Source: Eubacteriales bacterium (lineage in GTDB: Bacteria > Bacillota > Clostridia > Oscillospirales > CAG-272). Taken from it: a stretch of DNA of 58,296 nucleotides. Below are positions 1 through 58,296 of this stretch, one piece after another. The notes under the pieces were generated by a model. That model was not told where the DNA came from, did not search any database, and saw only the letters and a program-made list of their open reading frames with translations. Each line of letters opens with the position of its first letter. Positions within the stretch are counted from its first letter, which is position 1. The DNA is taken from contig JAZLDE010000147.1 in NCBI GenBank assembly GCA_045614625.1, positions 1-58,296 on the forward strand, given 5' to 3'. A program made the translations under genes and the position numbers.

Positions 1-1875
1 GTTATCGCCATCAATATGATGGACGTCGTTCGCAAGCGCGGAGACAAGATCGACATTGATCTACTTTCCAAGGCTTTGCGCTGCGATATCATCGAGATCT
101 CGGCACTGAAGGGCGACGGTATTTTTGAAGCTGCTGAAGTAGCGATCGAGACCGCCAAACATCGCCATCCCGTACCCCGTCACAATTTTTCGGGAACGGT
201 TGAACATGCACTGGCCCACATTGAAGAGGCTACGGTGCATGAGCGTCCCGAAGAGCAGCAACGCTGGTACGCGGTCAAGATCTTCGAGCGCGATGCCAAG
301 GTGCTATCCGAGCTCGCGCTGTCTGAGGAAAAGCGCTCCCACCTGGAAAAGGACATCGTCGAGGTCGAGCGAGAGCTGGATGACGATGCCGAGTCCATCA
401 TTACCAATGAGCGATACAATTACATCGCTGCCATTCTCAAGGATTGCTACAAGAAAAAGAACACGAGTGGCCTGACGCTTTCAGATAAGATTGACCGCGT
501 CGTTACCAATCGCATTTTGGCGCTTCCCATCTTCGCCGTCGTGATGTTCTTGGTGTATTACATATCCATTGGAACTATTGGTGATTTTACCGTCACCTTT
601 ATGAACGACGGTCTGTTCGGCTCGTTTGCCGAGACCTATCCCGATACCTTTATGGCAAGCTGGTACAGCATTCCCGAGCTGTTGGATATGGTATTGCTGA
701 ACGTCGAGGGTGAGCCTATTATTGCCGCCTGGCTGTATTCGCTCATTCAGGACGGTGTCATCGGCGGCGTCGGTGCCGTGCTTGGCTTCGTTCCCCAAAT
801 GCTCATTCTGTTTTTACTGCTCTCCTTGCTGGAGGACTGCGGTTATATGGCTCGCGTGGCCTTTATCATGGATAAGCTGTTCCGTAAGTTCGGCCTTTCG
901 GGTAAATCGTTCATTCCCATGCTGGTTGCTACGGGCTGTGGCGTTCCCGGTATCATGGCGTCGAGAACCATCGAGCAGGAGCGCGACCGCCGTATGACGG
1001 TCATGACTACCGGCTTTATCCCCTGCGGCGCGAAAATGCCCATCGTCGGCTTTATTGCCGCGGCTTTGTTTGGTAACAGCCCCCTGATCGCAACGGCAAC
1101 CTACTTTATCGGTGTTGGCGCTGTGGTCATCTCGGGTCTGATTTTGAAAAAGACCAAGCCCTTTGCGGGTGAACCTGCTCCCTTTGTTATGGAATTGCCC
1201 GCATATCACGCCCCCGTGCCCTCCAATACGTTGCGCGCAACGTGGGAGCGCGGCTGGGACTTCATCAAGCGCGCGGGAACGGTCATCTTTGCCGCCAGCG
1301 TTATCATCTGGACGCTCAACAGCCTCTCCTTTGAGGGCGGCTTCCACTACATCACCGAAACCAACGGCGGTCGTTCTATTCTGGAGCTGTTGGGCTCGGG
1401 CATTGCCTGGCTGTTCAAACCGCTGGGCTTTGGCACCTGGCAGGCGGCTATTGCGACTATCCTCGGTCTTGTGGCCAAGGAGGAGGTCGTCGGCGTCTTC
1501 GGTACGCTCGCCAACATGGATGACCTGCTCGGCAGCGTAGAAGCAGGCGACGCGGCTGCCGCAATTACGGCGGGTAAGATGTTCTTCAGCAGTGCTCTGG
1601 CAGGATTTTCTTTCTTGGTGTTCAATCTTCTCTGCGCCCCCTGCTTTGCGGCCATGGGCGCTATCAAGCGCGAGATGAACAGCGCAAAGTGGACAGCGTT
1701 TGCCATTGGCTACATGTGCGTGTTTGCTTACGCCATTTCGCTGATCATCTATCAGTTCGGCACATGGTTCATCGGCGGCGGTAACGTATTCGGCACGATC
1801 TTTGCGGTCTTGGCGCTGGCGGTAATCGTCTATATGCTCGTTCGCAAGAATAAATACGTAAAAGTAAAATCGTAA
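1..1875 (+). CDS. feoB: Ferrous iron transporter FeoB, 5'-truncated by the window edge
   Basis: The frame is open from nt 1 (VIAINMMDVV...). The end of the G domain and helical domain is followed by the polytopic FeoB membrane domain (GCGVPGIMASRT, FIPCGAKMP, LLCAPCFAAMGAI). Confidence 0.9.
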   Translation, partial: VIAINMMDVVRKRGDKIDIDLLSKALRCDIIEISALKGDGIFEAAEVAIETAKHRHPVPRHNFSGTVEHALAHIEEATVHERPEEQQRWYAVKIFERDAKVLSELALSEEKRSHLEKDIVEVERELDDDAESIITNERYNYIAAILKDCYKKKNTSGLTLSDKIDRVVTNRILALPIFAVVMFLVYYISIGTIGDFTVTFMNDGLFGSFAETYPDTFMASWYSIPELLDMVLLNVEGEPIIAAWLYSLIQDGVIGGVGAVLGFVPQMLILFLLLSLLEDCGYMARVAFIMDKLFRKFGLSGKSFIPMLVATGCGVPGIMASRTIEQERDRRMTVMTTGFIPCGAKMPIVGFIAAALFGNSPLIATATYFIGVGAVVISGLILKKTKPFAGEPAPFVMELPAYHAPVPSNTLRATWERGWDFIKRAGTVIFAASVIIWTLNSLSFEGGFHYITETNGGRSILELLGSGIAWLFKPLGFGTWQAAIATILGLVAKEEVVGVFGTLANMDDLLGSVEAGDAAAAITAGKMFFSSALAGFSFLVFNLLCAPCFAAMGAIKREMNSAKWTAFAIGYMCVFAYAISLIIYQFGTWFIGGGNVFGTIFAVLALAVIVYMLVRKNKYVKVKS

Positions 1876-1887
1876 GAGGTAACTATC

Positions 1888-2046
1888 ATGGATTGGCCTA
1901 CGACCCTCGTCGCCGCCGTCGTTGCGGGCATTTTCGTCGCGATCGTTGTCTGCGGCATCATCAATAAGAAAAAAGGCAAGGGCGGCTGCTCTTGCGGCTG
2001 TGGCGGATGTGCCATGAAGGACAGCTGTCACGGCAATAAAAAATAA
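1888..2046 (+). CDS. FeoB-associated Cys-rich small membrane protein (52 aa)
   Basis: Hand translation gives MDWPTTLVAAVVAGIFVAIVVCGIINKKKGKGGCSCGCGGCAMKDSCHGNKK. It has one TM helix plus a Cys-rich tail, lies 12 nt after feoB, and has a GAGG RBS. It is below the track's size cut-off. Confidence 0.7.
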   Translation: MDWPTTLVAAVVAGIFVAIVVCGIINKKKGKGGCSCGCGGCAMKDSCHGNKK

Positions 2047-2050
2047 AGAT

Positions 2051-2076
2051 AAGGGAGTACCTGCGGGTACTCCCTT
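2051..2076. terminator. Bidirectional hairpin between convergent genes
   Basis: AAGGGAGTACC-tgc-GGGTACTCCCTT followed by TTGTCTT. Confidence 0.5.
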
Positions 2077-2080
2077 TGTC

Positions 2081-2914
2081 TTATTCGGTCTGATCTTGCT
2101 CGTGCGACTCATCCTTGCCGAGCGCCGCGAGGGCCTGCTGGCTGAAATATTCTCTGGGGTCAACGGCCAATCCCTTGACCGTCATTTCCATGTGCAGATG
2201 AGGCTCCTCTGCCAGCTCTAGCGTGGCGGTGTCACCCACGGTGCCGATCTGCTGACCGACGACGACACTCGCGCCGACGATGATATCGTCAGGCAGGACG
2301 CTGTCCAGATTTTTGTAGATGGTGTAGCAGTCACCGCTGTGCGAGATGGCCAGACACTTGCCCATCAGCGCGTCGTCCCAAATGCGGGATACCACACCGT
2401 CAGCGGCGGCTAGCACGGGAGCGTCCTCGTTTGTAACCATATCCACGCCTAAATGGATGCGGTAGTCTCCCGTGGTCGGTGAGAAGACCTGAACGGACGT
2501 GTCGTGCCCCTTGGAAATACTGCCGCTGACGGGCAAGGACAGCTCGGGGATCGCCGAGGTCTGGGTGCTGTTGCCTTCGTCCTTACCGCTGTCCTCATCT
2601 GCGGGCGGTTGTTCAGAGCTGGGCGGCTGTTGATTGCCGTTGCCTTGATTGTTGCCGTCGCCCTCGTTCGTACCACCCTGCGTACCGTCAGCGGGCGGCA
2701 GGTCGGTGCCGCCGTTGTTCTTCTTGACGCGGTTGGCGATCGCGGTAGCCGTGATGAGTACGGCAAGCGCGAGCAGAAGCGTAACGACGGTGATATAAAC
2801 GGTTCGAGAGGACTTGGCGTTTCTCATTTTGGTTGCGAATTTACTGTTTTTGAATTTTTCCCACATGATTTTTTGCTCCTTTTCATTTGAGGTCTGTATC
2901 ACTATTTTTGCCAC
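2081..2914 (-). CDS. M23 family metallopeptidase (N-terminal TM anchor, Gly/Asn/Gln-rich linker, LytM domain)
   Basis: HLGVD (HxxxD) and PHLHME (HxH) motifs are intact. A hydrophobic N-terminal helix (VYITVVTLLLALAVLI) is present. Confidence 0.85.
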   Translation of the reverse strand: MAKIVIQTSNEKEQKIMWEKFKNSKFATKMRNAKSSRTVYITVVTLLLALAVLITATAIANRVKKNNGGTDLPPADGTQGGTNEGDGNNQGNGNQQPPSSEQPPADEDSGKDEGNSTQTSAIPELSLPVSGSISKGHDTSVQVFSPTTGDYRIHLGVDMVTNEDAPVLAAADGVVSRIWDDALMGKCLAISHSGDCYTIYKNLDSVLPDDIIVGASVVVGQQIGTVGDTATLELAEEPHLHMEMTVKGLAVDPREYFSQQALAALGKDESHEQDQTE

Positions 2915-2954
2915 TTGGGAAGCGTTTATACAGTTGTGGGAAAAATTTTTTTGA

Positions 2955-2984
2955 AAAAGAGCAGCTTTAAGGGCTGCTCTTTTC
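2955..2984. terminator. Hairpin terminator downstream of the U32 gene
   Basis: AAAAGAGCAGC-tttaagg-GCTGCTCTTTT. Confidence 0.5.
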
Positions 2985-2986
2985 GT

Positions 2987-5068
2987 TTATTTATTGATCC
3001 TTCGAATCTGGCGCGTGGTGGATTTGCCGCTTTGATAAGCGTCAACGACGTCGTCGACCTCACGGGGCGTTTCGGTAGAAAAGATGAAATGCCAAGAGCC
3101 TGTGCGGTAGCGCGTGAGTTGATCCTTGGCGTCGGCCATGTAGGTCGGGACGCTGTTGTAGATGACGTTGCGGTGGTCGGGCGAGCGAAGCACGGGAAAT
3201 ACGGTGCCGCGACGGTCGACCAGCTCGGCGCGTCCTGCGTCGCAGGTCTTGCAGTCGGCAATCTCGCGGATAACGCACTTTTCAAGCAGCATCATGGGAA
3301 TGCGACCGTAAACGATGGTGCGCACGTCGCCACGAATGTCGCGGATCTGGGGAAGCGTTAGCTCGGGCGAGAGAACAGGGGTGCGAACGCCAAGCGACTG
3401 CACCACGCGAACGCTTTCACTGTTGGTTACGTTCAAGCGGAAATCTCCCTCGGGCATCAAGCCTGCTTGCTTGACCAATGAGAGATGTCCAACGTTTCCA
3501 ACCAGCGCGCGGCGAACGCCACGTTCTGCTACCTTGGCGAGTTGCGAAGCGACGCCATCACGCTCGTGATCCATGATGACAGGCGGGAGCACAACGCCAA
3601 GCTCAGTGCGCGAGGCAAACTCCTGCCATGCTTGCGGTGTGAGCGCGAGCAGCTGCTCGGCGGGGAGATAACAAATATCAAAATAGTTCTGTGCGGCGGT
3701 GGTCAGCTGTGCGGCGTTGACCATGCAAGCGGAGCGAGCGATTTGTGTTGTACGATCGTCCGGCGGATATTGAGGCTCGTAGGTGACTCCGTCAGAGACG
3801 GCGGATGCCGTGGTGTCGGCCTGCGCTTGCAGACCTTCGATGGCAGCGCGGCGCAATGCGTTGAGCGCAGAGATGGGGAGCATCAGCCCCTCGTCCAGCT
3901 CAATGCGGCAATTTCTCACCTCGAAAGGCGTATTGCCCAGTTTGATCAGCTGGCGGTGTACTGTCTGCTCGTCGAGCGGCGCGTTGATAGCCTCGGCAGG
4001 AACGGCACCGATTGCGGTGTAAGATGTGGTATCGGTGCTGACGGTCAGCTCACTTGCGCTATCGCGGTGAATGGTCAGCGTCATATCGAGCGGAATGCGA
4101 CGTGTGATACCGCGGAAGGGCTCGAGCGAACGGCCCGCCTGCTTGTCCGCTTCGGAGCGAACACCCAGCATGCTGTGGCTGATGCGCGAGGTGAAATAGC
4201 CGTCGGTAAAGCCGTCTCGTGAGAACGCTTCGGCAAGTAGACGCATCTCATCGTCGTTGGCTGCCCGTCCTTCGTCAAGCAAGCGCCGCCAGATGTGGGC
4301 AACTCGCAGCACGTATTCGGGCGAGCGCATGCGCCCCTCGATCTTGAGCGAGGCAAGGCCAGCGTCGATCAGTGCGGGAACGTGACGGGCAAGTGAGAGA
4401 TCCTTAAGCGAGAGCGGATAATCGCTGCGCCCCTTGGGCGTGCGATAGGGCAGGCGGCAGGGTTGGGCGCACTCGCCGCGATTTCCGCTGCGTCCACCAA
4501 CCAAAGAGGAAAACAAGCATCCGCCGGAATGGCACACGCAAAGTGCCCCGTGAATAAAGGCCTCGATCTCAATGGGCGAGTGTTGAACGGCCGAGCGCAG
4601 ATTGGCGAGCGATAATTCACGCGCCACGACCATACGGCTAAAGCCCAGCTTGGCCAGTTCCTCACCAGAGGCGGCGCTGTGCGCGCAGGCTTGAGTGGAG
4701 GCGTGCAGAGCAAGATCGGGCAGATGGCGACGAATGGCGGCCGCACCGCCAAGGTCCGCGACGATCAGCGCATCAGCACCTGCATTTTGGGCAAAGGCGG
4801 CGGCGAGCAGATAGTCGGTCAGCTCGCGATCGTAAACCTGCGTGTTCAGCGTCAGGTAAACCTTGACACCGTAGGCGTGCGCGCGGCGGATGCCGTCGAT
4901 CAGTGCTTCACGGTCAAAGTTGGAAGCATTCATACGGGCGTTAAAGCCGAGTCCGCCCAGATAAACAGCGTCGGCCCCTCCCTCAATGGCCGCGTCAAGG
5001 GCGAGGGGGGAGCCGGCGGGGCAGAGCAACTCGGGCAAGCGTCCGGTTTGCATCTTATTTTCAAGCAT
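2987..5068 (-). CDS. Peptidase U32 family protein (collagenase-like / RNA hydroxylation family)
   Basis: The N-terminus reads ELLCPAGSPLALDAAIEGGADAVYLGG, with the typical E..FIHGALC and CAQPCR segments of U32 proteins. Confidence 0.85.
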   Translation of the reverse strand: MLENKMQTGRLPELLCPAGSPLALDAAIEGGADAVYLGGLGFNARMNASNFDREALIDGIRRAHAYGVKVYLTLNTQVYDRELTDYLLAAAFAQNAGADALIVADLGGAAAIRRHLPDLALHASTQACAHSAASGEELAKLGFSRMVVARELSLANLRSAVQHSPIEIEAFIHGALCVCHSGGCLFSSLVGGRSGNRGECAQPCRLPYRTPKGRSDYPLSLKDLSLARHVPALIDAGLASLKIEGRMRSPEYVLRVAHIWRRLLDEGRAANDDEMRLLAEAFSRDGFTDGYFTSRISHSMLGVRSEADKQAGRSLEPFRGITRRIPLDMTLTIHRDSASELTVSTDTTSYTAIGAVPAEAINAPLDEQTVHRQLIKLGNTPFEVRNCRIELDEGLMLPISALNALRRAAIEGLQAQADTTASAVSDGVTYEPQYPPDDRTTQIARSACMVNAAQLTTAAQNYFDICYLPAEQLLALTPQAWQEFASRTELGVVLPPVIMDHERDGVASQLAKVAERGVRRALVGNVGHLSLVKQAGLMPEGDFRLNVTNSESVRVVQSLGVRTPVLSPELTLPQIRDIRGDVRTIVYGRIPMMLLEKCVIREIADCKTCDAGRAELVDRRGTVFPVLRSPDHRNVIYNSVPTYMADAKDQLTRYRTGSWHFIFSTETPREVDDVVDAYQSGKSTTRQIRRINK

Positions 5069-5073
5069 ACGTA

Positions 5074-5724
5074 TCAGACGTCCTTGAAGGTCAGCATGTC
5101 GAACATATCTCCGACTTTGTTCTTGCCGCCGTTGGGGTTGGCCTTGGTGCGGCGACGGACCTTTCTCGTGGGAATGTCGTCAATGTCAGGGTCGGACTTG
5201 GGGGCAACTTCGGCGCTCGCTTGTGCGGGTTGTTCATCCTCGAACATGACCTTGGCGGCGGGAATAGGCTGCTCCTGCGTGTTCTCCTCGGGGGCAGCTT
5301 CTTGCTCCGTTGCGATGGCCAGCTGCTCACCCTCAATCGGCTGGGCGATGGCAGGGAAGGCAGTGCTGACGCTCTTGGTGATGATGTCGTGCATAATGCG
5401 GTTCTCACGACGAAGCTCGTCTACGGTCGTGACCAACGTGTCATGCTCCGCACGAATGGTCTCCAGCTCCTTGGAGATCTTGATGAAATCGTGTTCCATC
5501 TCGCGCGTCTTTTCGTCGCTCTTGATGCTCTTTGCGCAATAATCAACGGCGCACAAAATGGCAGCTTCGCTCTTGGACAGACGGGGCAGACGGATCAAAA
5601 GATCGCGGATGCTGCGGTCGAGAAGGGTGACGAGGTGGTCAACCATCTCGGGGGATTCGTCGGTGGTGATATTCAGATCGATGTCTGCAATGGTAATGGT
5701 ATGTTTTGCCATGGGAAGAACCAT
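5074..5724 (-). CDS. zapA: Cell division protein ZapA-like, with a long acidic C-terminal extension
   Basis: MAKHTITIADIDLNITTDESPEMVDHLVTLLDRSIRDL matches the ZapA N-terminal pattern. An alternative start is the ATG at 5712. Confidence 0.65.
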   Translation of the reverse strand: MVLPMAKHTITIADIDLNITTDESPEMVDHLVTLLDRSIRDLLIRLPRLSKSEAAILCAVDYCAKSIKSDEKTREMEHDFIKISKELETIRAEHDTLVTTVDELRRENRIMHDIITKSVSTAFPAIAQPIEGEQLAIATEQEAAPEENTQEQPIPAAKVMFEDEQPAQASAEVAPKSDPDIDDIPTRKVRRRTKANPNGGKNKVGDMFDMLTFKDV

Positions 5725-5838
5725 TCCTTTCTATTATATAGTAATCGAATGATCGGGGGATATTCTGCTTTCATTATATCGCAAAAAGTGCGACGTGAAA
5801 AGGGTTTTTTGAAAAAAAGTTGAAAAAAACCTGTGTTT

Positions 5839-6966
5839 TTATGCTTTTTTTGGCTTGCGACGGGCGTTTTTCAGGAAGGACTCGATAAATTCCGTCGAAC
5901 CGATCACAAACGTCGTTCCGTCCTCACTCAAAGAAAACTCTTGCTGAGTGCGGCAGACCTCATCAAAAAACGAGGAAAGGGGCGGCGGTGTATCGGAAAG
6001 CGCATCGTCCAGCCATAGGCGGCGGGGCGAGGGAAAATGCGCAGAGAGCTCGTCAAGATCGGAAAGCGTCATGCGTAGCTCCTCGTCATTTGCCACACCG
6101 TCGGACAGCATCAGCGGATGAATGCAACGCAAGTGCAGACCGTGAGATAGGTCGGTTCGATTCAAGGCGTTTTGCACCGCTTCGGCCGGAATTGAAACGC
6201 GCAATCGGTCGAGTGCTTGCACACACTCCATTGCCAAAAAGGCGGCGTCGGCGCAAAGGTGCGAGCCTGAAGATATGCGACAGTCGGGAAATTTGCCGTA
6301 ACTCAATATCTGCGTGCCGAGTGTGATGGCCGAGCGGCGACTCTTCTTGATGATCTCAAGGCGAATATTGCTAGCTGCGCAAATGTCCGATATGCGGTGA
6401 TAAAAAGCAGGGCCATAGGTCGGGCTGATGACCAAACGCACGTTGGTGCGAACAGACTCCGGGATGGTATCGCTTTTGTCCGACAGAACGACCAGCGCGT
6501 TCAATCGAGGATAAATGGCACAAAATGCAGGGAGAAGAGGGGCGTCTTGGGTGGATTCAAACAAAATGACGCGACATTCTTCCTTCGCGGCAAGGCGACA
6601 AAGCAGAGCGGCAGATCGCTCGGCATCGCTTAAGGTTACGTCGGGGGTGGCGATCTCCATATCGTGCAGCTCGCCGGCAAGGCGTGCCATGAGCGGCGGT
6701 GTAACGGGCTTGTTGCCTTGCCAAAAGCGGAGCTTTGGCTCGACCCTGACGTCGTCGATCCAATGCAAGTAGCCAACGCCTGCTTGTGTTAGAACGTTAC
6801 GTAAAAAGAGAGCAGCCGTATGGCCAAGCTTATTGGCGGTGAAACGGATAAACAAGGGCGGTGTTGCCTTGGTTTGGCTGACGTAAGCGCGGAGCAGAGG
6901 ACGGGTATTGCCTCGAATCGCCGCATCGGAGGCGGTGAGATATCGCAGTGCGTGTTGGTAGGTCAT
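5839..6966 (-). CDS. FolC/Mur-ligase-like protein with a degenerate P-loop (function unknown)
   Basis: The start MTYQHALRYL resembles FolC N-termini. TANKLGHTAA sits where GTNGKGST is expected. The ATG overlaps the stop of the upstream GH13 gene (ATATGA), and a GGAGG RBS is present. Confidence 0.45.
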   Translation of the reverse strand: MTYQHALRYLTASDAAIRGNTRPLLRAYVSQTKATPPLFIRFTANKLGHTAALFLRNVLTQAGVGYLHWIDDVRVEPKLRFWQGNKPVTPPLMARLAGELHDMEIATPDVTLSDAERSAALLCRLAAKEECRVILFESTQDAPLLPAFCAIYPRLNALVVLSDKSDTIPESVRTNVRLVISPTYGPAFYHRISDICAASNIRLEIIKKSRRSAITLGTQILSYGKFPDCRISSGSHLCADAAFLAMECVQALDRLRVSIPAEAVQNALNRTDLSHGLHLRCIHPLMLSDGVANDEELRMTLSDLDELSAHFPSPRRLWLDDALSDTPPPLSSFFDEVCRTQQEFSLSEDGTTFVIGSTEFIESFLKNARRKPKKA

Positions 6967-8888
6967 ATGCTTACCTCCTTGAAGATGCAGGCTTGCTCGG
7001 GCAGGATCTGTATCGTCTTTTCGCAATGTGTAGGTGGTGCATCGGAGCGCAAGGTTTGCCAGCATCCTGCGATGGGAAGCGTCAGCGCTTGCTCGCCCAA
7101 GTTGGCGGCGATCAGCATGCGATTACCGTTTTGTGCTCGCTCATAGGCGATGGCGTGCGCGTCGTGATAAACCACGCGGAACTCTCCGCCTGCAAAGCAG
7201 TCGTTTTCCCGACGAAGAGCGCCAAGAAAACGAACGGTATCAACCAATGCCTGTTCCTCGCGGCCCCAAGGGAAGGGAAAGCGGCAGAAGGGATCGTGAT
7301 AGCCCTCCATGCCAGCCTCGTCACCGTAGAAAATGGAGGGGACGCCGAAGATAGTGAATTGCAACGTCAGCGCAATTTGCAAGCGGCGAATGGCGCGGCT
7401 ACGCTGATCGGGCGAGAGTCTTGCTGTCGCCAGTTCAGCGTTGGAGCGGTCGCTCCCAAGCGTAGGATCGCCAAGTACAGTCAGGATGCGCTCGGTGTCG
7501 TGTGTGCCAAGCAGGTTCATCAGACAATGGCAGACGGAACGAGGGTACGAGCTATACAGCTCGGTCAGCACGTTGTAAAGGGATTCGGCATCTCCGTCGC
7601 GAACAAAGGACAAGATGCCGTTTCGGATGGGATAGTTCATGACGCTGTCGAGCTGCTTGCCCGAAAAATAGCGGCGGCGACGGCCATAGGCCATTTTATC
7701 TGCCGCGTTTTCCCACACCTCACCGATGATGATGGGTTGCTCTTTCGAGGCCTTGTGCAGACTTGTGCGCAGATCGTCCAGAAATTCGTCCGATAGCTCG
7801 TCTGCTACATCTAACCGCCAACCGGCGATGCCTTGACGCACGCGCGAGGCGGCGATGCCGTCCTTGCCTGCCAGATAAGAGCGGACCTCGGGCAGGCTGC
7901 TGTTGATGCGGGGCAGAATTGGAATGCCCCACCAGGATTCATAATCGTTGGGAAACTGCTTGAAGCTGTACCAAGCGGCATAGGGTGAGTCGGGGGACTG
8001 ATAAGCGCCGAGAACGTCGTAGCGCCCGTAGCGGTTAAAATAGCGGCTGTCGTCGCCCGTGTGGTTGAAGACACCGTCGAGAATGATACGGATGCCAAAG
8101 TCTTTTGCTTGTTTGAGCAGATAGGCAAGCGCCGCCTCACCGCCAAAGGCCGCGTCGACGCGCTCGTAATCGCCCGTGTCATATTTATGATTGGATGCCG
8201 CCTCGAAAATGGGGGATAAATAAAGGACAGTCACGCCAAGAGATTTCAAATAGTTAAGCTTTTCGGCAACGCCCCAGAGGTTGCCACCGAAAAAGCGGTC
8301 GTTGGCAAGCGGTGCACCGGGGTAAGGGGCGAACTGGGGGATACCATTCTCCCAGTCCTCCTCCAGCGTCGCGCCTGCGCGCAAGGGAGCTTCGCCCTTG
8401 CCGCGGCAAAAGCGGTCAACGAAGATATGGTACATGGTACCGCCCGCAAACCAGTCGGGCGTTTTGAAGTCGGGGGAGTAAACGAGCAAGCGGAAGGATC
8501 GGCCTTCGTGCTCGGAAAGGGTAAAATCGACGTTGTTGATGCTGTCAGTAAACAGCGTGTCCTGTCCGCGAAGGAACAGAAAATGATAGTAAAAGAGTCC
8601 AAAGTCCTGCTCGCCGCAAAGAGTTGCCGTGTCAAGGGTCAGCTCATAGCGATCCTCACCGTATTTGGTTGAAACAAAGGAAAGCGGCGTGTCGAAATAA
8701 GCCTTGCCATCGCGACAAAGGCGCAGAACAACGGCCGCCGCGCCGAGGCGCCGTGGCAGGTGCAAGGTGAAGCTGATGACAGTGCCAAAAGAGAACGCAC
8801 CCATGTCGGATGCGTCCTCTCCCGAAACCGTTTTTTGGATGCGAGGCAGCGCCACGCGGTCATAGTCACGGTAAAACGACGGTAACAT
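6963..8888 (-). CDS. Glycoside hydrolase family 13 alpha-amylase-type enzyme (neopullulanase/cyclomaltodextrinase-like)
   Basis: GH13 conserved regions are present: VFNHTGDD, GWRLDVADEL, IIGEVWE, LLGTHDTER. Confidence 0.85.
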   Translation of the reverse strand: MLPSFYRDYDRVALPRIQKTVSGEDASDMGAFSFGTVISFTLHLPRRLGAAAVVLRLCRDGKAYFDTPLSFVSTKYGEDRYELTLDTATLCGEQDFGLFYYHFLFLRGQDTLFTDSINNVDFTLSEHEGRSFRLLVYSPDFKTPDWFAGGTMYHIFVDRFCRGKGEAPLRAGATLEEDWENGIPQFAPYPGAPLANDRFFGGNLWGVAEKLNYLKSLGVTVLYLSPIFEAASNHKYDTGDYERVDAAFGGEAALAYLLKQAKDFGIRIILDGVFNHTGDDSRYFNRYGRYDVLGAYQSPDSPYAAWYSFKQFPNDYESWWGIPILPRINSSLPEVRSYLAGKDGIAASRVRQGIAGWRLDVADELSDEFLDDLRTSLHKASKEQPIIIGEVWENAADKMAYGRRRRYFSGKQLDSVMNYPIRNGILSFVRDGDAESLYNVLTELYSSYPRSVCHCLMNLLGTHDTERILTVLGDPTLGSDRSNAELATARLSPDQRSRAIRRLQIALTLQFTIFGVPSIFYGDEAGMEGYHDPFCRFPFPWGREEQALVDTVRFLGALRRENDCFAGGEFRVVYHDAHAIAYERAQNGNRMLIAANLGEQALTLPIAGCWQTLRSDAPPTHCEKTIQILPEQACIFKEVSI

Positions 8889-8911
8889 TGGAACTCCTTT
8901 TGGAGATGATA

Positions 8912-11347
8912 TTAGGAGCGCTTGGGCATTTTCTGCAGGTTCCAGATGCGCTGTGCGTACTCCTCAATGCTGCGGTCGGCGGCAAAGTGGCCGGAGGCGG
9001 CAATGTTGAGCAGCGACATGCGGTTCCACTTCTGCTTATCAGCGTAGTCGCGAATCATCTGGGCGTGCGTCGTGCGGTAAGACTCGTAGTCGGCAAGGCA
9101 CAGATAGGGGTCTGCGATGCCGTGCTCGCCCGACAAGAGGTAGGAAGCAAGGTTGGCAAAGCTTTCACCGGCAAAGCCGATGTTGAGTTGGTTGACGATG
9201 TGGGAAAGCCCGATATTGTTGGCGTAGAACTCGGTCGAACGGTAGCCGCGCAACCAGATGGATTCGACCTCGGCGGCGGTCAGGCCGAAGATATACATGT
9301 TGTCCGCACCTGCGGCAGCCTGCATTTCGACGTTCGCACCGTCCAACGTGCCGATGGTCAGCGCACCGTTCATCATGAGCTTCATACAGCCCGTGCCGCT
9401 TGCTTCCTTTCCTGCCAGCGAGATCTGTTCACTGATCTCGGCAGAGGGAATGAGCGCTTCAGCCAGGCTGACGTTGTAGTTTTCCAAAAAGACGACGTTG
9501 AGTTTTTCCTTGATTTTGGGATGGCGCTCGATGTCGGCGCTGATATAGCAGATCAGACGAATGATCTCTTTGGCCATGGCGTAGCCGGGGGCTGCCTTGG
9601 CGGCGAACATGAAGGTCTGGGGCTGCATCTCTATATCGGGATTTTCCTTGAGCTGCAGGTAAAGGCCGATGATATTCAGCGCGTTGAGCAGCTGGCGCTT
9701 GTACTCGTGCAATCTCTTGATCTGCACGTCAAAGACGGAATGGGTATCGATCAGCTGACCCGTCTTGCGATAGAGCAGATTGGAGAAGTTGATCTTGTTC
9801 TGGTGCTTGATGGCGCGCAGACGCTCGAGTACGGCGGGATCGTCGGCAAACTTAGAAAGCTCCGAGAGCTGCTCAGGCGACTTGCGATAGCCGTCACCGA
9901 TGCAATCCTCAATCAACCCGGCCAGTGCAGGGTTGGAGTAGCACAGCCAGCGGCGGTGCGCGATGCCGTTGGTGACGTTGGTGAAGCGGTCGGGATACAT
10001 ACGGTAGAAATCCTTGAAGGTGGATTCCTTGAGAATGCCGGAGTGCAGCTTGGAAACGCCGTTGATGCAATGCGAGCCGACGACGGAGAGGTTTGCCATG
10101 CGGACCTGTCCGTGACCGAGAATACTCATCTTGGAAATGCGGTCCCAGTTGCCGGGGAAGGCATCCCATGCAGCGCGGCAGAATCTTTCGTTGATTTCGC
10201 GGATGATGGTATAGATGCGAGGCAGCTTGAGGCGGAACAGATCCTCGTTCCAGGTTTCCAGTGCCTCGGGCATGACGGTGTGGTTGGTGTAGGAAACGAT
10301 ACGCTGTACCATATCCCATGCGTGATCCCAGGTGTAGAAATAATCGTCAATGAGGATGCGCATCAGTTCGGGGATGCACAGAGCAGGGTGGGTGTCGTTA
10401 ATATGGATCGCCACCTTGTCGGGTAGATTGTCCAGCGTGCCGTAGACGGCCATGTGGTCGCGGATGATGCTCTGGCAGGAAGCCGATACGAGGAAGTACT
10501 GCTGGGTCAGACGGAGCAGCTTACCCTCGGCGTGGTTGTCCGAAGGATACAGCACCTTGGAAATGATCTCTGCGTTGGTTGCGTTCTCGACGGCGCGAGC
10601 ATACTGACCCTGCGTAAACAGGCTCATGTCAAACTTCTGCGTGTCGCGAGCGCGCCACAGTCGCAGCTGGCTGACGGCATCCGAGTCACCGCCCGAGATC
10701 ATCATGTCGTAAGGAACGGCTTCGACCTCCTCGCAGTTTTCGTACAGGATCTCCAGGTGACCTTCCTTCCAAACCTCCTTGACGTGTCCCCCCAACTTAA
10801 CCTTGAAGATACGGTCGGTGCGGGGCACCAGCCAGACCTCGCCACCCGGCAACCAAATGTCGGGCAACTCGACCTGCATACCGTCTACGATTTTCTGACG
10901 GAACAGACCAAAGTCATAGCAAATGGAAAAACCGGTTGCGGGATAGCCCAGCGAGGATAGCGAGTCCATAAAGCAAGCTGCCAAGCGGCCAAGACCGCCG
11001 TTGCCAAGGCCTGCATCAGGCTCGCATTCGTACAGCTCTTCCAGATTGGAACCAAGCTCCTTGAGTGCCTCGGCGTAGCCCTCGGCCAGTCCGAGATTGC
11101 CTAGATTGGTCTTGAGCGAGCGACCAAGCAGGAATTCCATGCACATATAGTACACTCTTTTGGCGCCTGCACGGTTGACGTCCTTTTTGAACGCGCCGCG
11201 CTTGTCGGTCAGCAAGTCACGAACCGTCATCGCGGTTGCTTTATACATTTGCTCGCACGATGCTTCGGCGGCGGTGCAACCAAAGTAGCGCGACAGCTTT
11301 TCTTCCAGATTCTTTTTGATTTCTACGGGGGTGGGATTCTGATTCAT
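8912..11347 (-). CDS. glgP: Glycogen/alpha-glucan phosphorylase
   Basis: Full-length phosphorylase similarity, including the PLP-lysine region EASGTGCMKLMMNGA. The track ORF begins at a TTG (11383); the ATG at 11347 (MNQNPTP...) is preferred. Confidence 0.93.
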   Translation of the reverse strand: MNQNPTPVEIKKNLEEKLSRYFGCTAAEASCEQMYKATAMTVRDLLTDKRGAFKKDVNRAGAKRVYYMCMEFLLGRSLKTNLGNLGLAEGYAEALKELGSNLEELYECEPDAGLGNGGLGRLAACFMDSLSSLGYPATGFSICYDFGLFRQKIVDGMQVELPDIWLPGGEVWLVPRTDRIFKVKLGGHVKEVWKEGHLEILYENCEEVEAVPYDMMISGGDSDAVSQLRLWRARDTQKFDMSLFTQGQYARAVENATNAEIISKVLYPSDNHAEGKLLRLTQQYFLVSASCQSIIRDHMAVYGTLDNLPDKVAIHINDTHPALCIPELMRILIDDYFYTWDHAWDMVQRIVSYTNHTVMPEALETWNEDLFRLKLPRIYTIIREINERFCRAAWDAFPGNWDRISKMSILGHGQVRMANLSVVGSHCINGVSKLHSGILKESTFKDFYRMYPDRFTNVTNGIAHRRWLCYSNPALAGLIEDCIGDGYRKSPEQLSELSKFADDPAVLERLRAIKHQNKINFSNLLYRKTGQLIDTHSVFDVQIKRLHEYKRQLLNALNIIGLYLQLKENPDIEMQPQTFMFAAKAAPGYAMAKEIIRLICYISADIERHPKIKEKLNVVFLENYNVSLAEALIPSAEISEQISLAGKEASGTGCMKLMMNGALTIGTLDGANVEMQAAAGADNMYIFGLTAAEVESIWLRGYRSTEFYANNIGLSHIVNQLNIGFAGESFANLASYLLSGEHGIADPYLCLADYESYRTTHAQMIRDYADKQKWNRMSLLNIAASGHFAADRSIEEYAQRIWNLQKMPKRS

Positions 11348-11401
11348 AGTAGGGAATAATTTACCTTTCTTTCGAATGAACAAATAAACAGAGCAGTCAC
11401 A

Positions 11402-12841
11402 TCACAGCGAATGATACATATCAAGATAACGCTCGGCAGATACGTTCCAGGAGAAATCGGTCTCCATGATCTTTTGAACGAGAGCCTTGCGCTCCTTTGT
11501 GTTTTCGTACAGCGCGATGGCGGAGCAGGTGCGCTCGGCCAGCTCCCAAGAGGAGTAGTTGGCGAACGTAAAGCCGTTGCCGTGGATATTGCCGTCCTCA
11601 TCCTTCCAGTATCCCTTGATGGAATCGTACAGACCGCCCGTTTCGCGGGTGACGGGAATGGCACCGTAGCGAGAGGCGATCATCTGGGACAGGCCGCAGG
11701 GTTCACTGCGAGAGGGCATGAGAAAGATATCTGCGGCGGCGTAAATACGCTTGGACAGATCGCGGTCATACTGGATCAGCGCGCGCACCTTATCGGGGAA
11801 CTGCGCTTGCAGGTCGAGGAAGAACTGCTCGTATCTTGCCTCACCCTTGCCGAGAATGACCAGCTGTGCGTTTTGCTCTTTCATTAGATTATACGCGATT
11901 TCGGTGATTAAGTCAAGACCTTTATGCGTAGCAAGACGAGAAATGATTGCCAAAAGCGGCACGTTTGCGTCCTCGGGCAGGCCCGTTTCACGCTGAAGTG
12001 CGAGCTTGTTGGCATATTTGCGATGAATGGAGGCTGCGCTGAAGTGCTGGGCGATAACGTTATCGGTCTTGGGATTGTAATAATCGTAGTCGATGCCGTT
12101 GAGAATACCGCGCAGCTTACCCGTGTGGTTACGCAGACAGTGATGCAGGCCGTGTGCGTATTCGGGCGAGAGGATCTCCTCGGCATAGCGGGGAGATACG
12201 GTGCTGACGCGATCGGCGCACTCGATGGCGGCCTTCATCAGGTTGATACAGCCGTCGTAGTTCATGAGCAGGCAATGCTCACATCCGATGGCAAATACGT
12301 CGCCCAAAATGGAGAAGTCGTACTTGCCCTGGTATTCGATGTTGTGGATGGTGAACACGGTACGGATATCACCGTAGCGGGCATCGTGACGGTAGTACAG
12401 GTTGAGATAGACCACCGAGAGGGCAGCCTGCCAGTCGTGAGCGTGAAGAATGTCCGGGTAATAATCCAGCTGACGCATCATCTCCATGACGGCGCGGCAG
12501 AAGTAGGCATAACGCTCACCATCGTCAAACTGACCGTACAGCGTGTCACGGGCAAAGTAATATTCGTTGTCGATGAAATAGTAGGTTACCTGATCCTTGA
12601 CCAGCGAGTAAACGGCGCAGTACTGGTTTCTCCAAGCCAGCTGGACGTTGAACTCAGCCTGCTTGGTCATCTGCGCACGCCACGCATCGGATACCTGCGC
12701 GTACAGCGGCATGACCACGCGAACGTCGACGTCTTTATCGGCGGCAGCGATGGCGGCCGGGAGCGAGCCCATCACGTCGCCAAGTCCGCCCGTAGCGGCA
12801 AAGGGCATAGCCTCGGCACCTACAAACAAAATCTTCTTCAT
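11402..12841 (-). CDS. glgA: Glycogen synthase (ADP-glucose type)
   Basis: MKKILFVGAEAMPFAATGGLGDVMGSLP is the canonical GlgA N-terminus. Confidence 0.95.
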   Translation of the reverse strand: MKKILFVGAEAMPFAATGGLGDVMGSLPAAIAAADKDVDVRVVMPLYAQVSDAWRAQMTKQAEFNVQLAWRNQYCAVYSLVKDQVTYYFIDNEYYFARDTLYGQFDDGERYAYFCRAVMEMMRQLDYYPDILHAHDWQAALSVVYLNLYYRHDARYGDIRTVFTIHNIEYQGKYDFSILGDVFAIGCEHCLLMNYDGCINLMKAAIECADRVSTVSPRYAEEILSPEYAHGLHHCLRNHTGKLRGILNGIDYDYYNPKTDNVIAQHFSAASIHRKYANKLALQRETGLPEDANVPLLAIISRLATHKGLDLITEIAYNLMKEQNAQLVILGKGEARYEQFFLDLQAQFPDKVRALIQYDRDLSKRIYAAADIFLMPSRSEPCGLSQMIASRYGAIPVTRETGGLYDSIKGYWKDEDGNIHGNGFTFANYSSWELAERTCSAIALYENTKERKALVQKIMETDFSWNVSAERYLDMYHSL

Positions 12842-12910
12842 AGCTTAATCTCCTTTTGCTTTGTTGAAACAGCCCGCTCGCGCCAGGCGCGAGCGGGTGT
12901 GGGTATCGGA

Positions 12911-14050
12911 TCAGACGAGAGCGCCTTTTTCGATGTAGAAGGGCATGGTCTCATGTCCTGCCAGCGTGCGACCGTCGCGAATGGTTACGTTCTTGTCGGT
13001 GATCACGCCCTGCAAGGTGACGTTGTTGCCGGTGTACGTGTTCTGAAGCAGAATGGAATTGCGGATGACGGTGCCGCGGCCGACGTGAACGCCACGGAAC
13101 AGAATGGAATTTTCCACTGTGCCCTCGATGACACAGCCGTCAGCGATCAGAGAGCCGGTGACCTTGGAACCGGGGGCGTACTTGGTGGGAGCGCTGTTGC
13201 GGACCTTGGTCAGAATGGGGAAGCCCTCCTGCTGGAACAGATCAGCGCGCACCTCGCCCTCCAAAAGCTTCATGGAGTTTTGGAAATAGTTTTCCATCGA
13301 GTTGATCTGTGCGCAGAAGCCCTCGAAGTAGGAAACGTGCAGCTTCCAACGATTGATGTTGGGACGCAGAACGTCGATATCAAAGCTGGACGCACCGTGA
13401 GCGGCCGCGTTTTCCAGCATGTTGCGCATAAAGGTGGTCTTCATGACCATGACGTTGATCATGACGGACTTTTCACCGAGATCGCTCGGGAGCGCGCGAG
13501 CATAGGAGGTCAGGCGGCCGTCCTCATCGCATTCGACCAGTACGTCGTCGCGATCGAGCATACCCTCGGTCACGGTCATCTTTTGTGCAACGAAGGTGAT
13601 GTCGGCGTCGTTTGCCAGATGCTCGTCGACCAACTGCTTCAGATCCATGTTACAGATGACGTTGCCGTCGCACAGAACGATCACATCCTCGGAGCAATGA
13701 CGTACGAAATCAAGCGTAGACATCATAGCGGCCAGGCGGGTGGGGAAGGTGGATTGGTGGTTGGTCAGCGGATCGTAGCCAGAGATCAGCGGGGGCAGCA
13801 TGCGGATACCGCCACTGCGACGCGCCAGATCCCAGTCCTTGCCCGTGCCGATGTGGTCAAGCAGAGATTTGTAGTTGAAGTCGGTGGCAATACCGATGTT
13901 GGTGATGCCCGCATTGACCATGTTGGACAGCGGAAAGTCGATCAGACGGTAACGGCAACCGAAGGGAACGCTGGAGAGAATTCTGCGGCGGGTCATTTCG
14001 GGCAGCTTGCCGCGGTTGAGATTGGATATAATCAAGCCTGCAATATTCAT
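12911..14050 (-). CDS. glgD: Glucose-1-phosphate adenylyltransferase, GlgD (regulatory) subunit
   Basis: Nucleotidyltransferase plus left-handed beta-helix layout. It is paralogous to the adjacent glgC and follows the Firmicutes glgC-glgD order. Confidence 0.85.
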   Translation of the reverse strand: MNIAGLIISNLNRGKLPEMTRRRILSSVPFGCRYRLIDFPLSNMVNAGITNIGIATDFNYKSLLDHIGTGKDWDLARRSGGIRMLPPLISGYDPLTNHQSTFPTRLAAMMSTLDFVRHCSEDVIVLCDGNVICNMDLKQLVDEHLANDADITFVAQKMTVTEGMLDRDDVLVECDEDGRLTSYARALPSDLGEKSVMINVMVMKTTFMRNMLENAAAHGASSFDIDVLRPNINRWKLHVSYFEGFCAQINSMENYFQNSMKLLEGEVRADLFQQEGFPILTKVRNSAPTKYAPGSKVTGSLIADGCVIEGTVENSILFRGVHVGRGTVIRNSILLQNTYTGNNVTLQGVITDKNVTIRDGRTLAGHETMPFYIEKGALV

Positions 14051-14062
14051 GGTGTTGCCTCC

Positions 14063-15247
14063 TTACAGTTCAGAAATCATTTTGCCATCGGGAACGACCG
14101 TGCCGGAGGGCACCTTGACACCCGTGCCGATGACGGTGATGTCGGTGGCACTCTCGCGGGGCGCGCCGACCTTGGCGCCTGCACCGATGTCTACGCCCTC
14201 GTCGAGGATGGCGTAATTGACCGTTGCGCCCTCACCAATGACCGTGTCGCCCATGATAACGCTGTCCTTGACGTAGGCGCCGTACATTACGCGAACACCC
14301 GAGCCAAGCACACAGTTTTTGACCGTGCCGTGGATCTCACAGCCCTCGGTGATGGAGGAGTTGTCGATGACGGCCGTCTTGCCGACGAACTGGGGCTCCT
14401 CAGCGTGGTGACGGGAGTAGATGCGCCAGGACTCGTCCGATACGTTGAGCACGGGCTCGTCACCCAGCAGATCCATATTAGCCTCCCACAGCGACTGAAT
14501 GGTACCAACGTCCTTCCAGTAGCCCTCGAAGGGATAGGCCATCATCTTTTCGCCTGCGGCCAGCATGTTGGGGATGATGTTCTTGCCGAAGTCGTTGGAG
14601 GAATTGGGGTCGGCCGCGTCAGCGTTGAGGTAGTCGAACAGCTTCTTCTTGTTGAAGATATAGATGCCCATGGACGCCTTGGTGGAGTCGGGATTTTTGG
14701 GCTTTTCGGTGAATTTGTAGATGGTGCCGTCCTCATGCGTACTCATGATACCGAAGCGACTAGCCTCCTCCAACGTTACCTCAAGCACCGCAATGGTACA
14801 ATCTGCTCCCTTTTTCTTGTGGAACTTGAGCATCTTGCTGTAATCCATGTGGTAGATGTGGTCACCCGAAAGAATGAGAACGTACTCGGCGTTGTATTGG
14901 TCGATAAATTCCATGTTCTGGTAAATGGCGTTTGCTGTGCCCTTATACCAGTCGGCACCGCTGTGGCCCTGATAGGGCGGCAGGATCTTGACGCCGCCTA
15001 CGTTGCGGTCCAGATCCCAAGGCAGGCCGTTGCCGATGTACTCGTTGAGCACAAGCGGCTGATACTGTGTGAGGACGCCCACGGTATCAATACCTGAATT
15101 GATACAGTTGGACAGCGGGAAGTCGATGATGCGGTACTTGCCGCCGAAACGAACGGCGGGCTTGGCTGTTTTCTTGGTCAGCGCGTACAGACGGCTGCCC
15201 TGTCCGCCAGCGAGCAGCATGGCGACACATTCTTTCTTTTGGTGCAT
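14063..15247 (-). CDS. glgC: Glucose-1-phosphate adenylyltransferase
   Basis: [40 protein letters not shown] is the classic GlgC motif block. Confidence 0.95.
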
Positions 15248-15296
15248 GATGATTCCTCCTCATATGTGTTGATATATAAATGAATTAAAATTAGGG

Positions 15297-17231
15297 TCAG
15301 GACTTCTTTTTGACGCGTGTGGCGCGCTTTTTTGCGGGAATGCGGCGTAGCATGACGGCACTCATGCCGGGCAGATCAAAGCAGATGCGATGATCCATTC
15401 CATGACAGAGCACGGCCTCACTGGCGATGGGCGTGGCGTTGTGCAGGCCACCGCCGCCAAACTCCTTGGCATCCGAGTTAAAGATCTCCTCGTACTTGCC
15501 CTTTTTGGGAACGCCGACGTAAAAGCCACGACGCTCAACGGGGGTAAAGTTGAGAACAACGATGATGTCCTCACCTGTTTTGGGGTCGATGCGACGATAG
15601 GAATATACGCTCTCGTCGGCGTTGTCAGCGTCGATCCAGGACATACCGTCCCAGGAGTCGTCACACGCCCAGAGGGCAGGGTGCTCTAAATAGAAGTGGT
15701 TGAGCGCCGCGAAATAGCGTTGCATGGCGGCGTGCATTTCGTACTCCAGCAAAAACCATTCGATCTGTCCGTTATAGTCCCATTCACGGAATTGGCCGAT
15801 CTCGTTGCCCATGAAGTTGAGCTTTTTGCCGGGGTGCGTCATCTGCCATGCGTAGAATACGCGCTCGCCCGCAAACTTTTGCTCGTAGTGACCGGGCATG
15901 CGATCAAGCAAAGACAACTTGCCGTGCACCACCTCGTCGTGCGAGATGGGGAGCACGTACTGCTCGGAGAATACGTAGGAGAGCGAGAAGGTCATTTTGT
16001 TGTGACTGCCGCGGCGGAACAGAGGATCCAGCTTGGCGTAGGAAAGCGAGTCGTTCATCCAGCCCATGCACCACTTGAGCGAAAAGCCTAAGCCCTCGGG
16101 GGAGGTGACGCCGCCGAAATCGCCTGACTCCTCGGCAATGGTCAGTACGTCGGGGTGGGTGTGGCGCAGATAATCGTTCAGCTTTTTGAAGAAGGCGATG
16201 GATTCCAAATTGCGGTTGTCACCGTAGGCGTTGGGTTGCCATTCGTCAGGCAGCTTGTCGTAGTCCAGATACAGCATGGCGGCAACGGCGTCAACGCGCA
16301 GGCCGTCGGCATGGAATTGCTCGATCCAATACACGGCGCTTGAGATCAGAAAGCTCTGCACCTCCTCGCGGCCGACGTCAAAGCAACGGGTACCCCAGCC
16401 GCGATGCTCCATGCGGTCCTTGCCCTGATACTCGTACAGCGGCTGGCCGTCGAACTCGCACAGGCCATGGGCATCTTTGGGAAAGTGGGCGGGCACCCAG
16501 TCGAGGATGACACCGATGCCTGCCTCGTGCATGGCATCCACAAAGCCGCGGAACTCGTCGGGGTCGCCGAAGCGGGCGGTGGGGGCGAAATAGCCGGTCA
16601 CCTGATAACCCCATGAGCCGTCGTAGGGATGCTCCATGACGGGCATCAGCTCGACGTGCGTGTAGCCCATCTGCTTGAGATAGGGCGCAAGCTCGCGAGC
16701 AAGCTCACCGTAGGAAAGATAACTTCCGTCTTCGCGGCGTATCCAAGAGCCCGGATGAAGCTCATAAATGTTGATGGGCTGACGGCGGAACCCGTCGCCC
16801 GACATGGTCGCGGCTCGATGGGCAAGCCAACCCTCGTCGCGCCAGGTGTAATTTGAGGTGTAAAAGCGCGAGGCGTTAGCGGGCGGCAGCTCAGCGGCAC
16901 GCGCGTACGGATCGGCCTTATAAAGAACGCGACCGTCCATCGTTACGATGCGGAATTTATATAGCGCCCCTTGAGTAACGCCTGCGCAAACGGCTTCCCA
17001 AACGCCTGCTTCGGTGACGCGCCGCATGGGAGCACCTTCCTCCCAGTCACTAAAATCGCCTACGACGAACACGGCCGCGGCGTTGGGGGCCCAGACGCGG
17101 AAGACAACGCCGTACTCGGCTTGGTGTGCGCCCAGATAGTCGTCGGCGTGGAAGTTTGTCCCCTGATGAAGCAAAAACGGAGCCAGATCGACCACGGGCT
17201 GACTGTTGTTTATATGATTCATGGAGTTCAT
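15297..17231 (-). CDS. glgB: 1,4-alpha-glucan branching enzyme
   Basis: GH13 regions DWVPAHF, GLRVDAVA and IAEES are present. It is the first gene of the glycogen operon. Confidence 0.95.
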   Translation of the reverse strand: MNSMNHINNSQPVVDLAPFLLHQGTNFHADDYLGAHQAEYGVVFRVWAPNAAAVFVVGDFSDWEEGAPMRRVTEAGVWEAVCAGVTQGALYKFRIVTMDGRVLYKADPYARAAELPPANASRFYTSNYTWRDEGWLAHRAATMSGDGFRRQPINIYELHPGSWIRREDGSYLSYGELARELAPYLKQMGYTHVELMPVMEHPYDGSWGYQVTGYFAPTARFGDPDEFRGFVDAMHEAGIGVILDWVPAHFPKDAHGLCEFDGQPLYEYQGKDRMEHRGWGTRCFDVGREEVQSFLISSAVYWIEQFHADGLRVDAVAAMLYLDYDKLPDEWQPNAYGDNRNLESIAFFKKLNDYLRHTHPDVLTIAEESGDFGGVTSPEGLGFSLKWCMGWMNDSLSYAKLDPLFRRGSHNKMTFSLSYVFSEQYVLPISHDEVVHGKLSLLDRMPGHYEQKFAGERVFYAWQMTHPGKKLNFMGNEIGQFREWDYNGQIEWFLLEYEMHAAMQRYFAALNHFYLEHPALWACDDSWDGMSWIDADNADESVYSYRRIDPKTGEDIIVVLNFTPVERRGFYVGVPKKGKYEEIFNSDAKEFGGGGLHNATPIASEAVLCHGMDHRICFDLPGMSAVMLRRIPAKKRATRVKKKS

Positions 17232-17586
17232 GCTCCTTTGATCAAAAATATTGGCATAAATATATATTATATATTAACATATACATCAAACAAAATCAAG
17301 TTGCATCTTGAAATTTTATATAATTTTAACAAAAAAATCAGCAATACGCCGAGAAACAGTGACGAAAACAATGCACCGCTCTCCATAGCATACCCGAAAA
17401 CGTGAAAAAAATAACTCGAATTTGGGCGAGAGGGGATGTTTTTTTGCAAATATCATAAATTGTTCATATTTATGTCAGAGTTTGGACACATTGAAAAGGT
17501 ATTATTATTTGGGATATTTTGCGCTCGCGCTTGCGAGACGTAAGATTGTTTGCCGACACGATCGGCGAGAAAGGAAGGGAATCGGT

Positions 17587-18576
17587 TTGATCGAAGTAAA
17601 ACATCTGACTAAGACGTATGGAGACCACCATGCGCTCAAGGATATCAGTTTCAAGATCGCCAACGGAAAGATTTACGGATTGCTTGGCCCCAACGGTGCG
17701 GGTAAATCCACGACAATGAATATTATGACGGGTTGTCTTGCCGCCACGGCAGGTACAGTCAAGATCAACGGCTTTGACATCTACAAGGATGCGACCGAGG
17801 CCAAGCGCCTGATCGGTTATCTGCCCGAGCAACCGCCGCTGTACGAGGACATGACGCCCGAGGAATATCTGACGTTTGTTGCTGAGGCCAAGGGGGTACA
17901 TCCCGAGCGTGTGGGCAGACAGGTCAGAGAGGTCATGGAGCAGACGAATATTACCGACATGAAGGATCGCCTGATCCGCAATCTGTCCAAGGGGTGCCGT
18001 CAGAGAGTCGGTATCGCGCAGGCGCTGCTGGGCAGTCCCGAGATCATTATTTTGGACGAGCCGACGGTCGGTCTTGACCCCAGACAGCTGGTCGAGATCC
18101 GTGAGATGGTCCGCAAGCTGGGCGATAAACACACAGTCATCATTTCCAGCCACATCCTGGCCGAGGTCAGCGAGGTGTGCGATGAGCTGCTGGTGATCGC
18201 AAACGGTGAGCTGATCGCGCAGGGCGAGCTGTCCGTGCTGGAGGCTATGCTGGGTGATACCGATACGCTGCATCTGGTCGTTCGCGGCGATGAGGCGGGC
18301 GTTCTGGCGGTTCTTTACGGCATCGTTGCCAAGGAAAATTGCACTTTGCGTTCGGCAACCAAGGAGGGCGAGGTTTCCCTCGACATATCCATTCCCCGCG
18401 ATGGCGACGTGCGTGACCGCATTTTCTTTGCTATGGCTGATCGCCGCTATGCTGTGCTGACCATGGAAATTGAGCATAAATCGCTGGAAAACGTGTTCCT
18501 TGCCTTGACCGATCGCTCGGTTGAGCAGGCCGAGCCCGAAACGCAAGAAACGGAAGAGGAGGAGCAGGAGCAATGA
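17587..18576 (+). CDS. ABC transporter ATP-binding protein
   Basis: Walker A GPNGAGKST, signature LSKGCRQR, Walker B IIILDEP. The likely start is a TTG at 17587 behind a GGAAGGGA RBS, and the track ORF extends upstream. Confidence 0.9.
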   Translation: MIEVKHLTKTYGDHHALKDISFKIANGKIYGLLGPNGAGKSTTMNIMTGCLAATAGTVKINGFDIYKDATEAKRLIGYLPEQPPLYEDMTPEEYLTFVAEAKGVHPERVGRQVREVMEQTNITDMKDRLIRNLSKGCRQRVGIAQALLGSPEIIILDEPTVGLDPRQLVEIREMVRKLGDKHTVIISSHILAEVSEVCDELLVIANGELIAQGELSVLEAMLGDTDTLHLVVRGDEAGVLAVLYGIVAKENCTLRSATKEGEVSLDISIPRDGDVRDRIFFAMADRRYAVLTMEIEHKSLENVFLALTDRSVEQAEPETQETEEEEQEQ

Positions 18577-19439
18577 TCGCTATCTTCAAGCGCGAAATGC
18601 GCTCTTACTTTCACAATGTCATAGGCTTCGTTTTCCTTTCGTTGCTGTTGTTGGCGGCGGGTGCCTTCTGTGTCATTTTCAACGTTGCTCTCGGATCGAC
18701 CAATTTTGAAGATTCACTGTACTATCTGCAGCTGGCGTTGATCATTCTTGTGCCTCTTCTGACCATGCGCGCCATGACGGAGGAGCGCAGAACCCATACC
18801 GATCAGCTGCTGTATTCCTTGCCCTTGCCGCTGTGGAAGATCGTGCTGGGCAAGTACCTTGCCATGGTCGCTATGCTGACCATCGGCTGTGTCGTCATCG
18901 CGGTGTATCCCCTCATTTTGACTATGTTCGGCATGGACAATCTGGGAACGGCCTACGCTACGCTGATTGCCTTCTTCCTGCTTGGCGCGGCACTGATCGC
19001 CTTTTGCATGTTTTTGTCCTCGCTAACGGAAAATCAGCTGGTCGCCATGATTCTTTGCATCGTTGGTGTTCTGGTCATTTTCCTTTTGGACTCCTTTGTT
19101 ACTGTCTTTGCGGCTGCAGGCGCGGTCGTGTCTTTTATCGCGCTGATCGTGCTGGCGCTGTTGGCTGCCCTTGGTGTTTACGGATTGACCAAAAACGTAT
19201 ATTTTTCCTCTTTTGTCGCGATTCTTGGCGTTCTGCCCCAAATCGTGATCTTTCTGATCAATTCCTCGCTGTATGACGGCTTGCTTTACCGCACGGTTTC
19301 CGTGTTGTCGCTGTTCTACCGCTATACCGTATTCTGCAGCGGAATTTTCGATCTGACCACTATCATTTACGACGCATCGTTTGCAGCATTGTTTATCTTT
19401 ATGACCTGGTTGGTCATGGATAAGCGCCGCCGTGCGTAA
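18573..19439 (+). CDS. ABC-2 type transporter permease
   Basis: About 6 TM helices. The ATGA overlaps the ATPase stop codon. Confidence 0.75.
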   Translation: MIAIFKREMRSYFHNVIGFVFLSLLLLAAGAFCVIFNVALGSTNFEDSLYYLQLALIILVPLLTMRAMTEERRTHTDQLLYSLPLPLWKIVLGKYLAMVAMLTIGCVVIAVYPLILTMFGMDNLGTAYATLIAFFLLGAALIAFCMFLSSLTENQLVAMILCIVGVLVIFLLDSFVTVFAAAGAVVSFIALIVLALLAALGVYGLTKNVYFSSFVAILGVLPQIVIFLINSSLYDGLLYRTVSVLSLFYRYTVFCSGIFDLTTIIYDASFAALFIFMTWLVMDKRRRA

Positions 19440-19454
19440 AAGGAGGCATGCCAA

Positions 19455-20981
19455 ATGAACAATCAGCAAAATACCTCCTTGAAGGATCGTCTGCTTGGTG
19501 CCGATCGCCCTTCGCGCGACGCTGTGCGCACGACGCTGATCCTGGCCGCGCTTCTGGCAGCCTTGATCGTGATCAATTTGCTCGTCGGCCTCGTCCCCAA
19601 GGGTGTGACGCTCGTTGACGTGACCGACAACGACCAGTTTACTGTGTCTGCTACGACCAAGGATTTTGTCAAAAAGGTCAAAGAGGACATTACTATCTAC
19701 GTGCTGTGCCCGACCGACGTCATGACCCCCACGCTGGAGGCACTGCTTGCCCGTTATCAGATGCTCAACAGCCATATCCAGGTCAAGACGGTGGATGCGT
19801 TGCACGATACCGAGATCCAAAAAAAGTTCAGCGGTGCGGAGAATATGTCCGATTACAGTATCATTGTCGAAAGCGCCCGCCGCTATCGCATGATCGACAG
19901 CAGTAATATGTATTATTACGTCATTGAAGGTCTGGACGCAACGTTTACCCCGCAGGAATATTATTCCTTCCGCTACAGTGATAACTACGTGCAGATCGCC
20001 ACGGCCTATTATCAGCAATACGGCTTGTATATTGACGACGTGACCCACTACTGCTTCCGCGCCGAGGAAGCCGTCAGCGAGGCCATCGATTACGTGACGG
20101 CCGAGTCCATTCCCCATGTCTACGTGGCAAAGGGACACAACGAAAAGACGTTTGGCAAGACGCTGGCTAACTTCTTGTCGCAGGTATCTCTTGTTTATGA
20201 AGACATCAATTTGCGTGACGTGACTACGCTGCCGAGCGATATGTCCACGCTGGTCATTTATGCCCCCGCGACCGACTTCACCGAGAGTGAGGCGGATATG
20301 GTCATCTCCTATCTGTCACAAGGCGGCAACGTGCTGCTGATCACCTCACCCGAAAATGCGGCCATGCCCAATCTTGCCCGCATTGCTGCCGTCATGGGGC
20401 TCTCTCCTATGGCAGGCGTGATCCACGAGGGTAACGCCAACCGCTACGTTGACGTTCCCACCGCGCTCAATCCCGATATCAATGCCAAGCATACCATCAC
20501 CTCCAGCGGCGTGAGCAACAAATACACCGTCGTTTGCCCCAACTCTCACGGCATCAGCGCGGCAGCCACTCTGCCTGCTAACGTGACGGTGACGGCACTG
20601 TTTACTACCTCGGACGCGGCCTATGTCGTAGCGGGCGACGGTAAGGAAACGGATATCGGCGCGACGGCCATTGCCGTTGCGGCCCAGAACAGCGAAACGG
20701 GCGCCAAGCTGACTTGGTTTGCTTCGGCCGATGCGTTTGAGGACGCACTCGTTGAGAAGAACGGCGGCAACTCGCTGTACTATATGGCGATGGCGCTGTA
20801 CTGGCAGAGCAAGAGCTACACCCCCGTCGTCGGAGACATTGCGCCGGTCGATCTGACGGAGGGCTTCTTGGAGGTCAATGATTTTTCCGTGATCCTGTTG
20901 GGCGCGATCTTCGTCCTTCTCATTCCCGCGGCTTGCCTGGCGATTGGACTATCCATCCGTGCCCGCCGCAAGCGCAGATAA
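19455..20981 (+). CDS. GldG-like ABC transporter auxiliary protein
   Basis: N- and C-terminal TM anchors flank a large soluble domain. It follows ABC-2 permease genes in the usual position. Confidence 0.6.
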   Translation: MNNQQNTSLKDRLLGADRPSRDAVRTTLILAALLAALIVINLLVGLVPKGVTLVDVTDNDQFTVSATTKDFVKKVKEDITIYVLCPTDVMTPTLEALLARYQMLNSHIQVKTVDALHDTEIQKKFSGAENMSDYSIIVESARRYRMIDSSNMYYYVIEGLDATFTPQEYYSFRYSDNYVQIATAYYQQYGLYIDDVTHYCFRAEEAVSEAIDYVTAESIPHVYVAKGHNEKTFGKTLANFLSQVSLVYEDINLRDVTTLPSDMSTLVIYAPATDFTESEADMVISYLSQGGNVLLITSPENAAMPNLARIAAVMGLSPMAGVIHEGNANRYVDVPTALNPDINAKHTITSSGVSNKYTVVCPNSHGISAAATLPANVTVTALFTTSDAAYVVAGDGKETDIGATAIAVAAQNSETGAKLTWFASADAFEDALVEKNGGNSLYYMAMALYWQSKSYTPVVGDIAPVDLTEGFLEVNDFSVILLGAIFVLLIPAACLAIGLSIRARRKRR

Positions 20982-20991
20982 CGAAACCACA

Positions 20992-21022
20992 CAAAATGCT
21001 CGCCGCTCGGTGAGCATTTTGT
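20992..21022 (+). terminator. Hairpin terminator after the transporter operon
   Basis: AAAATGCTC-gccgctcggt-GAGCATTTT followed by GTCT. Confidence 0.5.
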
Positions 21023-21043
21023 CTACCAAAAAAAGGAGTCAAC

Positions 21044-22177
21044 ATGGCATACAGACACGGAGTAGAACGAAACGAGCTTTTGACGCGCGAGCTGCGCGGT
21101 CGCATTGGGCTGATCACCAACCCCTCGGGCGTGGATCAAAACCTACGGGCGACGGTCGATCTCTTACACGAGAACTATGACCTGCGCGCGCTGTACGCCC
21201 CCGAGCACGGCATCCGCGGCGATGCCCAGGCGGGCGCGCATATCGAACACGATACCGACAAAAAAACGGGTCTGCCCGTCTATTCGACCTACGGAAAAAA
21301 GGACGAGAACCCCGAGGACAAGTATCGTGATATCGACACACTGGTGTTCGATATTCAGGACGTCGGCGCGCGGTTTTATACCTATATGTACACCATGACC
21401 GAGGCGATGGAGGCGTGTGCCAAGCTGGGCAAGAGGGTCGTGGTGCTTGACCGATATAATCCGTTGGGGCTTTCTCGCATGGAAGGTACGCTGCTCGACG
21501 AGAGTTTTTCCTCGTTCGTAGGCAAGTACACGCTGGCCTCGCGCTACGGCATGACCATCGGTGAGTTTGCCCGCTACGCCAACGCGGAGAAGGGAATTGG
21601 GTGCGACTTGACCGTCATCCCCTGCGAGGGACTTGACCGCCGCGCCGATTTTCGATCGTTTTCGGTGCCGTGGGTGCTGCCCTCGCCCAATTTACCAACA
21701 TATGAGTCGGCACTTGTCTATATCGGCACGGTGCTGTTCGAGGGAACCAACGTGTCCGAGGGCAGGGGAACGACCAAGCCCTTTGAGCTGATCGGCGCTC
21801 CCTTTATCGACGGCGATGCGCTGGCGGATACCATGCGGCAGATGGATTTGCCCGGTGTCAATTTCCGCCCCGCCTGCTTCACCCCAACCTTTTCCAAGTT
21901 CGCGGGCGAGCGGTGCTACGGCGTGCAGATCCACGTCACCGACGCCGATGCCTTCGAGCCCTTCCGCACGGGGCTTTTGCTGCTTGACACTATCCGTAAA
22001 AGCTATGAGCAATTCGAGTTCCGCGCCTCGTCTGGGGAGAAATGGACGATCGATCTGATCCTTGGCACGAACGCCCTGCGACAAGACGGCTTTGACGCCG
22101 AGACCTTTATTGCCGAGGAGCAGAAAAAGGTGGAGGCGTTCAAGACGAGTGTGGAGAAGTATTTTTTGTATGAGTGA
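21044..22177 (+). CDS. DUF1343 family protein (YbbC/NamZ-like exo-beta-N-acetylmuramidase)
   Basis: IGLITNPSGVDQNL...LYAPEHGIRGD is typical of DUF1343. Confidence 0.8.
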   Translation: MAYRHGVERNELLTRELRGRIGLITNPSGVDQNLRATVDLLHENYDLRALYAPEHGIRGDAQAGAHIEHDTDKKTGLPVYSTYGKKDENPEDKYRDIDTLVFDIQDVGARFYTYMYTMTEAMEACAKLGKRVVVLDRYNPLGLSRMEGTLLDESFSSFVGKYTLASRYGMTIGEFARYANAEKGIGCDLTVIPCEGLDRRADFRSFSVPWVLPSPNLPTYESALVYIGTVLFEGTNVSEGRGTTKPFELIGAPFIDGDALADTMRQMDLPGVNFRPACFTPTFSKFAGERCYGVQIHVTDADAFEPFRTGLLLLDTIRKSYEQFEFRASSGEKWTIDLILGTNALRQDGFDAETFIAEEQKKVEAFKTSVEKYFLYE

Positions 22178-22193
22178 AAAAGGAGATGAGAAC

Positions 22194-22823
22194 ATGACAA
22201 AAAACAAAAGACTTATCTTGTGCATTTTGTGCGTAGGATTGTGCTTGATTATTTATTGCGTATCATATATTGCAAAACTGAATATTTTTGTTCTATCTCC
22301 CCAAGTCGCTAAAGCGTTCACAGGCAATGATCCGGAAACTTTTTGTTCAACTAATGGCGCAGATACGACATTTTACAGAATGTTTACTTATGCCCAAGTG
22401 AAGAAAAACGGAGATTTGATCCTGGTTATGACGGATCAGCAGATCGAGGATTGGAAGAATGGCAATTTCTATTTGCAATTGCTGCAGAAAATAGTAGGAA
22501 GTGAACGTCAAATTGTGACTGAGATTATTCCACCTACGGATCCTGTTTCGGAAATTATTTATGAAAAAGCCGACACTGTGTGCGGATATGAAATTTCAGA
22601 AGACTACACTCAGGTATATGCAGACCCCGGAGATAGTACGTTCTTATATTTTGGATTCGTTCCGCATGCGTGCTTAGCCATGCAGGTTTTGTCCGGAAAG
22701 CCGAGTGATGAAATCAGCTATACGTTTATTGAATACGATGAGGAAGGAAATATCGTAGAGCAGTTTGTTTGGCCGGATGATTTTCTTGATCAAACAGACG
22801 ATGAATCAACAAAAAACGATTAA
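22194..22823 (+). CDS. Hypothetical signal-anchored protein (AT-rich orphan)
   Basis: An ATG at 22194 follows an AAAGGAG RBS. The N-terminal hydrophobic helix is LILCILCVGLCLIIYC. I recognise no family. Confidence 0.5.
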   Translation: MTKNKRLILCILCVGLCLIIYCVSYIAKLNIFVLSPQVAKAFTGNDPETFCSTNGADTTFYRMFTYAQVKKNGDLILVMTDQQIEDWKNGNFYLQLLQKIVGSERQIVTEIIPPTDPVSEIIYEKADTVCGYEISEDYTQVYADPGDSTFLYFGFVPHACLAMQVLSGKPSDEISYTFIEYDEEGNIVEQFVWPDDFLDQTDDESTKND

Positions 22824-22831
22824 TAGTGTTT

Positions 22832-22855
22832 CAGCCGCACTTTCGGGTGCGGCTG
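22832..22855 (+). terminator. Hairpin terminator
   Basis: CAGCCGCAC-tttcgg-GTGCGGCTG followed by TTCTCTT. Confidence 0.55.
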
Positions 22856-22919
22856 TTCTCTTGCAAAAATTCTCTTTCCCCTATTGACAAAACAAAAATT
22901 TTGTAGTAAACTATCATAA

Positions 22920-23190
22920 ACCAATGATGCGGAGATAACGGCGACTAAAGACTTGACAGAGAGCCCGGGTGGCTGAGAGCCGGGCAAGGAACAGATCGTC
23001 AAATGGACCGCGGAGGGTGCGGAGGAAATGCGGGAGCAGAGTATTTCGCAACGTCGGGCACACGTCAGTTGTCGGGGATATCGTCGTATCCTGCAAGCGC
23101 ACGGGAACAGTTTGACCGTGAATCAAGGTGGCACCGCGGACCATTCGTTCGTCCTTGGCAAAAGAGTTCTTTTGTCATGGGCGTTTTTTG
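22920..23190 (+). promoter_or_regulatory. T-box leader (tRNA-Trp responsive) with terminator/antiterminator, upstream of trpS
   Basis: The T-box motif AATCAAGGTGGCACCGCGG lies at 23121-23139. An AGAGAG stem I element is present, and a candidate UGG specifier followed by A lies at 23004-23007. A terminator helix plus T-run lies at about 23150-23190. A putative promoter is TTGACA(22884)-17-TAAACT. Confidence 0.8.
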
Positions 23191-23233
23191 TTTATAGAAA
23201 TTACACAATCAACATAAAAGGAGATCTATTATT

Positions 23234-24235
23234 ATGCTTCAAGATCAAAAGGTATCATTTTCGGGCGTTCAGCCCAGCGGTAATTTGACCATCGGCAACT
23301 ATCTGGGTGCCATCCGCAATTTCTCGACGTTTTCGGAGCAGTACAAGTGCTTTTACTGTGTTGTTGACTCGCACGCTATCACAGTGCGTCAGGTTCCCGC
23401 CGATCTGCGCCGCAGAACCTACGAGACGCTGGCGCTTTACATGGCCTGCGGCCTTGATCCCGAGAAGAACACGCTGTACGTCCAGTCGCAGGTGTCGGCC
23501 CACGCAGAGCTGGCATGGATGCTTAACTGCTTTACCATGTTTGGCGAATTGTCCCGCATGACCCAGTTCAAGGACAAGAGCGCCAAGCACGCGGATAACA
23601 TCAACGCAGGTCTTTTCACTTACCCTGTCCTCATGGCATCGGACATTCTTCTGTATCAGACCGATGTCGTGCCCGTGGGTATCGACCAGAAGCAGCACGT
23701 GGAGCTGTGCCGCGACATTGCAACTCGCTTCAATTCGCTCTATCCCGACACCTTTACCATTCCTGAGCCCATCATGGCGTCCAGCGGTAAAAAGATCATG
23801 TCGCTGGCCGAGCCGACCAAAAAAATGAGCAAATCGGATGAAAACACCAATGCTGTGGTATATATTCTGGACGATAAGGACACAATAATCCGCAAGTTCA
23901 AGAGAGCCGTGACCGACTCGGACACCGTCGTGCGCTTTGCTGACGGCAAGGACGGCATCAACAACCTCATGACCATCTATTCCTGCTACACGGGCAAGGA
24001 ATTCGACGAGATCGAGCGCGAGTTTGATGGCAAGGGTTACGGTGACTTCAAGCTGGCTGTCGGTGAAGCCTGCGCCGATGCGCTTGCTCCCGTTCAGGCG
24101 CGTTTCCGTGAGCTGATGGCAGACAAGGCATATCTCGAGGAGATCATGAAGAAGGGTGCCGCTGAAGCATCCTACTATGCCCGCAAGACGCTGTCCAAGG
24201 TTCAGCGCAAGCTGGGCTTCGTTCAGCTCAAGTAA
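23234..24235 (+). CDS. trpS: Tryptophan--tRNA ligase
   Basis: GVQPSGNLTIGNYLGA (HIGH region) and KMSKS motifs are present. Confidence 0.95.
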   Translation: MLQDQKVSFSGVQPSGNLTIGNYLGAIRNFSTFSEQYKCFYCVVDSHAITVRQVPADLRRRTYETLALYMACGLDPEKNTLYVQSQVSAHAELAWMLNCFTMFGELSRMTQFKDKSAKHADNINAGLFTYPVLMASDILLYQTDVVPVGIDQKQHVELCRDIATRFNSLYPDTFTIPEPIMASSGKKIMSLAEPTKKMSKSDENTNAVVYILDDKDTIIRKFKRAVTDSDTVVRFADGKDGINNLMTIYSCYTGKEFDEIEREFDGKGYGDFKLAVGEACADALAPVQARFRELMADKAYLEEIMKKGAAEASYYARKTLSKVQRKLGFVQLK

Positions 24236-24256
24236 GACATAAGCGAATAAGACGAC

Positions 24257-24290
24257 ATATCCCGCTTTGGCGTTTGCCCGAGCGGGATAT
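24257..24290 (+). terminator. Hairpin terminator after trpS
   Basis: ATATCCCGCT-14 nt-AGCGGGATAT followed by TTGTGT. Confidence 0.55.
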
Positions 24291-24326
24291 TTGTGTCACT
24301 ACGTATCAAAAGGGAGGGAGAGTCGT

Positions 24327-25346
24327 ATGGAACAAGCGAGAATATTTGCGGCGGCGGGGGTGGCGCTCGCCTTGAGCTTTGCCTTGACGCCCTTGGCAAT
24401 ACGGCTTGCCCCGCGCGTCGGCGCCGTCGACGTGCCGTGCGATGGACGGCGCATGCACATCACTCCTATGCCACGGCTGGGGGGCTTGGCCATTTTTTTC
24501 GCATTTCTGATTCCATCAGCCCTGCTTGGTATGGCACAGGAAACGCTGTCGCGCTGGCTTTTGGGTGCGACGCTGCTTGTGCTGCTCGGCATCCTTGACG
24601 ACGTGTTTCGCCTGCCGGCCCTTGTTAAGCTGGTCTTTCAGATTTTGGCTTCGGTCATCGCGGTCAGCGGCAGTGGCGTAACCCAGCTGAATCTTTGGAG
24701 TATGTCCGTTTCGCTTGGTGCTTGGCGTGCGCCGCTGTCGGTGGTGTGGCTGCTGGCCTGCATCAACGCCCACAACATGATTGATGGGCTGGATGGACTG
24801 TCGGCAAGCGTTAGTGCGGTAGAGGCACTTTCCCTTTCCTTGATTTTTTTTGTGCAGGGAAACGCCCCTTTGTCGGGGGCCTCTCTTTTGGTGTGCGGTG
24901 CGTGTCTTGGGTATCTGCCCTATAATTGCCATCCTGCCCGCGTGTTTATGGGAGACACGGGCTCACAGTTTCTCGGCTTTGTCTTGGGGCTGCTTTCCAT
25001 GTCGATCGATCAAGTCGCGGCAGGGAGCCTTGGTGCGCTCGTGCCGCTCCTTGTGCTGGCAGTCCCACTGTCCGATCTTGGCTTTGCCGTTGTGCGGCGT
25101 CTCTTGCGTGGGCAGAGCCCCTTTGCTGCCGATCGAGGGCATTGGCACCATCGACTGTGCGACGCCGGGCTTTCGCAGCGGCAGGTCTGCTTTTGGATGA
25201 TGTTGCTTTCGGCTGCAATGGGAAGCACGTCGGTTTTGATCTGTCGGCAGGCGTGGTACGGTTATGCCGTTTACGCATTGCTGTGGGCGATCATCGTGCT
25301 GATGAGCATGCGGCTTCTGTACGGTCGCCGCATCAAGCAGACGTAA
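24327..25346 (+). CDS. MraY/WecA-family (GT4) undecaprenyl-phosphate sugar-1-phosphate transferase, TagO/WecA-like
   Basis: NAHNMIDGLDGL and VFMGDTGSQFLG motifs, polytopic. The ATG at 24327 follows a GGGAGGGAG RBS. Confidence 0.85.
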   Translation: MEQARIFAAAGVALALSFALTPLAIRLAPRVGAVDVPCDGRRMHITPMPRLGGLAIFFAFLIPSALLGMAQETLSRWLLGATLLVLLGILDDVFRLPALVKLVFQILASVIAVSGSGVTQLNLWSMSVSLGAWRAPLSVVWLLACINAHNMIDGLDGLSASVSAVEALSLSLIFFVQGNAPLSGASLLVCGACLGYLPYNCHPARVFMGDTGSQFLGFVLGLLSMSIDQVAAGSLGALVPLLVLAVPLSDLGFAVVRRLLRGQSPFAADRGHWHHRLCDAGLSQRQVCFWMMLLSAAMGSTSVLICRQAWYGYAVYALLWAIIVLMSMRLLYGRRIKQT

Positions 25347-25468
25347 AAATGCAACCGTTCTACTGTCAAAATACCAAAAGACGGCTATACTGACAGAGAG
25401 AGTCTCGGTTTTTATGTGAAAAAATGCAAGTTTTTGAAAATAAAATTGCAAAAAATTGCAAAAAGGGG

Positions 25469-25497
25469 TTTACAAACGGGGGGGCGTGTGCTATAAT
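25469..25497 (+). promoter_or_regulatory. Putative sigma-70 promoter of serC-serA
   Basis: TTTACA-17 nt-TATAAT. Confidence 0.45.
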
Positions 25498-25568
25498 AAA
25501 GCAAATCCTCGATCGCAAACTTGCAAAATGGCGTTCGAGCATACTACAATACAAGGAGAATTTCAATC

Positions 25569-26660
25569 ATGAACAGAGTTTATAACTTTTCGGCAGGTCC
25601 TTCGATGCTTCCCATGCCCGTGCTGCAGAGGGCAGCCGACGAGCTTCTTTGCTATGGCGATAGCGGTATGTCCGTGATGGAAATGTCTCACCGCTCGGCC
25701 GATTACGAGCCCATCATCGCGGATGCCGAGGCTATGCTGCGCAAGCTGATGAATATTCCCGACAATTATAAGGTTTTGTTCCTGCAGGGCGGTGCATCTA
25801 CCCAGTTTGCTGCCATTCCGCTCAATTTGATCGGACGCACGGGCAAGGCTGACTACGCTGTTTCGGGTCAGTTCTCCGGCAAGGCATACAAGGAAGCACA
25901 GAAGATGGGCTACGACGTCAAGTGCATCGCTACCACCAAGGATGATAATTTCGACCACGTTCCCGTGATCACCAAGGATATGATCCGCCCTGATGCGGCT
26001 TATCTGCATATCTGCTTCAACAATACGATCTACGGTACCAAGTACCCCTACATTCCGGATACGGGCGACGTTCCGCTGGTGGCTGACCTGTCCTCCTGCA
26101 TCATCTCCGAGCCTGTGGACGTTTCAAAGTTCGGCGTGATTTATGCAGGCGCGCAGAAGAATATGGCTCCTGCGGGACTTACGCTGGTCATCGTCCGCGA
26201 GGATCTTCTGGACTATGCCGATCCCAAGATGCCCACCATGCTGGAGTGGAAGACCATGGCCGAGAACGGCTCGATGTATAACACCCCTCCTTGCTATACC
26301 ATCTACATGGCAAAGCTGGTCTATGAATGGATCCTCTCGCTGGGCGGCTTGGACGTTATGAAGGAGATGAACGTCAAGAAAGCTAATTTGCTGTACGATT
26401 ATCTCGACAGCCAGGATTACTACATCGCTCCTGTCAAGAAGGAAAGCCGCTCGCTTATGAACGTCACCTTCGTTACGGGCGACGCTGAGCTGGATAAGAA
26501 ATTTGCCAAGGAAGCGGCCGCAGCCGGTCTTAAGAACCTTAAGGGTCACCGCTCGGTCGGCGGTATGCGCGCCTCCATCTATAATGCCATGCCCTACGAG
26601 GGCGTCGAGGCGCTGGTTGCCTTTATGAAGGATTTCGCCGCCAATAACCCCAAAGCTTGA
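25569..26660 (+). CDS. serC: Phosphoserine aminotransferase
   Basis: MNRVYNFSAGPSMLP is the canonical SerC start, with full-length similarity. Confidence 0.95.
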   Translation: MNRVYNFSAGPSMLPMPVLQRAADELLCYGDSGMSVMEMSHRSADYEPIIADAEAMLRKLMNIPDNYKVLFLQGGASTQFAAIPLNLIGRTGKADYAVSGQFSGKAYKEAQKMGYDVKCIATTKDDNFDHVPVITKDMIRPDAAYLHICFNNTIYGTKYPYIPDTGDVPLVADLSSCIISEPVDVSKFGVIYAGAQKNMAPAGLTLVIVREDLLDYADPKMPTMLEWKTMAENGSMYNTPPCYTIYMAKLVYEWILSLGGLDVMKEMNVKKANLLYDYLDSQDYYIAPVKKESRSLMNVTFVTGDAELDKKFAKEAAAAGLKNLKGHRSVGGMRASIYNAMPYEGVEALVAFMKDFAANNPKA

Positions 26661-26673
26661 AGGAGATACTGAC

Positions 26674-27831
26674 ATGAAAAATATTCTGATGCTTAATAAG
26701 ATCGCCAAGGTTGGCACCGACCACCTGAATCCCGCCGACTACACGCTGGGAACCGAGATGGACAATCCCGACGGTATCCTCGTTCGCTCGGCCGTCATGC
26801 ACGACATGGTCATGGGCGACAATCTGCTCGCCATTGCCCGTGCAGGCGCGGGTGTAAACAACATTCCAATCGAGGCTTGCACCGAAAAGGGTATTGTTGT
26901 TTTCAATACCCCCGGTGCCAACGCCAACGGTGTCAAGGAGCTGACGCTGTGCGCGTTGTTCCTCGCCGCTCGTAACATCGTCGGTGGTATCGACTGGGCC
27001 AAGGGTCTTGTGGGTGACGACGTTGCCAAGCAGGTTGAGAAGGGTAAGAGCGCCTTTGCGGGCACCGAGCTCAAGGGCAAGACGCTGGGTATCATCGGTC
27101 TTGGCGCGATTGGCGGCATGGTAGCCAACGTTGCTGTCCACCTTGGTATGAATGTCGTTGGCTGTGACCCGTTCTTGTCGGTCGAGAGCGCGTGGAACCT
27201 CAATCACCACGTCGTCAAGGCGGCTACTTATGAGGAAATTTACGAAAAGGCAGATTATATCTCGTTGCACGTACCTGCGACTAAGGACACCAAGGGCATG
27301 ATCTGTGCCGATACCATCGCCAAGATGAAGGACGGCGTGCGTCTGATCAACCTCTCCCGTGCCGATCTGGTCAACGCGGCCGATGTGGCCGAGGCCATGA
27401 AATCGGGCAAGATGGCTGCCTACGTCACCGACTTCCCGACAGCAGAGGTCCTGGCCATCCCCGGTGTCGTTGCCATCCCTCACCTGGGCGCTTCGACCGA
27501 AGAATCCGAGGACAACTGTGCTGTCATGGCAGCACTTGAGCTGGACGATTATCTGGCCAACGGCAATATCAAGAACAGCGTCAACTATCCTGCCGTTTCC
27601 ATGGTACGCAGTGGCGATCTCCGCATCTGCTGCTTGCATGAGAACATTCCCGAGGTGCTCAGTAAGATCACTAAGGTTGTCTCTGCCGACGGCGCCAACA
27701 TCGAGAACATGACCAACAAGTCGCGCGGCAACGTGGCCTACACCATCGTTGATATCACGGGCACCATCACTCCTGCGACCGAGGAGCTTATCCGCACCAT
27801 CGACGGCATGATCCGCACCCGCTTTATCTGA
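26674..27831 (+). CDS. serA: D-3-phosphoglycerate dehydrogenase (with C-terminal ACT-like domain)
   Basis: 2-hydroxyacid dehydrogenase fold with an NAD-binding GIIGLGAIGG motif. It lies directly after serC. Confidence 0.88.
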   Translation: MKNILMLNKIAKVGTDHLNPADYTLGTEMDNPDGILVRSAVMHDMVMGDNLLAIARAGAGVNNIPIEACTEKGIVVFNTPGANANGVKELTLCALFLAARNIVGGIDWAKGLVGDDVAKQVEKGKSAFAGTELKGKTLGIIGLGAIGGMVANVAVHLGMNVVGCDPFLSVESAWNLNHHVVKAATYEEIYEKADYISLHVPATKDTKGMICADTIAKMKDGVRLINLSRADLVNAADVAEAMKSGKMAAYVTDFPTAEVLAIPGVVAIPHLGASTEESEDNCAVMAALELDDYLANGNIKNSVNYPAVSMVRSGDLRICCLHENIPEVLSKITKVVSADGANIENMTNKSRGNVAYTIVDITGTITPATEELIRTIDGMIRTRFI

Positions 27832-27866
27832 TAGAGCAAATAAACCAACGGTTGACCGATGCGTGC

Positions 27867-27895
27867 TTGACACAGCGGGCATGCCGTGCTACAAT
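27867..27895 (+). promoter_or_regulatory. Putative sigma-70 promoter ahead of the small ORF and the XRE gene
   Basis: TTGACA-17 nt-TACAAT. Confidence 0.45.
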
Positions 27896-27972
27896 ATAAC
27901 CGTACCGATCTTCACGTACTGCAGACGGGTTGAGAGGTGCGGTTATTATTTTGAATGAAAGGAGGCGAGGAT

Positions 27973-28035
27973 ATGTTTTTTGGCGCATTTTGTAAAAATG
28001 CCGTATCACTCGCCGGTACTGCGCTCTTGGCGTGA
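27973..28035 (+). CDS. Candidate 20-aa hydrophobic micro-ORF (MFFGAFCKNAVSLAGTALLA)
   Basis: A strong RBS (GAAAGGAGGCGAGGAT) precedes the ATG, and a 9-bp hairpin follows (GGGCTGTGC...GCACAGCCC). There is no homology evidence. Confidence 0.25.
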   Translation: MFFGAFCKNAVSLAGTALLA

Positions 28036-28165
28036 GCGCGAGTGATAGCGGGGCTGTGCTGTCTGCGGATGGCACAGCCCTGCCATACAGAAAACCTGTG
28101 TGCGGCGAGATTGGGTGAGGCCTTTTTAGGCGGAGCCGAATACCATCGACACGGGAGGAGAACGT

Positions 28166-28417
28166 TTGAGTATTCCATTGGGAGTCAACATCAAAAAACT
28201 GCGATTGGCGACCGGCATGACCCAGAGACAGCTGGCTTATCAGCTGCGCATCAGCGTGCAGGCGGTGTCGAAATGGGAGCGGGGCTTGACCTATCCCGAC
28301 GTTACGCTGCTTTTGCCCATTGCAGAACTGTTTGGCGTGACGCTGGACGAGCTGTTCGGGAGACATAAGGCGGCTGGTACGGATACGAGCCGCAGTACAC
28401 GCTTTCACACATCATAA
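28166..28417 (+). CDS. XRE-family helix-turn-helix transcriptional regulator (83 aa)
   Basis: IKKLRLATGMTQRQLAYQLRISVQAVSKWERG is an HTH_3 signature. A TTG start follows a GGGAGGAG RBS. Confidence 0.8.
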   Translation: MSIPLGVNIKKLRLATGMTQRQLAYQLRISVQAVSKWERGLTYPDVTLLLPIAELFGVTLDELFGRHKAAGTDTSRSTRFHTS

Positions 28418-28424
28418 AAATCAA

Positions 28425-28456
28425 GGTCACACGATATTGTACGTGTGACCTTTTTT
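28425..28456 (+). terminator. Rho-independent terminator, copy 1 of a duplicated hairpin
   Basis: GGTCACACG-atattgta-CGTGTGACC followed by TTTTTT. Confidence 0.7.
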
Positions 28457-28588
28457 GTAAATCGAAAACCCCTGCGGTTATGGACTTATGACCTGAAATA
28501 CACCTCGAAAAATATTTTTGCGCGTTGGGATATTTCTACAAAAACAAACACGATTTTTATTCAAAATGCCGATTTTTTATTTTACATA

Positions 28589-28617
28589 TTGACAGATTGA
28601 ACAACACGCTGTATAAT
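28589..28617 (+). promoter_or_regulatory. Consensus sigma-70 promoter, copy A of a duplicated 46-nt promoter/operator block (28580-28625)
   Basis: TTGACA-17 nt-TATAAT. The block is 41/46 identical to 35181-35226 by hand alignment. Confidence 0.6.
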
Positions 28618-28741
28618 GTGGACGTGAAATCCGAAAGTGGAACATGGCAAAATGTCCGGACAAATGTAAAAATGTCGGGTTTGTATGCCACATGCCAACT
28701 GCGGACGATGTATTGAATGAACAACGAAAAGGAGTAAGGAC

Positions 28742-30022
28742 ATGAGCGAAGGCACGACGTATGAAGTGCAGTCTCAGGAGTTGGAAGCAACTTCTGAAAA
28801 TCCCATCGTAACTCAAGAGCCGGATGGCATCATAGCTGAGTCCTCGATGGAAAACCAAGACGGAGCGGAATTGGAAAAATCAGATTCCGGATCGTCCAAG
28901 AAAATTGCGTGGAAAAGCGTATGGACGAAGATCTTGGCATTTATCCAAACCAACATATTCACTTCCATGACCTGCAAGATCTCATTGCTTGTGTTGGAGG
29001 CTCTTATGTTACTGCTTTGCGGCATCCAGCTTGTAAAGTGGTGCTTGTCAATCAAAGATACGTACATGAATTATTGGGACGCAATTCGAACGTTTGATAT
29101 TGTCAATATCGTCACGATGGTTCTAATGTTGATTTTTGCAATCACGCTGTTCGCTAAGGTGATTGAAGGTATCGTCGGCATGATTAAGAAGGGACGAGAG
29201 GCCAGCTTTGCATCGGTTGCTACGCTGTTTGCTTTTGCCATCTTCTCCATGTTTATGACTCATCTGTTTGACGGAAAGGAACTTTTGATTTCGTCGTTTG
29301 CTTATGCACCGATGCTCAAAGCGCTTGCATGGATTGTGGGGATATACACCGTGATCAGATTGCTGTTCAAGGACTTTGGTGCACGAGTCTGGTCGGTCTT
29401 CTTCAGCATTGGCGGTATCATTCTCGCCATTGTGATGTTTATGCAGAACGTGGGTGATTTTGCTTTGATCACTTTTGAGACCCTCGGTGAATCGGTTTCG
29501 TTTTCTTTCTCGGAGCTGAATGTAATTGAATTTTTCAAGATCCTTTTCTTTGATGGCAGTTTGACGGATGCCAACGGGGCGGAGCTCTTGCTTATCGCCG
29601 AATTTGCTCTCTCTGATCTCGGTATCGGTGAGATGGGCCTGTTGCTTTGTACGTTGATGCAGATTATTGCAATGGTGGTTGCGGACTTGTTGCCCTATGC
29701 CGCGCTGTCGCTGATGGGATATTTCCTGTACGGCTTGACTTGCAGAAATTACGTTCAGTATTATCAGCTGCGCGCCGCTCAAAAGGTGGCGACCACCATG
29801 CTGGTGATCTCCGTGATGTCGATGGCTTCAACGATCGCCTTGAGCGTATTGGCAAGCAGAGCAGGGGGACTGACGATTACAGTTGATTACGTTAGAGCAA
29901 CCTTGACGATTGTCCTGGACGTCGCTATGATCGTTGTGACCGCATTGCCGTGGAAGTTCTACAATATCACCTACAACCGTCATTTCGCGGAATATAAGAA
30001 GAATGGAGGAGACTACGTATAA
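28742..30022 (+). CDS. Hypothetical polytopic membrane protein (426 aa) with an acidic N-terminal tail
   Basis: An AAAGGAG RBS precedes the ATG. There are about 8-9 hydrophobic helices and no recognisable family. The stop overlaps the next gene's ATG (TAATG). Confidence 0.7.
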   Translation: MSEGTTYEVQSQELEATSENPIVTQEPDGIIAESSMENQDGAELEKSDSGSSKKIAWKSVWTKILAFIQTNIFTSMTCKISLLVLEALMLLLCGIQLVKWCLSIKDTYMNYWDAIRTFDIVNIVTMVLMLIFAITLFAKVIEGIVGMIKKGREASFASVATLFAFAIFSMFMTHLFDGKELLISSFAYAPMLKALAWIVGIYTVIRLLFKDFGARVWSVFFSIGGIILAIVMFMQNVGDFALITFETLGESVSFSFSELNVIEFFKILFFDGSLTDANGAELLLIAEFALSDLGIGEMGLLLCTLMQIIAMVVADLLPYAALSLMGYFLYGLTCRNYVQYYQLRAAQKVATTMLVISVMSMASTIALSVLASRAGGLTITVDYVRATLTIVLDVAMIVVTALPWKFYNITYNRHFAEYKKNGGDYV

Positions 30023-32049
30023 TGGCACTGTTACAATGTGAAATGTGTTGCGGCGAGCTTGAAATATCCCCCGACAAGTCCGTCGGCGTATGTAAATATT
30101 GCGGTTCAACGTTTACGATTCCCAAAGAGATCGAGAAAAAGGGAAATCTGTTCAACCGCGCCAATTACCTCAGACAAAATTGTAATTTCGATAAGGCAAT
30201 CGGCGTATACGAGTCTATTCTGGCGGAAAACTGCGAGGATGCGGACGCGCTGTGGGGCCTGGTGCTCTGCCGCTATGGTATTGAGTTCGTAGAAGATCCC
30301 AAAACGGGCAGCCGTATCCCCACCTGCCACAGAGCCAGCCGTACGTCCATTCTTCTGGACCCCGATTTCAAGGCTGCACTGAATTTTGCGGATGCGGAAA
30401 AGGCAGCGGTATATAAAGAAAACGCAACGCGCATCGACCAGATTCAAAAAGCGATTTTGAGTTTGTCCGACACGCAGGAAAAATACGAGGTCTTCATCTG
30501 CTATAAGGAGACGGACGAGAATGGTGAGCGTACGATCGATAGCGTTTTGGCGCAGGAGCTGTACAATGAGCTGAAAAAAGAAAAGATCCGCACCTTTTTT
30601 GCAAGAAAAACGCTGGAGGGAAAGGTCGGCTCCAGCTACGAGCCTATCATTTATTCTGCCCTGACCAGCGCAAACGTTATGATCGTTCTGGGTACCAAGC
30701 CCGAATACTTTGAGGCAACTTGGGTCAAGAACGAATGGAGCAGATATCTGGATTTCATGCAGGACAGTAGTGATAAGCATCTGATCCCTGCGTACAAGGG
30801 CATGTCGGCTTATCAGCTTCCCGAAGAGTTCGCAGCGATTCAGGCGGTCGATATGTCGCGCATCGGCTTTATGCAGGATTTGTGCGACGGTGTCAAAAAG
30901 CTGCTTCGTAAAAATGAAACCGAGCAGAATAATGGTTCCACCATTTCCAAGGAGAGCTTGTATTCACGCGCAATGGTCTTTTTGGGCAATCGTGAGTTCT
31001 ATAAGGCAGTCGATTACTTTGAAAAGGTACTGGATATTGACCCGCAGTATGCTCGTGCGTATTGGGGACAGCTGTTGGCTTCCTATCAGTGCGTAACCAA
31101 TAATGAGCTGATCAACTGTACCGCGGACGACTGGACTGAGGACGCCAGACTGAACAACGCGCTGCAATTTGCCAACCCCGAGGAAAAAGCCATCTATGAG
31201 GATACGCTGGTGAAGCGTACGGCCAACTTCAAAAAGCTGGCAAACGCAGCGCTTGAGAGTAAAGATTACGCGAAGTGCATTGGCTGGTGTGACAAATTTA
31301 TCAAGCAGAATTCCGGCGACGGAAGCGTTTGGTGGATTCGTCTGCTGGCGGTTCACAATTCTTGCAATTCCAACGAACTGTATCAGCATTGCTTGAAAGA
31401 GGTAGTGTCCATTCTTGATATGCCCGAGTACAAATATGCGCTGGAATATTCCATTCAGGAAGAGAGCGCGATGTACGAAAAGACGGCGCAAAAGATTGAG
31501 CGTGCCGTGCTTGAAAAGCGCAGATCCCTTGTCTACGACGATTGCCACGCGTTTATGTGCGCATCGATCGAATCGATCAAACGCAGAAGACAGGACGGTG
31601 TTTCGGGACAGTGGCGCAACTACGAAGCGGAAGCTGCCGCTTTCGCAACGCTGCGCTCTTATAACGGCAAATTCTGTAGAAACAATATTTTTGCTATGTT
31701 GATCCAGCTGATGCTTTGGGGCATTTGTGCCTTCTTCACGGCCATGATTGCGGCTGATGGCGACGAAACCACGTTCCGTACGGCGTTTTTGACAGTGTTC
31801 GGTTTGGCAGTAGGAATTGCTTGGATCGTTAAGCTTTCCAAGTATTCGCACAAGTCCAAGAGAATTCCTTATTTGATGAAGGAATGTGAAAACATAGGTC
31901 GAAGACTGGAAGGCGACAAGGAAAACGTTGCATACGCCAACGCCCGCGAGGCCAAGGCTGAAAAGCTGCTGGAGGAATTTCTGGCGGATCCCTCGATTTC
32001 CGTGGAGGATATTGAGAAAAAGCGAGCCGAATTTGAAGCAATACTTTGA
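30022..32049 (+). CDS. Zn-ribbon / TPR-like / TIR domain protein with a C-terminal TM hairpin (675 aa)
   Basis: An N-terminal CEMCC...CKYCG ribbon is present. The TIR_2-like block is YEVFICYKETDENG...ANVMIVLGTKPEYFEATWVKNEWSRYL. TPR-like helices flank it. Two TM helices lie at about aa 556-605. Confidence 0.8.
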   Translation: MALLQCEMCCGELEISPDKSVGVCKYCGSTFTIPKEIEKKGNLFNRANYLRQNCNFDKAIGVYESILAENCEDADALWGLVLCRYGIEFVEDPKTGSRIPTCHRASRTSILLDPDFKAALNFADAEKAAVYKENATRIDQIQKAILSLSDTQEKYEVFICYKETDENGERTIDSVLAQELYNELKKEKIRTFFARKTLEGKVGSSYEPIIYSALTSANVMIVLGTKPEYFEATWVKNEWSRYLDFMQDSSDKHLIPAYKGMSAYQLPEEFAAIQAVDMSRIGFMQDLCDGVKKLLRKNETEQNNGSTISKESLYSRAMVFLGNREFYKAVDYFEKVLDIDPQYARAYWGQLLASYQCVTNNELINCTADDWTEDARLNNALQFANPEEKAIYEDTLVKRTANFKKLANAALESKDYAKCIGWCDKFIKQNSGDGSVWWIRLLAVHNSCNSNELYQHCLKEVVSILDMPEYKYALEYSIQEESAMYEKTAQKIERAVLEKRRSLVYDDCHAFMCASIESIKRRRQDGVSGQWRNYEAEAAAFATLRSYNGKFCRNNIFAMLIQLMLWGICAFFTAMIAADGDETTFRTAFLTVFGLAVGIAWIVKLSKYSHKSKRIPYLMKECENIGRRLEGDKENVAYANAREAKAEKLLEEFLADPSISVEDIEKKRAEFEAIL

Positions 32050-32061
32050 TAAACACCAAAA

Positions 32062-32093
32062 GGTCACACGGCGTAAGTCGTGTGACCTTTTTT
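32062..32093 (+). terminator. Rho-independent terminator, copy 2 of the duplicated hairpin
   Basis: GGTCACACG-gcgtaagt-CGTGTGACC followed by TTTTTT. The stem is identical to the one at 28425-28450. Confidence 0.7.
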
Positions 32094-32179
32094 GCTAAAA
32101 ACTGCCGAGGCGCGCTTCGTTTATCCCATGCCAATCAAGGAATAATAATGGTACGATTGATTTGACACAGGAGAAAACG

Positions 32180-34504
32180 ATGAACAAAAACAAAAATGCG
32201 CAAGCGCGACACACGTCGCCCGCGCGCCAAAGAAAAAGCCTTGGCGTTACGCTGCTTAACGCCGCTTTGATGATCCTGGCCATTGGTATGACGCTTGCCG
32301 TGCTGATTGGCATTGCCGTGGCGTGGTACGCGGAGAAGAATATAACGCCGGATTTCGATGAAACACAGCTGAGCGCCGTCACAGGCGCAGGCGCATCCCA
32401 GTTGTATTATTACGACTTCGAGGATCGGTCCTCTCGTGCGGGAACAAGGATAGAATTGCCCGACGGCACGCTGGACGGTGGGGAGCACGTCATTCCCGTG
32501 ACTTATGCCGAGTGTCCGCAAGCGTTGATCGATGCCTTTGTTGCCATCGAGGATCAGCAATTCTGGCAGCATCATGGTGTCAACTGGGGGAGGACGCTCT
32601 CGGCGGGACTTAACTATTGCCTTGGTTACACCCGCCATTTCGGTGCGTCGACCATTACACAGCAGCTCGTCAAAAATCTGTCGGGCAAGAATGACTATTC
32701 CATTCATCGCAAGGTACAGGAAATGTGCTGGGCCAACGATCTGGAGAACCGTAGTACCAAGGAGGAGATCATGGAGCGATATCTGAATATCATCAATCTG
32801 TCCCAAGGATGCTATGGCGTGGGCGCGGCGGCCGAGCGTTTCTTTGGTAAGACGGTAAGCGAGCTGACGCTTGCCGAGTGCGCCGCCATCGCGGGCATTA
32901 CCAACAATCCCTCCTATTACGATCCCGTCCGCTTTCCGGCCCATGCCAAGGCGCGACGTGATCTCATTCTCTCCGAGATGCTGGAGCAGGGGTATATCGA
33001 TGAGGCGGCCTATACCGAGGCGGTCGCGCAGGAGCTGTCCTTGCGCGAGCAGGCGGGGCGGGGCAAAACACCCGTTTATTCGTGGTACGTCGATATGGTC
33101 ATCGAGGACGTCATCCGCGATCTTTGCGCCGAATATGGGTACACGCGCGAGTACGCCAACCGCTTGCTCTGGAACGGGGGCTTGCGCATTGAGTTGGCGA
33201 TGGATGCCTCGGTACAGGAGCAAGTGGAACAGTATTATGCCGACGCTTCGCATTTCCCGATTCATAAAAACGGCGAGCGGGCACAAAGCGGCATGATTGT
33301 CATCGACCCTGCCACGGGAGACATTCTCGGCGTTGCGGGAGCGGTGGGAGAAAAGACAGGTAACCGCCTGCAAAGCCACGCTACGACGGCAGTTCGTCCC
33401 GCGGCCTCGGCCATCAAGCCGTTGTCTGTGTATGCGCCCGCCCTTGAACAGGGTGAGATCACCTGGGCGAGCGTATTTGACGACGTACCCGTGACCTTTG
33501 GCAAGGACAATCGCCACCCTTGGCCGCAAAATGCCAATCGCGTATATCGTGGGTTGACCGACGTGCGCTACGCCGTGTCGCATTCGGTCAACACCGTTGC
33601 TGTGCGTGTGCTTCATAAGCTGGGACTGCGCCGTTCGTTTGATTTTCTGCACGAAACACTGGGCATGACCTCGCTCATTGAAGCGCGGACGCTGGAGGAC
33701 GGTCGGACGATCAGCGATGTTGGCGAGGCGGCGCTGGGACTTGGGCAGATGAACTTTGGCGTGACCTTGCGCGAACTGACAGCGGGCTATAGTGCCCTTG
33801 CCAACGGTGGGGTGTATATGGAGCCGCACTCCTATTACCGCGTGATTGCTCCCGACGGAAAGGTTCTGCTCTCGCATAGCCCATCGGGCCGCTATGCCAT
33901 TAGCGAGCAGAATGCCTGCATTATGACCAAATTGCTCGAAAGCGTGGTCACGCAGGGAACGGCCAAGGGCGCACAGATACTGGGTGGGCGAGTGGCGGTG
34001 GCGGGGAAGACGGGAACGTCCAATGCTGATTGCGATCGCTATTTCATTGGCTATACGCCCAAGTATCTGGCAGGTGTTTGGTACGGCTTTGACTATCCCC
34101 AACCCATGACGGATATGAAAAGCAATCCTGCCGTCAAGATATGGAAGGACGTTATACAGCCCATCGTGGCGAAGGATCTGAAAAGAGGCGGTGCGCCGAC
34201 TAAATTTGACTTGGCACAAGGCGTCATTCGCGTCAGCTACTGCCGTGATTCGGGTTTGCGACCGACCGATGCCTGCCGTGCGGATCTGCGAGGTAATCGC
34301 ACCGCAGAGGGCTATTTCATTCAGGGAACGGAGCCGAGAAGCTATTGCGATTGCCACACCATGCGCGACTATGACAGCGAGCGAGGCGTGCTTGCTGATG
34401 AGATGACTATGCCGGAGGCGCTGCAAAAGGTGGGATATATCCGTGTCAAGCGCACCTTTCCACGTAAGGTATACGTGGCGGACGAACGGTACGTCGTCCA
34501 TTGA
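32180..34504 (+). CDS. Class A penicillin-binding protein (PBP1A family transglycosylase/transpeptidase)
   Basis: GT51 motif EDQQFWQHHG, SxxK (SAIKP), SxN (SHSVN), KTG (KTGTS). The ATG at 32180 follows an AGGAG RBS. Confidence 0.9.
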   Translation: MNKNKNAQARHTSPARQRKSLGVTLLNAALMILAIGMTLAVLIGIAVAWYAEKNITPDFDETQLSAVTGAGASQLYYYDFEDRSSRAGTRIELPDGTLDGGEHVIPVTYAECPQALIDAFVAIEDQQFWQHHGVNWGRTLSAGLNYCLGYTRHFGASTITQQLVKNLSGKNDYSIHRKVQEMCWANDLENRSTKEEIMERYLNIINLSQGCYGVGAAAERFFGKTVSELTLAECAAIAGITNNPSYYDPVRFPAHAKARRDLILSEMLEQGYIDEAAYTEAVAQELSLREQAGRGKTPVYSWYVDMVIEDVIRDLCAEYGYTREYANRLLWNGGLRIELAMDASVQEQVEQYYADASHFPIHKNGERAQSGMIVIDPATGDILGVAGAVGEKTGNRLQSHATTAVRPAASAIKPLSVYAPALEQGEITWASVFDDVPVTFGKDNRHPWPQNANRVYRGLTDVRYAVSHSVNTVAVRVLHKLGLRRSFDFLHETLGMTSLIEARTLEDGRTISDVGEAALGLGQMNFGVTLRELTAGYSALANGGVYMEPHSYYRVIAPDGKVLLSHSPSGRYAISEQNACIMTKLLESVVTQGTAKGAQILGGRVAVAGKTGTSNADCDRYFIGYTPKYLAGVWYGFDYPQPMTDMKSNPAVKIWKDVIQPIVAKDLKRGGAPTKFDLAQGVIRVSYCRDSGLRPTDACRADLRGNRTAEGYFIQGTEPRSYCDCHTMRDYDSERGVLADEMTMPEALQKVGYIRVKRTFPRKVYVADERYVVH

Positions 34505-34557
34505 CATCATAAAAATTCACCCTCTTTCATACGATTGTGTGAAAGGGGGCGATTTTT

Positions 34558-35097
34558 ATGAATATGAAAAAACAATGGGAAGCTTGGTGCCGCCGGATAC
34601 GATGCGCGATGAACGAATGCTCCGCGGTCGCGCTGCTGATCGGCGCGGCGGCGCTCATGCTGTGCGGCGTGATCGTGCGTGGGGTGTGCGGCAGTCCCTA
34701 TCAAAGCGGTATGATGATGTATTTCGGACGCGTCATTCTGCCCGTGTGGCTGATGACACTGCTTTGGATGACCTGGTACGCGCTGCTCGGCGCTGCCTTT
34801 GCCCGCGTGATGTTCGATCGGCGGTGCGACGGATACACCGAGACCGTCAAATATCGGGGCGGCATGGCCTATCTTGCTATGCTGTTTCTCGGCTTTTTGT
34901 GGTATCCCATCTTCTTTTGCGCGGCGCGTCCCTTTCTCGGCGCGCTCATCGTGCTAGGCGTACTGATTTTATGTGTCATCACAGCGCTGTGCTATATCAA
35001 GCTGTTTCGCGGTGTGGCGTTTTTGCTGCTTTGCCACGCGGCCTTTCTTGTCTGGATGCTGATACTTAATCTGGCAATGGTATTTTATGGCGGATAA
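34558..35097 (+). CDS. TspO/MBR-like Trp-rich five-helix membrane protein (tentative)
   Basis: Size, helix layout and W/Y-rich helices (LPVWLMTLLWMTWYALLG, FLWYPIFF) resemble TspO. This is a weak assignment. Confidence 0.4.
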   Translation: MNMKKQWEAWCRRIRCAMNECSAVALLIGAAALMLCGVIVRGVCGSPYQSGMMMYFGRVILPVWLMTLLWMTWYALLGAAFARVMFDRRCDGYTETVKYRGGMAYLAMLFLGFLWYPIFFCAARPFLGALIVLGVLILCVITALCYIKLFRGVAFLLLCHAAFLVWMLILNLAMVFYGG

Positions 35098-35189
35098 TGA
35101 AAAAACGAACTGAAATTGTTCTGTTTAGACAAAAATAGTTATTTTTATGTAAAAAATATGTACAAAGGGACAAAAATGATTTTTACATA

Positions 35190-35218
35190 TTGACAGATTT
35201 AACAACATGTTGTATAAT
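35190..35218 (+). promoter_or_regulatory. Consensus sigma-70 promoter, copy B of the duplicated block (35181-35226), with an embedded 12-bp palindrome
   Basis: TTGACA-17 nt-TATAAT. The palindrome ACAACATGTTGT at 35202-35213 spans the spacer/-10 junction. Confidence 0.6.
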
Positions 35219-35252
35219 ATGGGCGTCACAAGCAAGAAAGAGAGGTGTTGTG

Positions 35253-35507
35253 ATGAACTATCCAAACGAAAAGCGGGATGAATATATTGAAAAGTTGACA
35301 GAAGAGCTTCCTGTTCTTCGCGCAAGACTTCACATCTCGCAAGGGGAGTTAGCACGTGATGTCGGTATTTCCCGTCAGACGTATTCGCTGCTTGAAACGG
35401 GAAAGCAGAAAATGACCTGGATCACGTTCATGGCGATGATCGCTTATTTCAGCAGTCACACGAGAACTCGCAAAGATCTTAAGGCGCTTGGCCTGATCGA
35501 TGACTAA
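35253..35507 (+). CDS. XRE-family helix-turn-helix regulator (84 aa)
   Basis: LHISQGELARDVGISRQTYSLLETGKQ is an HTH_3 signature. The ATG at 35253 lies downstream of promoter B with an AGAGAGG RBS. Confidence 0.75.
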   Translation: MNYPNEKRDEYIEKLTEELPVLRARLHISQGELARDVGISRQTYSLLETGKQKMTWITFMAMIAYFSSHTRTRKDLKALGLIDD

Positions 35508-35541
35508 TTACCGAATTAAAATGTAAAAAAGGAGACCAACC

Positions 35542-37299
35542 ATGGCTAATTTTACAATTGAATGTCCGAAGTGCGGAAGTATTAACGCAGCTTCTACGTC
35601 GCTGTTCGCAAAAAAAATGATCAAGTGTGGTACTTGCCACACGGAAATTGACGTCAAGGCCAATCGCTTGACCTCGAAGATCTGCCCTCATTGCCATAAA
35701 ACGTTTGTGTATGATCGCGCGAAGAAAAGCCATCGCGACTGCCCCTCTTGCGGCAGAAAGATCGATGCGGCACAGATTGCGACCGGTAAATACAAGTACG
35801 TAACGCTCAACTGCCCTCAGTGTGCATGCGCTATTGAAGTGGATGAAACGAAAGACACATACACCTGTCCCGTTTGCGACCATGAGCTGGACGTAAAGAA
35901 GGAAATGAGCAAGCAGGCGCTGGTGAACGATACGGGTATCAGTGTGATCCAATACGAGGGTGATAACTCCACCTTTGTTTGGAAGCATCCGATCGAGGAT
36001 TTTAATCTTGGCTCACAGCTGATTGTTCATGAATCTCAAGAGGCGGTCTTCTTCTTGAACGGACAGGCTCTGGATCTGTTCGGTCCCGGCCGTTATACCT
36101 TGGATACGGAAAATCTTCCGATCCTCAAAAAGGTATATAATCTTCCCGAGGGCTCGCAGACCCCCTTCCATGCAGAGGTCTATTATATCAATAAGACGAC
36201 GCAGATGGGTATGAAGTGGGGAACCGATTCCCGCGTCAGATTTGTCGATCCCAAGACGGGCATTCCGTTAGACATCGGTGCATCGGGCGAGCTGAACATT
36301 TGCGTCGAGGATTCCCGCAAGTTGCTGAACAAGCTGGTTGGCACGACGAGCGGATTGACCAACAAGGATGTGCTTTGCGCTACCTCGGATGCCGATGGTA
36401 ACGTTCACAGAACGCTGCAGAGCTATTTCCGTGCTCCGCTGGTTACAACAGTCAAGTCCTACCTTGCCACCGTTATCCGCGAGCGCCAGTTGAATATCTT
36501 TGAGTTGGATGCTCACTTGAACGATATCTCCCGCGATCTGAGAGACAAGATCTCGCCACAGTTTGAGGAATACGGCTTGTCGATTCCCGAGTTCTACGTC
36601 ATGCGCATCGGCCTGCCCGAAGATGACGAAAACCTCAGAAGCATCAAGAGACTGATCTCCGAGGCATATCTGGGTGTTCGCGAAGAGGAAGTCAAGAGCA
36701 GCATCGCAGAGGCTGCTCGCCAGAGAAAGATCATTGAGGCACAGACCGAAGCTCAACTTGAGGCAATTCGTGCACAGGGTGCGGCAGAAGCACAGCGCGC
36801 CGTTGGCTTGGCAGAGGCTGATGTCATGAGAGCTAAGGGTTATTCTCAGAAGGACGTGCTGGATGCAGAGGTTCAGAAGGCATATGCCGAGGGCATGGGC
36901 AATCTGGGCAGCGTCGGTGGCAACGGCGGCAGCGCCGGTAGCGGATTTGCGACGGATCTGGTTGGCATGATGGCCGGCATGAAGATGGCAGAGACCATGA
37001 TTGGCAAGATGGACGGTGTGATGGCCGGCGGCGCAGCTGTGGCTCCCAAAACCGAGGCTCCTTCTGCGGCAAGCTGGACCTGCTCTTGCGGTGAAACGGG
37101 CAATACTGGAAAATTCTGCATGAACTGCGGCAGTGCAAAACCGGAACTTTGGACTTGCTCTTGCGGTCATGCGGGCAATAAGGGTAAATTCTGTGAGGAA
37201 TGCGGCAGCCCGCGTGTTGCCCCCTCTTGGGATTGTGAGTGCGGTCAAAAGGGAAATACCGGCAAATGCTGCCCTGAATGCGGCGCAAAGCGTCCTTAA
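35542..37299 (+). CDS. SPFH (Band_7_1, YdjI/COG4260-like) protein with three N-terminal and three C-terminal zinc ribbons (585 aa)
   Basis: The SPFH core reads LIVHESQEAVFFLNGQALDLFGPGRYTLDTENLPIL...KWGT...EEYGLSIPEFYVMRIGLPED. A coiled Ala/Gln/Glu segment follows. The 3x CxxC-x(15-17)-CxxC units are N-terminal, and the 3x WxCxCG-x5-GKxCxxCG units are C-terminal. Confidence 0.85.
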   Translation: MANFTIECPKCGSINAASTSLFAKKMIKCGTCHTEIDVKANRLTSKICPHCHKTFVYDRAKKSHRDCPSCGRKIDAAQIATGKYKYVTLNCPQCACAIEVDETKDTYTCPVCDHELDVKKEMSKQALVNDTGISVIQYEGDNSTFVWKHPIEDFNLGSQLIVHESQEAVFFLNGQALDLFGPGRYTLDTENLPILKKVYNLPEGSQTPFHAEVYYINKTTQMGMKWGTDSRVRFVDPKTGIPLDIGASGELNICVEDSRKLLNKLVGTTSGLTNKDVLCATSDADGNVHRTLQSYFRAPLVTTVKSYLATVIRERQLNIFELDAHLNDISRDLRDKISPQFEEYGLSIPEFYVMRIGLPEDDENLRSIKRLISEAYLGVREEEVKSSIAEAARQRKIIEAQTEAQLEAIRAQGAAEAQRAVGLAEADVMRAKGYSQKDVLDAEVQKAYAEGMGNLGSVGGNGGSAGSGFATDLVGMMAGMKMAETMIGKMDGVMAGGAAVAPKTEAPSAASWTCSCGETGNTGKFCMNCGSAKPELWTCSCGHAGNKGKFCEECGSPRVAPSWDCECGQKGNTGKCCPECGAKRP

Positions 37300-37327
37300 A
37301 CATAAGGTGAAATAAGGAGATATTGAT

Positions 37328-38047
37328 ATGGCACAGAAAAAAGAAAAATTATTTGGATTGCTCTGGGCGATTCTGTTTCTGTTGTATAACGGTGTCGTTG
37401 CGGCGGTTTTAATGATGTCCGATCTTGCTGCTTTAACCCCTTCGTTCTGGGTGGCTTTGGTATTTGCTGAAATTTCGCTTTTGGCACTGTTGGTTACGTT
37501 GCTGGCGCTTGGAAAAACGCTCACCGTACTCAGAGACTGGTTCTTTGGCTTCCCGATCCTTCGTCATTGTGCGCTGTACCTACTACTTACGATGGTTGCT
37601 TCCGGTTTGTTTATGGGCTTCCAGGATCGCGTTGTGTGGGGCATTGTGTTGGCAGTGCTGCTGCTGTTGCTGGCGGTGTACTTGCTGTTCGCACTCTCCT
37701 GCCTGATCGCCAAGCATACGGTTCAGGATATCGATGCTGGGATCAAGGAGAAGCGTCTTTTCATTGATTTGCTGCGTGTTGATGCCGAAATGCTTTGCGA
37801 ATACTGTGAGGATGCTGAGGCAAAGAAATCGTTTTCGAAGTATGCTGAAGCCGTTCGCTTCAGCGATCCCATGAGCAATGAAGCGCTGTTTGAACTGGAA
37901 AAGGAGATTCAGTTTGAAACCTCGAATGCCATGGATGCACTCAAGCAGGGCAATTTGTCGGATGCGCTGATTCATTGCGATCAGGCATCGAAGTTGCTTG
38001 CCGAGAGAAACAAAAAGTGCAAGGCTCTTAAGGGTCTGCGCGAATAA
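37328..38047 (+). CDS. Hypothetical membrane protein (239 aa; about 4 TM helices plus a helical cytoplasmic tail)
   Basis: An AAGGAG RBS is present. Hydrophobic helices cover aa 8-135, followed by a charged helical C-terminus. I recognise no family. Confidence 0.65.
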   Translation: MAQKKEKLFGLLWAILFLLYNGVVAAVLMMSDLAALTPSFWVALVFAEISLLALLVTLLALGKTLTVLRDWFFGFPILRHCALYLLLTMVASGLFMGFQDRVVWGIVLAVLLLLLAVYLLFALSCLIAKHTVQDIDAGIKEKRLFIDLLRVDAEMLCEYCEDAEAKKSFSKYAEAVRFSDPMSNEALFELEKEIQFETSNAMDALKQGNLSDALIHCDQASKLLAERNKKCKALKGLRE

Positions 38048-38063
38048 TCGAATAAAGTAAAAA

Positions 38064-38095
38064 ACATCCGATCTGTTGTGGATCGGATGTTTTTT
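38064..38095 (+). terminator. Rho-independent terminator of the HTH-SPFH operon
   Basis: ACATCCGATC-tgttgtg-GATCGGATGT followed by TTTTT. Confidence 0.75.
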
Positions 38096-38136
38096 GCTGA
38101 TCATTTTAAGCCTTGAACGGCCGTTTCCAATGGAAT

Positions 38137-38165
38137 TTGACAATTCCTTGCTTGTCGTGTATAAT
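38137..38165 (+). promoter_or_regulatory. Consensus sigma-70 promoter of the sigma-fusion gene
   Basis: TTGACA-17 nt-TATAAT. Confidence 0.55.
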
Positions 38166-38262
38166 AAAAACGAAAAAATTCCATTCCCCCCAACCTTGTC
38201 GCCCTTTTTGCCGTCTTATAGACAGCAACTTGCAAGATGCACGACAAAGAAAGGAAAATTTT

Positions 38263-41200
38263 ATGGCAAAGCTGAAGTATTTGGAGCACACGGACGAGAT
38301 ACTGGTGGCCCTGACGCTGTCGGGAGATCAGGATGCCTACGAGGCGTTGGTCGCGCGATACGAGAGGTCGGTGCTGGCTACCGCACGCCGTATCACGCAC
38401 GACGAATATCTGGCCGAGGATGCCTCGCAGGAGGCATTCGTGTCGGCGTGGATCAAGCTGGACTGTCTGCGCGAGCCCGCCCGTTTTGGCGCGTGGGTGC
38501 GCCGCATTGCCAAAAACTGTGCCGTCAATATCGTCACCCGTCTGCGCGAGTACGTCAGCTACGATGTGCTGGAAAATGCCGTTCATGCAGGCAACTGCGA
38601 CATTGCCGAGGAGAACGAGGACGAGCAAGGAGAGTATATTGCGCTACTACACGAGAGCATCGGCAAGTTACCCGCAAGAGTGCGCGAGATCATCACCCTT
38701 CATTATTTTGAGGGACTGTCCGTTGCCGATATTGCGACGCGACTTGGACTTGCTGTGGGCACGGTCAAGTGGCAGCTACACGACGGCAGAGAGCGCATCC
38801 GAAAAGAAATGGGTGTTATGGAAAAGAAAGTGGATAAAACGCTGGTCGAGCGCGTCATGAAGGAAGTAGAGGAGCTCAAGTTGTGGGGGCTCAAAAACGA
38901 TAAGACGGGCTTTTCCGAGGCGTATGAGAAAACGCTCAAGGCGGTGGAGGAGCTGCCCGAGTGTGGGGAAAAGGATCACGCCATGGCCGACGTGCTCATG
39001 CGGGGCTTTTGGTGGCTGCCCGGGAAGAGAAACGACGAGCTGCTTGCCCGCATCAAAGAATACGCGCTCAAAGGACACAACGACGAGGTCATGGAGAGCG
39101 TATGCGCGGCCGAGGATTCAAAAATGTGGGGCGATCGCCGCATCCCATGGATACGCGACACGCAGATCCCTTACCTTGAGAAGCATGGTTTTGTTAAGGC
39201 GTTGGGCAGAGAATGGTTTTGGTTGGGGCATGCGTATTTCAGAAAAGGGCAGACTCACGAGGGCTTTGCCGCCCTTGACAAGGTGTTGGAGATCTTGACC
39301 CCAAAAGAGGTATACTATGCCAACGCGCTGTCTGCGATACGGATCGAACGGATGCATCAAAATAAGCAGATGCAGGGCAGAGAGGAAAAATGGTATACCA
39401 TGTGCGGGGACGGCGCGCATTACCGCATCCTTGACGGCGAGCTCCGCTGCTGGAGCCGGCCGGGATATAGTGTCGGACAGCTGAGAAACGTGGTGGACGG
39501 TCAAAATATTTTCAGCCATGCTTGCCGCTGTGATAACCGATTTTTTATTCCTAATGCCGCCGTGGGGGATACGATCACGGATCAGGATTGTACGCTGACC
39601 TTCGTCGCAAAGGGCGAAACGGTAAAGACGCCGTGCGGCACGTTTGATGGCTGTGAGATGTGGGAGATCGTGAGCGAGAGTGAGATCTGCCAGACCTGGT
39701 ATGCCGATGGCGTGGGTATCGTCAAGCAGCGTATGAACACGCAGGGCGAATGGTCGGAGCGGTTGCTTAAACACTACCAAATCGTTGGCGGACAGGGGCG
39801 GATTCCCTGTGCTGCGGGCAACGTGTGGGAATACGTTGGGCATGAGGATGCGCAATACATCACGTCGGACGTGAGGTATGAGATGGTGTACAGCGACAAG
39901 GAGGGCGTCACGCTTTCGGGCTTCTTCGCCGTTGAGCGCTTGAAATATGACGAGAACAGCTGGAGCGACATGGTGCTCCAAATGCGCAGTGATTTCACAA
40001 AGATAAGCGAAGCCGGATGGGCACAGATGGTGGACGTTTCCCATGCCGTCGATCGCGCCGAGGCACTGGCCAAAACGCCCTACGAGAAGGCCTACAGCCG
40101 CGCGGCGTGTGACGTTATGCGAAGAATTTTGTCCACCGACAAAGAGATGAATCCCAAACGCACGGTCACGGGACATTGGAATGTGTTTGACGTTAAGCGC
40201 TTGACGCGGGAAAAGGGAAAGCTCCGCGAGATCTGGAATCATTACGGCACCTGCTCGTTTGCCTGGACGTGCATCGATCACAACGATGATAAGGTAGTGA
40301 TGTTCAATGACGTCTATGGCTTTTTGCAGGAAGGCGCAAACTGCCTTTGGTCGGATGATTGGAAGGACGGCTATGCCAAAACGATCGAATTTCAGCGCCA
40401 TGGATTCGTTAATCGGACACAGATCACATGCCGAAGCGTTGGACGAGTAAGTACCAAGGCGGGCGTATTTGACGATTGCCTTGAGGTTACACTGGAAATT
40501 CAAAATCCGGAAAATCGTAGCAATTATCGCTGCGGCAAAAAGACGTATACCTTTGCCCCGGGCGTGGGTATCGTCCGCTTCGTGAGCGAAGACCCAAGAA
40601 ATCATGTGACGCACGAGCTGGCAAGCTACGTCGGTACGGGCGAAGGCTATATGCCTATGCTTGATGGCATGGATCGTCGCTTTGAGGCGATCGGATTGAC
40701 GGGCGGCTACATCAGCGCTGTGGACTATGCCGTTCGTAGGCGCGGGGACGGAAGCCTTTGCCTGATCGAGGATCGCTGCGGCATCCGCGTACTACCGCCC
40801 TACGATGAGAACGATTGGCACAGCATGGTGATATATATGGGAGAGCGTGCCTTTGGCAGAAAGAATGGCGAAGCGCATTTTTACGACGTTTCGCATCTGA
40901 TGGAGCGCTGTCAAGCGCTTGCCAAAACGCCTTATGAAAAGGCACATACAAGGCTTTCCTGCGGCAGTATGCGCCGTATTCTCGAAACCGATGCCAAGTA
41001 CAATCCCGAGCGCACGCACAGCGGGCATATGGACGGATTCTGCGTTCGGTATATAGAGGAGAAGACGGGGCGCGTGGATCTTTTGGAGCAGGAGAATGAT
41101 GCGTTTGAAAACTGGAATATGCACGGTACGGGAGACTGGGGCGCGCCCATGTTCTTCAACGACGTCTACGGCATCTGGGCAGATGCTGCAAACGGCCTTT

Positions 41201-41655
41201 GGAACGAGGTGATCAGGCCAGGTGTGACGATCACGCTGGAGCACAAGCGCCACGGCTACGACGTGACCACAGAGCTTTCCTGCCGCGAGGTCGGCAGCGT
41301 CACCACAGCAGTGGATACCTTTATGAACTGTATCGAGGTAGCAGTTGAGATTAAGGGAATGCCGTATGAGATCTGCTTCCATAACGGCACCAAAAAGTTC
41401 TACTTTGCCCCCGGTGTGGGTATGATCCGCACGGTGCAGGATCACAAGGATCACACGCTGCAGGGCATTTACGATCTGGTGGCCTATGAAGGCACGGGAG
41501 AGGGCTACATGCCGCTTTGCGAGGGCATGACCCGTCGGTACGAGGCGCAGTTTATGCGCGAGGGCTATATTGCCGCGGCCGAGTACGCCATTGAGCGCGA
41601 TAGCGAGGGCAAGCTCTGCCTGATCGAGGACAGATGCGGAATCAAGAAATTATAA
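38263..41655 (+). CDS. ECF-type sigma-70 family factor fused to a ~900-aa non-membrane C-terminal extension (1130 aa)
   Basis: Region 2 (DASQEAFVSAWIKL...FGAWVRRIAKNCAVN) and region 4 (LPARVREIITLHYFEGLSVADIATRLGLAVGTVKWQLHDGR) are present. The ATG at 38263 follows AAGAAAGGAAAA. A helical segment is followed by a tandemly duplicated ~285-aa module. Confidence 0.8.
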   Translation: MAKLKYLEHTDEILVALTLSGDQDAYEALVARYERSVLATARRITHDEYLAEDASQEAFVSAWIKLDCLREPARFGAWVRRIAKNCAVNIVTRLREYVSYDVLENAVHAGNCDIAEENEDEQGEYIALLHESIGKLPARVREIITLHYFEGLSVADIATRLGLAVGTVKWQLHDGRERIRKEMGVMEKKVDKTLVERVMKEVEELKLWGLKNDKTGFSEAYEKTLKAVEELPECGEKDHAMADVLMRGFWWLPGKRNDELLARIKEYALKGHNDEVMESVCAAEDSKMWGDRRIPWIRDTQIPYLEKHGFVKALGREWFWLGHAYFRKGQTHEGFAALDKVLEILTPKEVYYANALSAIRIERMHQNKQMQGREEKWYTMCGDGAHYRILDGELRCWSRPGYSVGQLRNVVDGQNIFSHACRCDNRFFIPNAAVGDTITDQDCTLTFVAKGETVKTPCGTFDGCEMWEIVSESEICQTWYADGVGIVKQRMNTQGEWSERLLKHYQIVGGQGRIPCAAGNVWEYVGHEDAQYITSDVRYEMVYSDKEGVTLSGFFAVERLKYDENSWSDMVLQMRSDFTKISEAGWAQMVDVSHAVDRAEALAKTPYEKAYSRAACDVMRRILSTDKEMNPKRTVTGHWNVFDVKRLTREKGKLREIWNHYGTCSFAWTCIDHNDDKVVMFNDVYGFLQEGANCLWSDDWKDGYAKTIEFQRHGFVNRTQITCRSVGRVSTKAGVFDDCLEVTLEIQNPENRSNYRCGKKTYTFAPGVGIVRFVSEDPRNHVTHELASYVGTGEGYMPMLDGMDRRFEAIGLTGGYISAVDYAVRRRGDGSLCLIEDRCGIRVLPPYDENDWHSMVIYMGERAFGRKNGEAHFYDVSHLMERCQALAKTPYEKAHTRLSCGSMRRILETDAKYNPERTHSGHMDGFCVRYIEEKTGRVDLLEQENDAFENWNMHGTGDWGAPMFFNDVYGIWADAANGLWNEVIRPGVTITLEHKRHGYDVTTELSCREVGSVTTAVDTFMNCIEVAVEIKGMPYEICFHNGTKKFYFAPGVGMIRTVQDHKDHTLQGIYDLVAYEGTGEGYMPLCEGMTRRYEAQFMREGYIAAAEYAIERDSEGKLCLIEDRCGIKKL

Positions 41656-41660
41656 AAACA

Positions 41661-41690
41661 CCCTCCGATTCGAATTTTCGGATCGGAGGG
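41661..41690. terminator. Bidirectional hairpin between convergent genes
   Basis: CCCTCCGAT-12 nt-ATCGGAGGG, with an A-run upstream. Confidence 0.6.
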
Positions 41691-41705
41691 TATCGTTATG
41701 CGTGT

Positions 41706-43076
41706 TCAGTTGATCGGCACGTCGCCGTCGGTGCAGTGAACGACGGTAATGGGAGTATCTTTATTCCAACTCCACGCGGGTTCGGAATATTTGTTGATGG
41801 CGTTCCATTGTGCCATAGTTCCTTGGAAAGTAATACTTGTCAATTTGCTACAATTACTAAACGCCAATAGACTGATTTCTGTAACGCTCTCAGGAATCGT
41901 AACGCTCGATAAGTTGGAGCAATTCCAAAAGGCGTTCATGCCGATCATTGTAACACCGCCCGGAATGACGATACTTGTCAAATCTGCACAGTTACAGAAT
42001 GCGCGAATGTCGATGATGGTGATCTCCTCGGGAATAACGCTTGTTTTACAGCCAAGGATCAGGATGTTACGCTTCTTTTGGATCAGACAATTTCCTTGAC
42101 TGTAATAGGCTGGATTGTTTTCTTCAACAATAATACTTGTTAAATTGTTGCAATCACGGAACGCGTGATCGCCAATGTACGTCACACTGCCGGATATGAA
42201 GAGGGTTGTCAATCCCGAGCAGCGAAAGAACGCTCCTTCACCGATGGATGTCACGCTGTTGGGAATGGAAATGCTTGTCAGACTAGTGCATTGATGAAAG
42301 GCGTTGCTGTCAATGGTTGTCACACTGTCGGGAATGACGATGCTTTTCAGAGCAAAGCAAGCCTCGAACGTTTTTTCATTGATCGCTGTCACACGGCTGG
42401 GAAGGGAAATGCTTGTTAGAGCGTTGCAACGGCTGAATGCCTCAGGTCCGATGAAGGTCACACTATCAGGGATGGAGATGCTTGTCAAGGCAGAGCAACC
42501 CGAAAATGCAGAGGACCGAATAGAGGTAACGCCATTGGGGATGACAATGTTTGTCAAAGAGGTGCAATTTCTGAACGCGTTTTCCCCAATCAATGATACA
42601 CTGTCGGGAATGATAATGTTTTTCAAGGCGGTGCAATCGGAGAATGTGCCATAGTCAATGATTGTCACGCTGTCGGGAATATTGATGCTGATCAAACCGG
42701 TGCAACCGGAAAATGCGAGGCTTTTAATGCTCGTTACGCTATCCGGAATCGTAATACTGGTTAAACCGGTGCAACTGCCGAACGCAAAGCGGCCAATACT
42801 GGTAACACTGTCGGGAATGGTGATACTTGTCAAATCGGAACAACCGGAAAATGCGAGATTTCCAATAGCTGTAACCGCTTTTCCGTTGTATTCGGCGGGA
42901 ATTACAATATCTGTACCTTGATAAGTGCCAACGCCGACAACAGTGTACGTTTCTCCAACTTGTTCGTATGCCAGTTCTCCGTCGTCGATTGGTGTGTTTG
43001 TAGGAGTGCAGGCCAATACGAGGTTCATCAGTGTAAATGCCAAAAGAAAGATAAGCAAGATTTTGAGAACTTTCAT
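41706..43076 (-). CDS. BspA-type leucine-rich-repeat (LRR_5) surface lipoprotein
   Basis: Lipobox signal MKVLKILLIFLLAFTLMNLVLAC. About 15-17 tandem ~23-aa repeats of the form IPDSVTSIGxxAFxxCTxLTSI. Confidence 0.85.
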   Translation of the reverse strand: MKVLKILLIFLLAFTLMNLVLACTPTNTPIDDGELAYEQVGETYTVVGVGTYQGTDIVIPAEYNGKAVTAIGNLAFSGCSDLTSITIPDSVTSIGRFAFGSCTGLTSITIPDSVTSIKSLAFSGCTGLISINIPDSVTIIDYGTFSDCTALKNIIIPDSVSLIGENAFRNCTSLTNIVIPNGVTSIRSSAFSGCSALTSISIPDSVTFIGPEAFSRCNALTSISLPSRVTAINEKTFEACFALKSIVIPDSVTTIDSNAFHQCTSLTSISIPNSVTSIGEGAFFRCSGLTTLFISGSVTYIGDHAFRDCNNLTSIIVEENNPAYYSQGNCLIQKKRNILILGCKTSVIPEEITIIDIRAFCNCADLTSIVIPGGVTMIGMNAFWNCSNLSSVTIPESVTEISLLAFSNCSKLTSITFQGTMAQWNAINKYSEPAWSWNKDTPITVVHCTDGDVPIN

Positions 43077-43124
43077 TTTCTACCTCCTAATAATATATTT
43101 AATACAGTTGTTCCGTTGGTTTAC

Positions 43125-44252
43125 TTATTCTACCGACGCATTATACGCATCCACGAAGTCGCGGACGAGTTTGATGCGCTCGATGTTGCCCGTTGAGGAC
43201 ATTTCGTCCGAGATGCCGAGGATCAGGCGAGGAGCGAACTTGTCGATGAGCTCCTTGACGGTGTCAAGCAGCTGCTCTTCGGGGTAGATGTCGTCAAACA
43301 GAATGGCGGGGATGCCGTCAACGAGGAAGACCTCGTCGCCCAGCGCCTCCTTGATCTCGTCGATGGTGACGTCGCCCTGGGGCACGGGGGTGATGGCCTC
43401 GATGCCGTCCAGGCCGCACTTGTTGGCAAACTTGAGGAGAGGCTTGCAGTCGCCGTCCCAGTGGGCAAAGGTGAATTTGCCTGCCTTGTGCAGTGCCTCG
43501 TTGCGGCGGAGATATGCGGGCAGAACGTACTTTTCAAACAGACGGGGCGAGAGCACGCCGCCGTGGACGTTGTCACCGAAGTTGATCCATTCCAGGGGCG
43601 ACGCATTGATGACCTCGATCATGCGCATGACACTGTTCTCGGCAGCCTCGAAGTATTCCTCCATGGTCTCGGGGAAGTCGGTCAGTCCGTAAATGGTGCC
43701 CTCGACGCCCATGACCTCGACGATGGTCTTCTGAATGGTAACGCGGGGAACGAAGATGGAGGGAAGACCGAGATCGCCCCAGTATTCCTGCATCTTGTCA
43801 TAGTGATCCTGATTCCAACGCCATAGGGTGTTGTTCTCCAGCCAGATCATGGTCTTGAGCTGTTCCTCGGTCTCGGCGGGCCAGGTCTTGAAATAAGCAC
43901 CGCCGTTGGAGTCGTTGCTGTGCCACAGGTAGCAGATGTTACCGACGGGCGTTTCGATATGGACCTCGGTTTCAAGGTCGGATATCTTCTTGTGGTAGCG
44001 CTTGACGGGCTCCTTGTCGTAGGCTTGAACGCAACCGTTGTATTCGTACACGCGAGGGGATACGTCCAGCGTGCAGTAGAGGTCGTGGCGGTCGAGGCCG
44101 TCGTAGGGGGCGGGGAGGGTCTTATCGCGGAACATACGGTCGGTGTACCAGCAGTCGATTCGGGGCTGGAACAGAACTTTTTTGCCCGCTTCACCGCGGA
44201 TGATGGCACGGTTGAGAGAGCGGAAATCGCGTTTGGGTTGCATGGTGGCCAT
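43125..44252 (-). CDS. Uroporphyrinogen decarboxylase (URO-D) family protein
   Basis: The C-terminal half (FAHWDGDCKPLL...LDGIEAI...LGISDEMSSTGNIERI) fits the URO-D/MtaA-like TIM-barrel pattern. Confidence 0.55.
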   Translation of the reverse strand: MATMQPKRDFRSLNRAIIRGEAGKKVLFQPRIDCWYTDRMFRDKTLPAPYDGLDRHDLYCTLDVSPRVYEYNGCVQAYDKEPVKRYHKKISDLETEVHIETPVGNICYLWHSNDSNGGAYFKTWPAETEEQLKTMIWLENNTLWRWNQDHYDKMQEYWGDLGLPSIFVPRVTIQKTIVEVMGVEGTIYGLTDFPETMEEYFEAAENSVMRMIEVINASPLEWINFGDNVHGGVLSPRLFEKYVLPAYLRRNEALHKAGKFTFAHWDGDCKPLLKFANKCGLDGIEAITPVPQGDVTIDEIKEALGDEVFLVDGIPAILFDDIYPEEQLLDTVKELIDKFAPRLILGISDEMSSTGNIERIKLVRDFVDAYNASVE

Positions 44253-44675
44253 AGGTGTGGTCTCCTTTGGGATTGGATTTGTGATATCTGAATTTTAAAC
44301 AACTTCTTCTACAGCCTCGCACTGCTTCGCGCGCTCGGTGTGCTGTATTGTTGTTCATTCTTTGTCATCCGACAAAGAACGAACCAAGAAAACGGACTTA
44401 AGGGCCTAATGCCCTTAAGAAACCCGCAAGATTTCTTACTTGGGCATGTCTGCCGCTCGTGGTGGCATTCTGTCGAGCGATGCAGGATAAGCTTTTATGT
44501 CTTTCTCCTATTTCTCTTTGAAGAGCGGCACGGCGGCGGCTTCCAAAGGCGGCAGCCTTTGGAGTCTTTCTTGGCTACTTCTTGGGGTGCGCCAAGAAGT
44601 AGCATAAAACGTGCTGCACAGCGCACGCGCAAGGCTGTGTGCGCGTCAAAAGGAGAAGGAGCTTGAAATATTGAT

Positions 44676-45467
44676 TTACTTCTCCATCTCCGCGAGCATC
44701 TGCTTGACGAAGGGGAACTTATCGTCCTCGGTCAGATCCAAGAGATCAATGACGGGGTTCATCTTGCGCGCGAACACGTTATGGAAGCCCTCGGGGTGAT
44801 GGGCGTCGCTGGCGAAATAGAACTTGCAGCCAAGATCCTTGGCGATAAAATAGGGGCGCAGGATCTCCTTGAGGTCGTCGGGGTTGTAGCCGGCGGGGGT
44901 GAAATTGAGCTCTACGCCCATACCGCGATCGCGCACCTTGGTAAAAATGTCGATGAGCTCGGCGTCGGAAAACAGCGTCAGGAAGCGAATGGGCTCGTCG
45001 TTGCAAGCAAGTGAGTCGGTGAAGTGGGGCAGACCCGTCTTATAGAAGGGAAGATCCATGGCGAGCATGGTGTGCAGGCGCTCCTTGTAGCGCGTTTTGC
45101 GCGAAAGAGCGTCGCCCGGCGTGACGGCAGGGTCGATGGAATAGCCGCGCAGATTGAGATGGTCGGTCGAGATGATGGCAAAATCCAGCGCCTCGATCTC
45201 CTCTTTGGTGGCACTGAGCGTGTCCGTCTTGTCCATATCAACCTCGGCGCCAAACAAAAATCTGCATTTCTTGCTTTGGGGCAGGGGCAGATGGGCGCGA
45301 AGCTTGGACATGGGGGTATTGGGCCAGCAGTGATCGGTGACGCAAAGCAGGGAAAGCCCTGCAGTCAGACCGTAGGACAGAATGGCAGCGGGGGTCTGTC
45401 TGTCGTCGGCGGAGCAGGGGGACAGGTAAGAGTGGATATGCAGGTCGTGGTCAAGTACGTAACGCAT
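44676..45467 (-). CDS. PHP-domain metal-dependent phosphoesterase
   Basis: The N-terminal DLHIHSYLSPCS...VTDH motif is typical of PHP family hydrolases. Confidence 0.6.
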   Translation of the reverse strand: MRYVLDHDLHIHSYLSPCSADDRQTPAAILSYGLTAGLSLLCVTDHCWPNTPMSKLRAHLPLPQSKKCRFLFGAEVDMDKTDTLSATKEEIEALDFAIISTDHLNLRGYSIDPAVTPGDALSRKTRYKERLHTMLAMDLPFYKTGLPHFTDSLACNDEPIRFLTLFSDAELIDIFTKVRDRGMGVELNFTPAGYNPDDLKEILRPYFIAKDLGCKFYFASDAHHPEGFHNVFARKMNPVIDLLDLTEDDKFPFVKQMLAEMEK

Positions 45468-45534
45468 GGGGACACCGTCCTTTCATTATTTAATATAAGT
45501 ATAGCACACTTTTTCTCTGCACGCAATAGGTAAA

Positions 45535-45570
45535 AGAAAAAACCGACTCCGCAAGTTGAGTCGGTTTTTT
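45535..45570. terminator. Bidirectional terminator downstream of rpsT
   Basis: AAAAAACCGACTC-cgcaagtt-GAGTCGGTTTTTT. Confidence 0.75.
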
Positions 45571-45585
45571 CTATTTTGTTATGCA

Positions 45586-45849
45586 TTACTGCATAGCGTT
45601 GAGCTTCTTGGTGAACTGGCTCTTCTTGTGAGCAACTTCGTTCTTGTGAATGATACCGTAAGCAGCAGCCTGGTCGAGCTTCTTAACAGCGTTCTTGTAA
45701 GCAGCCTGTGCAACAGCTACGTCGCCGGACTCGAGAGCAGCCTCGTACTTCTTGATCTCGGTCTTGAGCTGAGTCTTGACAGCCTTGTTACGCATGGTCT
45801 TGGCAGCCGTAACCTTGATACGCTTCTTTGCGGACTTAATGTTTGCCAT
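45586..45849 (-). CDS. rpsT: 30S ribosomal protein S20
   Basis: MANIKSAKKRIKVTAAKTMRNK is the canonical S20 start. Confidence 0.95.
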   Translation of the reverse strand: MANIKSAKKRIKVTAAKTMRNKAVKTQLKTEIKKYEAALESGDVAVAQAAYKNAVKKLDQAAAYGIIHKNEVAHKKSQFTKKLNAMQ

Positions 45850-45947
45850 TTTTCGTTACCTCCCTTTTGTCAGCATTATAATTATAATGATCGTATTCCG
45901 CACACGACTGAGAGGGTTCGCACGCGGATGTACCCATATACTCCAGC

Positions 45948-45976
45948 ATTATACCACAGTGTTTGCATAAATGCAA
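45948..45976 (-). promoter_or_regulatory. Putative rpsT promoter
   Basis: On the minus strand: TTGCAT-17 nt-TATAAT. Confidence 0.4.
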
Positions 45977-46099
45977 GAGGTTTTTGAAAATTTTTGAAAA
46001 AAGAAATTACCCATTCGTCAAAAAAACGGCCCGAAACAGCGACTTTAAACAAAAATAGAGAAAAAAGCGGTGAGAAAAGGAAAATTTTGCGAAAAATGC

Positions 46100-46128
46100 T
46101 TGACAAATTGCTGATCCTATGATACAAT
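46100..46128 (+). promoter_or_regulatory. Putative rpoBC promoter
   Basis: TTGACA-17 nt-TACAAT, about 215 nt upstream of the rpoB ATG. Confidence 0.45.
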
Positions 46129-46344
46129 AGTAAACTGCATTACAATCGCCTGTTTTCGGAAAGAATTGGTGAAAGTGCAGTATTTTTGTTTTCTGCAAGG
46201 CAAAAATTTCGTCGATTTGACCACGCCTGAAATGTAAATATTTTATGGATTATTGGTTAAATTTCTGTAACTTTTACTGATTTTTACCGTCATCCGCGTC
46301 GGCGGACGGGCAAAGCATTACTTTGAATGGAGTGATTGGATTAA

Positions 46345-49300
46345 ATGATTAATGTAAGAGAGCAAAAACTCGGCCAGAACGTTCGTATGAGCTTCTCCAA
46401 GTCGAACACGACGCTCGAACTGCCCAATCTGGTAGAGATCCAGACCAAATCGTTCGAGTGGTTCATCAACGAGGGCTTGGGAGAGGTATTGCGCGACGTA
46501 TCGCCCATTACCGACTATTCGGGCAACCTGCAGATCGATTTCATCGATTATTCGCTGGACAGCAAGCCCAAGTACAGCATCGAGGAGTGCAAGGAGCGCG
46601 ACGCGAACTATGCTGCCCCCCTGAAGGTTAACGTTCGCCTGACGAATCGCCAGACCGGCGAGGTCAAGCAGACCGATATTTTCATGGGCGAATTCCCCAT
46701 CATGACCAAGACGGGTACCTTCGTCATCAACGGTGCGGAACGTGTTATCGTTTCGCAGATCATCCGTTCCCCCGGCATGTATTACGCCACCGATATCGAC
46801 AAGATGGGTAAGCGTACCTATGCCACCCAGATCATCCCCTACCGCGGCGCATGGCTGGAGTACGAGACGGATATCAATGGCGTTATGTACGTCCGCATCG
46901 ATAAAAACCGTAAGCTGCCGCTGACGATGTTCATCCGCGCGCTGGGCATTGAGTCCCGCGAGGATATTTTCGCTATGTTTGGCGAAGACGATCATCTGCT
47001 GGCAACGCTGGAAAAGGACGAGAGTGAAGCGCTGGCAGACCGTGACCATTCGACGGTCGGCGTCGAGGCTCTCAAGGAGATCTACAAGAAGCTGCGTCCC
47101 GGCGAGCCTCCTTTGGTTGAGTCGGCACAGACGCTGATCAATAACTATTTCTTTGATGCCAAGAGATATGACATCGCACCCGTTGGTCGTTTCCGCTTCG
47201 ATAAGAAGATGGCCATCGGCCCCCGTATTGCAAACCACCGTTTGGCAGAGGACGTTGTCAGCCCCATCACGGGTGAAGTGCTGTATGAGGCAGGCACCGT
47301 GCTGAACGAGGAGATGGCACTGCGCGTACAGTATGCGGCTGTGAATGAGGTTACGCTGCAGCTGGACAACGGTGACAAGCTGCGCGTCGTTTCCAACAAT
47401 ACCATCGAGCCCGAGCACCTGTTGGGCTTTGATCTGAAGGATTGCGGAGTTAATGAGAAGGTAAGAACTGCCGTCATGATGGAAATCATGCAGGAGTGCG
47501 GCGGTGACGTTGACGCAATCAAGGCAATGGCCAAGGCACGCATTGCAGAGCTGTGCCCCAAGCACATTACCAAGGACGATATTTTTGCATCGATCAGCTA
47601 TATGATCGGTCTGATGCATGACGTTGGTCAGTACGACGACATCGACCACTTGGGCAACCGCCGTATCCGTTCGGTCGGTGAGCAGCTGCAAAACGCTTTG
47701 CGCATTGGCTTTGCCCGTATGGACAAGATCGTCAAGGAGCGTATGACCACCCAGGACAGCGAAAAGCTGACGCCCCAGGCGCTCATCAACATCCGTCCCG
47801 TAACCACGGCAATCCGTGAGTTCTTCGGCTCGTCTCAGCTGTCCCAGTTCATGGACCAAAACAACCCTCTGGCAGAGCTGACGCACAAGCGCCGTCTGTC
47901 CGCGCTGGGTCCCGGCGGTCTGTCTCGTGATCGCGCTTCCTTCGATGTCCGTGACGTTCACTACACCCACTACGGTCGTATGTGTCCTATCGAGACGCCT
48001 GAAGGTCCTAATATCGGTCTGATTTCCTATTTGACCACCTATGCCCGTATCAGCGATTACGGCTTCATCGAAGCACCCTACCGTCGCGTCAAGCACGTAA
48101 CGGATGAAGCAACGGGTGAAGTCCGCAACTACGTCACCGATGAGGTCGAATACATGACGGCCGACGTCGAGGATGCTTATATCATCGCACAGGCCAACGA
48201 GCCTGTATCCGAGGACGGCGAGCTGCTCAATAAGACGGTCACCGCCCGCGATAGAGCCGAGATCATCGAGATCGATGCTTCCAAGATCGATTTCATGGAC
48301 GTATCTCCCAAGATGGTCGTTTCCGTTGCCACCGCATCCATTCCTTTCCTTGAGAACGATGACAACTCTCGTGCACTCATGGGTTCGAACATGCAGAAGC
48401 AGGCAGTACCGCTGATGGTCACCGATTCTCCTATCGTTGCTACCGGTATGGAGTACAAGGCGGCTGTTGACTCCGGCGTTGTCATCGTCGCTAAGAACGC
48501 AGGTCGCGTTGAGCGCGTTGATGCTGATAAGATCGTCGTTGCTTGCGAGGATGGCACTAAGGACGTTTACGAGCTGATCAAGTTCAAGAGAACCAACCAG
48601 GGTACCTGCTTCAACCAGCGTCCCGTTGTTAAAAAGGATCAGTTGATCGAGGCCGGCCAGGTCATTGCCGACGGTCCCGCAACCGCAAACGGTGAGATTT
48701 CGCTGGGTAAGAACGCCCTCATCGGCTTTATGACCTGGGAAGGTTATAACTACGAGGACGCAGTTCTGCTCAACGAGCGTATGGTCCGCGATGACGTTTA
48801 CACGTCGTTGCATATTGAAGAATATACCCATGAAGCACGTGACACCAAGCTGGGTCCGGAGGAGATCACTCGTGAGATTCCCAACGTCGGTGAGGACGCG
48901 CTCAAGGATCTGAACGCAGACGGTATCGTCAAGAAGGGTACCGAAGTGCGTTCGGGTGACATTCTGGTCGGTAAGATCACGCCCAAGGGCGAGACCGAGC
49001 TGACGGCAGAAGAAAGACTGCTTCGCGCCATCTTTGGTGAGAAGGCAAGAGAAGTCCGCGACACCTCGCTGCGTCTGCAGCACGGTGAGGCCGGTATCGT
49101 CGTTGACGTTAAGGTGTTCAGCCACGAGCAGGGCGACGAGCTGCCTGCCGGTGTCAACAAGGTCGTTCGCGTTTATATCGCACAGAAGAGAAAGATCTCG
49201 GTCGGTGACAAGATGGCAGGTCGACACGGTAATAAGGGTGTCGTTTCCCGCATTCTGCCTCCCGAGGATATGCCCTTCCTGCCCGACGGTACGCCTTTGG

Positions 49301-50289
49301 ATATCGTTTTGAACCCTCTGGGCGTTCCTTCCCGTATGAACATCGGTCAGGTGCTTGAGGTTCACCTCGGTATCGCCGCACGCAAGCTGGGCTGGAAGAT
49401 CATGACCCCCGTATTCGACGGCGCAAACGAGAAGGACATTCTCGAGTGCCTCAAGGCTGCAGGTCTGTACCGCGACGTATTCCCGTTGGAGAACGCCGAG
49501 GGTAAGGATCTGTATGAGGAAGTAACCGACGCTGAAACGGGCAAGAAGGATCTTCGCCTGCTGTCCGCGGAAGAGATTCTCAACAAGGAATATATCGACA
49601 CGCTGCGTGCTGAAAAGCGTCTGAAGGTCATCGACGGTAAGACGGTACTGTACGACGGTCGTACGGGTGAGCCTTTTGATAACCCCGTTACGGTTGGTAT
49701 CATGTACTATCTGAAGCTGCACCACCTGGTTGACGATAAGATCCACGCACGTTCCAATGGTCCGTACTCGCTGGTTACCCAGCAGCCTCTGGGCGGTAAG
49801 GCTCAGTTCGGCGGTCAGAGATTCGGTGAGATGGAGGTCTGGGCACTCGAGGCTTACGGTGCCGCCTACACGCTGCAGGAAATCCTGACAGTCAAGTCGG
49901 ACGATATCAACGGTCGTCGTCGTGCATACGAGGCGATCATCAAGGGACAGAACATCCCCACGCCGGGCGTTCCCGAGTCCTTCAAGGTGCTTGTCAAGGA
50001 GCTGCAGTCGCTGGCGCTTGACGTTCGCGTTCTCAATGCCAAGGGCGAGGAGATCCAACTCTCCACGCTGTGCAACGAGGATGAGCCCGTTCCTTACGCA
50101 AAGGCTGATATCAAGGCCTTGAGCGAGGATCTGGAGCAGGGCGTTGAGACGGACGATCTGTACGAGTCGTTCCAGATCGAACACGAGGACGGCGATGATT
50201 CGCTGCTTCCCGAGGACGAAGACTCCATGTACGGCGACGTATATGAAGAGGAGTCGGCTGACGACGATTATTACGGCGATGATAACTGA
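46345..50289 (+). CDS. rpoB: DNA-directed RNA polymerase subunit beta
   Basis: Full-length RpoB similarity ([37 protein letters not shown]). Confidence 0.97.
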
Positions 50290-50307
50290 TAAGGGAGTGT
50301 AAGAAGA

Positions 50308-53300
50308 ATGGCTGTAGAGCGTAACGAATTTTCTTCGATTAAAATCGGTCTTGCCTCTCCGGATATGATCCGTGAGTGGTCCTATGGCGAGGTGACCAAA
50401 CCTGAGACCATCAATTACAGAACCCTCAAGGCAGAAGTCGGAGGCTTGTTCTGCGAGCGTATTTTTGGTCCGACCAAGGATGGCGCTTGTATGTGCGGCA
50501 AGTATAAGAACTCGCACACCAAGGAAGTCATCAAGTGCGAAAAGTGCGGCGTCGACGTTACCACCAAGAAGGTGCGTCGTGAACGTATGGGTCATATCGA
50601 GCTTGCATGCCCGGTGTCTCACATCTGGTATTTCAAGGCGATCCCCTCCCGCATGGCACTGATTCTGGATATTTCCCCCAAGCTGCTCGAGCAGGTGCTG
50701 TACTTTGCCGAGAACGTTGTGCTGGATCCCGGTACGACGCCTCTGGTCAAGGGTACCGTGCTGTCCGAGAAGCAGCTCGAGGAATACCGTGAAATGTATG
50801 CAAGCGCTTTCCGCGTCGGTATGGGCGCGGAGGCGATCAAGGAATTGCTCCGCGACATCGGTCTTAGCAAGTCTCAGATCGATCGCCGCAATGAGCTCGA
50901 GGCAATGGAAGAGCTGACCGAGGAGGAGAAGGCAGAGCTTGAGAATCTGCACCGCGTTGGTATCGTCAACCTTGCTGAGGAGCTCAAGACTGACCTGGTC
51001 ACTGCAACGGGTCAGAAGAAGACGCGTATCATCAAGCGTCTGGAGGTTGTCGAGGCGTTCCGCAAGTCGGGTAACTACCTGGATTGGATGATTCTGGACG
51101 TTGTTCCCGTTTTGCCTGCCGACATCCGTCCCATGGTTCAGCTGGACGGTGGCCGTTTTGCTTGTTCTGACCTGAACGAGCTGTATCGCCGCGTCATCAG
51201 CCGTAATAACCGTCTGAAGAAGCTGCTCGAGATCCGCACCCCCGAGATCGTGGTGCGTAACGAGAAGAGAATGCTGCAGGAGGCTGTCGACGCTCTGATC
51301 GACAACGGTCGCCGCGGCAAGCCCGTTACGGGCGCGTCCAATAGACCTTTGAAGTCTCTGTCCGAGATGCTCAGAGGTAAGCAGGGCCGCTTCCGTCAGA
51401 ACCTGCTGGGTAAGCGTGTCGACTATTCCGGTCGTTCCGTTATCGTCGTTGGTCCTAATCTTAAGATCTATCAGTGCGGTCTGCCTAAGGAAATGGCGAT
51501 CGAGCTGTTCAAGCCTTTCGTTATCAAGAGATTGGTCGAGATGCAGAAGGCAACCAACGTCAAGGACGCACAGAAGAAGATCGACAAGGCATACGAGAAC
51601 TCCTGCGTTTGGGATGCTCTCGAGAACGTTATCAAGGAGCACCCCGTGCTTCTGAACCGTGCACCTACGCTGCACCGTCTGTCCATTCAGGCATTCGAGC
51701 CCGTACTGGTTGAAGGCCGTGCTATCAAGCTGCACCCGCTGGTATGTCCTGCATTTAACGCGGACTTTGACGGTGACCAGATGCCCGTACACGTTCCGCT
51801 GTCTGCTGAGGCTCAGGCTGAGGCAAGATTCCTCATGCTGTCTGCTAATAACCTGCTCAAGCCCATGAACGGTCGAGCCGTCACGGTTCCTTCGCAGGAT
51901 ATGATCCTGGGTTCGTACTACCTGACCATGCTCAAGGAGGGTGAGCCCGGTGAAGGTCACTACTTCCGCGATTACAACGAGGCGCTGATGGCTTATACCA
52001 ACGGCGAGCTCGGCCTGCACGCGCTGTGTAAGGTTCGTGTTTCCAAGGAGATCGATGGCGTTGTTCGCTACAAGACCATTGAGACAACGCTGGGTCGCTT
52101 GATCTTCAACCAGCCCATCCCTCAGGACCTGGGCTTCGTTGATCGCAGCAACCCCGAAAACGAGTTCAAGCTGGAAGTTGAATTCGTGACCAAGAAGAAG
52201 CAGCTCGGCCAGATCATCGACTTCTGCATCAAGAAGCACGGCTCTGCAGAGTGTGCACAGATGCTGGATGCTATCAAGGAGATGGGTTACAAGTATTCGA
52301 CTCGTGCTTCCTTCTCCATCTCGGTCTACGATATGACCATTCCCAAGGAAAAGCCCGCATACCTGGCTGAGGCTCAGAAGAAGGTTGATATCATCTTCAA
52401 GCACTACCTGCGTGGTGAGCTGTCCGAGGAAGAGCGCTATAACAACGTCATCAAGATCTGGGAGCAGACGACTGGCGACGTTACGGCGGCGCTGCAGAAC
52501 AGCTTCTCCACCTTCAACCCCATTAAGATCATGTCGGATTCCGGTGCCCGTGGTTCGATCGCTCAGATGCGTCAGCTGGCAGGTATGCGAGGGCTTATGT
52601 TCTCCACCGATGGTAAGACCATCGAAATTCCCATTAAGTCCAACTTCCGCGAAGGTATGAAGATCCTCGAGTACTTCATGGGTGCTAAGGGTTCGCGTAA
52701 ATCGCTGTCCGATACCGCACTCCGTACCGCAGACTCTGGTTATTTGACCAGACGTCTTGTTGACGTTTCGCACAACGTTATCATCCGTGAGGAGAAGTGC
52801 GACACGACCAAGGGTGCTTGGGTCAATGCTATCGTAGATGAAAAGGATAAGAATGTACTCGAATCTCTTGAGGACCGTATCGTTGGTCGTTACACCATCG
52901 GTGAGGTCGTCAATCCCACCACGGGTGAGATCATCGTCGGCGACGACGAGATGATCAGCGAGGAGCAGGCATCTGCTATTGTCAAGGCAGGCATCGATAA
53001 GGTATATATCCGTACCGTTATCCAGTGCCATGCGAAGGACGGTATCTGTGCTCGCTGCTACGGTGCTGACCTGGCATCCGGTCTGCCCGTCAACGTTGGC
53101 GAGGCTGTTGGTATCATCGCGGCACAGTCCATCGGTGAACCCGGTACCCAGCTGACCATGAGAACCTTCCACTCCGGTGGTGTCGCAGGCTCGGATATTA
53201 CCCAGGGTCTGCCTCGTGTCGAAGAGCTGTTTGAGGCACGTCAGCCCAAGAAGCCGGCTATCATGACCGAGCACTCGGGTGTTGCTCGTATTCAGGTTGG

Positions 53301-54009
53301 TGAGATGCCCGGTATCAACGAGGTTCACACCCACTCTGAGGAGACGGGTGAGTTGGTCAAGTACGTCATTCCTTACGGCATGCGTCTGGCTATCCTGGAC
53401 GGCGATCGCGTTGTTCGCGGTCAGGGCCTGACCGACGGTAACAAGGCTCCCGCAGACATCATGCGTATTCTTGGCCTGAATGCCGTTTATGAGTATATCA
53501 TCAAGGAAATTCAGCGCGTTTACCGTTCGCAGTCTTGTGACGTAAACGATAAGCACATCGAGATCATCGCTCGTCAGATGACGCGAAAGATGCGCATCGA
53601 AGACAACGGTGACACGGATCTGCTGCAGGGTGCACTGGTTGACATTATGGAGCTTGAGGAGGCAAACAACCTCATCGAGGCTCGCGTTAATGCCGGTGAG
53701 GATACGCTCAAGCCTGCCGTCGGTAGCCCCGTACTGCTGGGTATTACCAAGGCATCGCTGCAGACCACCTCGTTCATGTCCGCTGCGTCCTTCCAGGAAA
53801 CCACCAAGGTACTCACCGAGGCGGCAATCTGCGGTAAGGTCGACCATCTGTGCGGTTTGAAAGAAAACGTTATCATCGGTAAGCTCATTCCCGCAGGTAC
53901 GGGTCTGGCTTGCTACCGTGGTATCGAGGTTAAGCACAACGAGGAGCCCGAGGAGGCAGACGAACTGCTTGACGGCGAATTTGCTTCTGTCGTGGCACAG
54001 GCTGAATAA
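50308..54009 (+). CDS. rpoC: DNA-directed RNA polymerase subunit beta'
   Basis: NADFDGDQM catalytic motif, Zn-binding Cys cluster, full-length similarity. Confidence 0.97.
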
Positions 54010-54021
54010 TAAAAATTACGA

Positions 54022-54055
54022 GGGAAAACCTGCAAAGGTTTTCCCCCGTTTTTTT
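54022..54055 (+). terminator. Rho-independent terminator after rpoC
   Basis: GGGAAAACC-tgcaa-AGGTTTTCCC followed by CCGTTTTTTT. Confidence 0.75.
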
Positions 54056-54161
54056 CTATAATGAAAACTGTCAGTAGTGCCGGTGGTTATGACTGAATAC
54101 GACCTTTTTTGTCACGCGTTGACATTTTTCTCCCTTGTGGCATACATTGTATTGAGGCGGT

Positions 54162-54545
54162 ATGCCGCCTCGAAGGGAGGAATATGATTTGAATAATATG
54201 CAGGATCTGACGCAAAAAGAACGCGTCGAGGATGGCCTTTTGGATCAGCTGATCAGCGGGTGCAAATGCGACGCCGTCCCCGCATGGCAGGGGCGCGGTG
54301 ATGCCGTAGCGCTGCCTATCTCTAGTAGGTGCGGTACGTGCGATTGTGATCATGATGAGCATGCAAGTGTGTGTGGCTTTGGCGTGGAAAACGCTGTGCT
54401 GGCCGCTGTTTGGGCGCCGCTCAATCGCTTTGATGGCATCTATGATATGGATACCGCATGGCGCAGAGGAACTATGTTTGCGACGTTGGATAAGCCGTTT
54501 TATGGCGGACAGAAGGAGGTAGACTGTCGTGGGAATGAGAGATAA
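54162..54545 (+). CDS. cotJA: Spore coat-associated protein CotJA
   Basis: LAAVWAPLNRFDGIYDMDTAWRRGTMFATLDKPFYG matches the CotJA core. The likely real start is a TTG at 54189 behind AGGGAGGA. Confidence 0.7.
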   Translation: MPPRREEYDLNNMQDLTQKERVEDGLLDQLISGCKCDAVPAWQGRGDAVALPISSRCGTCDCDHDEHASVCGFGVENAVLAAVWAPLNRFDGIYDMDTAWRRGTMFATLDKPFYGGQKEVDCRGNER

Positions 54546-55035
54546 CAATTACGCGTACACGCGTCATAGTGGGCGGCGTCTTGGCGGCTGCCAGGAGGAT
54601 CGGCGCGAGAGTCGCGACGAGGAGCGCGGCTGCGGCTGTGGTCGCTTGGGACGCGGTGTTTACGGCGGCAATCGCGGTGCGAACGAGCGCTACGAAAAAT
54701 ACGATCGCACGGATGAGCGGAGCGGTTGTGGTTGCAGAGAAAACGACCTGCCTGCACGTTCGGGCTGTGGCGAGTGTCACGAGCTGATGAACCGTCTGCA
54801 AAAGCTGGACTTTTCTATTCAGGAAACGGTGCTTTATCTGGATGCGTATCCCGATTGCTGCGAAGCCAAAAACTACTATCATCAGCTTGTCAAGGAGCGC
54901 AAAGAGGTCGCGCATGCGTATGAGAAGACATGTGGGCCGCTGTGCGCCATGGGCAACGTTAGCACAAGTACGTGGGATTGGACTCGCGCACCCTGGCCCT
55001 GGCACCCTGATTTTCCCGGTAACAACAAGGCGTAA
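54529..55035 (+). CDS. cotJB: Spore coat protein CotJB with an Arg/Gly/Cys-rich N-terminal extension
   Basis: LQKLDFSIQETVLYLDAYPDCCEAKNYYHQLVKERKE matches the CotJB core. The GTG start overlaps the cotJA end. Confidence 0.75.
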   Translation: MGMRDNNYAYTRHSGRRLGGCQEDRRESRDEERGCGCGRLGRGVYGGNRGANERYEKYDRTDERSGCGCRENDLPARSGCGECHELMNRLQKLDFSIQETVLYLDAYPDCCEAKNYYHQLVKERKEVAHAYEKTCGPLCAMGNVSTSTWDWTRAPWPWHPDFPGNNKA

Positions 55036-55048
55036 GGAGGTATAGCAC

Positions 55049-55600
55049 ATGTGGATTTATCAGAAGAAATTGCAATATCCCGTTCGCATTAAGAACCCCA
55101 ATCCCGCGTTGGCGTCTATGATTATTAGCCAAGTCGGCGGTCCTGACGGGGAGCTCAGCGCTTCCATGCGCTATCTTCATCAGCGGTATTCCATGCCTGA
55201 TGGTGACGTCGTTGGCATGCTGACGGACATCGGCAGCGAAGAACTCGGCCATCTCGAAATGGTATCGGCCATTATCCACCAGCTGACTCGCAATATTCGC
55301 GAGGATAAGATCATGGATACCCCGTTCGCGCCCTATTTTGTCGACCATACCACGGGTGTGTATCCCGTGTCTGCCGCGGGCGTGCCTAACGATCTGAAAT
55401 ACGTTGGCATCAAGGGCGATCCTATCGCTGATCTGAACGAGGACTTGGCGGCAGAGGGGGCAATAACGTTAAGACGAATTCCCCAAGATGAAAACTTTGG
55501 AATAACGATAAAATGGGGCTGTTGGCTGCTTCCGGCCTTGATTCGTGAACAAAACAGGGACGATGCAACTGCATCGTCCCTGTTTTGTATGGCGCTTTAG
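55049..55600 (+). CDS. cotJC: CotJC-like manganese-catalase-family protein; C-terminal third replaced by unrelated sequence (possibly a pseudogene)
   Basis: MWIYQKKLQYPVRIKNPNP...GGPDGELSASMRYLHQRY...GSEELGHLEM...KGDPIADLNEDLAAE is CotJC-like through aa 136. It then diverges and runs into a terminator hairpin. Confidence 0.7.
   Translation: MWIYQKKLQYPVRIKNPNPALASMIISQVGGPDGELSASMRYLHQRYSMPDGDVVGMLTDIGSEELGHLEMVSAIIHQLTRNIREDKIMDTPFAPYFVDHTTGVYPVSAAGVPNDLKYVGIKGDPIADLNEDLAAEGAITLRRIPQDENFGITIKWGCWLLPALIREQNRDDATASSLFCMAL
55554..55586. terminator. Bidirectional 13-bp hairpin shared by convergent genes
   Basis: ACAGGGACGATGC-aact-GCATCGTCCCTGT followed by TTTGT. Confidence 0.7.
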
Positions 55601-56046
55601 CGAGCAAAGAGTCCAAGAACACCGTCGACCACAAGCAAGATGCCTGCGACGAGGATCATGATGCTGAGCGCGTTACCAAAGGCAAGCATCAGACCGACCA
55701 CAACGGTGAAGATGGGGAACAAAATGCTAAGCAACGTTTTCTTGCTTCTCTTGAGTGCGTCGAGGAAGGATACGATACCCTTGACCGCAATCAAGATACC
55801 TAGCACAAGCAGAACGATGTGTGCTACCGTCCAGCCGAGGACCAGAACAGCGACGCCGATGATGACGCTGACGACACCTCCCAGTACGTTTCTTCTGAGC
55901 AAATCGAGAATACCCGAGATGACGAAAAATACACCTGCGGCGGTCATTGCCCAGCCCAGCGTCTGGTCACGGAAGACGATAAGAAGAACACCGATGATGA
56001 TGTAGAGCAGAGAAGTAAAGAAAGAGGAATTTTTCTTTTTTGCCAT
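55597..56046 (-). CDS. DUF308/HdeD-like small membrane protein
   Basis: Repeated Gly-rich helix pairs (IIIGVLLIV..., GVVSVIIGVAVLVLG...) are typical of HdeD-family proteins. Confidence 0.65.
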   Translation of the reverse strand: MAKKKNSSFFTSLLYIIIGVLLIVFRDQTLGWAMTAAGVFFVISGILDLLRRNVLGGVVSVIIGVAVLVLGWTVAHIVLLVLGILIAVKGIVSFLDALKRSKKTLLSILFPIFTVVVGLMLAFGNALSIMILVAGILLVVDGVLGLFAR

Positions 56047-56264
56047 GAGAAAGCTCCTTTCTTTTTTTTAGATTATATCATAAATTTGTCGGATTTTCAA
56101 TCATGCGGACGAAATTTTTCATTTCAAATGAATCAATGATATCGCCTGCGGGACGGCTGAGCCCTCCCGATTTTTGCGGCAGAATTTTTGTTAAACTCTT
56201 GACAAAGCCAAGAAGGGGAGGTATAATGTTAAATGAACAGGTTCATAAAAAGGCGGAGGACAGT

Positions 56265-57032
56265 ATGAAAGGAAAATTGCAATCGCGCAAACGGAAAATT
56301 CTCATATGGATTCTGTCTTTGACGCTATTGCTATCGGTGATCGTAGGTGGTTGTGCTATTTACGTCAGTGGCTACTACCATGCCGACAAAGAGGCAATCA
56401 CAGCCTTTGCGACCGAGGGCGAGATCGAGCAGAGAACACTCGAGGACGGCAGTCTCGCCTTTTTGCCTGAGAAAAGCGAGATGGGACTTATCTTTTATCC
56501 CGGTGGCAAGGTTGAATATACGGCCTATATTCCTTTAATGCGAGCTCTCGCAGCACGCGGTGTGCTGTGTATACTGATCGAAATGCCTTGCCATCTTGCC
56601 GTACTGGACATGAATGCCGCAGACGGCGTGCAGGCTGCATTTCCTGAAATCGATTGCTGGTATATCGGTGGACACTCGCTGGGCGGATCGATGGCGGCCT
56701 CATATGTTGCCAAGCATGAAACGGAGTTTGAAGGCCTGATCTTGCTGGCGTCCTATTCTACGGCCGATCTTTCGGATAGTGCGCTGACCGTTTTATCTAT
56801 ATACGGTAGCGAGGACGGTGTGATGAACCGAGAAAAGTACGAAAAGTACAAAGCAAATTTGCCGGTACATTTGAACGAAACGGTGATTGAAGGCGGTTGC
56901 CACGCCTATTTTGGCATGTACGGCGCTCAACAGGGCGACGGTACACCGCGCATCAAGGCGGCCGAGCAGATCGAGCAAACTGCGAAAACGATCGCCGCAT
57001 TGACGACTTTACAACCGAAAGAAGGAGAGTAA
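56265..57032 (+). CDS. Membrane-anchored alpha/beta hydrolase
   Basis: GHSLGG nucleophile elbow and an N-terminal TM helix. The ATG at 56265 follows a GGCGGAGGA RBS. TTGACA-17-TATAAT at 56200-56228 suggests the track's upstream start is within the promoter. Confidence 0.7.
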   Translation: MKGKLQSRKRKILIWILSLTLLLSVIVGGCAIYVSGYYHADKEAITAFATEGEIEQRTLEDGSLAFLPEKSEMGLIFYPGGKVEYTAYIPLMRALAARGVLCILIEMPCHLAVLDMNAADGVQAAFPEIDCWYIGGHSLGGSMAASYVAKHETEFEGLILLASYSTADLSDSALTVLSIYGSEDGVMNREKYEKYKANLPVHLNETVIEGGCHAYFGMYGAQQGDGTPRIKAAEQIEQTAKTIAALTTLQPKEGE

Positions 57033-57035
57033 CGT

Positions 57036-57539
57036 ATGCCCAAAATCATTGAAAATGTCCGCGAACAGTTGCTTGCGGAAGCAAAAAAGCAAATCGCCGA
57101 GCGCGGATACGCCAACACCACCGTTCGGTCGGTTGCGGGGGCGTGCGGCATCGGTGTGGGAACGGTCTACAATTATTTCAAGTCCAAGGATATGCTGATC
57201 GCTTCCTTTATGTTAGAGGATTGGCAGGAGTGTCTTGCCGATGTTCGGGCGCATGAGTCTTCGGATGCTGTTGCGCTGTTACGCAGCATCTATGAGGCGC
57301 TGCTTCACTTTTCCGATAAGCATAAAGCATTGTTTGCTGACGCGGAGGCGACCCGGGTGTTTTCCACGGTCTTCTCCAAGCGGCATAAGCAGCTGCGCGA
57401 GCAGCTGGCGGACTTGATTTCGCCCATCGCCAAGGACGACTTTGCTGCAGCCTTTATCGCCGAGTCGCTGCTGACCTGGACGATGGCAGGCGTGCCGTTT
57501 GAGCAACTGTCGGATATTCTAATGAAAATAATAAAATAA
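57036..57539 (+). CDS. TetR/AcrR family transcriptional regulator
   Basis: The N-terminal HTH reads TVRSVAGACGIGVGTVYNYFKSKD. Confidence 0.85.
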   Translation: MPKIIENVREQLLAEAKKQIAERGYANTTVRSVAGACGIGVGTVYNYFKSKDMLIASFMLEDWQECLADVRAHESSDAVALLRSIYEALLHFSDKHKALFADAEATRVFSTVFSKRHKQLREQLADLISPIAKDDFAAAFIAESLLTWTMAGVPFEQLSDILMKIIK

Positions 57540-57560
57540 AAAGACAAAGGAGATATCATT

Positions 57561-58296
57561 ATGAGTAGCTTTGAAAACCTTCGCATCGTGGATAACTTCT
57601 ATCAGACCTCGCTGTATTTCCCGATGCCCACCGTCATCATCAGCACGCTGTGCGAGGACGGAACGACCAACCTTGGCCCCTATTCGCTGGTACAGCCCTA
57701 CTACGTGGCAGGTAAGGATTACTACGCCATGCTGCTGTGCTGCCGTAATTCCTCTAACACGGCTCAGAACATTCTGAGAAACGGTAAGTGCACCCTTAAT
57801 TTTATCGATGACAAGCCCTCGACCTTCCACGAGGCTGTTAAGCTGTCCTGGCCCGGTGACAAGCCCGAAGACAAAATGCCCAAGTGCAACTTCAAGCTGG
57901 AAAAGAGCCTTTTGGAAGAAGAAACGGGCGAGGCTCGTCCCATGGTGCTGACCGATGCCATTGAGGCTATTGAGTGTACCTGGATGCGCGAGCTGGACGG
58001 TGCGGACAAGGACCTCGCCGGCGAGCTGAACGGCTACGAGGGCCCCTATCACGATTTCAACGGTATTACGAGCAAATTCGGCGCTCACTTCATCCTTCGC
58101 GTGGACAAGATCCTGATGAAGAAGAAGTATGCCGACGCGATCATTAACGGCGTGCGAGCCAAGGATTTCCCCGCGCTGCCCGTGGACTACGGCTACCGTG
58201 ACAGCAAGAATTTCTGGTTCCACCGCAAGAGAAGAATGCGTGCAGAATTGCTGCCCATTCGCAAGCAGAGTTTGGAGTCCGTCCGTTACGCTGCCG
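57561..58296 (+). CDS. 3'-open ORF (runs off the window), flavin-reductase-like / split-barrel protein (tentative)
   Basis: Hand translation from the ATG at 57561 (AAAGGAG RBS) gives 245 codons without a stop: MSSFENLRIVDNFYQTSLYFPMPTVIISTLCEDGTTNLGPYS... It is absent from the supplied track, which only lists its antisense shadow. Confidence 0.5.
   Translation, partial: MSSFENLRIVDNFYQTSLYFPMPTVIISTLCEDGTTNLGPYSLVQPYYVAGKDYYAMLLCCRNSSNTAQNILRNGKCTLNFIDDKPSTFHEAVKLSWPGDKPEDKMPKCNFKLEKSLLEEETGEARPMVLTDAIEAIECTWMRELDGADKDLAGELNGYEGPYHDFNGITSKFGAHFILRVDKILMKKKYADAIINGVRAKDFPALPVDYGYRDSKNFWFHRKRRMRAELLPIRKQSLESVRYAA

Follow-up and report, generated by a model that had tools for sequence, protein, structure and literature searches.

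The 58,296-nt stretch of Eubacteriales DNA analysed here (the window) carries, at the junction between an XRE regulator gene and the PBP1A gene, two genes, referred to below as gene A and gene B, whose most likely role would be that of a TIR NADase tethered to the membrane, scaffolded by SPFH and responsive to perturbation of the envelope. To this reading we assign a probability of about one half. The original prediction for this region described an isolated two-gene unit. This description was not borne out: the Zn-ribbon-TPR-TIR membrane proteins form a family of >7,900 members with SPFH and membrane-protein partners, within which gene B falls into a small subfamily. In our reading, the pair would be a branch of a TIR system which is very large, is associated with SPFH and occurs in the gut Clostridia, where members of this family are abundant. 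We could not find any previous description of the family; neither PADLOC v2 and NCBIfam nor the literature gave a match naming a system (the cassette had also been predicted to match no named system), and the near-constant SPFH neighbour of its genes suggests an as yet unstudied immune or conflict system linked to the envelope.

The two reading frames have the extents that were originally proposed (Table 1), and their TAATG stop/start overlap can be read from GTATAATGGCA. The G+C content of the 3,669-nt block containing them (28425–32093) is 47.1%, as compared to 53.5% for the whole window, where no other stretch of this length has a lower value (percentile 0.1%). Hence, the block is more AT-rich than its neighbours, as had been claimed, although the dip is modest and is common to other accessory genes in the window, viz. 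XRE2, SPFH, MEM232, and LRR_5. The GC3 value is 0.59 for both genes A and B, in comparison to 0.65–0.76 for the neighbouring housekeeping genes. The predicted perfect promoter (P1) is also present, with TTGACA at 28589–28594, a 17-nt spacer and TATAAT at 28612–28617; it is the only perfect match in the region and contains the imperfect palindrome ACAACACGCTGT (28601–28612). A direct repeat of 35 nt that forms a hairpin stands at either end of the cassette; two copies of it, with the same stems and unlike loops, are found in the window where none is expected by chance. In one of the relatives (L105) another terminator occupies the position of the left hairpin. The window ORFs that were scanned include no recombinase gene, and the repeats at the cassette ends may simply be terminators.

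Table 1. Coordinates of the features of the TIR pair and of the second cassette within the window.
Feature	Position	Strand	Remarks
Hairpin/terminator repeat, left copy, 35 nt	28423..28457	+	Also terminator of upstream XRE gene
Promoter P1 (TTGACA-17-TATAAT)	28589..28617	+	12/12 consensus matches
Gene A, 426-aa polytopic membrane protein	28742..30022	+	~8 TM helices
Gene B, 675 aa	30022..32049	+	Zn ribbon/TPR/TIR/TPR/coiled coil/TM hairpin; AF2 mean pLDDT 87.4
E238 codon, predicted TIR catalytic glutamate (W234-x3-E238)	30733..30735	+	Invariant in alignment
Hairpin/terminator repeat, right copy, 35 nt	32060..32094	+	Gene B terminator
Promoter P2, near-identical to P1	35190..35218	+	Perfect palindrome ACAACATGTTGT at 35202–35213
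XRE2, 84-aa HTH_3 regulator, first gene of second cassette	35254..35507	+	HTH_3; 84-aa gene call in strain L020
SPFH/Band_7_1 protein, 585 aa	35542..37299	+	Band_7_1 3e-42
MEM232 homologue, 239 aa	37328..38047	+	E=1e-105 to family HMM
Hairpin + T-run terminator ending XRE2-SPFH-MEM232 cassette	38058..38096	+	Read from sequence

All of the parts that had been claimed for the gene B protein were seen. Its Zn ribbon (aa 1–35, with CxxC motifs at residues 6 and 24) is followed by TPR-like helices, the TIR domain (154–294) and further TPR-like helices (310–476), after which come a long helix (479–546), a TM hairpin (554–607, formed by helices 554–579 and 584–607) and a cytoplasmic helical tail. The Pfam repeats detected in it are TPR_14 (45–78) and TPR_1 (312–343). 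The TIR_2 profile (PF13676) matches residues 157–280 well above its cut-off (E=2.7e-11; 44.5 bits vs. 28), and the TIR profile PF01582 falls just under its own (20.6 vs. 21.3). The predicted catalytic residue E238 is invariant in an alignment of 52 family sequences, and the WxxxE motif is kept in all 117 sequences that retain this region from among the 120 top matches. The stretch W234-V-K-N-E238 aligns with W-C-L-D-E in the SSWCLDEL segment of the plant TIR AT1G72930 (3JRN). By its gathering score and its WxxxE glutamate the protein falls within the TIR superfamily (TIR_2, enzymatic class), and judging from these sequence characteristics it would be a TIR of the NAD-cleaving type.

The gene A protein agrees with its earlier description as having an acidic tail of ~55 aa, ~8–9 hydrophobic helices and no recognizable family. 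The N-terminal tail of 55–60 aa is acidic and rich in Ser and Glu, and both hydropathy and the AF2 secondary structure indicate 8 TM helices with an acidic loop of ~55 aa between TM5 and TM6; the tail is predicted to be cytoplasmic and the loop outward-facing. The AF2 model itself is poor (pLDDT 59.8). Polar or charged residues are conserved within the TM regions (D119, N122, R206, D211, and R215). Searches of Pfam, NCBIfam, PADLOC, and PHROGs gave no match, a known fold match was looked for and not found, and a domain for binding nucleotides is likewise not detectable. A set of 1.84 billion proteins contains only 49 representatives of the gene A family, a number in keeping with the ~45 clusters of orthologues of the 2-TM TIR protein, and gene A is a dedicated partner of this 2-TM TIR subfamily. 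The coupling of the two genes is retained in other genomes, where gene A homologues (BLASTP 1e-44 to 1e-100) lie directly upstream of the TIR gene in 7/7 independent orthologous contexts (L001, L004, L005, L007, L011, L012, and L015), as the original prediction would lead one to expect.

The TIR pair is a strain-variable accessory insertion. When the XRE-PBP1A junction was compared for its presence or absence, the relatives L104–L106 (~78–85% nucleotide identity) showed the gene order serA-XRE-PBP1A-TspO-UROD, with gene A, TIR, SPFH, and MEM232 all missing, and in the syntenic relative without the pair XRE directly adjoins PBP1A. In the window, a second cassette consisting of XRE2, SPFH, and MEM232 is found ~3–3.5 kb downstream of the pair (35.1–38.1 kb), with PBP1A, TspO, and XRE2 standing between the pair and SPFH-MEM232. 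The two cassettes have a common promoter element: a 34-nt core at 28584–28617 is nearly identical to 35185–35218, with two matches in the window vs. none expected by chance, and XRE2 is a candidate repressor of both P1 and P2. The window SPFH protein has no TM helix and bears N- and C-terminal Zn ribbons with a repeated CxxC at the C-terminus. It shows 40–45% identity to the type-1 SPFH proteins and 34% to type-2, and by sequence it belongs with the SPFH proteins encoded ahead of TIR genes in the wider family and not with the subtype of the gene B orthologues. The MEM232 homologue consists of N-terminal TM helices and a cytoplasmic helical tail with RFSDPMS and RNKKCK motifs; neither it nor gene A has a Pfam match. 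Sub-threshold Rfam leader/terminator-like matches coincide with the terminator of this cassette.

Within the window, the TIR pair is linked to SPFH-MEM232 by the near-identical promoters and by their joint absence from one relative (L105). The two are separately inserted units which carry the same promoter/operator and which probably work, and are regulated, jointly. The extent originally given for the cassette covers the gene pair, and the likely third and fourth components lie outside it, in the 35.1–38.1 kb region. The position of the window SPFH-MEM232, which is not beside the TIR pair, and the other subtype of its SPFH count against a joint system.

The orthologues of gene B are found in kinase-geneA-TIR-SPFH clusters, often ending type VII secretion (T7SS) loci. 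A Band_7_1 gene is present directly 3' of the TIR gene in 6/6 orthologous contexts with downstream DNA, and the loci of this subfamily add a Ser/Thr kinase, with or without PP2C and FHA-ABC. Among 56 informative paralogue loci, an SPFH (Band_7_1) gene precedes the family gene in 54 and the gene for the small membrane protein MEM232 is present in 53, all on one strand. Gene B has the Zn-ribbon-TPR-TIR-TPR module followed by TM segments that is typical of this SPFH-MEM232-TIR family, and in the window SPFH and MEM232 are not immediately upstream of it. The common paralogues, which come after SPFH and MEM232, span the membrane once and carry an extracellular domain of varying type (RCC1, LRR_5, DUF6273, and others), and gene B is 35–53% identical to such single-TM forms over residues 1–390. 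In 40 of them the net charge drops from +3.8 ahead of the TM helix to −0.2 behind it, which assigns the TIR to the cytoplasm and the variable domain to the exterior. Paralogues also form tandem arrays of up to five copies with swapped ectodomains, and thousands of them lack gene A while the TIR module is unchanged. Among 148 ORFs flanking paralogue loci, raw counts gave seven integrases, four resolvases and one match each to AbiE, IetA, and a DRT reverse transcriptase; for the paralogues P0098 and P0070, as for every partner protein, PADLOC gave no match. The N-terminal module shows ~50% identity across thousands of proteins; such unusually high conservation, which would fit a housekeeping signalling role equally well, counts against an immune reading. 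So does the near-absence of the family from phage and plasmid collections, where it is essentially missing (only 2 contigs in IMG/VR).

Our preferred reading may be formulated as follows. Gene B would provide a cytoplasmic Zn-ribbon-TPR-TIR-TPR module, anchored by its C-terminal TM hairpin and co-translated with gene A. The membrane partners and Zn ribbons would recruit a soluble SPFH protein of the YdjI/SamI type to the membrane, where it would keep the TIR proteins dispersed and inactive. Precedents exist for both elements: YdjI/SamI is a soluble SPFH protein that is recruited by membrane partners to a stress-sensing complex (PMC8581546; bioRxiv 10.64898/2026.02.06.704340) and functions in membrane-stress sensing (PMC8581546, PMC11237479, bioRxiv 10.64898/2026.02.06.704340), and the Dictyostelium protein TirC is a TIR NADase held back by a TM tether (PMC13142454). 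An envelope perturbation, for which phage adsorption or injection or an incoming toxin are candidates, would be sensed via the ectodomain or, in the present case, via gene A in place of the missing ectodomain. This would lead to TIR clustering through the coiled-coil stalk and to the formation of composite active sites, and the clustered TIRs may then cleave NAD+, resulting either in its depletion (abortive infection) or in a nucleotide signal. An anti-phage function of the TIR cassette is plausible.

Three other explanations bear on the same observations. The SPFH, membrane and TIR proteins could form a surveillance complex of the PSP/SamGHI kind which serves envelope-stress or membrane-homeostasis signalling rather than immunity, with the TIR acting as an oligomerization scaffold or making a second messenger that adjusts cell-envelope physiology, and with the variable ectodomains detecting environmental or host cues. 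We consider this rather unlikely. The Band_7_1/YdjI type of the SPFH protein, with its Zn ribbons and no TM helix, the very strong conservation of the cytoplasmic module, the abundance of the family in gut Clostridia, the position of the window cassettes on either side of PBP1A, and the Ser/Thr kinase, PP2C, and FHA-ABC signalling genes at orthologous loci are all consistent with it. However, the invariant catalytic Glu argues for an enzyme over a scaffold, the cassettes are dispensable and vary between strains or species, their tandem arrays with swapped ectodomains and recombinase-rich flanks resemble conflict systems, and no PspA gene is located beside SPFH in the inspected loci. Alternatively, the cassette could be an accessory of type VII secretion and interbacterial conflict, in which the kinase-geneA-TIR-SPFH cluster monitors or controls the firing of the T7SS or guards against incoming T7SS toxins, the window copy being a remnant cut off from its T7SS locus. 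In L001, L005, and L012 the cluster comes directly after three WXG100, DUF4176, radical SAM, PP2C, and kinase genes, the same-strand upstream genes include an EssC-like FHA+FtsK ATPase (seen in L012), L004 and L007 carry a PP2C and an FHA-ABC transporter downstream, and the Ser/Thr-rich cytoplasmic tail of gene A could be a kinase or FHA target. Such an arrangement would have an analogue in the PpkA-PppA-Fha1-TagQRST threonine-phosphorylation pathway of the Pseudomonas H1-T6SS, although this likeness is an analogy. Against it, no T7SS, kinase or PP2C gene occurs near the pair in the window or in the strain relatives, L004 and L007 have no T7SS genes within 8 kb, and kinase matches were obtained in 0/79 paralogue loci, and we regard this explanation as improbable.

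Even more doubtful in our view is the autonomous Thoeris-like pair of the original prediction, in which the TIR makes a nucleotide signal upon infection and gene A is a membrane-collapsing pore or channel effector. Membrane effectors are frequent in signalling defence systems, and the tight coupling and co-conservation of the two genes as well as the conserved polar and charged TM residues in gene A would suit such a pair. However, it is not autonomous elsewhere, since the orthologous loci also hold SPFH and usually a kinase, and the TIR module is kept by thousands of paralogues without gene A; an effector limited to ~45 clusters is unlikely to be the general output. Further, the membrane anchoring of the TIR beside gene A suits direct contact over a diffusible signal, and gene A has no detectable domain for binding a nucleotide.

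In relation to known systems, Thoeris (types I–III) was rejected: no Thoeris model was matched (ThcB4 of NCBIfam gave 27 bits vs. a cut-off of 220, and PADLOC no Ths match) and no ThsA-type effector is adjacent. As had been stated originally, no SIR2, SLOG or Macro partner is nearby, none being present among the scanned window ORFs of at least 150 aa, and the window and the gene tables of related loci contain no ThsA-type effector. Membership in PDC-S66, the sole PADLOC match of gene B, was also rejected, as this weak similarity (1.4e-4, 19 bits, residues 134–261) is limited to the TIR and the rest of the protein is unmatched. Gene B shares with the TIRs of Thoeris ThsB, TIR-STING, SpbK-type and AbTir-type proteins a TIR_2 domain with the WxxxE catalytic glutamate, and with bacterial TIR NADase effectors its species-variable accessory status and an expected activation by oligomerization. 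It differs from these effectors in that the cassette has no ThsA, STING or cyclase partner, the conserved partners being instead an SPFH protein and polytopic membrane proteins, and in the Zn ribbon, TPR arrays, coiled-coil stalk and membrane anchor of the protein itself.

Like the B. subtilis PspA-YdjGHI (SamGHI) system, the present one has a soluble SPFH protein of the Band_7 type, comparable to YdjI by its features, which bears one or more C-terminal Zn ribbons and is encoded beside membrane proteins and a Zn-ribbon-plus-TM protein; both systems are predicted to act under the membrane. YdjG is described as having an N-terminal Zn ribbon and a TM anchor (PMC11237479), and by this description gene B has both. 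In contrast to SamGHI, no pspA gene is found beside SPFH (its neighbours are XRE2 and MEM232) or in the gene tables of related loci, gene A and MEM232 are unrelated to YdjG/YdjH as these are described, the TIR enzyme is an extra and defining component, and the cassettes are accessory and not core. An analogy may also be drawn with animal Toll-like receptors, with no homology implied beyond the TIR domain, in that the common paralogues combine within one polypeptide a cytoplasmic TIR and, across a single TM helix, an ectodomain of variable repeats (LRR_5, RCC1), and their tandem arrays carry differing ectodomains. However, the order is reversed, with the paralogue TIR at the N-terminus, the TIR retains the catalytic Glu and is of the enzyme type rather than a pure adaptor, and gene B lacks an ectodomain, the loop of its TM hairpin being just a few residues long. 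Lastly, as in SARM1 and Dictyostelium TirC, helical-repeat regulatory domains flank the putative TIR NADase domain in gene B, and a toxic NADase would be kept in check by auto-inhibition or by a tether to the membrane (PMC13142454 for TirC). The regulatory domains are nevertheless unrelated (TPR and Zn ribbon vs. ARM and SAM), and gene B, unlike these proteins, is set in a bacterial operon with SPFH.

The cassette between the XRE regulator and PBP1A genes contains the two ORFs that had been predicted, viz. gene A, for a polytopic membrane protein of 426 aa, and gene B, for a TIR protein of 675 aa. The claimed overlap of the gene A stop with the gene B start is read in GTATAATGGCA. The TIR assignment of gene B is borne out by a Pfam TIR_2 match of 44.5 bits (cut-off 28). 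Its AF2 model is confident (mean pLDDT 87.4); a whole-protein Foldseek search with this model retrieved TPR proteins only and was uninformative for the TIR. A profile search limited to the TIR domain took its place; this matched the plant TIR 3JRN and aligned W234-VKN-E238 with W-CLD-E. Motifs of this type carry the catalytic glutamate of NADase TIRs, and in an alignment of 52 sequences E238, the four zinc cysteines and many further residues are invariant. The N-terminal part of the protein consists of a CxxC...CxxC zinc ribbon followed by TPR-like helices with a conserved beta-hairpin, and after the TIR domain there are a disordered linker (residues 298-307), further TPR-like helices, a single helix of 68 residues, a TM hairpin (residues 554-607) whose short loop is acidic and whose flanks are rich in K/R, and lastly a helical cytoplasmic tail. 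Gene B encodes a membrane-anchored TIR protein that retains the catalytic residue.

The relatives of this protein comprise at least 7,937 significant proteins among the 8,000 candidates admitted to a single search and at least 554 family loci confirmed in one scan; the family is very abundant, and the hosts noted are human and animal gut Clostridia. Full-length orthologues, in which the 2-TM hairpin is kept, form about 45 clusters with 58-74% identity (type 2 loci). The remaining relatives match only the N-terminal 55-60% of gene B, at about 50% identity, and beyond this shared module these paralogues (type 1 loci) continue with one TM helix and then a C-terminal part of 100-400 aa that varies, being RCC1/WD40-like, DUF6273, LRR_5 or of other kinds; in occasional cases several TM helices follow instead. 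Net charge in 40 single-TM paralogues changes from +3.8 ahead of the TM helix to -0.2 behind it, which places the TIR module in the cytoplasm and the variable domain outside the cell. Among the best 120 relatives inspected, the WxxxE motif is kept in all 117 that retain the TIR region, and the zinc-ribbon cysteines are present in nearly all. Up to five such paralogues with differing extracellular C-terminal domains occur in tandem at a single locus (L052, 2034-18097; L009, 8001-17952), and in the L009 array HNH and LHH nuclease-type genes are interspersed among them.

Gene A begins with a disordered, acidic tail of about 55-60 aa, rich in Ser, Thr and Glu, which is followed by about eight TM helices; an acidic loop of about 55 aa between TM5 and TM6 would be extracellular by the positive-inside rule. 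No match to this protein was found in Pfam, NCBIfam, PADLOC or PHROGs, and Foldseek returned no structural neighbour below E=0.1 for its low-confidence AF2 model (pLDDT 59.8). Weak resemblances to claudin, TARP and LetA were set aside because of the low confidence of this model, and homology with MEM232, a 232-aa membrane protein of the type 1 loci, was rejected (family-versus-family hhalign probability of 1%). When 1.84 billion representatives were searched exhaustively with a profile, only 49 members of the family came up, and gene A is thus specific to the 2-TM TIR subfamily. Its sequence changes much more quickly than that of its neighbour, with identities of about 30-39% for gene A versus 58-70% for gene B. 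When a profile from a five-sequence alignment was searched against genome contigs, one species representative was matched. This sole GTDB representative with a gene A homologue (L011, CAYVKZ010000030.1) is a MAG labelled 'uncultured Acidiphilium sp.'; as it carries the full Clostridia-type geneA-TIR-SPFH cluster, its label or binning looks doubtful. The most distant homologue inspected, P0165 (E=5e-12; L019, 3-3879), has a transglutaminase-like protein of 766 aa on one side and a TPR-like protein lacking the zinc ribbon on the other, the contig being too short to reach any TIR partner.

A homologue of gene A was found immediately upstream of the 2-TM orthologues in seven of seven independent contexts (L001-3, L004, L005-6, L007-8, L011, L012-14 and L015; BLASTP 1e-44 to 1e-100), and we conclude that gene A is the dedicated membrane partner of gene B. 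The original prediction of a two-gene module holds in that the pair is co-conserved, but in the orthologous loci the pair belongs to larger clusters that contain an SPFH gene. The order in type 2 loci is [PP2C]-Ser/Thr kinase-geneA-TIR-SPFH, where the SPFH protein is a Band_7_1 protein with a double zinc ribbon and the kinase matches generic kinase models only; some loci have a PP2C and an FHA-ABC transporter downstream. In three species, type VII secretion genes lie directly 5' of the kinase-geneA-TIR-SPFH genes on the same strand (L001, 1-4145; L005, 1-4102; L012, 1-6047), including three WXG100, DUF4176 and radical SAM genes, and in L012 an EssC-like FHA-FtsK ATPase is visible.

For the type 1 loci, HMMs built from the loci already collected were used to scan 79 metagenomic loci, 56 of which had enough upstream DNA. 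SPFH was present in 54 of these 56 and MEM232 in 53, with both in 52. In every case the genes ran SPFH-MEM232-[Zn-ribbon protein]-TIR along a single strand, with one to five tandem TIR genes, and the same arrangement is seen in L009, L016 and L018. We regard a functional tie between the TIR family and SPFH proteins as a firm conclusion. In some loci (L016, 8195-9274; L028, L057, L087, L098) a protein of about 360 aa between MEM232 and the TIR gene starts like the TIR proteins, with a Zn ribbon/TPR part (MKQFKCEMCGG...), lacks the TIR and has a Cys-rich end. Among 148 ORFs flanking 27 type 1 loci, Phage_integrase (7) and Resolvase (4) were the commonest Pfam families, and AbiEi/AbiEii, IetA and a DRT reverse transcriptase were matched once each; these raw counts hint at islands.

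The cassette in the window has its own transcription signals and composition. The claimed perfect promoter (P1) has its TTGACA at 28589-94 and its TATAAT at 28612-17, with 17 nt between the two boxes, and is a 12/12 sigma-70 match located 125 nt upstream of gene A; an Rfam scan and folding (z=-0.65) revealed no riboswitch or other leader in the 117-nt 5' leader. The block is AT-rich as had been noted, with 47.1% G+C versus 53.5% for the window, in which no stretch of equal length is lower. GC3 is 0.59 in both genes versus 0.65-0.76 in the flanking serC, serA, PBP1A and TspO, and elsewhere the window consists of core chromosomal genes (feoB, glg operon, trpS, serCA, PBP1A, rpoBC). Judging by how its TrpS cluster is named, the window belongs to an uncultured member of the Oscillospiraceae/Ruminococcaceae. 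The two terminator hairpins form an imperfect 35-nt direct repeat exactly at the cassette ends (28423-32094). Its copies, the only two in the window, have identical stems and differing loops, and the terminator of a relative at the same position is unrelated; the repeat could be a scar left by insertion or a terminator that is portable.

Coordinates of features in the window (forward-strand numbering)
Feature	Position	Strand	Remark
Segment missing from L105	20873-22864		namZ and unannotated ORF (22062-22823); 42% G+C stretch
Terminator, hairpin + T-run	28423-28457		35-nt repeat copy
Promoter P1	28584-28617		gene A promoter
Gene A	28742-30022	+	426 aa
Gene B	30022-32049	+	675 aa
Terminator, hairpin + T-run	32060-32094		35-nt repeat copy
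Second island	34989-43122		missing from relative
Promoter P2	35185-35218		XRE2 promoter
SPFH gene	35542-37299		3.5 kb downstream of gene B
MEM232 homologue	37328-38047		E=1e-105
Sigma-70-like gene	start 38264, to 41655		reads as one ORF, ~1,130 aa
BspA-type LRR_5 gene	41706-43076	-	
Segment missing from L105	44689-45494		PHP-domain gene

A congeneric relative, whose TrpS is at least 90% identical and whose DNA is about 78-85% identical to the window, shares the gene order glg-ABC-trpS-GT4-serC-serA-XRE-PBP1A-TspO-UROD-rpoB. At the XRE-PBP1A junction it has 350 bp in place of the gene A/B cassette, and 277 bp replace an 8.1-kb island of the window that starts with a small HTH gene (XRE2), SPFH and MEM232 (cassette 2, 35098-38097) and also contains a sigma-70-like and an LRR_5 gene. 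None of the four family HMMs matches this relative; both cassettes are present in strains 98-99% identical to the window. The gene A/B cassette is therefore accessory. In strain L020, which diverges from the window after 39035, a remnant of the TspO 3' end, 44 nt long (8401-8444), is kept as an extra copy to the right of MEM232, and in view of this remnant and the bracketing repeat both cassettes look like discrete insertions. The window ORFs that were scanned include no recombinase gene, for which reason we did not adopt an integron or IS origin. Phage and plasmid collections gave no match at the DNA or protein level and IMG/VR contained 2 loci, so that an origin from phage or plasmid was rejected. 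The syntenic relative L105 also lacks two further segments, which are listed in the table.

The XRE2 promoter region (P2, ACATATTGACAGATTTAACAACATGTTGTATAAT) is almost identical to P1 (ACATATTGACAGATTGAACAACACGCTGTATAAT), the likeness covering the -35 and -10 boxes, nearly the entire spacer and a few bases beyond on each side; sequences of this type match twice in the window, with none expected by chance. In P2 a perfect 12-bp palindrome (ACAACATGTTGT, 35202-13) overlaps the -10 box, and P1 has an imperfect copy (28601-12). This near-identity and the palindrome suggest that the promoters share an operator for XRE2, which is a natural candidate repressor of both.

The SPFH protein of these systems is of the YdjI/SamI type, which is soluble and joins a complex for stress sensing through its membrane partners (PMC8581546; bioRxiv 10.64898/2026.02.06.704340; PMC11237479). 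The most economical mechanism is that an SPFH protein of this kind would organise the tethered TIR proteins beneath the membrane, where an envelope-level stimulus, sensed by the ectodomain in type 1 or by gene A in the 2-TM subfamily, would permit the TIR domains to cluster and then to cleave NAD+. A role in conflict or immunity is favoured because of the swappable ectodomains, tandem arrays, recombinase-rich flanks, low G+C and presence/absence polymorphism. Non-immune signalling is a live alternative, since the cytoplasmic module is very strongly conserved, type 2 loci include kinase, PP2C and FHA genes, and SPFH has a precedent in membrane stress; the linkage of type 2 loci to type VII secretion suggests sensing or regulation in interbacterial conflict as a third possibility. 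On the immune reading in its full form, to which we give a probability of about 0.3, the cassette would belong to a major system of innate-immune-like receptors in gut Firmicutes that has so far gone unrecognised. Its TIR receptors, numbering in the thousands, would span the membrane, each having a variable sensor domain outside the cell or a dedicated polytopic co-receptor such as gene A; organised by an SPFH scaffold, they would cleave NAD+ upon envelope-level detection of phages or competitor toxins.

Under any of these readings, the family is characterised by a TIR domain, predicted to be catalytically competent, that is wired to the membrane, often with swappable extracellular domains, and is almost always paired with SPFH. 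Without an immune role, this would remain a large TIR signalling family, no description of which was found in the literature searched, and its output, NAD+ breakdown products, is known to matter in the gut. If it is immune, it would bear on how gut bacteria interact with phages and with one another, and it would assign a concrete function to SPFH/flotillin-like proteins, whose bacterial roles are still poorly defined.

In agreement with the original prediction, PADLOC (v2), NCBIfam and PHROGs scans of all components matched no named system; PADLOC gave a weak TIR-only match to the candidate PDC-S66, with no partner protein matched. A full-text literature search, whose scope was papers outside subscription, found none joining TIR with SPFH/Band_7. 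The cassette differs from Thoeris in lacking a ThsA-type partner, as had been claimed, and its match to ThcB4 reaches 27 bits against a cut-off of 220. TIR domains are common to animal, plant and bacterial immunity, and the bacterial TIR systems known to us are cytoplasmic and sense intracellular events; an immune role here would provide a TIR receptor case of surface-level threat sensing in bacteria. We rate the cassette among the TIR-based conflict systems, and see a realistic chance of its being a class apart, a receptor-type TIR system with SPFH scaffolding. Such a receptor system, if real, would mirror Toll-like receptor logic in bacteria, with an enzymatic TIR and a flotillin-like platform.

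Follow-up and report, generated by a model that had tools for sequence, protein, structure and literature searches.

A 46-nt block that occurs twice in the 58,296-nt stretch of DNA analysed here (contig JAZLDE010000147.1; hereafter the window, with copy 1 denoting its upstream and copy 2 its downstream block) is, judging from its sequence, a conserved promoter-plus-control site that precedes a small regulator gene in several gut and rumen Clostridia. We consider it probable that the block is a sigma-A promoter with a built-in operator, and that the small helix-turn-helix (HTH) protein encoded directly behind copy 2, designated XRE2, is the most likely repressor of both copies; promoter activity, binding and repression are what we infer here. 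In this genome, the cassette for a membrane protein and a TIR-TPR protein behind copy 1 and the XRE2-SPFH-membrane operon behind copy 2 would most probably be under one switch.

The original prediction had proposed a duplicated 46-nt block, and a pattern search of the window returned exactly two matches, at 28580-28625 and 35181-35226, both on the + strand. The two copies were indeed identical at 41 of 46 positions, the differences being G/T, C/T, C/T, G/A and A/G, and a promoter scan confirmed that each copy holds a perfect TTGACA-17-TATAAT promoter (12/12 at 28589-28617 and 35190-35218), with an A/T-rich region upstream of the promoter hexamers. The pattern had no match in 100 dinucleotide-preserving shuffles, and a repeat finder independently gave the same pair (89% identity, 6601 nt apart). 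Outside the two hexamers, the copies agreed at 29 of 34 positions (P about 6e-12 at local base composition), and no third copy was present in the window even when 11 mismatches were allowed across the 34 specified positions. The features of the region around the two copies are as follows:

28166..28417, + strand: XRE1, an 83-aa HTH_3 protein (Pfam HTH_3, 2.6e-15, 56.6 bits against a cutoff of 23)
28423-28452: terminator separating XRE1 from copy 1 (terminator scan)
28580..28625, + strand: block copy 1, G variant (core 28581-28617; -35 TTGACA 28589-28594; -10 TATAAT 28612-28617)
28742..30022, + strand: 426-aa polytopic membrane protein, the first gene after copy 1 (from its translation)
30022..32049, + strand: TIR-TPR protein (Pfam TIR_2, 2.7e-11, and TPR)
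32060..32094, + strand: hairpin and T run terminating the membrane/TIR unit, a diverged copy (80%) of the hairpin at 28423-28457
32180-34504, + strand: PBP1A (Pfam)
34558-35097, + strand: TspO-like gene (Pfam)
35181..35226, + strand: block copy 2, T variant (core 35182-35218; -35 35190-35195; -10 35213-35218)
35253..35507, + strand: XRE2, an 84-aa HTH_3 protein (Pfam HTH_3, 29.6 bits against a cutoff of 23)
35542..37299, + strand: SPFH protein, Band_7_1 (Pfam, 3e-42)
37328..38047, + strand: mem2, a 239-aa membrane protein (no Pfam match; N-terminal half hydrophobic)
38056..38098, + strand: intrinsic terminator closing the XRE2-SPFH-mem2 unit (20-pair stem, then a T run)

The genes called in the original prediction agreed with the ORF and Pfam annotation, including the PBP1A and TspO-like genes between the two units, which have the same place in the related species L024. 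Copy 1 is separated from the 426-aa membrane gene by a 118-nt leader, and the stop of this gene overlaps the start of the TIR-TPR gene, whose product consists of an N-terminal zinc ribbon, TIR_2, TPR and C-terminal hydrophobic segments. The leader between copy 2 and the XRE2 start is about 28 nt. The SPFH protein carries N-terminal Cys-pair zinc ribbons, a Gly/Ala-rich stretch and three C-terminal zinc-ribbon repeats (CxxC), the last encoded by three tandem units of ~75 nt (37075-37286, + strand) with 59-nt cores that are 66-80% identical and with the protein pattern W.C.CG...GKFC..CG. The surroundings are core chromosome, with serC/serA-like genes upstream and LRR and URO-D genes downstream; by synteny with L024, we take the downstream ORFs at 46345-54009 to be rpoB/rpoC. 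The 426-aa membrane protein had no match in Pfam, PADLOC or NCBIfam, and PADLOC and NCBIfam assigned neither a defence family nor a named family to the membrane proteins or the SPFH protein. In the PDB there was no solved relative of the SPFH protein, and designed TPR repeats were the only matches of the TIR-TPR protein. Exact-protein look-ups of the window's own proteins gave no match.

Two minor observations concern the segment around copy 1. The two 35-nt terminator hairpins at 28423-28457 and 32060-32094, which are 80% identical (AAGGTCACACG...CGTGTGACCTTTTTTG), bracket a 3.6-kb segment made up of copy 1, the membrane gene and the TIR-TPR gene, and may be the trace of a cassette exchange; in related species, the hairpin after XRE1 differs from that of the window. 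The copy-1 leader contains a possible 33-codon upstream ORF (28645-28746, + strand; MAKCPDKCKNVGFVCHMPTADDVLNEQRKGVRT), the TGA of which overlaps the ATG of the membrane gene (ATGA), and its coding capacity is doubtful because a relative at 85% keeps the frame with 7 amino-acid changes against 4 silent ones. The 118-nt leader was no more structured than shuffled sequence (folding z-score -0.37). An Rfam search of the whole window together with a sensitive scan around copy 1 found nothing at gathering threshold, the sole match with E<1 scoring 19 bits against a gathering score of 100.

The core of the block comprises 37 nt (TTTACnTATTGACAGATTnAACAACAnnnTGTATAAT). In addition to the hexamers, conservation extends to TTTAC just 5' of the -35 (about -44 to -40), to GATTnAACAACA over the 5' two-thirds of the spacer (about -29 to -18) and to a TG abutting the -10 (at -14/-13). 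All three elements were invariant in the instances reached via protein similarity, whose flanks are unalignable, and TTGACA and TATAAT with the 17-nt spacer were also kept in 16 of 17 related instances, the exception being L019 with TATACT. It had been argued that the identity between the copies exceeds the needs of RNA polymerase, and this was borne out by two other promoters in the window (38137-38165 and 27867-27895), whose spacers and upstream parts are unlike those of the block. Since these consensus or near-consensus promoters lack the extra motif, the host RNA polymerase does not require the extra positions of the block.

The core recurred in about 17 independent contexts of other genomes, in which the flanks could not be aligned. 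In ten lineages the block was located directly upstream of an XRE2-family HTH gene, and in seven other contexts, window copy 1 among them, it preceded envelope genes without XRE2. The blocks without XRE2 (window copy 1, the small peptides behind L024:3471, and L012, L013, L014 and L016) all stood before genes for secreted or membrane products. A scan of the genome collection, for which the pattern was too strict because it specified A and G where the spacer varies, yielded a single match, in an Acutalibacteraceae MAG (L012), and a pattern scan of metagenomes yielded ten loci with mutually unrelated flanks (L013-L022). At five of the pattern-found loci the block lay right before an XRE2 homolog that was followed by SPFH (L019-L022) or TIR-TPR (L017), and at the remaining ones the genes behind it encoded unrelated proteins, secreted or membrane-bound, several of which have a zinc ribbon at the N-terminus. 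Half of the block instances were found by a pattern fixing 21 bases, so that the apparent conservation is inflated at those positions; TTTAC and the A after AACAAC, which had been left out of the search patterns, were still conserved in all pattern-found loci.

Orthologous copies of copy 1 were present in L009, L010, L011 and L015, with a positional equivalent at L024:3471. In contigs encoding a membrane protein 99% or 85% identical to that of the window, about 75 nt including the block were kept with a single change and the upstream sequence was replaced, and the order XRE1-terminator-block was kept in the window, L010 and L024. Orthologous copies of copy 2 were found in L022 and L024-L033, and homology between species starts at TTTACATA, the 5' edge of the block. 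Within this clade, both copies have RTGRGYGT 3' of the -10 in common, an element missing from more distant lineages. Viral contigs contained no block and gave one irrelevant weak HTH match only; the phage and plasmid collections gave only chance-level matches, and an origin from a phage, plasmid or vector was rejected on this ground. The block pair is not a private duplication; the two copies are members of a widespread family of putative promoter-operators.

A protein profile search with XRE2 returned 2643 matches at E<=1e-5, the best 120 of these 2643 being 57-99% identical. Contigs were fetched for five XRE2 homologs by exact protein look-up, independent of the DNA pattern, and the regions upstream of the five genes were as follows (identities are to the window XRE2):

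P0011 (L024-L033), 87%: block upstream, TTTACATATTGACAGATTTAACAACAtcgTGTATAAT
P0018 (L034-L043), 64%: block upstream, TTTACCTATTGACAGATTTAACAACAaaaTGTATAAT
P0111 (L044-L053), 57%: block upstream, TTTACTTATTGACAGATTCAACAACAaaaTGTATAAT
P0084 (L054, L055), 71%: block upstream, ATTACATATTGACAGATTTAACAACAaatTGTATAAT
P0109 (L056-L058), 68%, and 76% to the XRE2 of L019: no block, a different sigma-A-like promoter

The upstream flanks and leaders of the protein-fetched loci were otherwise unalignable. Across the nine instances that had not been chosen by pattern (two in the window, the rest reached by protein similarity), only 5-6 of the 37 core positions varied, and twelve spacer positions were invariant across lineages with downstream proteins only 57% identical. 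The block-linked XRE2 proteins were 57-87% identical, and their HTH segment GISRQTYSLxExxKQxMTW (x, variable) was almost invariant; this, together with the block upstream of the gene in ten lineages, indicates that protein and site are co-conserved. A 37-nt core that is nearly invariant where XRE2 is 57-87% identical and the flanks are unalignable, the protein-fetched loci included, argues for the shared operator and the co-regulation that had been predicted from the two copies.

In ten lineages an XRE2 gene comes immediately after the block, which makes XRE2 rather than XRE1 the likely regulator. Alternatively, the block could be the operator of another protein, either XRE1 or an unlinked lineage-wide regulator, with XRE2 merely a member of the regulon. 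We regard this as rather unlikely, although several findings are in line with it. The XRE1-terminator-block order is conserved in the window, L010 and L024, and one XRE2 homolog has no block upstream. In addition, a small dimeric HTH protein would be expected to recognise a dyad, which the block lacks. Clear dyad symmetry was not found in the block: the dyad search gave weak partial palindromes only, among them ATTnAACA-N6-TGTATAAT with 6/8 pairs, and a hand count gave 7/8 for ATTTTACA/TGTATAAT, with arms starting 31 bp apart. By eye, TTnACA-like direct repeats with an 8-nt period can be seen. More symmetry would be expected of a classical dimeric XRE operator than the block shows. However, a tblastn search of those flanks that were available for the other loci with a block revealed no homolog of XRE1, while XRE2 is immediately downstream in ten lineages, and the block does not evidently resemble the consensus sites of Rex, CcpA, CodY, LexA, PerR and Spo0A.

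Three features count against XRE2 as the presumed repressor, namely the weak dyad, the block-less homolog of L056-L058 and the lack of a sensor domain in XRE2, a protein remotely related in sequence to CylR2 and to a PbsX-family regulator (E about 1e-4 to 6e-4). The gene clusters of L001-L008, which have neither block nor XRE2, were also counted against repression by XRE2. In L056-L058, the XRE2 homolog has the same HTH residues and heads a different operon, with four small unknown proteins and a radical SAM enzyme but without SPFH. The promoter there (TTGATT-17-TATAAT) contains ACAtaaTGTAT, which may hint at a minimal ACA-N3-TGT core site.

Two other readings of the block were rejected on inspection. 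As an ECF-sigma promoter, GAAC...CGT is present in copy 1 only, with a 20-nt spacing and a G that is not conserved; as dif/Xer-like or Rex half-sites, judged against the usual consensus sites, the arms are wrongly oriented and the relevant position is variable.

The spacer sequence of sigma-70-type promoters is not normally conserved. This background bears on the improbable case that the block is an exceptionally strong promoter and nothing more, with no dedicated transcription factor and with constitutive co-expression of the units; TTTAC and the spacer would then be kept for contacts with RNA polymerase or for DNA shape, as an UP-like element and through spacer geometry. Perfect hexamers at optimal spacing, the A/T-rich upstream region and the absence of a clear palindrome all fit such a promoter. 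It would not account for the tight link to one HTH gene family, however, nor for twelve invariant spacer positions in front of proteins only 57% identical, and the two other window promoters have unrelated spacers and upstream regions. 

A promoter that matches the consensus at 12/12 positions should by itself be highly active and would call for repression, not activation, so that the conserved extra bases are most simply taken to mark a repressor site. The presence of the block before secreted and membrane genes without XRE2 has the pattern of a trans-acting regulon.

The related species L024 (a 153-kb contig; PBP1A 71% and XRE2 87% identical to those of the window) has the order XRE1-like HTH genes, PBP1A, TspO, ECF-sigma fusion, XRE2, SPFH, mem2, LRR, URO-D, S20 and rpoB. 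It has two blocks at the two positions of the window, flanking PBP1A and TspO, and one of them precedes XRE2; the arrangement around PBP1A/TspO therefore predates the split of these species. The other block, at L024:3471, follows the XRE1 ortholog and a terminator and has the same G in the variable part of the spacer as window copy 1, and it has no membrane/TIR cassette behind it. In its place are four short ORFs with good ribosome-binding sites (3585-4020), one of 15 codons and three of 28-30 codons, the latter encoding hydrophobic single-helix peptides (e.g. MKKIAVAVAILTVVLVGLKKRSALASRA), followed by a terminator and PBP1A. These small peptides behind a copy-1-type block indicate that the cargo of the first block is exchangeable. 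The ECF-sigma fusion of L024 is 851 aa long and is located on the opposite side of the XRE2-SPFH-mem2 module compared with the window.

On a further reading, the block would mark one end of a module that moves or recombines, for instance the boundary of a promoter-carrying cassette or a recombinase site, and would have been copied by cassette movement instead of being kept by regulatory selection. Between species, homology starts at the block's 5' edge. The ECF-sigma fusion gene has the XRE2-SPFH-mem2 module on one side in the window and on the other in L024, the cargo of the copy-1 block differs between species, and similar terminator hairpins flank the 3.6-kb block/membrane/TIR segment. We nevertheless consider this very improbable, as the vicinity of the copies revealed neither terminal inverted repeats nor target duplications, and no integrase or transposase, and the window is core chromosome with no match in phage and plasmid collections or viral contigs; conservation over deeply diverged lineages would in any case still require selection on the 37 nt. 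Finally, a recent local duplication or gene conversion without functional meaning, with which the RTGRGYGT common to both copies in the clade would be consistent as a mark of their common origin, is scarcely credible and is already contradicted by the comparative data, given that the same G/T variants occupy the same positions in a species with PBP1A only 71% identical and that the core is conserved far beyond the clade.

Under repression by XRE2, the protein would bind its operator at the conserved positions, occlude the -35 and the spacer, and so block RNA polymerase. Through copy 2, XRE2 would negatively autoregulate the XRE2-SPFH-membrane operon, and through copy 1, located 6.6 kb upstream, it would repress the membrane-protein/TIR-TPR cassette in parallel. 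Relief of this repression would switch on the two units simultaneously, each from a very strong promoter. Our guess at the trigger is a perturbation of the membrane or envelope, or an infection, sensed through the SPFH/membrane pair; by analogy with phage-shock logic only, this pair might sequester or inactivate XRE2 upon membrane damage.

The original prediction further suggested that the two units may be halves of one envelope-linked system. This is supported in that TIR-TPR and SPFH were found in a single operon in four other types of lineage, but each module also occurs alone (L024, for example, has no TIR cassette), and they are better described as frequently coupled modules than as obligate halves. 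Homologs of the 426-aa protein (38-39% identity) were always followed by a TIR-TPR gene (68-71% identity). In L001-L008, the membrane protein and TIR-TPR are immediately followed by an SPFH/zinc-ribbon protein in one operon. In these metagenome contigs the trio forms the tail of a long operon with type VII secretion genes (an EssC-like FtsK_SpoIIIE, three WXG100 genes and DUF4176), a PP2C phosphatase and a Ser/Thr kinase. These clusters have no block and no XRE2, and L001 is also without mem2. The remaining arrangements were block, XRE2 and directly TIR-TPR (L017); XRE2, SPFH, mem2, LGT, two small genes and TIR-TPR (L044); and XRE2, a 1588-aa TIR-TPR, a 302-aa protein, SPFH, mem2 and radical SAM (L054). 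Behind XRE2 there is usually a Band_7_1 SPFH gene and then one for a ~240-aa membrane protein: SPFH follows XRE2 in L019, L024, L034, L035, L044 and the short contigs L020-L022, and mem2 homologs (36-48% identical) directly follow SPFH in L019, L024, L034, L035 and L044. The recurring shared operons show that the TIR-TPR and SPFH modules have repeatedly been coupled at the operon level. The TIR motif DVFIxYKE...WVKNEW was conserved in all five lineages compared.

Among known systems, CylR2 at the Enterococcus faecalis cytolysin promoter and the controller C-proteins of restriction-modification systems are autoregulated repressors of the XRE/Cro-C1 type with an operator that overlaps their own promoter. 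They share with the window a small single-domain HTH protein encoded first in its operon and a strong promoter with conserved bases beyond the polymerase contacts. Unlike their sites, the block has no clear inverted repeat, is conserved nearly base for base across genera and has a second copy before an unlinked cassette; control by XRE2 is here proposed from sequence. Near-identical promoters before non-homologous genes are also known as mobile promoters (promoter propagation), which the block resembles in that the same ~37-nt promoter stands before unrelated genes within and between genomes. Its tie to one regulator family and to envelope cargo, persisting over deep divergence, points to a regulon rather than to recent copying.

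For the SPFH operon, the closest known analogue, by gene content, would be pspA-ydjGHI (samGHI) of B. subtilis, whose YdjI presumably belongs to PF13421. YdjGHI/SamGHI anchors PspA, affects peptidoglycan synthesis and has a role in envelope stress (PMC8581546; bioRxiv 10.64898/2026.02.06.704340); for YdjI, the comparison followed the description in PMC8581546. In both cases a Band_7_1 SPFH protein with C-terminal zinc ribbons has a membrane protein immediately downstream, and in the window PBP1A is adjacent. In contrast, the B. subtilis operon is led by PspA and controlled by sigma-W, whereas the window promoter is a sigma-A consensus under putative XRE-type control, the window SPFH protein has N-terminal zinc ribbons as well, and TIR-TPR is its recurrent partner. 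A PspA domain was found neither in the annotated window ORFs of 150 aa or more from 17.4 to 45.5 kb (all but 18573-19439 and 22062-22823) nor among the called genes of L024, L034, L044 and L054.

With TIR anti-phage systems such as Thoeris and the PADLOC candidate PDC-S66, the TIR-TPR protein shares a TIR_2 domain with the conserved WVKNEW glutamate region. It scored 27 bits against ThcB4 (cutoff 220) and matched PDC-S66 with an E of 1.4e-4 over the TIR domain only. The genes neighbouring TIR-TPR had no PADLOC match, and neither a ThsA-like nor any other known partner was present among them. Unlike Thoeris, the window has a zinc ribbon-TIR-TPR-transmembrane architecture encoded beside a polytopic membrane protein and linked to SPFH.

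The recurrent TIR/YdjI-like SPFH operons suggest a link between membrane-stress sensing and TIR signalling or NAD+ depletion, a link that was not described in the phage-shock and SPFH papers or the TIR-defence resources checked. More tentatively, it is possible that a cross-genus XRE2 regulon couples a membrane-anchored TIR-TPR effector of NADase type and envelope proteins to a YdjI-like SPFH scaffold, and that it serves gut and rumen Clostridia as an immune or suicide system triggered from the envelope; if true, this would be a previously undescribed system of its kind, switched on from consensus promoters once XRE2 is released. An autoregulated repressor with a small regulon is in itself an ordinary thing. 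The literature searched, where nothing was found on the motif string or on the combination of XRE, SPFH and TIR, describes neither so extreme a conservation of the site nor the putative envelope-protein regulon nor the recurrent coupling of TIR with SPFH, and these features make a worthwhile experimental target. If XRE2 binds the block, uncharacterised envelope proteins of several Clostridia would belong to one regulon defined by a single 37-nt motif, with SPFH scaffolds, zinc-ribbon membrane proteins, small membrane peptides and the TIR-TPR protein as putative members, and one repressor, one site and very strong promoters would provide a simple experimental handle. The block may also be of use in anaerobes that are genetically difficult, as a consensus promoter that can be tightly repressed.

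Several other elements of the window were noted alongside. At 27867-28165 (+ strand), a ~270-nt leader separates XRE1 from a near-consensus promoter that has an extended -10 TG (TTGACA-17-TACAAT); this leader holds a 20-codon ORF (MFFGAFCKNAVSLAGTALLA) and a GC-rich hairpin, without an Rfam match. A third perfect TTGACA-17-TATAAT promoter, whose spacer and flanks are unrelated to the block, lies at 38137-38165 (+ strand), and behind it is an ORF (38236-41655, 1139 aa) for an ECF sigma factor fused to a large C-terminal region with internal ~855-nt repeats. On the - strand, 41706-43076 is a BspA-type LRR_5 gene built of 69-nt tandem units, the position of which is conserved in L024.

Follow-up and report, generated by a model that had tools for sequence, protein, structure and literature searches.

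A membrane-anchored TIR-domain protein with a co-transcribed polytopic partner belongs to a large protein family of gut Clostridia

TIR domains are common to the innate immunity of animals, plants and bacteria, and to our knowledge the characterised bacterial TIR systems are all cytosolic and sense intracellular events. A gene in the stretch of clostridial DNA analysed here (the window, 58,296 nucleotides) raises the question of whether a bacterial TIR domain may also be held at the membrane and cleave NAD+ when clustered there. A preliminary description of the locus had reported a TIR domain that retains the catalytic-position glutamate, is embedded between TPR-like blocks and is tethered by a C-terminal transmembrane (TM) hairpin; from this it concluded that the domain is enzymatically competent and the layout unusual. 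We find that the product of the open reading frame at 30,022–32,049 is a real membrane-anchored TIR-domain protein, which on sequence grounds appears to retain the residues required for NAD+ cleavage and may be active. New here is its context: a co-transcribed partner with about eight TM segments, a family module found in about 3,900 clusters, and neighbouring genes for an SPFH protein and a 4-TM protein.

The model of the protein runs from a zinc ribbon through TPR, TIR and TPR blocks to a stalk helix, a TM hairpin and a helical tail (Table 1). Three of the zinc-ribbon cysteines (C9, C24 and C27) are invariant across 82 sequences, of which 90% or more keep C6, and orthologues share just 38% pairwise identity along the stalk. 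Pfam TPR models match residues 45–78 and 311–343, one on either side of the TIR domain, as had been described. The stretch 30,484–30,906, originally assigned to the TIR domain, does encode residues 155–295, and the peptide quoted for it is present there, but the quoted string stops at residue 243, not 295. An exact-match database look-up of the 675-residue protein returned no record; by BLASTP, one representative (P0001) is 100% identical to it and lies on a 3.9-kb contig bearing the same two genes.

Table 1 Positions of the TIR gene, its protein segments and associated features in the window
Feature	Position	Strand	Details and basis
Upstream intrinsic terminator	28423..28452	+	After HTH gene; stem GGTCACACG/CGTGTGACC
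Sigma-70-type promoter, TTGACA-N17-TATAAT	28589..28617	+	12/12 consensus matches; upstream of two-gene unit
Upstream partner gene	28742..30022	+	426-aa polytopic membrane protein, about 8 TM, acidic N-terminal tail
TIR-protein gene	30022..32049	+	675 aa plus stop
Zinc ribbon, four Cys (C6, C9, C24, C27)	30037..30105	+	Conservation; beta-hairpins at residues 3-32 in model
N-terminal TPR-like helices, residues 37-84	30130..30273	+	Pfam TPR_14/TPR_16 at 45-84; helices in model
TIR domain, residues 154-297	30481..30912	+	Pfam TIR_2, model, Foldseek
BB-loop region, R195-K-T-L-E-G-K-V-G203	30604..30630	+	Conservation; hhalign
W234-V-K-N-E238 motif at start of helix αC, with catalytic-position Glu	30721..30735	+	Alignments, conservation
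Second TPR/helical block, residues 308-478	30943..31455	+	Pfam TPR_1/TPR_2 at 311-343; model helices 310-476
Juxtamembrane stalk helix, residues 479-552	31456..31677	+	Model: one long helix 479-546
TM hairpin: TM1 556-578, 8-residue outer loop DGDETTFR, TM2 582-604	31687..31833	+	Hydropathy, model
C-terminal cytoplasmic helical tail, residues 605-675	31834..32046	+	Model; opens with basic stretch KLSKYSHKSKR
Downstream intrinsic terminator of two-gene unit	32058..32091	+	Stem sequence identical to upstream terminator
SPFH protein gene, likely partner	35542..37299	+	585 aa; Band_7_1 at residues 153-363, Pfam E=3e-42
4-TM protein gene, likely partner	37328..38047	+	239 aa, about 4 TM, cytoplasmic helical tail; right after SPFH gene

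The TIR_2 domain is genuine. The Pfam model PF13676 matches residues 157–280 at E=2.7e-11 (44.5 bits; gathering score, 28), with PF01582 (TIR) slightly under its cutoff at E=4e-4. An AF2 model contains the TIR elements βA (157–160), αA (172–186), βB (191–193), αB (203–216), βC (219–224), αC (233–248), βD (253–258) and αE (283–294), and the flavodoxin-like α/β fold, its strands ordered as in other TIR domains, is confidently predicted when the TIR domain is modelled by itself (pLDDT 90.5, pTM 0.87). A full-length Foldseek search was swamped by TPR proteins, with MyD88 first appearing at rank 46, and the TIR-only model was used instead. Its best 35 matches in the PDB (E≤1e-3) are all TIR structures, including the NADases SARM1 (6o0q, 6o0u), AbTir (7uxu, TMt 0.76), BtTir, RPV1, Roq1 and SPARTA; the best match of all is the non-enzymatic TIR filament of MAL, and the MyD88, TRIF and TRAM filaments score like enzymatic TIRs. 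With the NAD+-cleaving TIRs (SARM1, AbTir/BtTir, SPARTA TIR–APAZ and the plant TNLs RPV1/RUN1, Roq1 and L6), the domain shares the fold (Foldseek probability 1.0, TM 0.6–0.76), a W-x3-E opening of helix αC and a similar L-E-x-G signature in the BB loop. It differs from them in sequence, with an identity of only 12–23%, in that its activity is a prediction, and in its setting within a zinc-ribbon/TPR module tethered by a TM hairpin, a setting that lacks the known types of partner domain (ARM/SAM, NB-ARC, Argonaute, coiled coil).

Residue 238 is the glutamate that the preliminary description named (codon GAA, 30,733–30,735), within W234-V-K-N-E238-W, and profile alignment places it in the catalytic column. 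At E≤10, a profile search of PDB sequences gave just two TIR matches, AtTIR and a TLR15/TLR2 chimera; E238 aligns with the glutamate of SWCLDEL in AtTIR (3jrn), and the same column pairs with that of WCQYEL in TLR15/TLR2. In an hhalign comparison with SARM1, E238 presumably corresponds to E642 in WVHKEI, W234 to W638 and G203 to G601. Across 82 homologues with identities of 35–74%, W234, V235, N237, E238 and W239 never vary, and among the 143 representatives taken at 50% identity, 140 keep WV[KR]NEW, so conservation of this motif goes far beyond chance. With elements assigned from the model, the same 82 homologues are also invariant at F158, C160, Y161, K162, E163, R170 and D173 of βA and the AA loop, at L198 and G203 together with Y206, E207 and P208 in the BB loop and αB, and at R241 on αC. 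These three regions, the AA loop, the BB loop and αC, are elements of the SARM1 pocket as defined previously, and the SARM1 BB loop has the consensus E(R/K)LEAG (PMC7075850). Across the family the TIR domain is the best-conserved segment, at 61% identity to paralogues versus 24% for the next block.

Enzymatic competence, which had been deduced from E238, does not follow from it. A glutamate occupies the catalytic column in >70% of all TIRs, including >90% of TLR1/2/6/10, which are without reported NADase activity (PMC7075850), and MAL and MyD88 rank beside enzymes in the structural comparison. The catalytic-position glutamate is necessary, not sufficient, for NAD+ cleavage.

The membrane anchor agrees with the hairpin originally placed at 31,687–31,836, the first of these nucleotides being the start of residue 556. 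Kyte–Doolittle hydropathy marks hydrophobic segments at 554–579 and 584–607, and the AF2 model has helices at 556–578 and 582–655. Only the hydrophobic character of the hairpin is conserved; its sequence identity is 29%. By hydropathy and topology prediction the protein has no ectodomain, just the eight-residue loop lying outside the membrane; sequence and model together predict an N-in/C-in topology with the TIR domain facing the cytoplasm. Induced oligomerisation switches on the known TIR NADases, and tethering to the membrane would promote it. The suggested activation through oligomerisation at the membrane is plausible.

The TIR gene is the second of two. The stop codon of the upstream gene overlaps its start by one nucleotide (TAATG), a consensus promoter that is kept in a related strain (contig L092) precedes the pair, and intrinsic terminators stand on both sides, the downstream stem showing a compensatory change in the related strain; together these signals define a co-transcribed two-gene unit. 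The 125-nt 5′ UTR has no Rfam match and a fold z-score of −0.65, and we rejected the idea that it contains a riboswitch or leader RNA. The 8-TM partner matches no Pfam, NCBIfam or PADLOC model. In each locus examined that has a hairpin-type TIR orthologue, a homologue of this partner directly precedes the TIR gene. The partner evolves fast, with 38–39% identity where the TIR protein has 68–71%.

Beyond its orthologues, the protein shares its N-terminal half with many others. We delimited the family by an N-terminal module of ~360 residues bearing CxxC...CxxC, LCRYGIE, FICYKE and WV[KR]NEW at ~50% identity or better, and this zinc-ribbon/TPR/TIR/TPR module, which the window protein carries, occurs in ~3,905 clusters at 50% identity from gut Clostridia. 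Its hosts are gut and rumen commensals, and the genes often form tandem arrays. Most members, including 100 of the 143 representatives, are single-pass proteins, N-in/C-out in orientation, with variable outer domains such as LRR_5 (BspA-type), Flg_new, DUF6273 and RCC1. A TPR-flanked, membrane-anchored TIR domain, first described as unusual, is thus the rule across ~3,900 clusters; what is rarer is a hairpin replacing the single pass and outer domain, and the window protein is a hairpin-anchored, ectodomain-less branch of this very large Clostridia family. Literature searches on clostridial TIR proteins with SPFH, BspA or transmembrane features found no description of the architecture, and the family is missing from current defence-system catalogues. 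None of the four proteins (TIR, polytopic, SPFH and 4-TM) reaches the cutoff of a PADLOC or NCBIfam model, and the only strong matches are generic kinase ones to the kinase of the orthologue loci. A phage origin was rejected, as the family occurs in only three loci among 2.9 million viral contigs.

The wider neighbourhood points to further partners. Genes for an SPFH protein, which carries three CxxC zinc ribbons at each terminus and lacks TM segments, and for a 4-TM protein, with 34% and 27% identity to its equivalents in L087 and L088, lie on the same strand within about 10 kb of the TIR gene. They are not directly adjacent to it: PBP1A, TspO and HTH genes stand between. Of 35 loci that span at least 15 kb, 30 have an SPFH homologue beside the TIR-module genes; in 45 of 46 cases the two share a strand, and a 4-TM homologue directly follows 33 of the 46 SPFH genes; the two proteins are likely functional partners of the TIR protein. 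Orthologue loci read PP2C, Pkinase, polytopic protein, TIR and Band_7_1–DZR, often followed by PP2C and FHA–ABC, and their kinases share a design of TM hairpin plus cytoplasmic tail. The C-terminal tail of the kinase shows no significant similarity to the tail of the 4-TM protein. Kinase and phosphatase are absent from the window and present in all other orthologue loci with enough flank. Other window genes include feoB, glycogen genes, a class I (Trp/Tyr-type) tRNA synthetase, PBP1A, rpoB, and a class-V aminotransferase and a dehydrogenase (serC/serA-like). This is core chromosome, in which we found no mobile-element or defence genes; a defence island or mobile element was accordingly rejected, and the setting does not favour a classic defence island. 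Near the TIR gene there is no ADPR-sensing effector of the SLOG, Macro, SAVED or STING kinds.

The explanation that best fits these observations, and to which we give an even chance of being right, is a cytoplasmic, membrane-anchored TIR that cleaves NAD+ on clustering. Sensing of a membrane or surface event would fall to the polytopic partner, with the outer domain taking this role in paralogues; the TIR modules would then cluster within the plane of the membrane, possibly in an SPFH assembly; and TIR–TIR contacts mediated by the BB loop would complete an active site around W234 and E238, leading to NAD+ depletion or to an ADPR-derived signal. Across the family, an SPFH (Band_7_1) scaffold and a small 4-TM protein would act alongside the TIR protein. 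Its purpose may be defence against phages or competitors, or envelope-stress signalling. Whether clustering at the membrane drives NADase activity is a question to which the two-gene unit, a polytopic partner and a hairpin-anchored TIR protein, gives a compact, cloneable entry point.

The top rank of the MAL filament, the enzyme-like scores of the MyD88, TRIF and TRAM filaments and the frequency of the glutamate in non-enzymatic TLR TIRs would also suit a TIR that acts purely as an assembly domain, as in TLRs, MAL and MyD88. We think this rather unlikely. Such a scaffold would nucleate, with the SPFH protein, a membrane signalling or envelope-stress complex that in most orthologue loci would gain a hairpin-anchored Ser/Thr kinase, PP2C phosphatases and an FHA–ABC transporter; the conserved Glu and Trp would then have a structural role or lie at an interface. 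The gene order of the orthologue loci, the like construction of their kinases and the position of the two-gene unit next to PBP1A on the core chromosome all suit it. Yet the invariance spans the AA loop, the BB loop and W-x3-E, beyond one surface, the TIR domain is fully conserved in a window unit that has neither kinase nor phosphatase, and we know of no bacterial TIR with a purely scaffolding role inside its own cell. A precedent for the envelope-stress complex comes from Bacillus subtilis, where membrane proteins recruit the Band_7-family SPFH protein YdjI/SamI into an envelope-stress sensor complex (PMC8581546; bioRxiv 10.64898/2026.02.06.704340). The PspA–YdjGHI (SamGHI) system resembles the window cassette in having a soluble SPFH protein, likened to ours by the Pfam Band_7_1 match alone, encoded beside small membrane proteins thought to recruit it, and YdjG, like the TIR protein, has a zinc ribbon at its start and membrane at its end; unlike the cassette, YdjGHI has no TIR domain, and no PspA gene is annotated among the neighbours of the cassette.

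In a rival reading, modelled on Thoeris, the TIR makes a diffusible ADPR-derived signal for a separate, nearby effector, for example the polytopic protein, or the SPFH/4-TM pair as a membrane-disrupting effector. The TIR protein shares with ThsB a bacterial TIR_2 domain with the conserved glutamate, is weakly similar to the NCBIfam model of the Thoeris type III TIR ThcB4 (E=1.8e-6) and to the PADLOC candidate PDC-S66 (E=1.4e-4, its sole PADLOC match), and is translationally coupled to an 8-TM protein; membrane-spanning effectors are common among newly described Thoeris types (bioRxiv 10.64898/2025.12.03.692087). The scores are nevertheless far under cutoff (27 bits against 220 for ThcB4), and no ThsB or ThcB model reaches its curated threshold. 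No partner matches a PADLOC or NCBIfam effector model, and neither a known signal-binding domain nor an adjacent Thoeris effector carrying one (SLOG, Macro or similar) was found. Unlike ThsB, the TIR protein is itself membrane-anchored, multi-domain, fused to sensor-like domains and encoded on the core chromosome, with no ThsA-like effector. Taken with the near-absence of the family from viral contigs and of any defence island from the window, this makes a Thoeris-like system improbable. Far less credible still is a secreted or surface-delivered effector acting on animal host cells in the manner of TcpB/BtpA or TcpC, for which the gut and rumen hosts and a Foldseek match to TcpB (4lqd) could be cited: the TIR protein is an integral membrane protein with no signal peptide, its N-terminal zinc ribbon and positive-inside pattern put the TIR domain in the cytoplasm, and the WXG100 genes found near two orthologue loci are not shared by the family at large.

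The family also invites comparison with Toll-like receptors. These combine an LRR ectodomain, one TM segment and a cytoplasmic TIR domain, and many paralogues likewise join a cytoplasmic TIR to one TM helix and outer LRRs or other repeats. Unlike in Toll-like receptors, the order is inverted, with the TIR domain N-terminal (N-in/C-out), and the LRRs belong to the bacterial LRR_5 type. The resemblance is confined to architecture, and nothing points to common descent of the proteins as wholes. The window protein itself lacks a TLR-type ectodomain and has a TM hairpin in place of one TM helix; paralogues have both the ectodomain and the single helix, in inverted order. We tentatively suggest, as a possibility on which we would not yet rely, that the family is an unrecognised class of inverted Toll-like receptors, in which hypervariable outer domains (BspA-type LRR, RCC1 propeller, DUF6273), joined to the TIR module by a single TM helix, sense surface events and signal through clustering and NAD+ chemistry, and whose genes form tandem arrays next to that of an SPFH scaffold. 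The cues might be phage adsorption, contact with competitors or host and glycan signals, and the window protein might have lost its outer domain, a separate and fast-evolving 8-TM protein perhaps serving as sensor. If the receptor reading is true, it would extend bacterial TIR signalling to the cell surface, in a striking architectural parallel to Toll-like receptors. In the dominant gut Clostridia, membrane-anchored TIR proteins of this family number in the thousands, and many of them carry LRR or propeller domains outside the cell and have a flotillin-like partner.

The architecture proposed in the preliminary description was recovered element by element at its expected place, since the ORF, Pfam, TPR and hydropathy coordinates agree. 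Nucleotides 30484-30906 encode residues 155-295 of the TIR protein, where the quoted peptide is found, and the codon GAA at 30733-30735 translates to Glu at residue 238 inside W234-V-K-N-E238-W. Profile alignment to TIR_2 (PF13676) covered residues 157-280 (E=2.7e-11, 44.5 bits against a gathering score of 28), and PF01582 aligned at E=4e-4, below its cutoff. TPR models from Pfam align to residues 45-78 and 311-343, consistent with a TIR domain embedded between TPR-like blocks, and hydropathy places transmembrane segments at residues 554-579 and 584-607, corresponding to the C-terminal hairpin assigned to ~31687-31836 (nucleotide 31687 lies in residue 556).

AF2 modelling of the whole protein from an 82-sequence alignment (mean pLDDT 86.6, pTM 0.44) gave the elements listed in the table. 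TPR proteins swamp a Foldseek search with this model. A TIR-only model (pLDDT 90.5, pTM 0.87) returned TIR structures alone (TM scores 0.6-0.76): the MAL filament 5uzb (E=1.3e-5), RPV1, Roq1, SARM1 (6o0u, 6o0q), BtTir, AbTir (7uxu), MyD88 and SPARTA. The modelled domain has a TIR fold, and the ranking of its structural matches does not separate enzymes from scaffolds.

Coordinates of the features (nucleotides of the window or of the named homologue locus; residues are those of the TIR protein in the AF2 model)
Feature	Position	Strand	Detail
Upstream intrinsic terminator	28423-28452		9-bp stem GGTCACACG/CGTGTGACC
Promoter	28589-28617		sigma-70 consensus, 12/12
Polytopic partner	28742-30022	+	426 aa, about eight TM, no family match
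TIR gene	30022..32049	+	ORF, 675 aa
Downstream intrinsic terminator	32058-32091		9-bp stem GGTCACACG/CGTGTGACC
SPFH (Band_7_1) protein	35542-37299		585 aa, zinc ribbons (three N-terminal, three C-terminal), no TM
4-TM protein	37328-38047		helical tail; after SPFH gene
Cluster with pair, L001	3848-14504		same strand
Cluster with pair, L002	4782-15579		same strand
Cluster with pair, L005	4086-11157		same strand
Cluster with pair, L089	4044-11133		same strand
Zinc ribbon	residues 3-32
TPR-like helices	residues 37-84
Conserved beta-hairpin	residues 87-102
Helices between beta-hairpin and TIR	residues 114-151
TIR, first half	bA 157-160, aA 172-186, bB 191-193, aB 203-216
TIR, second half	bC 219-224, aC 233-248, bD 253-258, aE 283-294
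Disordered linker	residues 298-307
Second TPR/helical block	residues 310-476
Single long helix	residues 479-546
Membrane helix 1	residues 556-578
Membrane helix 2	residues 582 onward		runs on as cytoplasmic helix to 655
Last helix	residues 661-674

E238 had been assigned to the column of the NADase glutamate of plant TIRs and SARM1, and our alignments agree, the one to SARM1 provisionally. Both phmmer and a family profile set ATWVKNEW on SSWCLDEL of AtTIR 3jrn, the same profile also aligning the motif with WCQYEL of a TLR15/TLR2 TIR; hhalign to the human SARM1 TIR sets WVKNEW on WVHKEI (E642), W234 on W638 and G203 on G601. All 20 full-length orthologues keep E238, and so do all 82 homologues, whose identities go as low as 35%; also invariant in the latter set are W234, V235, N237, W239, R241, F158, C160, Y161, K162, E163, R170, D173, L198, G203, Y206, E207 and P208; WV[KR]NEW occurs in 140/143 representatives at 50% identity. 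In the AF2 model the invariant residues map to bA and the AA loop, the BB loop and aB, and the start of aC, the elements that make up the SARM1 NAD-binding pocket (PMC7075850). Judged from sequence, NADase competence requires the retained E238 and is compatible with it, and is not established by it because of the caveat in PMC7075850 that the glutamate also occurs in TIRs with no reported NADase activity.

The N terminus of the protein is a four-Cys zinc ribbon without a signal peptide. Basic segments flank the hairpin before TM1 and after TM2 (KLSKYSHKSKR), and its helices are joined by an eight-residue loop, DGDETTFR; the protein is predicted to be N-in/C-in with a cytoplasmic TIR. Among orthologues the hairpin is conserved as a hydrophobic feature only (29% identity); the zinc-ribbon/TPR part retains 81% identity and the TIR 79%.

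The ATG of the TIR gene overlaps the stop codon of the 426-aa ORF upstream. The stem common to both terminators around this two-gene unit is absent elsewhere in the 58 kb, and in L092, a contig from a related strain, the promoter is kept and the downstream stem carries a compensatory base-pair change. The unit has a G+C of 0.47-0.49 against ~0.55 around it, and a GC3 of 0.59 against 0.66-0.75; these lower values suggest that the DNA between the twin terminators is an inserted cassette. Sequence divergence is much faster in the polytopic partner (38-39% identity) than in the TIR protein (68-71% on the same contigs), and searching 5.8 billion proteins by word index returned only six relatives of the partner.

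Elsewhere the window is ordinary core chromosome, with feoB, peptidases, zapA, glycogen genes, ABC transporters, namZ, PBP1A, TspO, rpoB, a class I (Trp/Tyr-type) tRNA synthetase, and a class-V aminotransferase and dehydrogenase (serC/serA-like). No mobile-element or known defence genes were found in the 58-kb window. A 253-aa ORF of low G+C (22062-22823, +; GC3 0.41, no Pfam match) has namZ on one side and the tRNA synthetase gene (23234-24235) on the other. In the 1180-aa ORF at 38113-41655 an ECF-type sigma factor (regions 2 and 4 at residues ~79-233) is joined to a long C-terminal part with an apparent internal duplication (for example, AKTPYEKAYSRAACDVMRRIL and AKTPYEKAHTRLSCGSMRRIL), the sole other match being DUF3108-like, and a stand-alone BspA-type LRR_5 protein at 41706-43076 (-) has unusually low GC3 (0.52).

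The full-length relatives, at 53-74% identity, belong to uncultured Clostridia of the gut and rumen, one being named by NCBI 'TIR domain-containing protein [Oscillospiraceae bacterium]'. In all loci examined (L001-L010, L089-L092) the gene directly upstream of the TIR orthologue encodes a homologue of the polytopic protein. In all sufficiently flanked loci except the window, a Ser/Thr kinase, frequently accompanied by a PP2C phosphatase, precedes the pair, and a Band_7_1 and double-zinc-ribbon (DZR) protein of ~350 aa directly follows it, frequently with another PP2C and an FHA-ABC transporter after that. The order in L001, L002, L005 and L089 is PP2C, Ser/Thr kinase, the pair and Band_7_1-DZR, often then PP2C, FHA-ABC ATPase and ABC-2 permease. 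The kinases share the design of the TIR protein: cytoplasmic domain, TM hairpin, cytoplasmic tail. In two of these loci (L005 1-4102, L089 1-4047) the PP2C-kinase-TIR cluster is immediately preceded, on its own strand, by WXG100 genes, two Pfam-less proteins, DUF4176 and a radical-SAM gene, a hint that type VII secretion cargo is linked to the cluster.

Searching with the first 360 residues returned 3,905 cluster representatives at 50% identity (E<=1e-30), in which the conserved zinc-ribbon/TPR/TIR/TPR module almost always occupies residues 1 to ~360 of proteins 448-1895 aa long. When TM helices after the module were counted in 143 representatives, 100 had one, 8 two, 9 three or more and 26 none. 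Family members carry 7-10 K/R in the 20-residue stretch preceding the TM and 0-3 following it, charges that indicate N-in/C-out topology. Towards the C terminus they vary widely, with BspA-type LRR_5 plus Listeria-Bacteroides repeats in some, DUF6273, RCC1-like propellers or additional TPRs in others, and 4Fe-4S domains in one. Tandem arrays of two to four copies occur in 26 of 76 loci from species-representative genomes (L011-L086), the paralogues differing in their C-terminal halves and adjoining an SPFH gene (for example, L020 1832-15079, L064 2927-15212 and L074 7349-19763). Module genes have a relative of the 585-aa SPFH protein of the window beside them in 45/76 loci, and in 30 of the 35 that span at least 15 kb; the two are on the same strand in 45/46 cases, and a 4-TM protein directly follows the SPFH gene in 33/46. 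The window's own SPFH/4-TM pair lies 3.5 kb downstream of the TIR gene, with a GC3 (0.57-0.60) near that of the two-gene unit and unlike that of flanking genes. Viral contigs contain almost no members of the family (three loci). We found no description of it in the literature searched, and PADLOC and NCBIfam do not recognise the partner proteins.

These data show a TIR at the membrane, cytoplasmic by predicted topology, that is expressed together with a polytopic protein and tied by genetic linkage to an SPFH scaffold. Known TIR enzymes need induced oligomerisation, and by this analogy we favour, with roughly even confidence, a reading in which a signal would cluster the TIR proteins in the membrane, completing a W234/E238 active site so that NAD+ is cleaved. 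Clustering may take place within an SPFH assembly like that of Bacillus subtilis YdjI/SamI, which joins a stress-sensor complex when recruited by membrane proteins (PMC8581546; bioRxiv 10.64898/2026.02.06.704340).

The main rival, that the TIR is a non-enzymatic scaffold in a kinase/phosphatase/SPFH envelope-signalling complex, seems rather unlikely; the kinase/phosphatase part is missing from the window. A Thoeris-like signalling role, for which there is no recognisable effector, is improbable, and secretion as a host-directed effector is contradicted by the predicted topology and hence very unlikely.

The TIR domain is already annotated in public databases and the catalytic-position glutamate is the default state of TIRs, so the preliminary description is by itself only mildly surprising. 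Interest is raised by the context, a very large, uncharacterised membrane TIR family with a conserved SPFH partner, of which the window holds a minimal two-gene variant. The layout of the family resembles a Toll-like receptor but inverted: in homologues P0161, P0188 and P0243 a single TM helix is followed by BspA-type LRR_5 and Listeria-Bacteroides repeat domains, giving the order TIR / TM / extracellular LRR, the reverse of that in a Toll-like receptor. In L087, a homologue locus with GmrSD and a serine recombinase nearby, the 4-TM gene and a TIR-RCC1 gene are separated by a 184-aa ORF (9445-9999) that matches HEPN family pEK499_p136 just under cutoff (E=2.9e-5) and has an R-x4-H motif; the L088 cassette is adjoined by an integrase and two RelB/ParE pairs.

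Follow-up and report, generated by a model that had tools for sequence, protein, structure and literature searches.

The operon described here lies on the forward strand of a 58,296-nucleotide stretch of Eubacteriales DNA (the window) and comprises three genes between a promoter and a terminator.

35181..35226, + strand: promoter/operator block B, with -35 box TTGACA at 35190-35195 and -10 box TATAAT at 35213-35218
35253..35507, + strand: leader gene, for an XRE-family HTH regulator of 84 aa (Pfam HTH_3 7e-7, HTH_31 2e-6)
35542..37299, + strand: gene for a soluble SPFH protein of 585 aa (Pfam Band_7_1, PF13421)
37328..38047, + strand: gene for the membrane protein M239, 239 aa, with about four TM helices and a cytosolic 4-helix bundle (AF2 model)
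38056..38098, no strand assigned: bidirectional intrinsic terminator closing the operon, a 20-bp-stem hairpin with a T-run directly 3' of the third stop codon

The genes are separated by gaps of 34 nt and 28 nt, and are preceded in turn by the Shine-Dalgarno-like sites GAGAGG, AAAGGAGA and AAGGAG. The upstream promoter agrees with the sigma-70 consensus at 12 of 12 positions, with a spacer of 17 nt. The mechanical ORF of the XRE gene opens at TTG 35190; as this triplet is part of the -35 box, it is not the true start, and the 84 aa are counted from the ATG. An earlier note, made from the letters of this DNA, had described a three-gene operon with short gaps, bounded by promoter B and a strong terminator, and all of these elements are present: the XRE, SPFH and M239 genes form a single unit, which opens with a perfect sigma-70 promoter and is closed by a strong terminator. 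The peptide strings that the note quoted for the SPFH core are likewise found in the translation. It had also placed an ECF-type sigma fusion gene directly downstream, and the product of 38263-41655 does match Pfam Sigma70_r2 and r4_2, as well as NCBIfam sigma70-ECF (86.6 bits, cut-off 42.9). This gene has a separate consensus promoter at 38137-38165, beyond the operon terminator.

A second cassette is found 3.1 kb upstream of the SPFH operon, with PBP1 and TspO-like genes in between.

28423..28457, no strand assigned: 35-nt terminator-like hairpin, AAGGTCACACG..CGTGTGACCTTTTTTG, first copy
28580..28625, + strand: promoter/operator block A, which drives the mem426-TIR cassette; 89% identical to block B
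28742..30022, + strand: gene for the membrane protein mem426, 426 aa, about eight TM segments, lineage-specific and with no Pfam match
30022..32049, + strand: gene for a zinc-ribbon-handle TIR protein of 675 aa (Pfam TIR_2 2.7e-11; 44.5 bits, cut-off 28)
32060..32094, no strand assigned: second copy of the 35-nt hairpin, 80% identical, directly 3' of the TIR stop codon

The two hairpins bracket the mem426-TIR cassette, within which the stop codon of mem426 overlaps the start codon of the TIR gene. The only mem426 homologue is in a locus of the same organism (L082), and mem426 is not conserved with the module. The GC content of the cassettes is 0.47-0.50, against 0.54-0.57 in their surroundings.

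Blocks A and B are 89% identical over 46 nt and have no other copies in the window, and the same block stands upstream of the XRE gene in four other species (L005, L007, L008 and L019), which agrees with the earlier note's description of a shared promoter block. A perfect 12-bp palindrome, ACAACATGTTGT, occupies 35202-35213, between and overlapping the -35 and -10 boxes of block B, and is likely to be the operator of the XRE protein. This protein scores above the Pfam thresholds for both HTH_3 (29.6 bits against 23) and HTH_31 (28.4 bits against 27), and is probably an autorepressor acting on both cassettes. Since the TIR client cassette is driven by a near-identical promoter/operator, the two cassettes constitute one regulon. 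Elsewhere, XRE orthologues (59-68% identity) stand ahead of the SPFH gene or of a TIR gene in nine loci, and an RHH/CopG gene replaces XRE at the leader position in 19 others; a leader regulator is detected in only about one third of loci.

The SPFH protein matches Band_7_1 with an E-value of 3e-42 over aa 153-363 (145.1 bits, gathering cut-off 24). Three zinc ribbons precede this domain (aa 8-112), and a long coiled-coil helix (aa 363-453), a linker rich in Gly, Ala and Met (aa 455-508) and three tandem zinc ribbons (aa 512-583) follow it, the last encoded by a tandem DNA repeat at 37075-37286. The N-terminal ribbons are three CxxC...CxxC units spanning C8 to C112, all 12 cysteines of which are invariant in 43 homologues; those at the C-terminus are three CxC..CxxC units, also with conserved cysteines. 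A scan of the protein for a membrane anchor found no hydrophobic 19-mer or segment. Its AF2 model is moderately reliable (pLDDT 72). Foldseek aligned the model over some 310-340 columns (E 4e-9 to 1e-6) with stomatin (9oh9), HflK/C (7vhq and 9cz2), prohibitin (8rrh), flotillin (9bq2) and QmcA (8z5g), and the protein is modelled as an SPFH fold followed by a long, predicted oligomerisation helix. The assignment of the core to the class of B. subtilis YdjI, made in the earlier note, holds on the Band_7_1 match, the solubility and the C-terminal zinc ribbon, YdjI itself being soluble with a C-terminal zinc ribbon (PMC8581546, PMC11237479).

M239 is confidently modelled by AF2 (pLDDT 91) as an all-helical protein, in which four TM helices are joined to a 4-helix bundle bearing the invariant motif RFSDPMS...E...ERNKKxKxLK. 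Its gene lies directly downstream of the SPFH gene in 74 of the 80 loci surveyed below. No match was found for it in Pfam (E<=0.01), NCBIfam or PADLOC, nor in a fold search against the PDB. The defining feature of YdjH is its TPM domain (PMC11237479), and the reading of the 239-aa protein as YdjH-like is not sustained, as M239 is all-helical and lacks both a TPM domain and any Pfam or PDB fold match. An NfeD-type partner, as in SPFH-NfeD pairs, was rejected because M239 matches neither NfeD nor any other Pfam family and is all-helical. Divergent versions of 211-214 aa are related to it with an hhalign probability of 99%, and the family, for which Pfam has no model, numbers 4,585 or more clusters at the 50% identity level. 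The distant members examined are likewise situated 3' of a Band_7_1 gene (3 of 3). M239 probably serves as a membrane anchor and tether, holding the SPFH oligomer against the inner membrane face.

The TIR protein opens with a zinc ribbon (the ZnR handle) and a conserved helical module (YGIEYVxDP...PTCHR), which are followed by TIR_2 at aa 157-280, a TPR region and two C-terminal TM segments (aa 554-602). Relatives of the protein have TIR_2 calls as well. Within the motif FICYKE...WVKNEW, the position of Glu238 is occupied by Glu in all 88 aligned homologues; this WxxxE-type position is presumably the catalytic glutamate of enzymatic TIR domains, as in SARM1 E642. Over the N-terminal 390 aa the family is 45-53% identical, while mean column identity in the C-termini is 6%, and the domains found there are RCC1 (22), DUF6273 (20) and LRR_5 or Ank. 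TM segments are present in 64 of 99 homologues. As RCC1 repeats also occur in paralogues lacking TM segments, the extracytoplasmic site of the variable domains is a matter of topological reasoning only. The same handle is found at the N-terminus of TIR-less paralogues, trypsin proteases and TM proteins within the clusters, on the partner protein of the Butyrivibrio plasmid pNP21, and beside distant M239 homologues.

The level of association between these genes was studied in 80 species-level SPFH loci from GTDB genomes, the flanks of which are otherwise unrelated. Only three families are conserved around the SPFH gene: SPFH itself (80 loci), M239 (74) and the TIR family (62), the last represented by 105 genes, of which 103 are on the same strand. 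Where at least 5 kb is available on both sides, a TIR-family gene is present in 31 of 34 loci. The reverse search, starting from TIR in metagenome contigs, found SPFH in 25 of 25 loci with flanks of at least 5 kb and in 39 of 42 with at least 3 kb. The SPFH architecture therefore co-occurs with ZnR-led TIR genes in both directions, as a gene-neighbourhood survey suggested in the earlier note was intended to establish; the main proposal of that note, a coupling of the operon to the TIR cassette, receives strong support from this obligate synteny in other genomes together with the shared promoter/operator block. A single pattern scan found the module in 379 species-level genomes, and gut Clostridia of humans and animals commonly carry it. 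The operon thus forms the conserved core of a widespread and hitherto unnamed gene cluster of gut Clostridia, which has also spread beyond them and in which a flotillin-like membrane scaffold goes with TIR proteins of immune type and not with PspA. The surroundings of many clusters, this one included, are housekeeping genes and not obvious defence islands; some adjoin relaxase, recombinase, integrase, R-M or TA genes.

Several features are common to this module and the pspA-ydjGHI operon of B. subtilis: an anchorless Band_7_1 SPFH protein with a C-terminal zinc ribbon, an adjoining membrane-protein gene, and a companion with an N-terminal zinc ribbon and a terminal TM segment (YdjG in B. subtilis, the ZnR-handle clients here). 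By contrast, the module contains no PspA, and its client is a candidate TIR enzyme rather than an ESCRT-III-like protein. M239 belongs to a different, all-helical family from the TPM-domain YdjH, no YpeB/NTF2-like domain is found, and the SPFH protein differs from YdjI in its three additional N-terminal ribbons and triplicated C-terminal ribbon. The lack of a PspA gene, reported in the earlier note, was corroborated by jackhmmer searches, in which probes for the PspA of E. coli and of B. subtilis found none in the window or the 80 loci, and no PspA-like family occurs among the conserved neighbours or in the Pfam-labelled gene calls of six loci. Two further parts of the comparison drawn in that note do not stand. 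YdjG consists of two zinc ribbons, a YpeB/NTF2-like domain and a TM segment (PMC11237479); the supposed fused YdjG part, aa 1-125 of the SPFH protein, comprises just three generic ribbons, with neither an NTF2-like domain nor a TM segment, and is set apart from YdjG by this published description. By analogy, the separate N-terminal zinc-ribbon proteins accompanying SPFH-M239 would be better counterparts of YdjG than the fused ribbons. Nor is the proposed ECF/SigW link upheld, for whereas pspA-ydjGHI is under sigma-W, the promoter here is of the sigma-70 consensus type with a putative XRE operator, and the ECF sigma gene is not conserved: of 163 related loci, only 7 have one at a distance of 10 kb or less. 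The sigma-W promoter motif is TGAAAC-N15-17-CGTA, and a search for it found no instance anywhere in the window.

An SPFH domain with a long coiled-coil helix, predicted here and supported by Foldseek, is shared with HflK/C-FtsH, QmcA-YbbJ/NfeD, stomatin, prohibitin and flotillin, and the logic proposed below, a scaffold confining or regulating a membrane-bound enzyme, would be that of the cage-forming assemblies. Unlike these, the SPFH protein has no TM segment or hairpin of its own, its partner is neither NfeD nor FtsH, and its clients are zinc-ribbon-tagged TIR proteins. Similarly, the TIR_2 domain with its conserved catalytic-type Glu and the small repressor at the leader position recall TIR defence systems (Thoeris ThsB, TIR-effector CBASS/Pycsar, retron-TIR), and the several divergent TIR paralogues per locus recall ThsB in particular. 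Those systems differ in having a ThsA-like signal receiver (SLOG/Macro), a cyclase or a retron; the TIR protein here is membrane-anchored with long variable C-terminal repeats, and has SPFH and a 4-TM protein as obligate partners. No ThsA-type receiver (SLOG or Macro with SIR2/TM) was found among the conserved neighbours, only a weak AbiH/SIR2_2-like gene in six loci. Searches of PADLOC-DB v2.0.0 gave no match for SPFH or M239 and only PDC-S66 for TIR (1.4e-4, sub-threshold), and the match to the Thoeris III ThcB4 model is also sub-threshold (27 bits against an NCBIfam cut-off of 220). Payload domains of accessory genes resemble known defence effectors: a retron-XI protease (PADLOC, 4e-17), LmuA (weak matches) and AbiH/SIR2_2. 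A search of the IMG/VR viral contigs gave no relatives, and no literature on an SPFH-M239-TIR module was found.

On balance, the reading slightly favoured is that an SPFH-M239 platform beneath the membrane controls membrane-anchored TIR NADase effectors, making the cluster a candidate defence or conflict system. The module has three parts: a soluble SPFH protein of the YdjI class (Band_7_1), belonging to the type that forms rings or cages; the dedicated 4-TM partner M239, most likely the tether described above; and one or more clients, all opening with the same zinc-ribbon handle. The usual client is a TIR protein with an intact catalytic-type glutamate, TPRs, one or more TM segments and hypervariable C-terminal repeats (RCC1, DUF6273, LRR), occasionally replaced by a trypsin-like protease payload or accompanied by a SIR2/AbiH-like gene in the cluster, and a small repressor, XRE here and RHH elsewhere, leads the whole. 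The platform may corral the anchored clients and block their self-association, or alternatively concentrate them. An envelope event, whether membrane perturbation or a ligand bound by the variable C-terminal domains, as for instance in phage attack, would then allow the TIR domains to oligomerise and hydrolyse NAD+, leading to cell arrest of the abortive-infection or conflict type. In favour of this reading are the two-way co-occurrence, the conserved Glu, the hypervariable C-termini, the handle common to diverse payloads, the mobile-element genes beside some clusters, the low GC and the duplicated promoter/operator block; against it count the lack of PADLOC matches for the core proteins, the lack of relatives in IMG/VR, and the broad conservation and housekeeping settings, which a housekeeping role in the envelope would explain equally.

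A bolder and rather unlikely extension is that of a bacterial 'Toll-like receptor on a flotillin raft', in which TM TIR proteins would sense phages or other threats at the surface through hypervariable extracytoplasmic repeats (RCC1, DUF6273, LRR), be caged by SPFH-M239 through the ZnR handle, and undergo outside-in activation of TIR NADase activity. More generally, Band_7_1, M239 and a ZnR-handle client would then form a modular platform of which YdjGHI-PspA is one specialised derivative. The likeness to animal Toll-like receptors in flotillin/raft microdomains is one of analogy only: a predicted topology of variable repeats, a TM segment and a cytoplasmic TIR domain, together with an SPFH-family scaffold. 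Homology is confined to the TIR domain, the order along the chain is reversed, with TIR N-terminal here, and the bacterial TIR is probably enzymatic.

A possible account, if a doubtful one, dispenses with immunity: the TM-anchored TIR/TPR/RCC1/DUF6273 proteins would be receptors or scaffolds for surface or gut cues or for envelope homeostasis, with SPFH-M239 organising microdomains and TIR serving as an assembly or signalling domain and not as a suicide NADase. The wide occurrence of the module in Clostridia, frequently in a housekeeping context, the surface-type repeat domains and the lack of PADLOC matches for the core proteins are consistent with this, as is the influence of B. subtilis YdjG/H/I on the localisation of cell-wall synthesis and on membrane fluidity (PMC8581546). 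However, the invariant catalytic-type Glu speaks for an enzymatic TIR, and the expansion of paralogues, the hypervariable C-termini and the swapping of payloads (protease, SIR2/AbiH-like) follow the pattern of conflict systems; several loci are also in mobile-element contexts, and the cassettes are low in GC.

It is improbable that the operon is a plain Psp-type stress module, equivalent to YdjGHI and recruiting a PspA encoded elsewhere, with the TIR genes as mere neighbours. The soluble Band_7_1 protein with its C-terminal Zn ribbon, and the membrane partner gene 3' of it, would fit such a module; the TIR/ZnR-handle partner is nevertheless near-obligate in both directions, and neither PspA, in the sets searched, nor a TPM domain, the NTF2-like domain and TM segment of YdjG or a sigma-W motif accompanies them. 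An addiction cassette of the TA type, with TIR as toxin, XRE or RHH as antitoxin or repressor and SPFH-M239 as a stabilising accessory without sensing, is still harder to credit. Its small leader gene has weak NCBIfam matches to HipB/MqsA-type antitoxins and some clusters are on a plasmid or on mobilisable elements, yet the XRE matches fall far under the family cut-offs, many copies are chromosomal and among core genes, and it is SPFH-M239, not the sparsely detected regulator, that forms the conserved core. The absence of any functional link, with operon and TIR cassette standing independently near each other in this genome, as the PBP1 and TspO-like genes between them might suggest, is scarcely tenable, being contradicted by the two-way co-occurrence amid otherwise unrelated flanks and by the 46-nt promoter/operator block common to both.

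If the favoured reading of a platform controlling TIR effectors is true, a TIR-based bacterial conflict system would for the first time be seen to have an SPFH/flotillin-family scaffold at its organising core, and the study of SPFH membrane cages would be connected with that of TIR immunity, both large fields with few links between them. The reading would also provide a context for the very large uncharacterised membrane-protein family M239, and would make the YdjGHI-PspA system of B. subtilis one member of a wider design, in which a soluble Band_7_1 scaffold is combined with a membrane anchor and a zinc-ribbon-tagged client. Common as it is among the gut Clostridia of humans and animals, the module could then influence the dynamics between phages and their hosts in the gut.

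The earlier note's reading of the region as a three-gene operon holds, with three plus-strand genes separated by gaps of 34 and 28 nt, each preceded by a ribosome-binding site, and with a promoter before them and a terminator after.

Features of the operon (window coordinates)
35190-35218, just upstream of the XRE gene: sigma-70 promoter, perfect consensus, TTGACA-17 nt-TATAAT
35253-35507, plus strand: gene 1, XRE-family HTH protein, 84 aa (HTH_3, 7e-7)
35542-37299, plus strand: gene 2, SPFH protein, 585 aa (Band_7_1, 3e-42)
37328-38047, plus strand: gene 3, membrane protein M239, 239 aa (no family match)
38056-38098, just past the last stop codon of the operon: terminator, 20-bp stem

The module lies in the core chromosome, with no obvious island. 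Two large plus-strand ORFs of 1314 and 1233 aa (46345-54009) are of the right size for rpoB and rpoC, and the upstream genes include those of a class-I W/Y tRNA synthetase, of NamZ, of an ABC transporter and of SerC/SerA-like enzymes. A 791-aa ORF on the minus strand (32135-34510) is antisense to the real PBP1 gene it overlaps (32162-34504, Transgly and Transpeptidase), a reminder that at a GC content in this range the gene is not the longest ORF.

The likening of the SPFH core to B. subtilis YdjI is well founded. YdjI is described as a band-7 protein that is soluble, carries a Zn finger at its C-terminus and binds the membrane in dependence on YdjG and YdjH (PMC8581546; PMC11237479); the window protein, with its Band_7_1 match, C-terminal ribbons and lack of any hydrophobic segment, is therefore of the YdjI class. 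It is soluble and cage-type. The AF2 model (pLDDT 72) begins with small ribbon modules, and the SPFH alpha/beta domain that comes next leads into a helix some 70 residues long; a disordered Gly/Ala/Met linker then connects to the three C-terminal ribbons. Searching solved structures by sequence returned nothing for this protein; by Foldseek, the SPFH-plus-helix part resembles human stomatin, HflK/C, prohibitin, flotillin and QmcA, all of which form rings or cages (approximately 310-340 columns, E 4e-9 to 1e-6).

Six zinc ribbons, three at each end, decorate this core. Those at the C-terminus are encoded by a tandem DNA triplication (37075-37286; 59-nt core, period 75-78 nt, 66-80% identity), and as homologues differ in length at this end, the copy number probably varies. 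All 12 N-terminal cysteines are invariant among 43 homologues. Many relatives align only from residue 118-135 or so onwards (L083-L110, e.g. L089 5861-6757; L164 6700-7881; L165 6826-7998), and in the gene calls checked (L164, L165, L166 and L167) the protein begins at the SPFH domain, which makes the three N-terminal ribbons look like a lineage-specific addition. Relatives without them still keep the M239 partner and a client, that is, a protein led by an N-terminal zinc-ribbon 'handle'.

M239 is the dedicated transmembrane partner of the SPFH protein. A 48-sequence alignment gives it four TM helices and, in its cytosolic domain, the invariant motif RFSDPMS...E...ERNKKxKxLK; a confident AF2 model (pLDDT 91) keeps the four TM helices and folds this domain as a four-helix bundle, giving an all-alpha protein. 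It belongs to a large family lacking a Pfam model: a profile search retrieved 4,585 clusters at 50% identity (E<=1e-3), nearly all of which are stand-alone proteins some 230 aa long. Divergent ORFs of 211-214 aa following SPFH genes are also members (hhalign 99%), and three distant homologues (27-31% identity) each directly follow a Band_7_1 gene. Equivalence to YdjH was rejected on homology: YdjH is defined by its TPM domain (PMC11237479), whereas M239 has neither this nor any other match in Pfam, NCBIfam or PADLOC, and its model has no significant fold neighbour in the PDB. M239 may nevertheless fill the same anchoring role.

With one genome scanned per GTDB species, 379 SPFH relatives were identified, mostly in Clostridia (Oscillospiraceae, Acutalibacteraceae, Ruminococcus, Lachnospiraceae and Christensenellales), with others in Erysipelotrichales and one Flexilinea. 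When all ORFs of 80 loci were clustered, including flanks of at most 10 kb per side, just three families recurred: SPFH (in all 80 loci), M239 and homologues of the window's 675-aa zinc-ribbon/TPR/TIR protein (30022-32049). M239 was found in 74 loci, always directly downstream of SPFH (gaps of about -25 to +60 nt), while 105 TIR-family genes, 103 of them on the same strand, were distributed over 62 loci, some with four or more. The coupling of the SPFH operon to the TIR cassette, which the earlier note had suggested, is borne out in both directions. A TIR-family gene is present in 31 of the 34 SPFH loci whose flanks both reach 5 kb, and tblastn found one in three further loci; surveying metagenome contigs from the TIR N-terminus recovered an SPFH gene in 25/25 loci flanked by 5 kb or more (39/42 where the flanks were 3 kb or more). 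Otherwise the surroundings are unlike in each locus; the cluster looks like a mobile module and not inherited synteny.

Genes for serine recombinases/resolvases or integrases lie close to the cluster at several loci (L022, L023, L030, L039, L056 and L077, cluster c6; L163 7664-9328; L164 4925-5599; L165 2731-3681). L163 also has a relaxase/MobC nearby, and the cluster of L164 is carried by a 20-kb plasmid, where it adjoins an R-M S subunit and a YoeB/RelB pair. Beside the cluster in L081 (15661-21717) are genes for a protein with a RyR domain, for an unknown protein of 705 aa and for a 1166-aa double-AAA/Peptidase_M41 (FtsH-like) protein on the opposite strand; this could be a chance neighbourhood or another link to membrane quality control.

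The TIR proteins are near-obligate clients. Their N-terminal 390 aa are conserved (45-53% identity), comprising a zinc ribbon (M..L.C..CGG.L......C..CG), a helical module that closes with YGIEYVxDP...PTCHR, a TIR_2 domain containing FICYKE and WVKNEW, whose catalytic-type Glu is intact in 88/88 aligned sequences, and a TPR. Beyond this region divergence is complete (6% mean column identity). Membrane-anchoring TM segments around residues 500-650 occur in 64 of 99 proteins, and the hypervariable tails carry RCC1 repeats (22/83), DUF6273 (20/83), or else BspA-type LRR or ankyrin repeats; the window itself encodes a BspA-type leucine-rich-repeat surface protein of the same repeat type (41706-43076, minus strand; LRR_5, 1e-118). 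Against solved structures, sequence searches with the TIR protein matched TPRs alone, apart from a marginal hit to a plant TIR.

The same handle heads TIR-less TPR-RCC1 paralogues, trypsin-like proteases (Trypsin_2, 1e-27) and small TM proteins in the clusters, and is found on a partner protein of the Butyrivibrio plasmid pNP21 and on those adjoining distant M239 genes. Hence the general architecture is a Band_7_1 scaffold, M239 and a zinc-ribbon-tagged client, with TIR as the dominant payload. The protease payload matches PADLOC models of the retron type XI protease and LmuA, and in six loci a SIR2_2/AbiH-like gene overlaps the SPFH start. YdjG, which begins MIISYKCPNC (PMC8581546) and has zinc ribbons and a terminal TM segment, resembles these clients. 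By this analogy the counterpart of YdjG would be the separate client and not the ribbons fused to the SPFH protein.

The suggested shared promoter block is confirmed, and the promoter is probably repressor-controlled. Two 46-nt copies in the window (28580-28625 and 35181-35226), 89% identical, each contain a consensus promoter, and the second has a perfect 12-bp palindrome, ACAACATGTTGT, between its -35 and -10 boxes. Four other species (L005, L007, L008 and L019) also have the block ahead of their XRE gene, and in them one promoter drives XRE-TIR-SPFH-M239(-TIR). XRE is the leader gene in the window and eight or nine close relatives, preceding either the SPFH or the TIR gene; in 19 other loci the leader encodes an RHH/CopG protein. 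In the window the cluster is split by PBP1 and a TspO-like gene, which separate XRE-SPFH-M239 from the cassette of a 426-aa membrane protein gene (mem426, 28742-30022) and the TIR gene. Both cassettes are lower in GC than this insert and the surroundings, and the retention of the promoter/operator in both halves makes a single regulon most likely. The mem426-TIR cassette has a terminator-like hairpin of 35 nt, AAGGTCACACG-loop-CGTGTGACCTTTTTTG, on either side (28423-28457 and 32060-32094; the copies are 80% identical). The pair looks like a terminator duplication or the scar of an insertion and, with the cassette's GC of 0.47-0.49, suggests insertion or relocation as a unit.

PBP1, TspO and mem426 were rejected as module parts, as they adjoin SPFH in 0-1 loci (tblastn, jackhmmer); a TspO_MBR gene near the cluster in L163, a single, unrelated case, was judged coincidental. 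The postulated ECF sigma/SigW link also failed: only 7 of 163 related loci have an ECF gene within 10 kb, the window's sigma gene has its own perfect consensus promoter (38137-38165) past the terminator, and the window contains no sigma-W-type motif. That gene (38263-41655) encodes an ECF-type sigma fusion of 1131 aa, whose very long C-terminal region gives a DUF3108-like match and, by eye, looks like two similar long halves. L162/L011 carry a different sigma fusion (756 aa) roughly 2 kb upstream of the cluster.

M239 might tether an SPFH oligomer beneath the membrane, onto which clients would dock by their ribbon handles; the platform would restrain or organise TIR self-association until an envelope event or ligand binding released NADase activity, causing growth arrest. 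A defence or conflict platform seems somewhat probable: payloads are swapped, paralogues have diversified, domains of effector type occur, GC is low, and the cluster is occasionally met on a plasmid or near relaxase, integrase, R-M or TA genes. Against this, the core proteins match no known defence system in PADLOC, housekeeping surroundings are frequent, and the module is absent from phage collections: IMG/VR contained no relatives, and INPHARED only one weak SPFH-core match (24% identity, E 2e-15) and zinc-ribbon-only matches, all on short unannotated faecal contigs, so a phage origin was rejected. A non-immune envelope-sensing role is rather unlikely. A plain Psp-type module is very improbable; in agreement with the earlier note, no PspA was detected in the window, nor in the 80 loci or the Pfam-labelled gene calls of six loci, though a distal pspA may exist.

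The searchable literature on SPFH/band-7 proteins with TIR, antiphage defence or abortive infection contains no description of an SPFH-TIR cluster. The two nearest statements are a PSP survey describing YdjGHI (PMC11237479) and the remark that Band7-like domains are superstructure formers in vWA-MoxR conflict systems (PMC7159879). The cluster is rated as a variation on known kinds, SPFH scaffolds and TIR effectors, and an experimental test of this module has good prospects.
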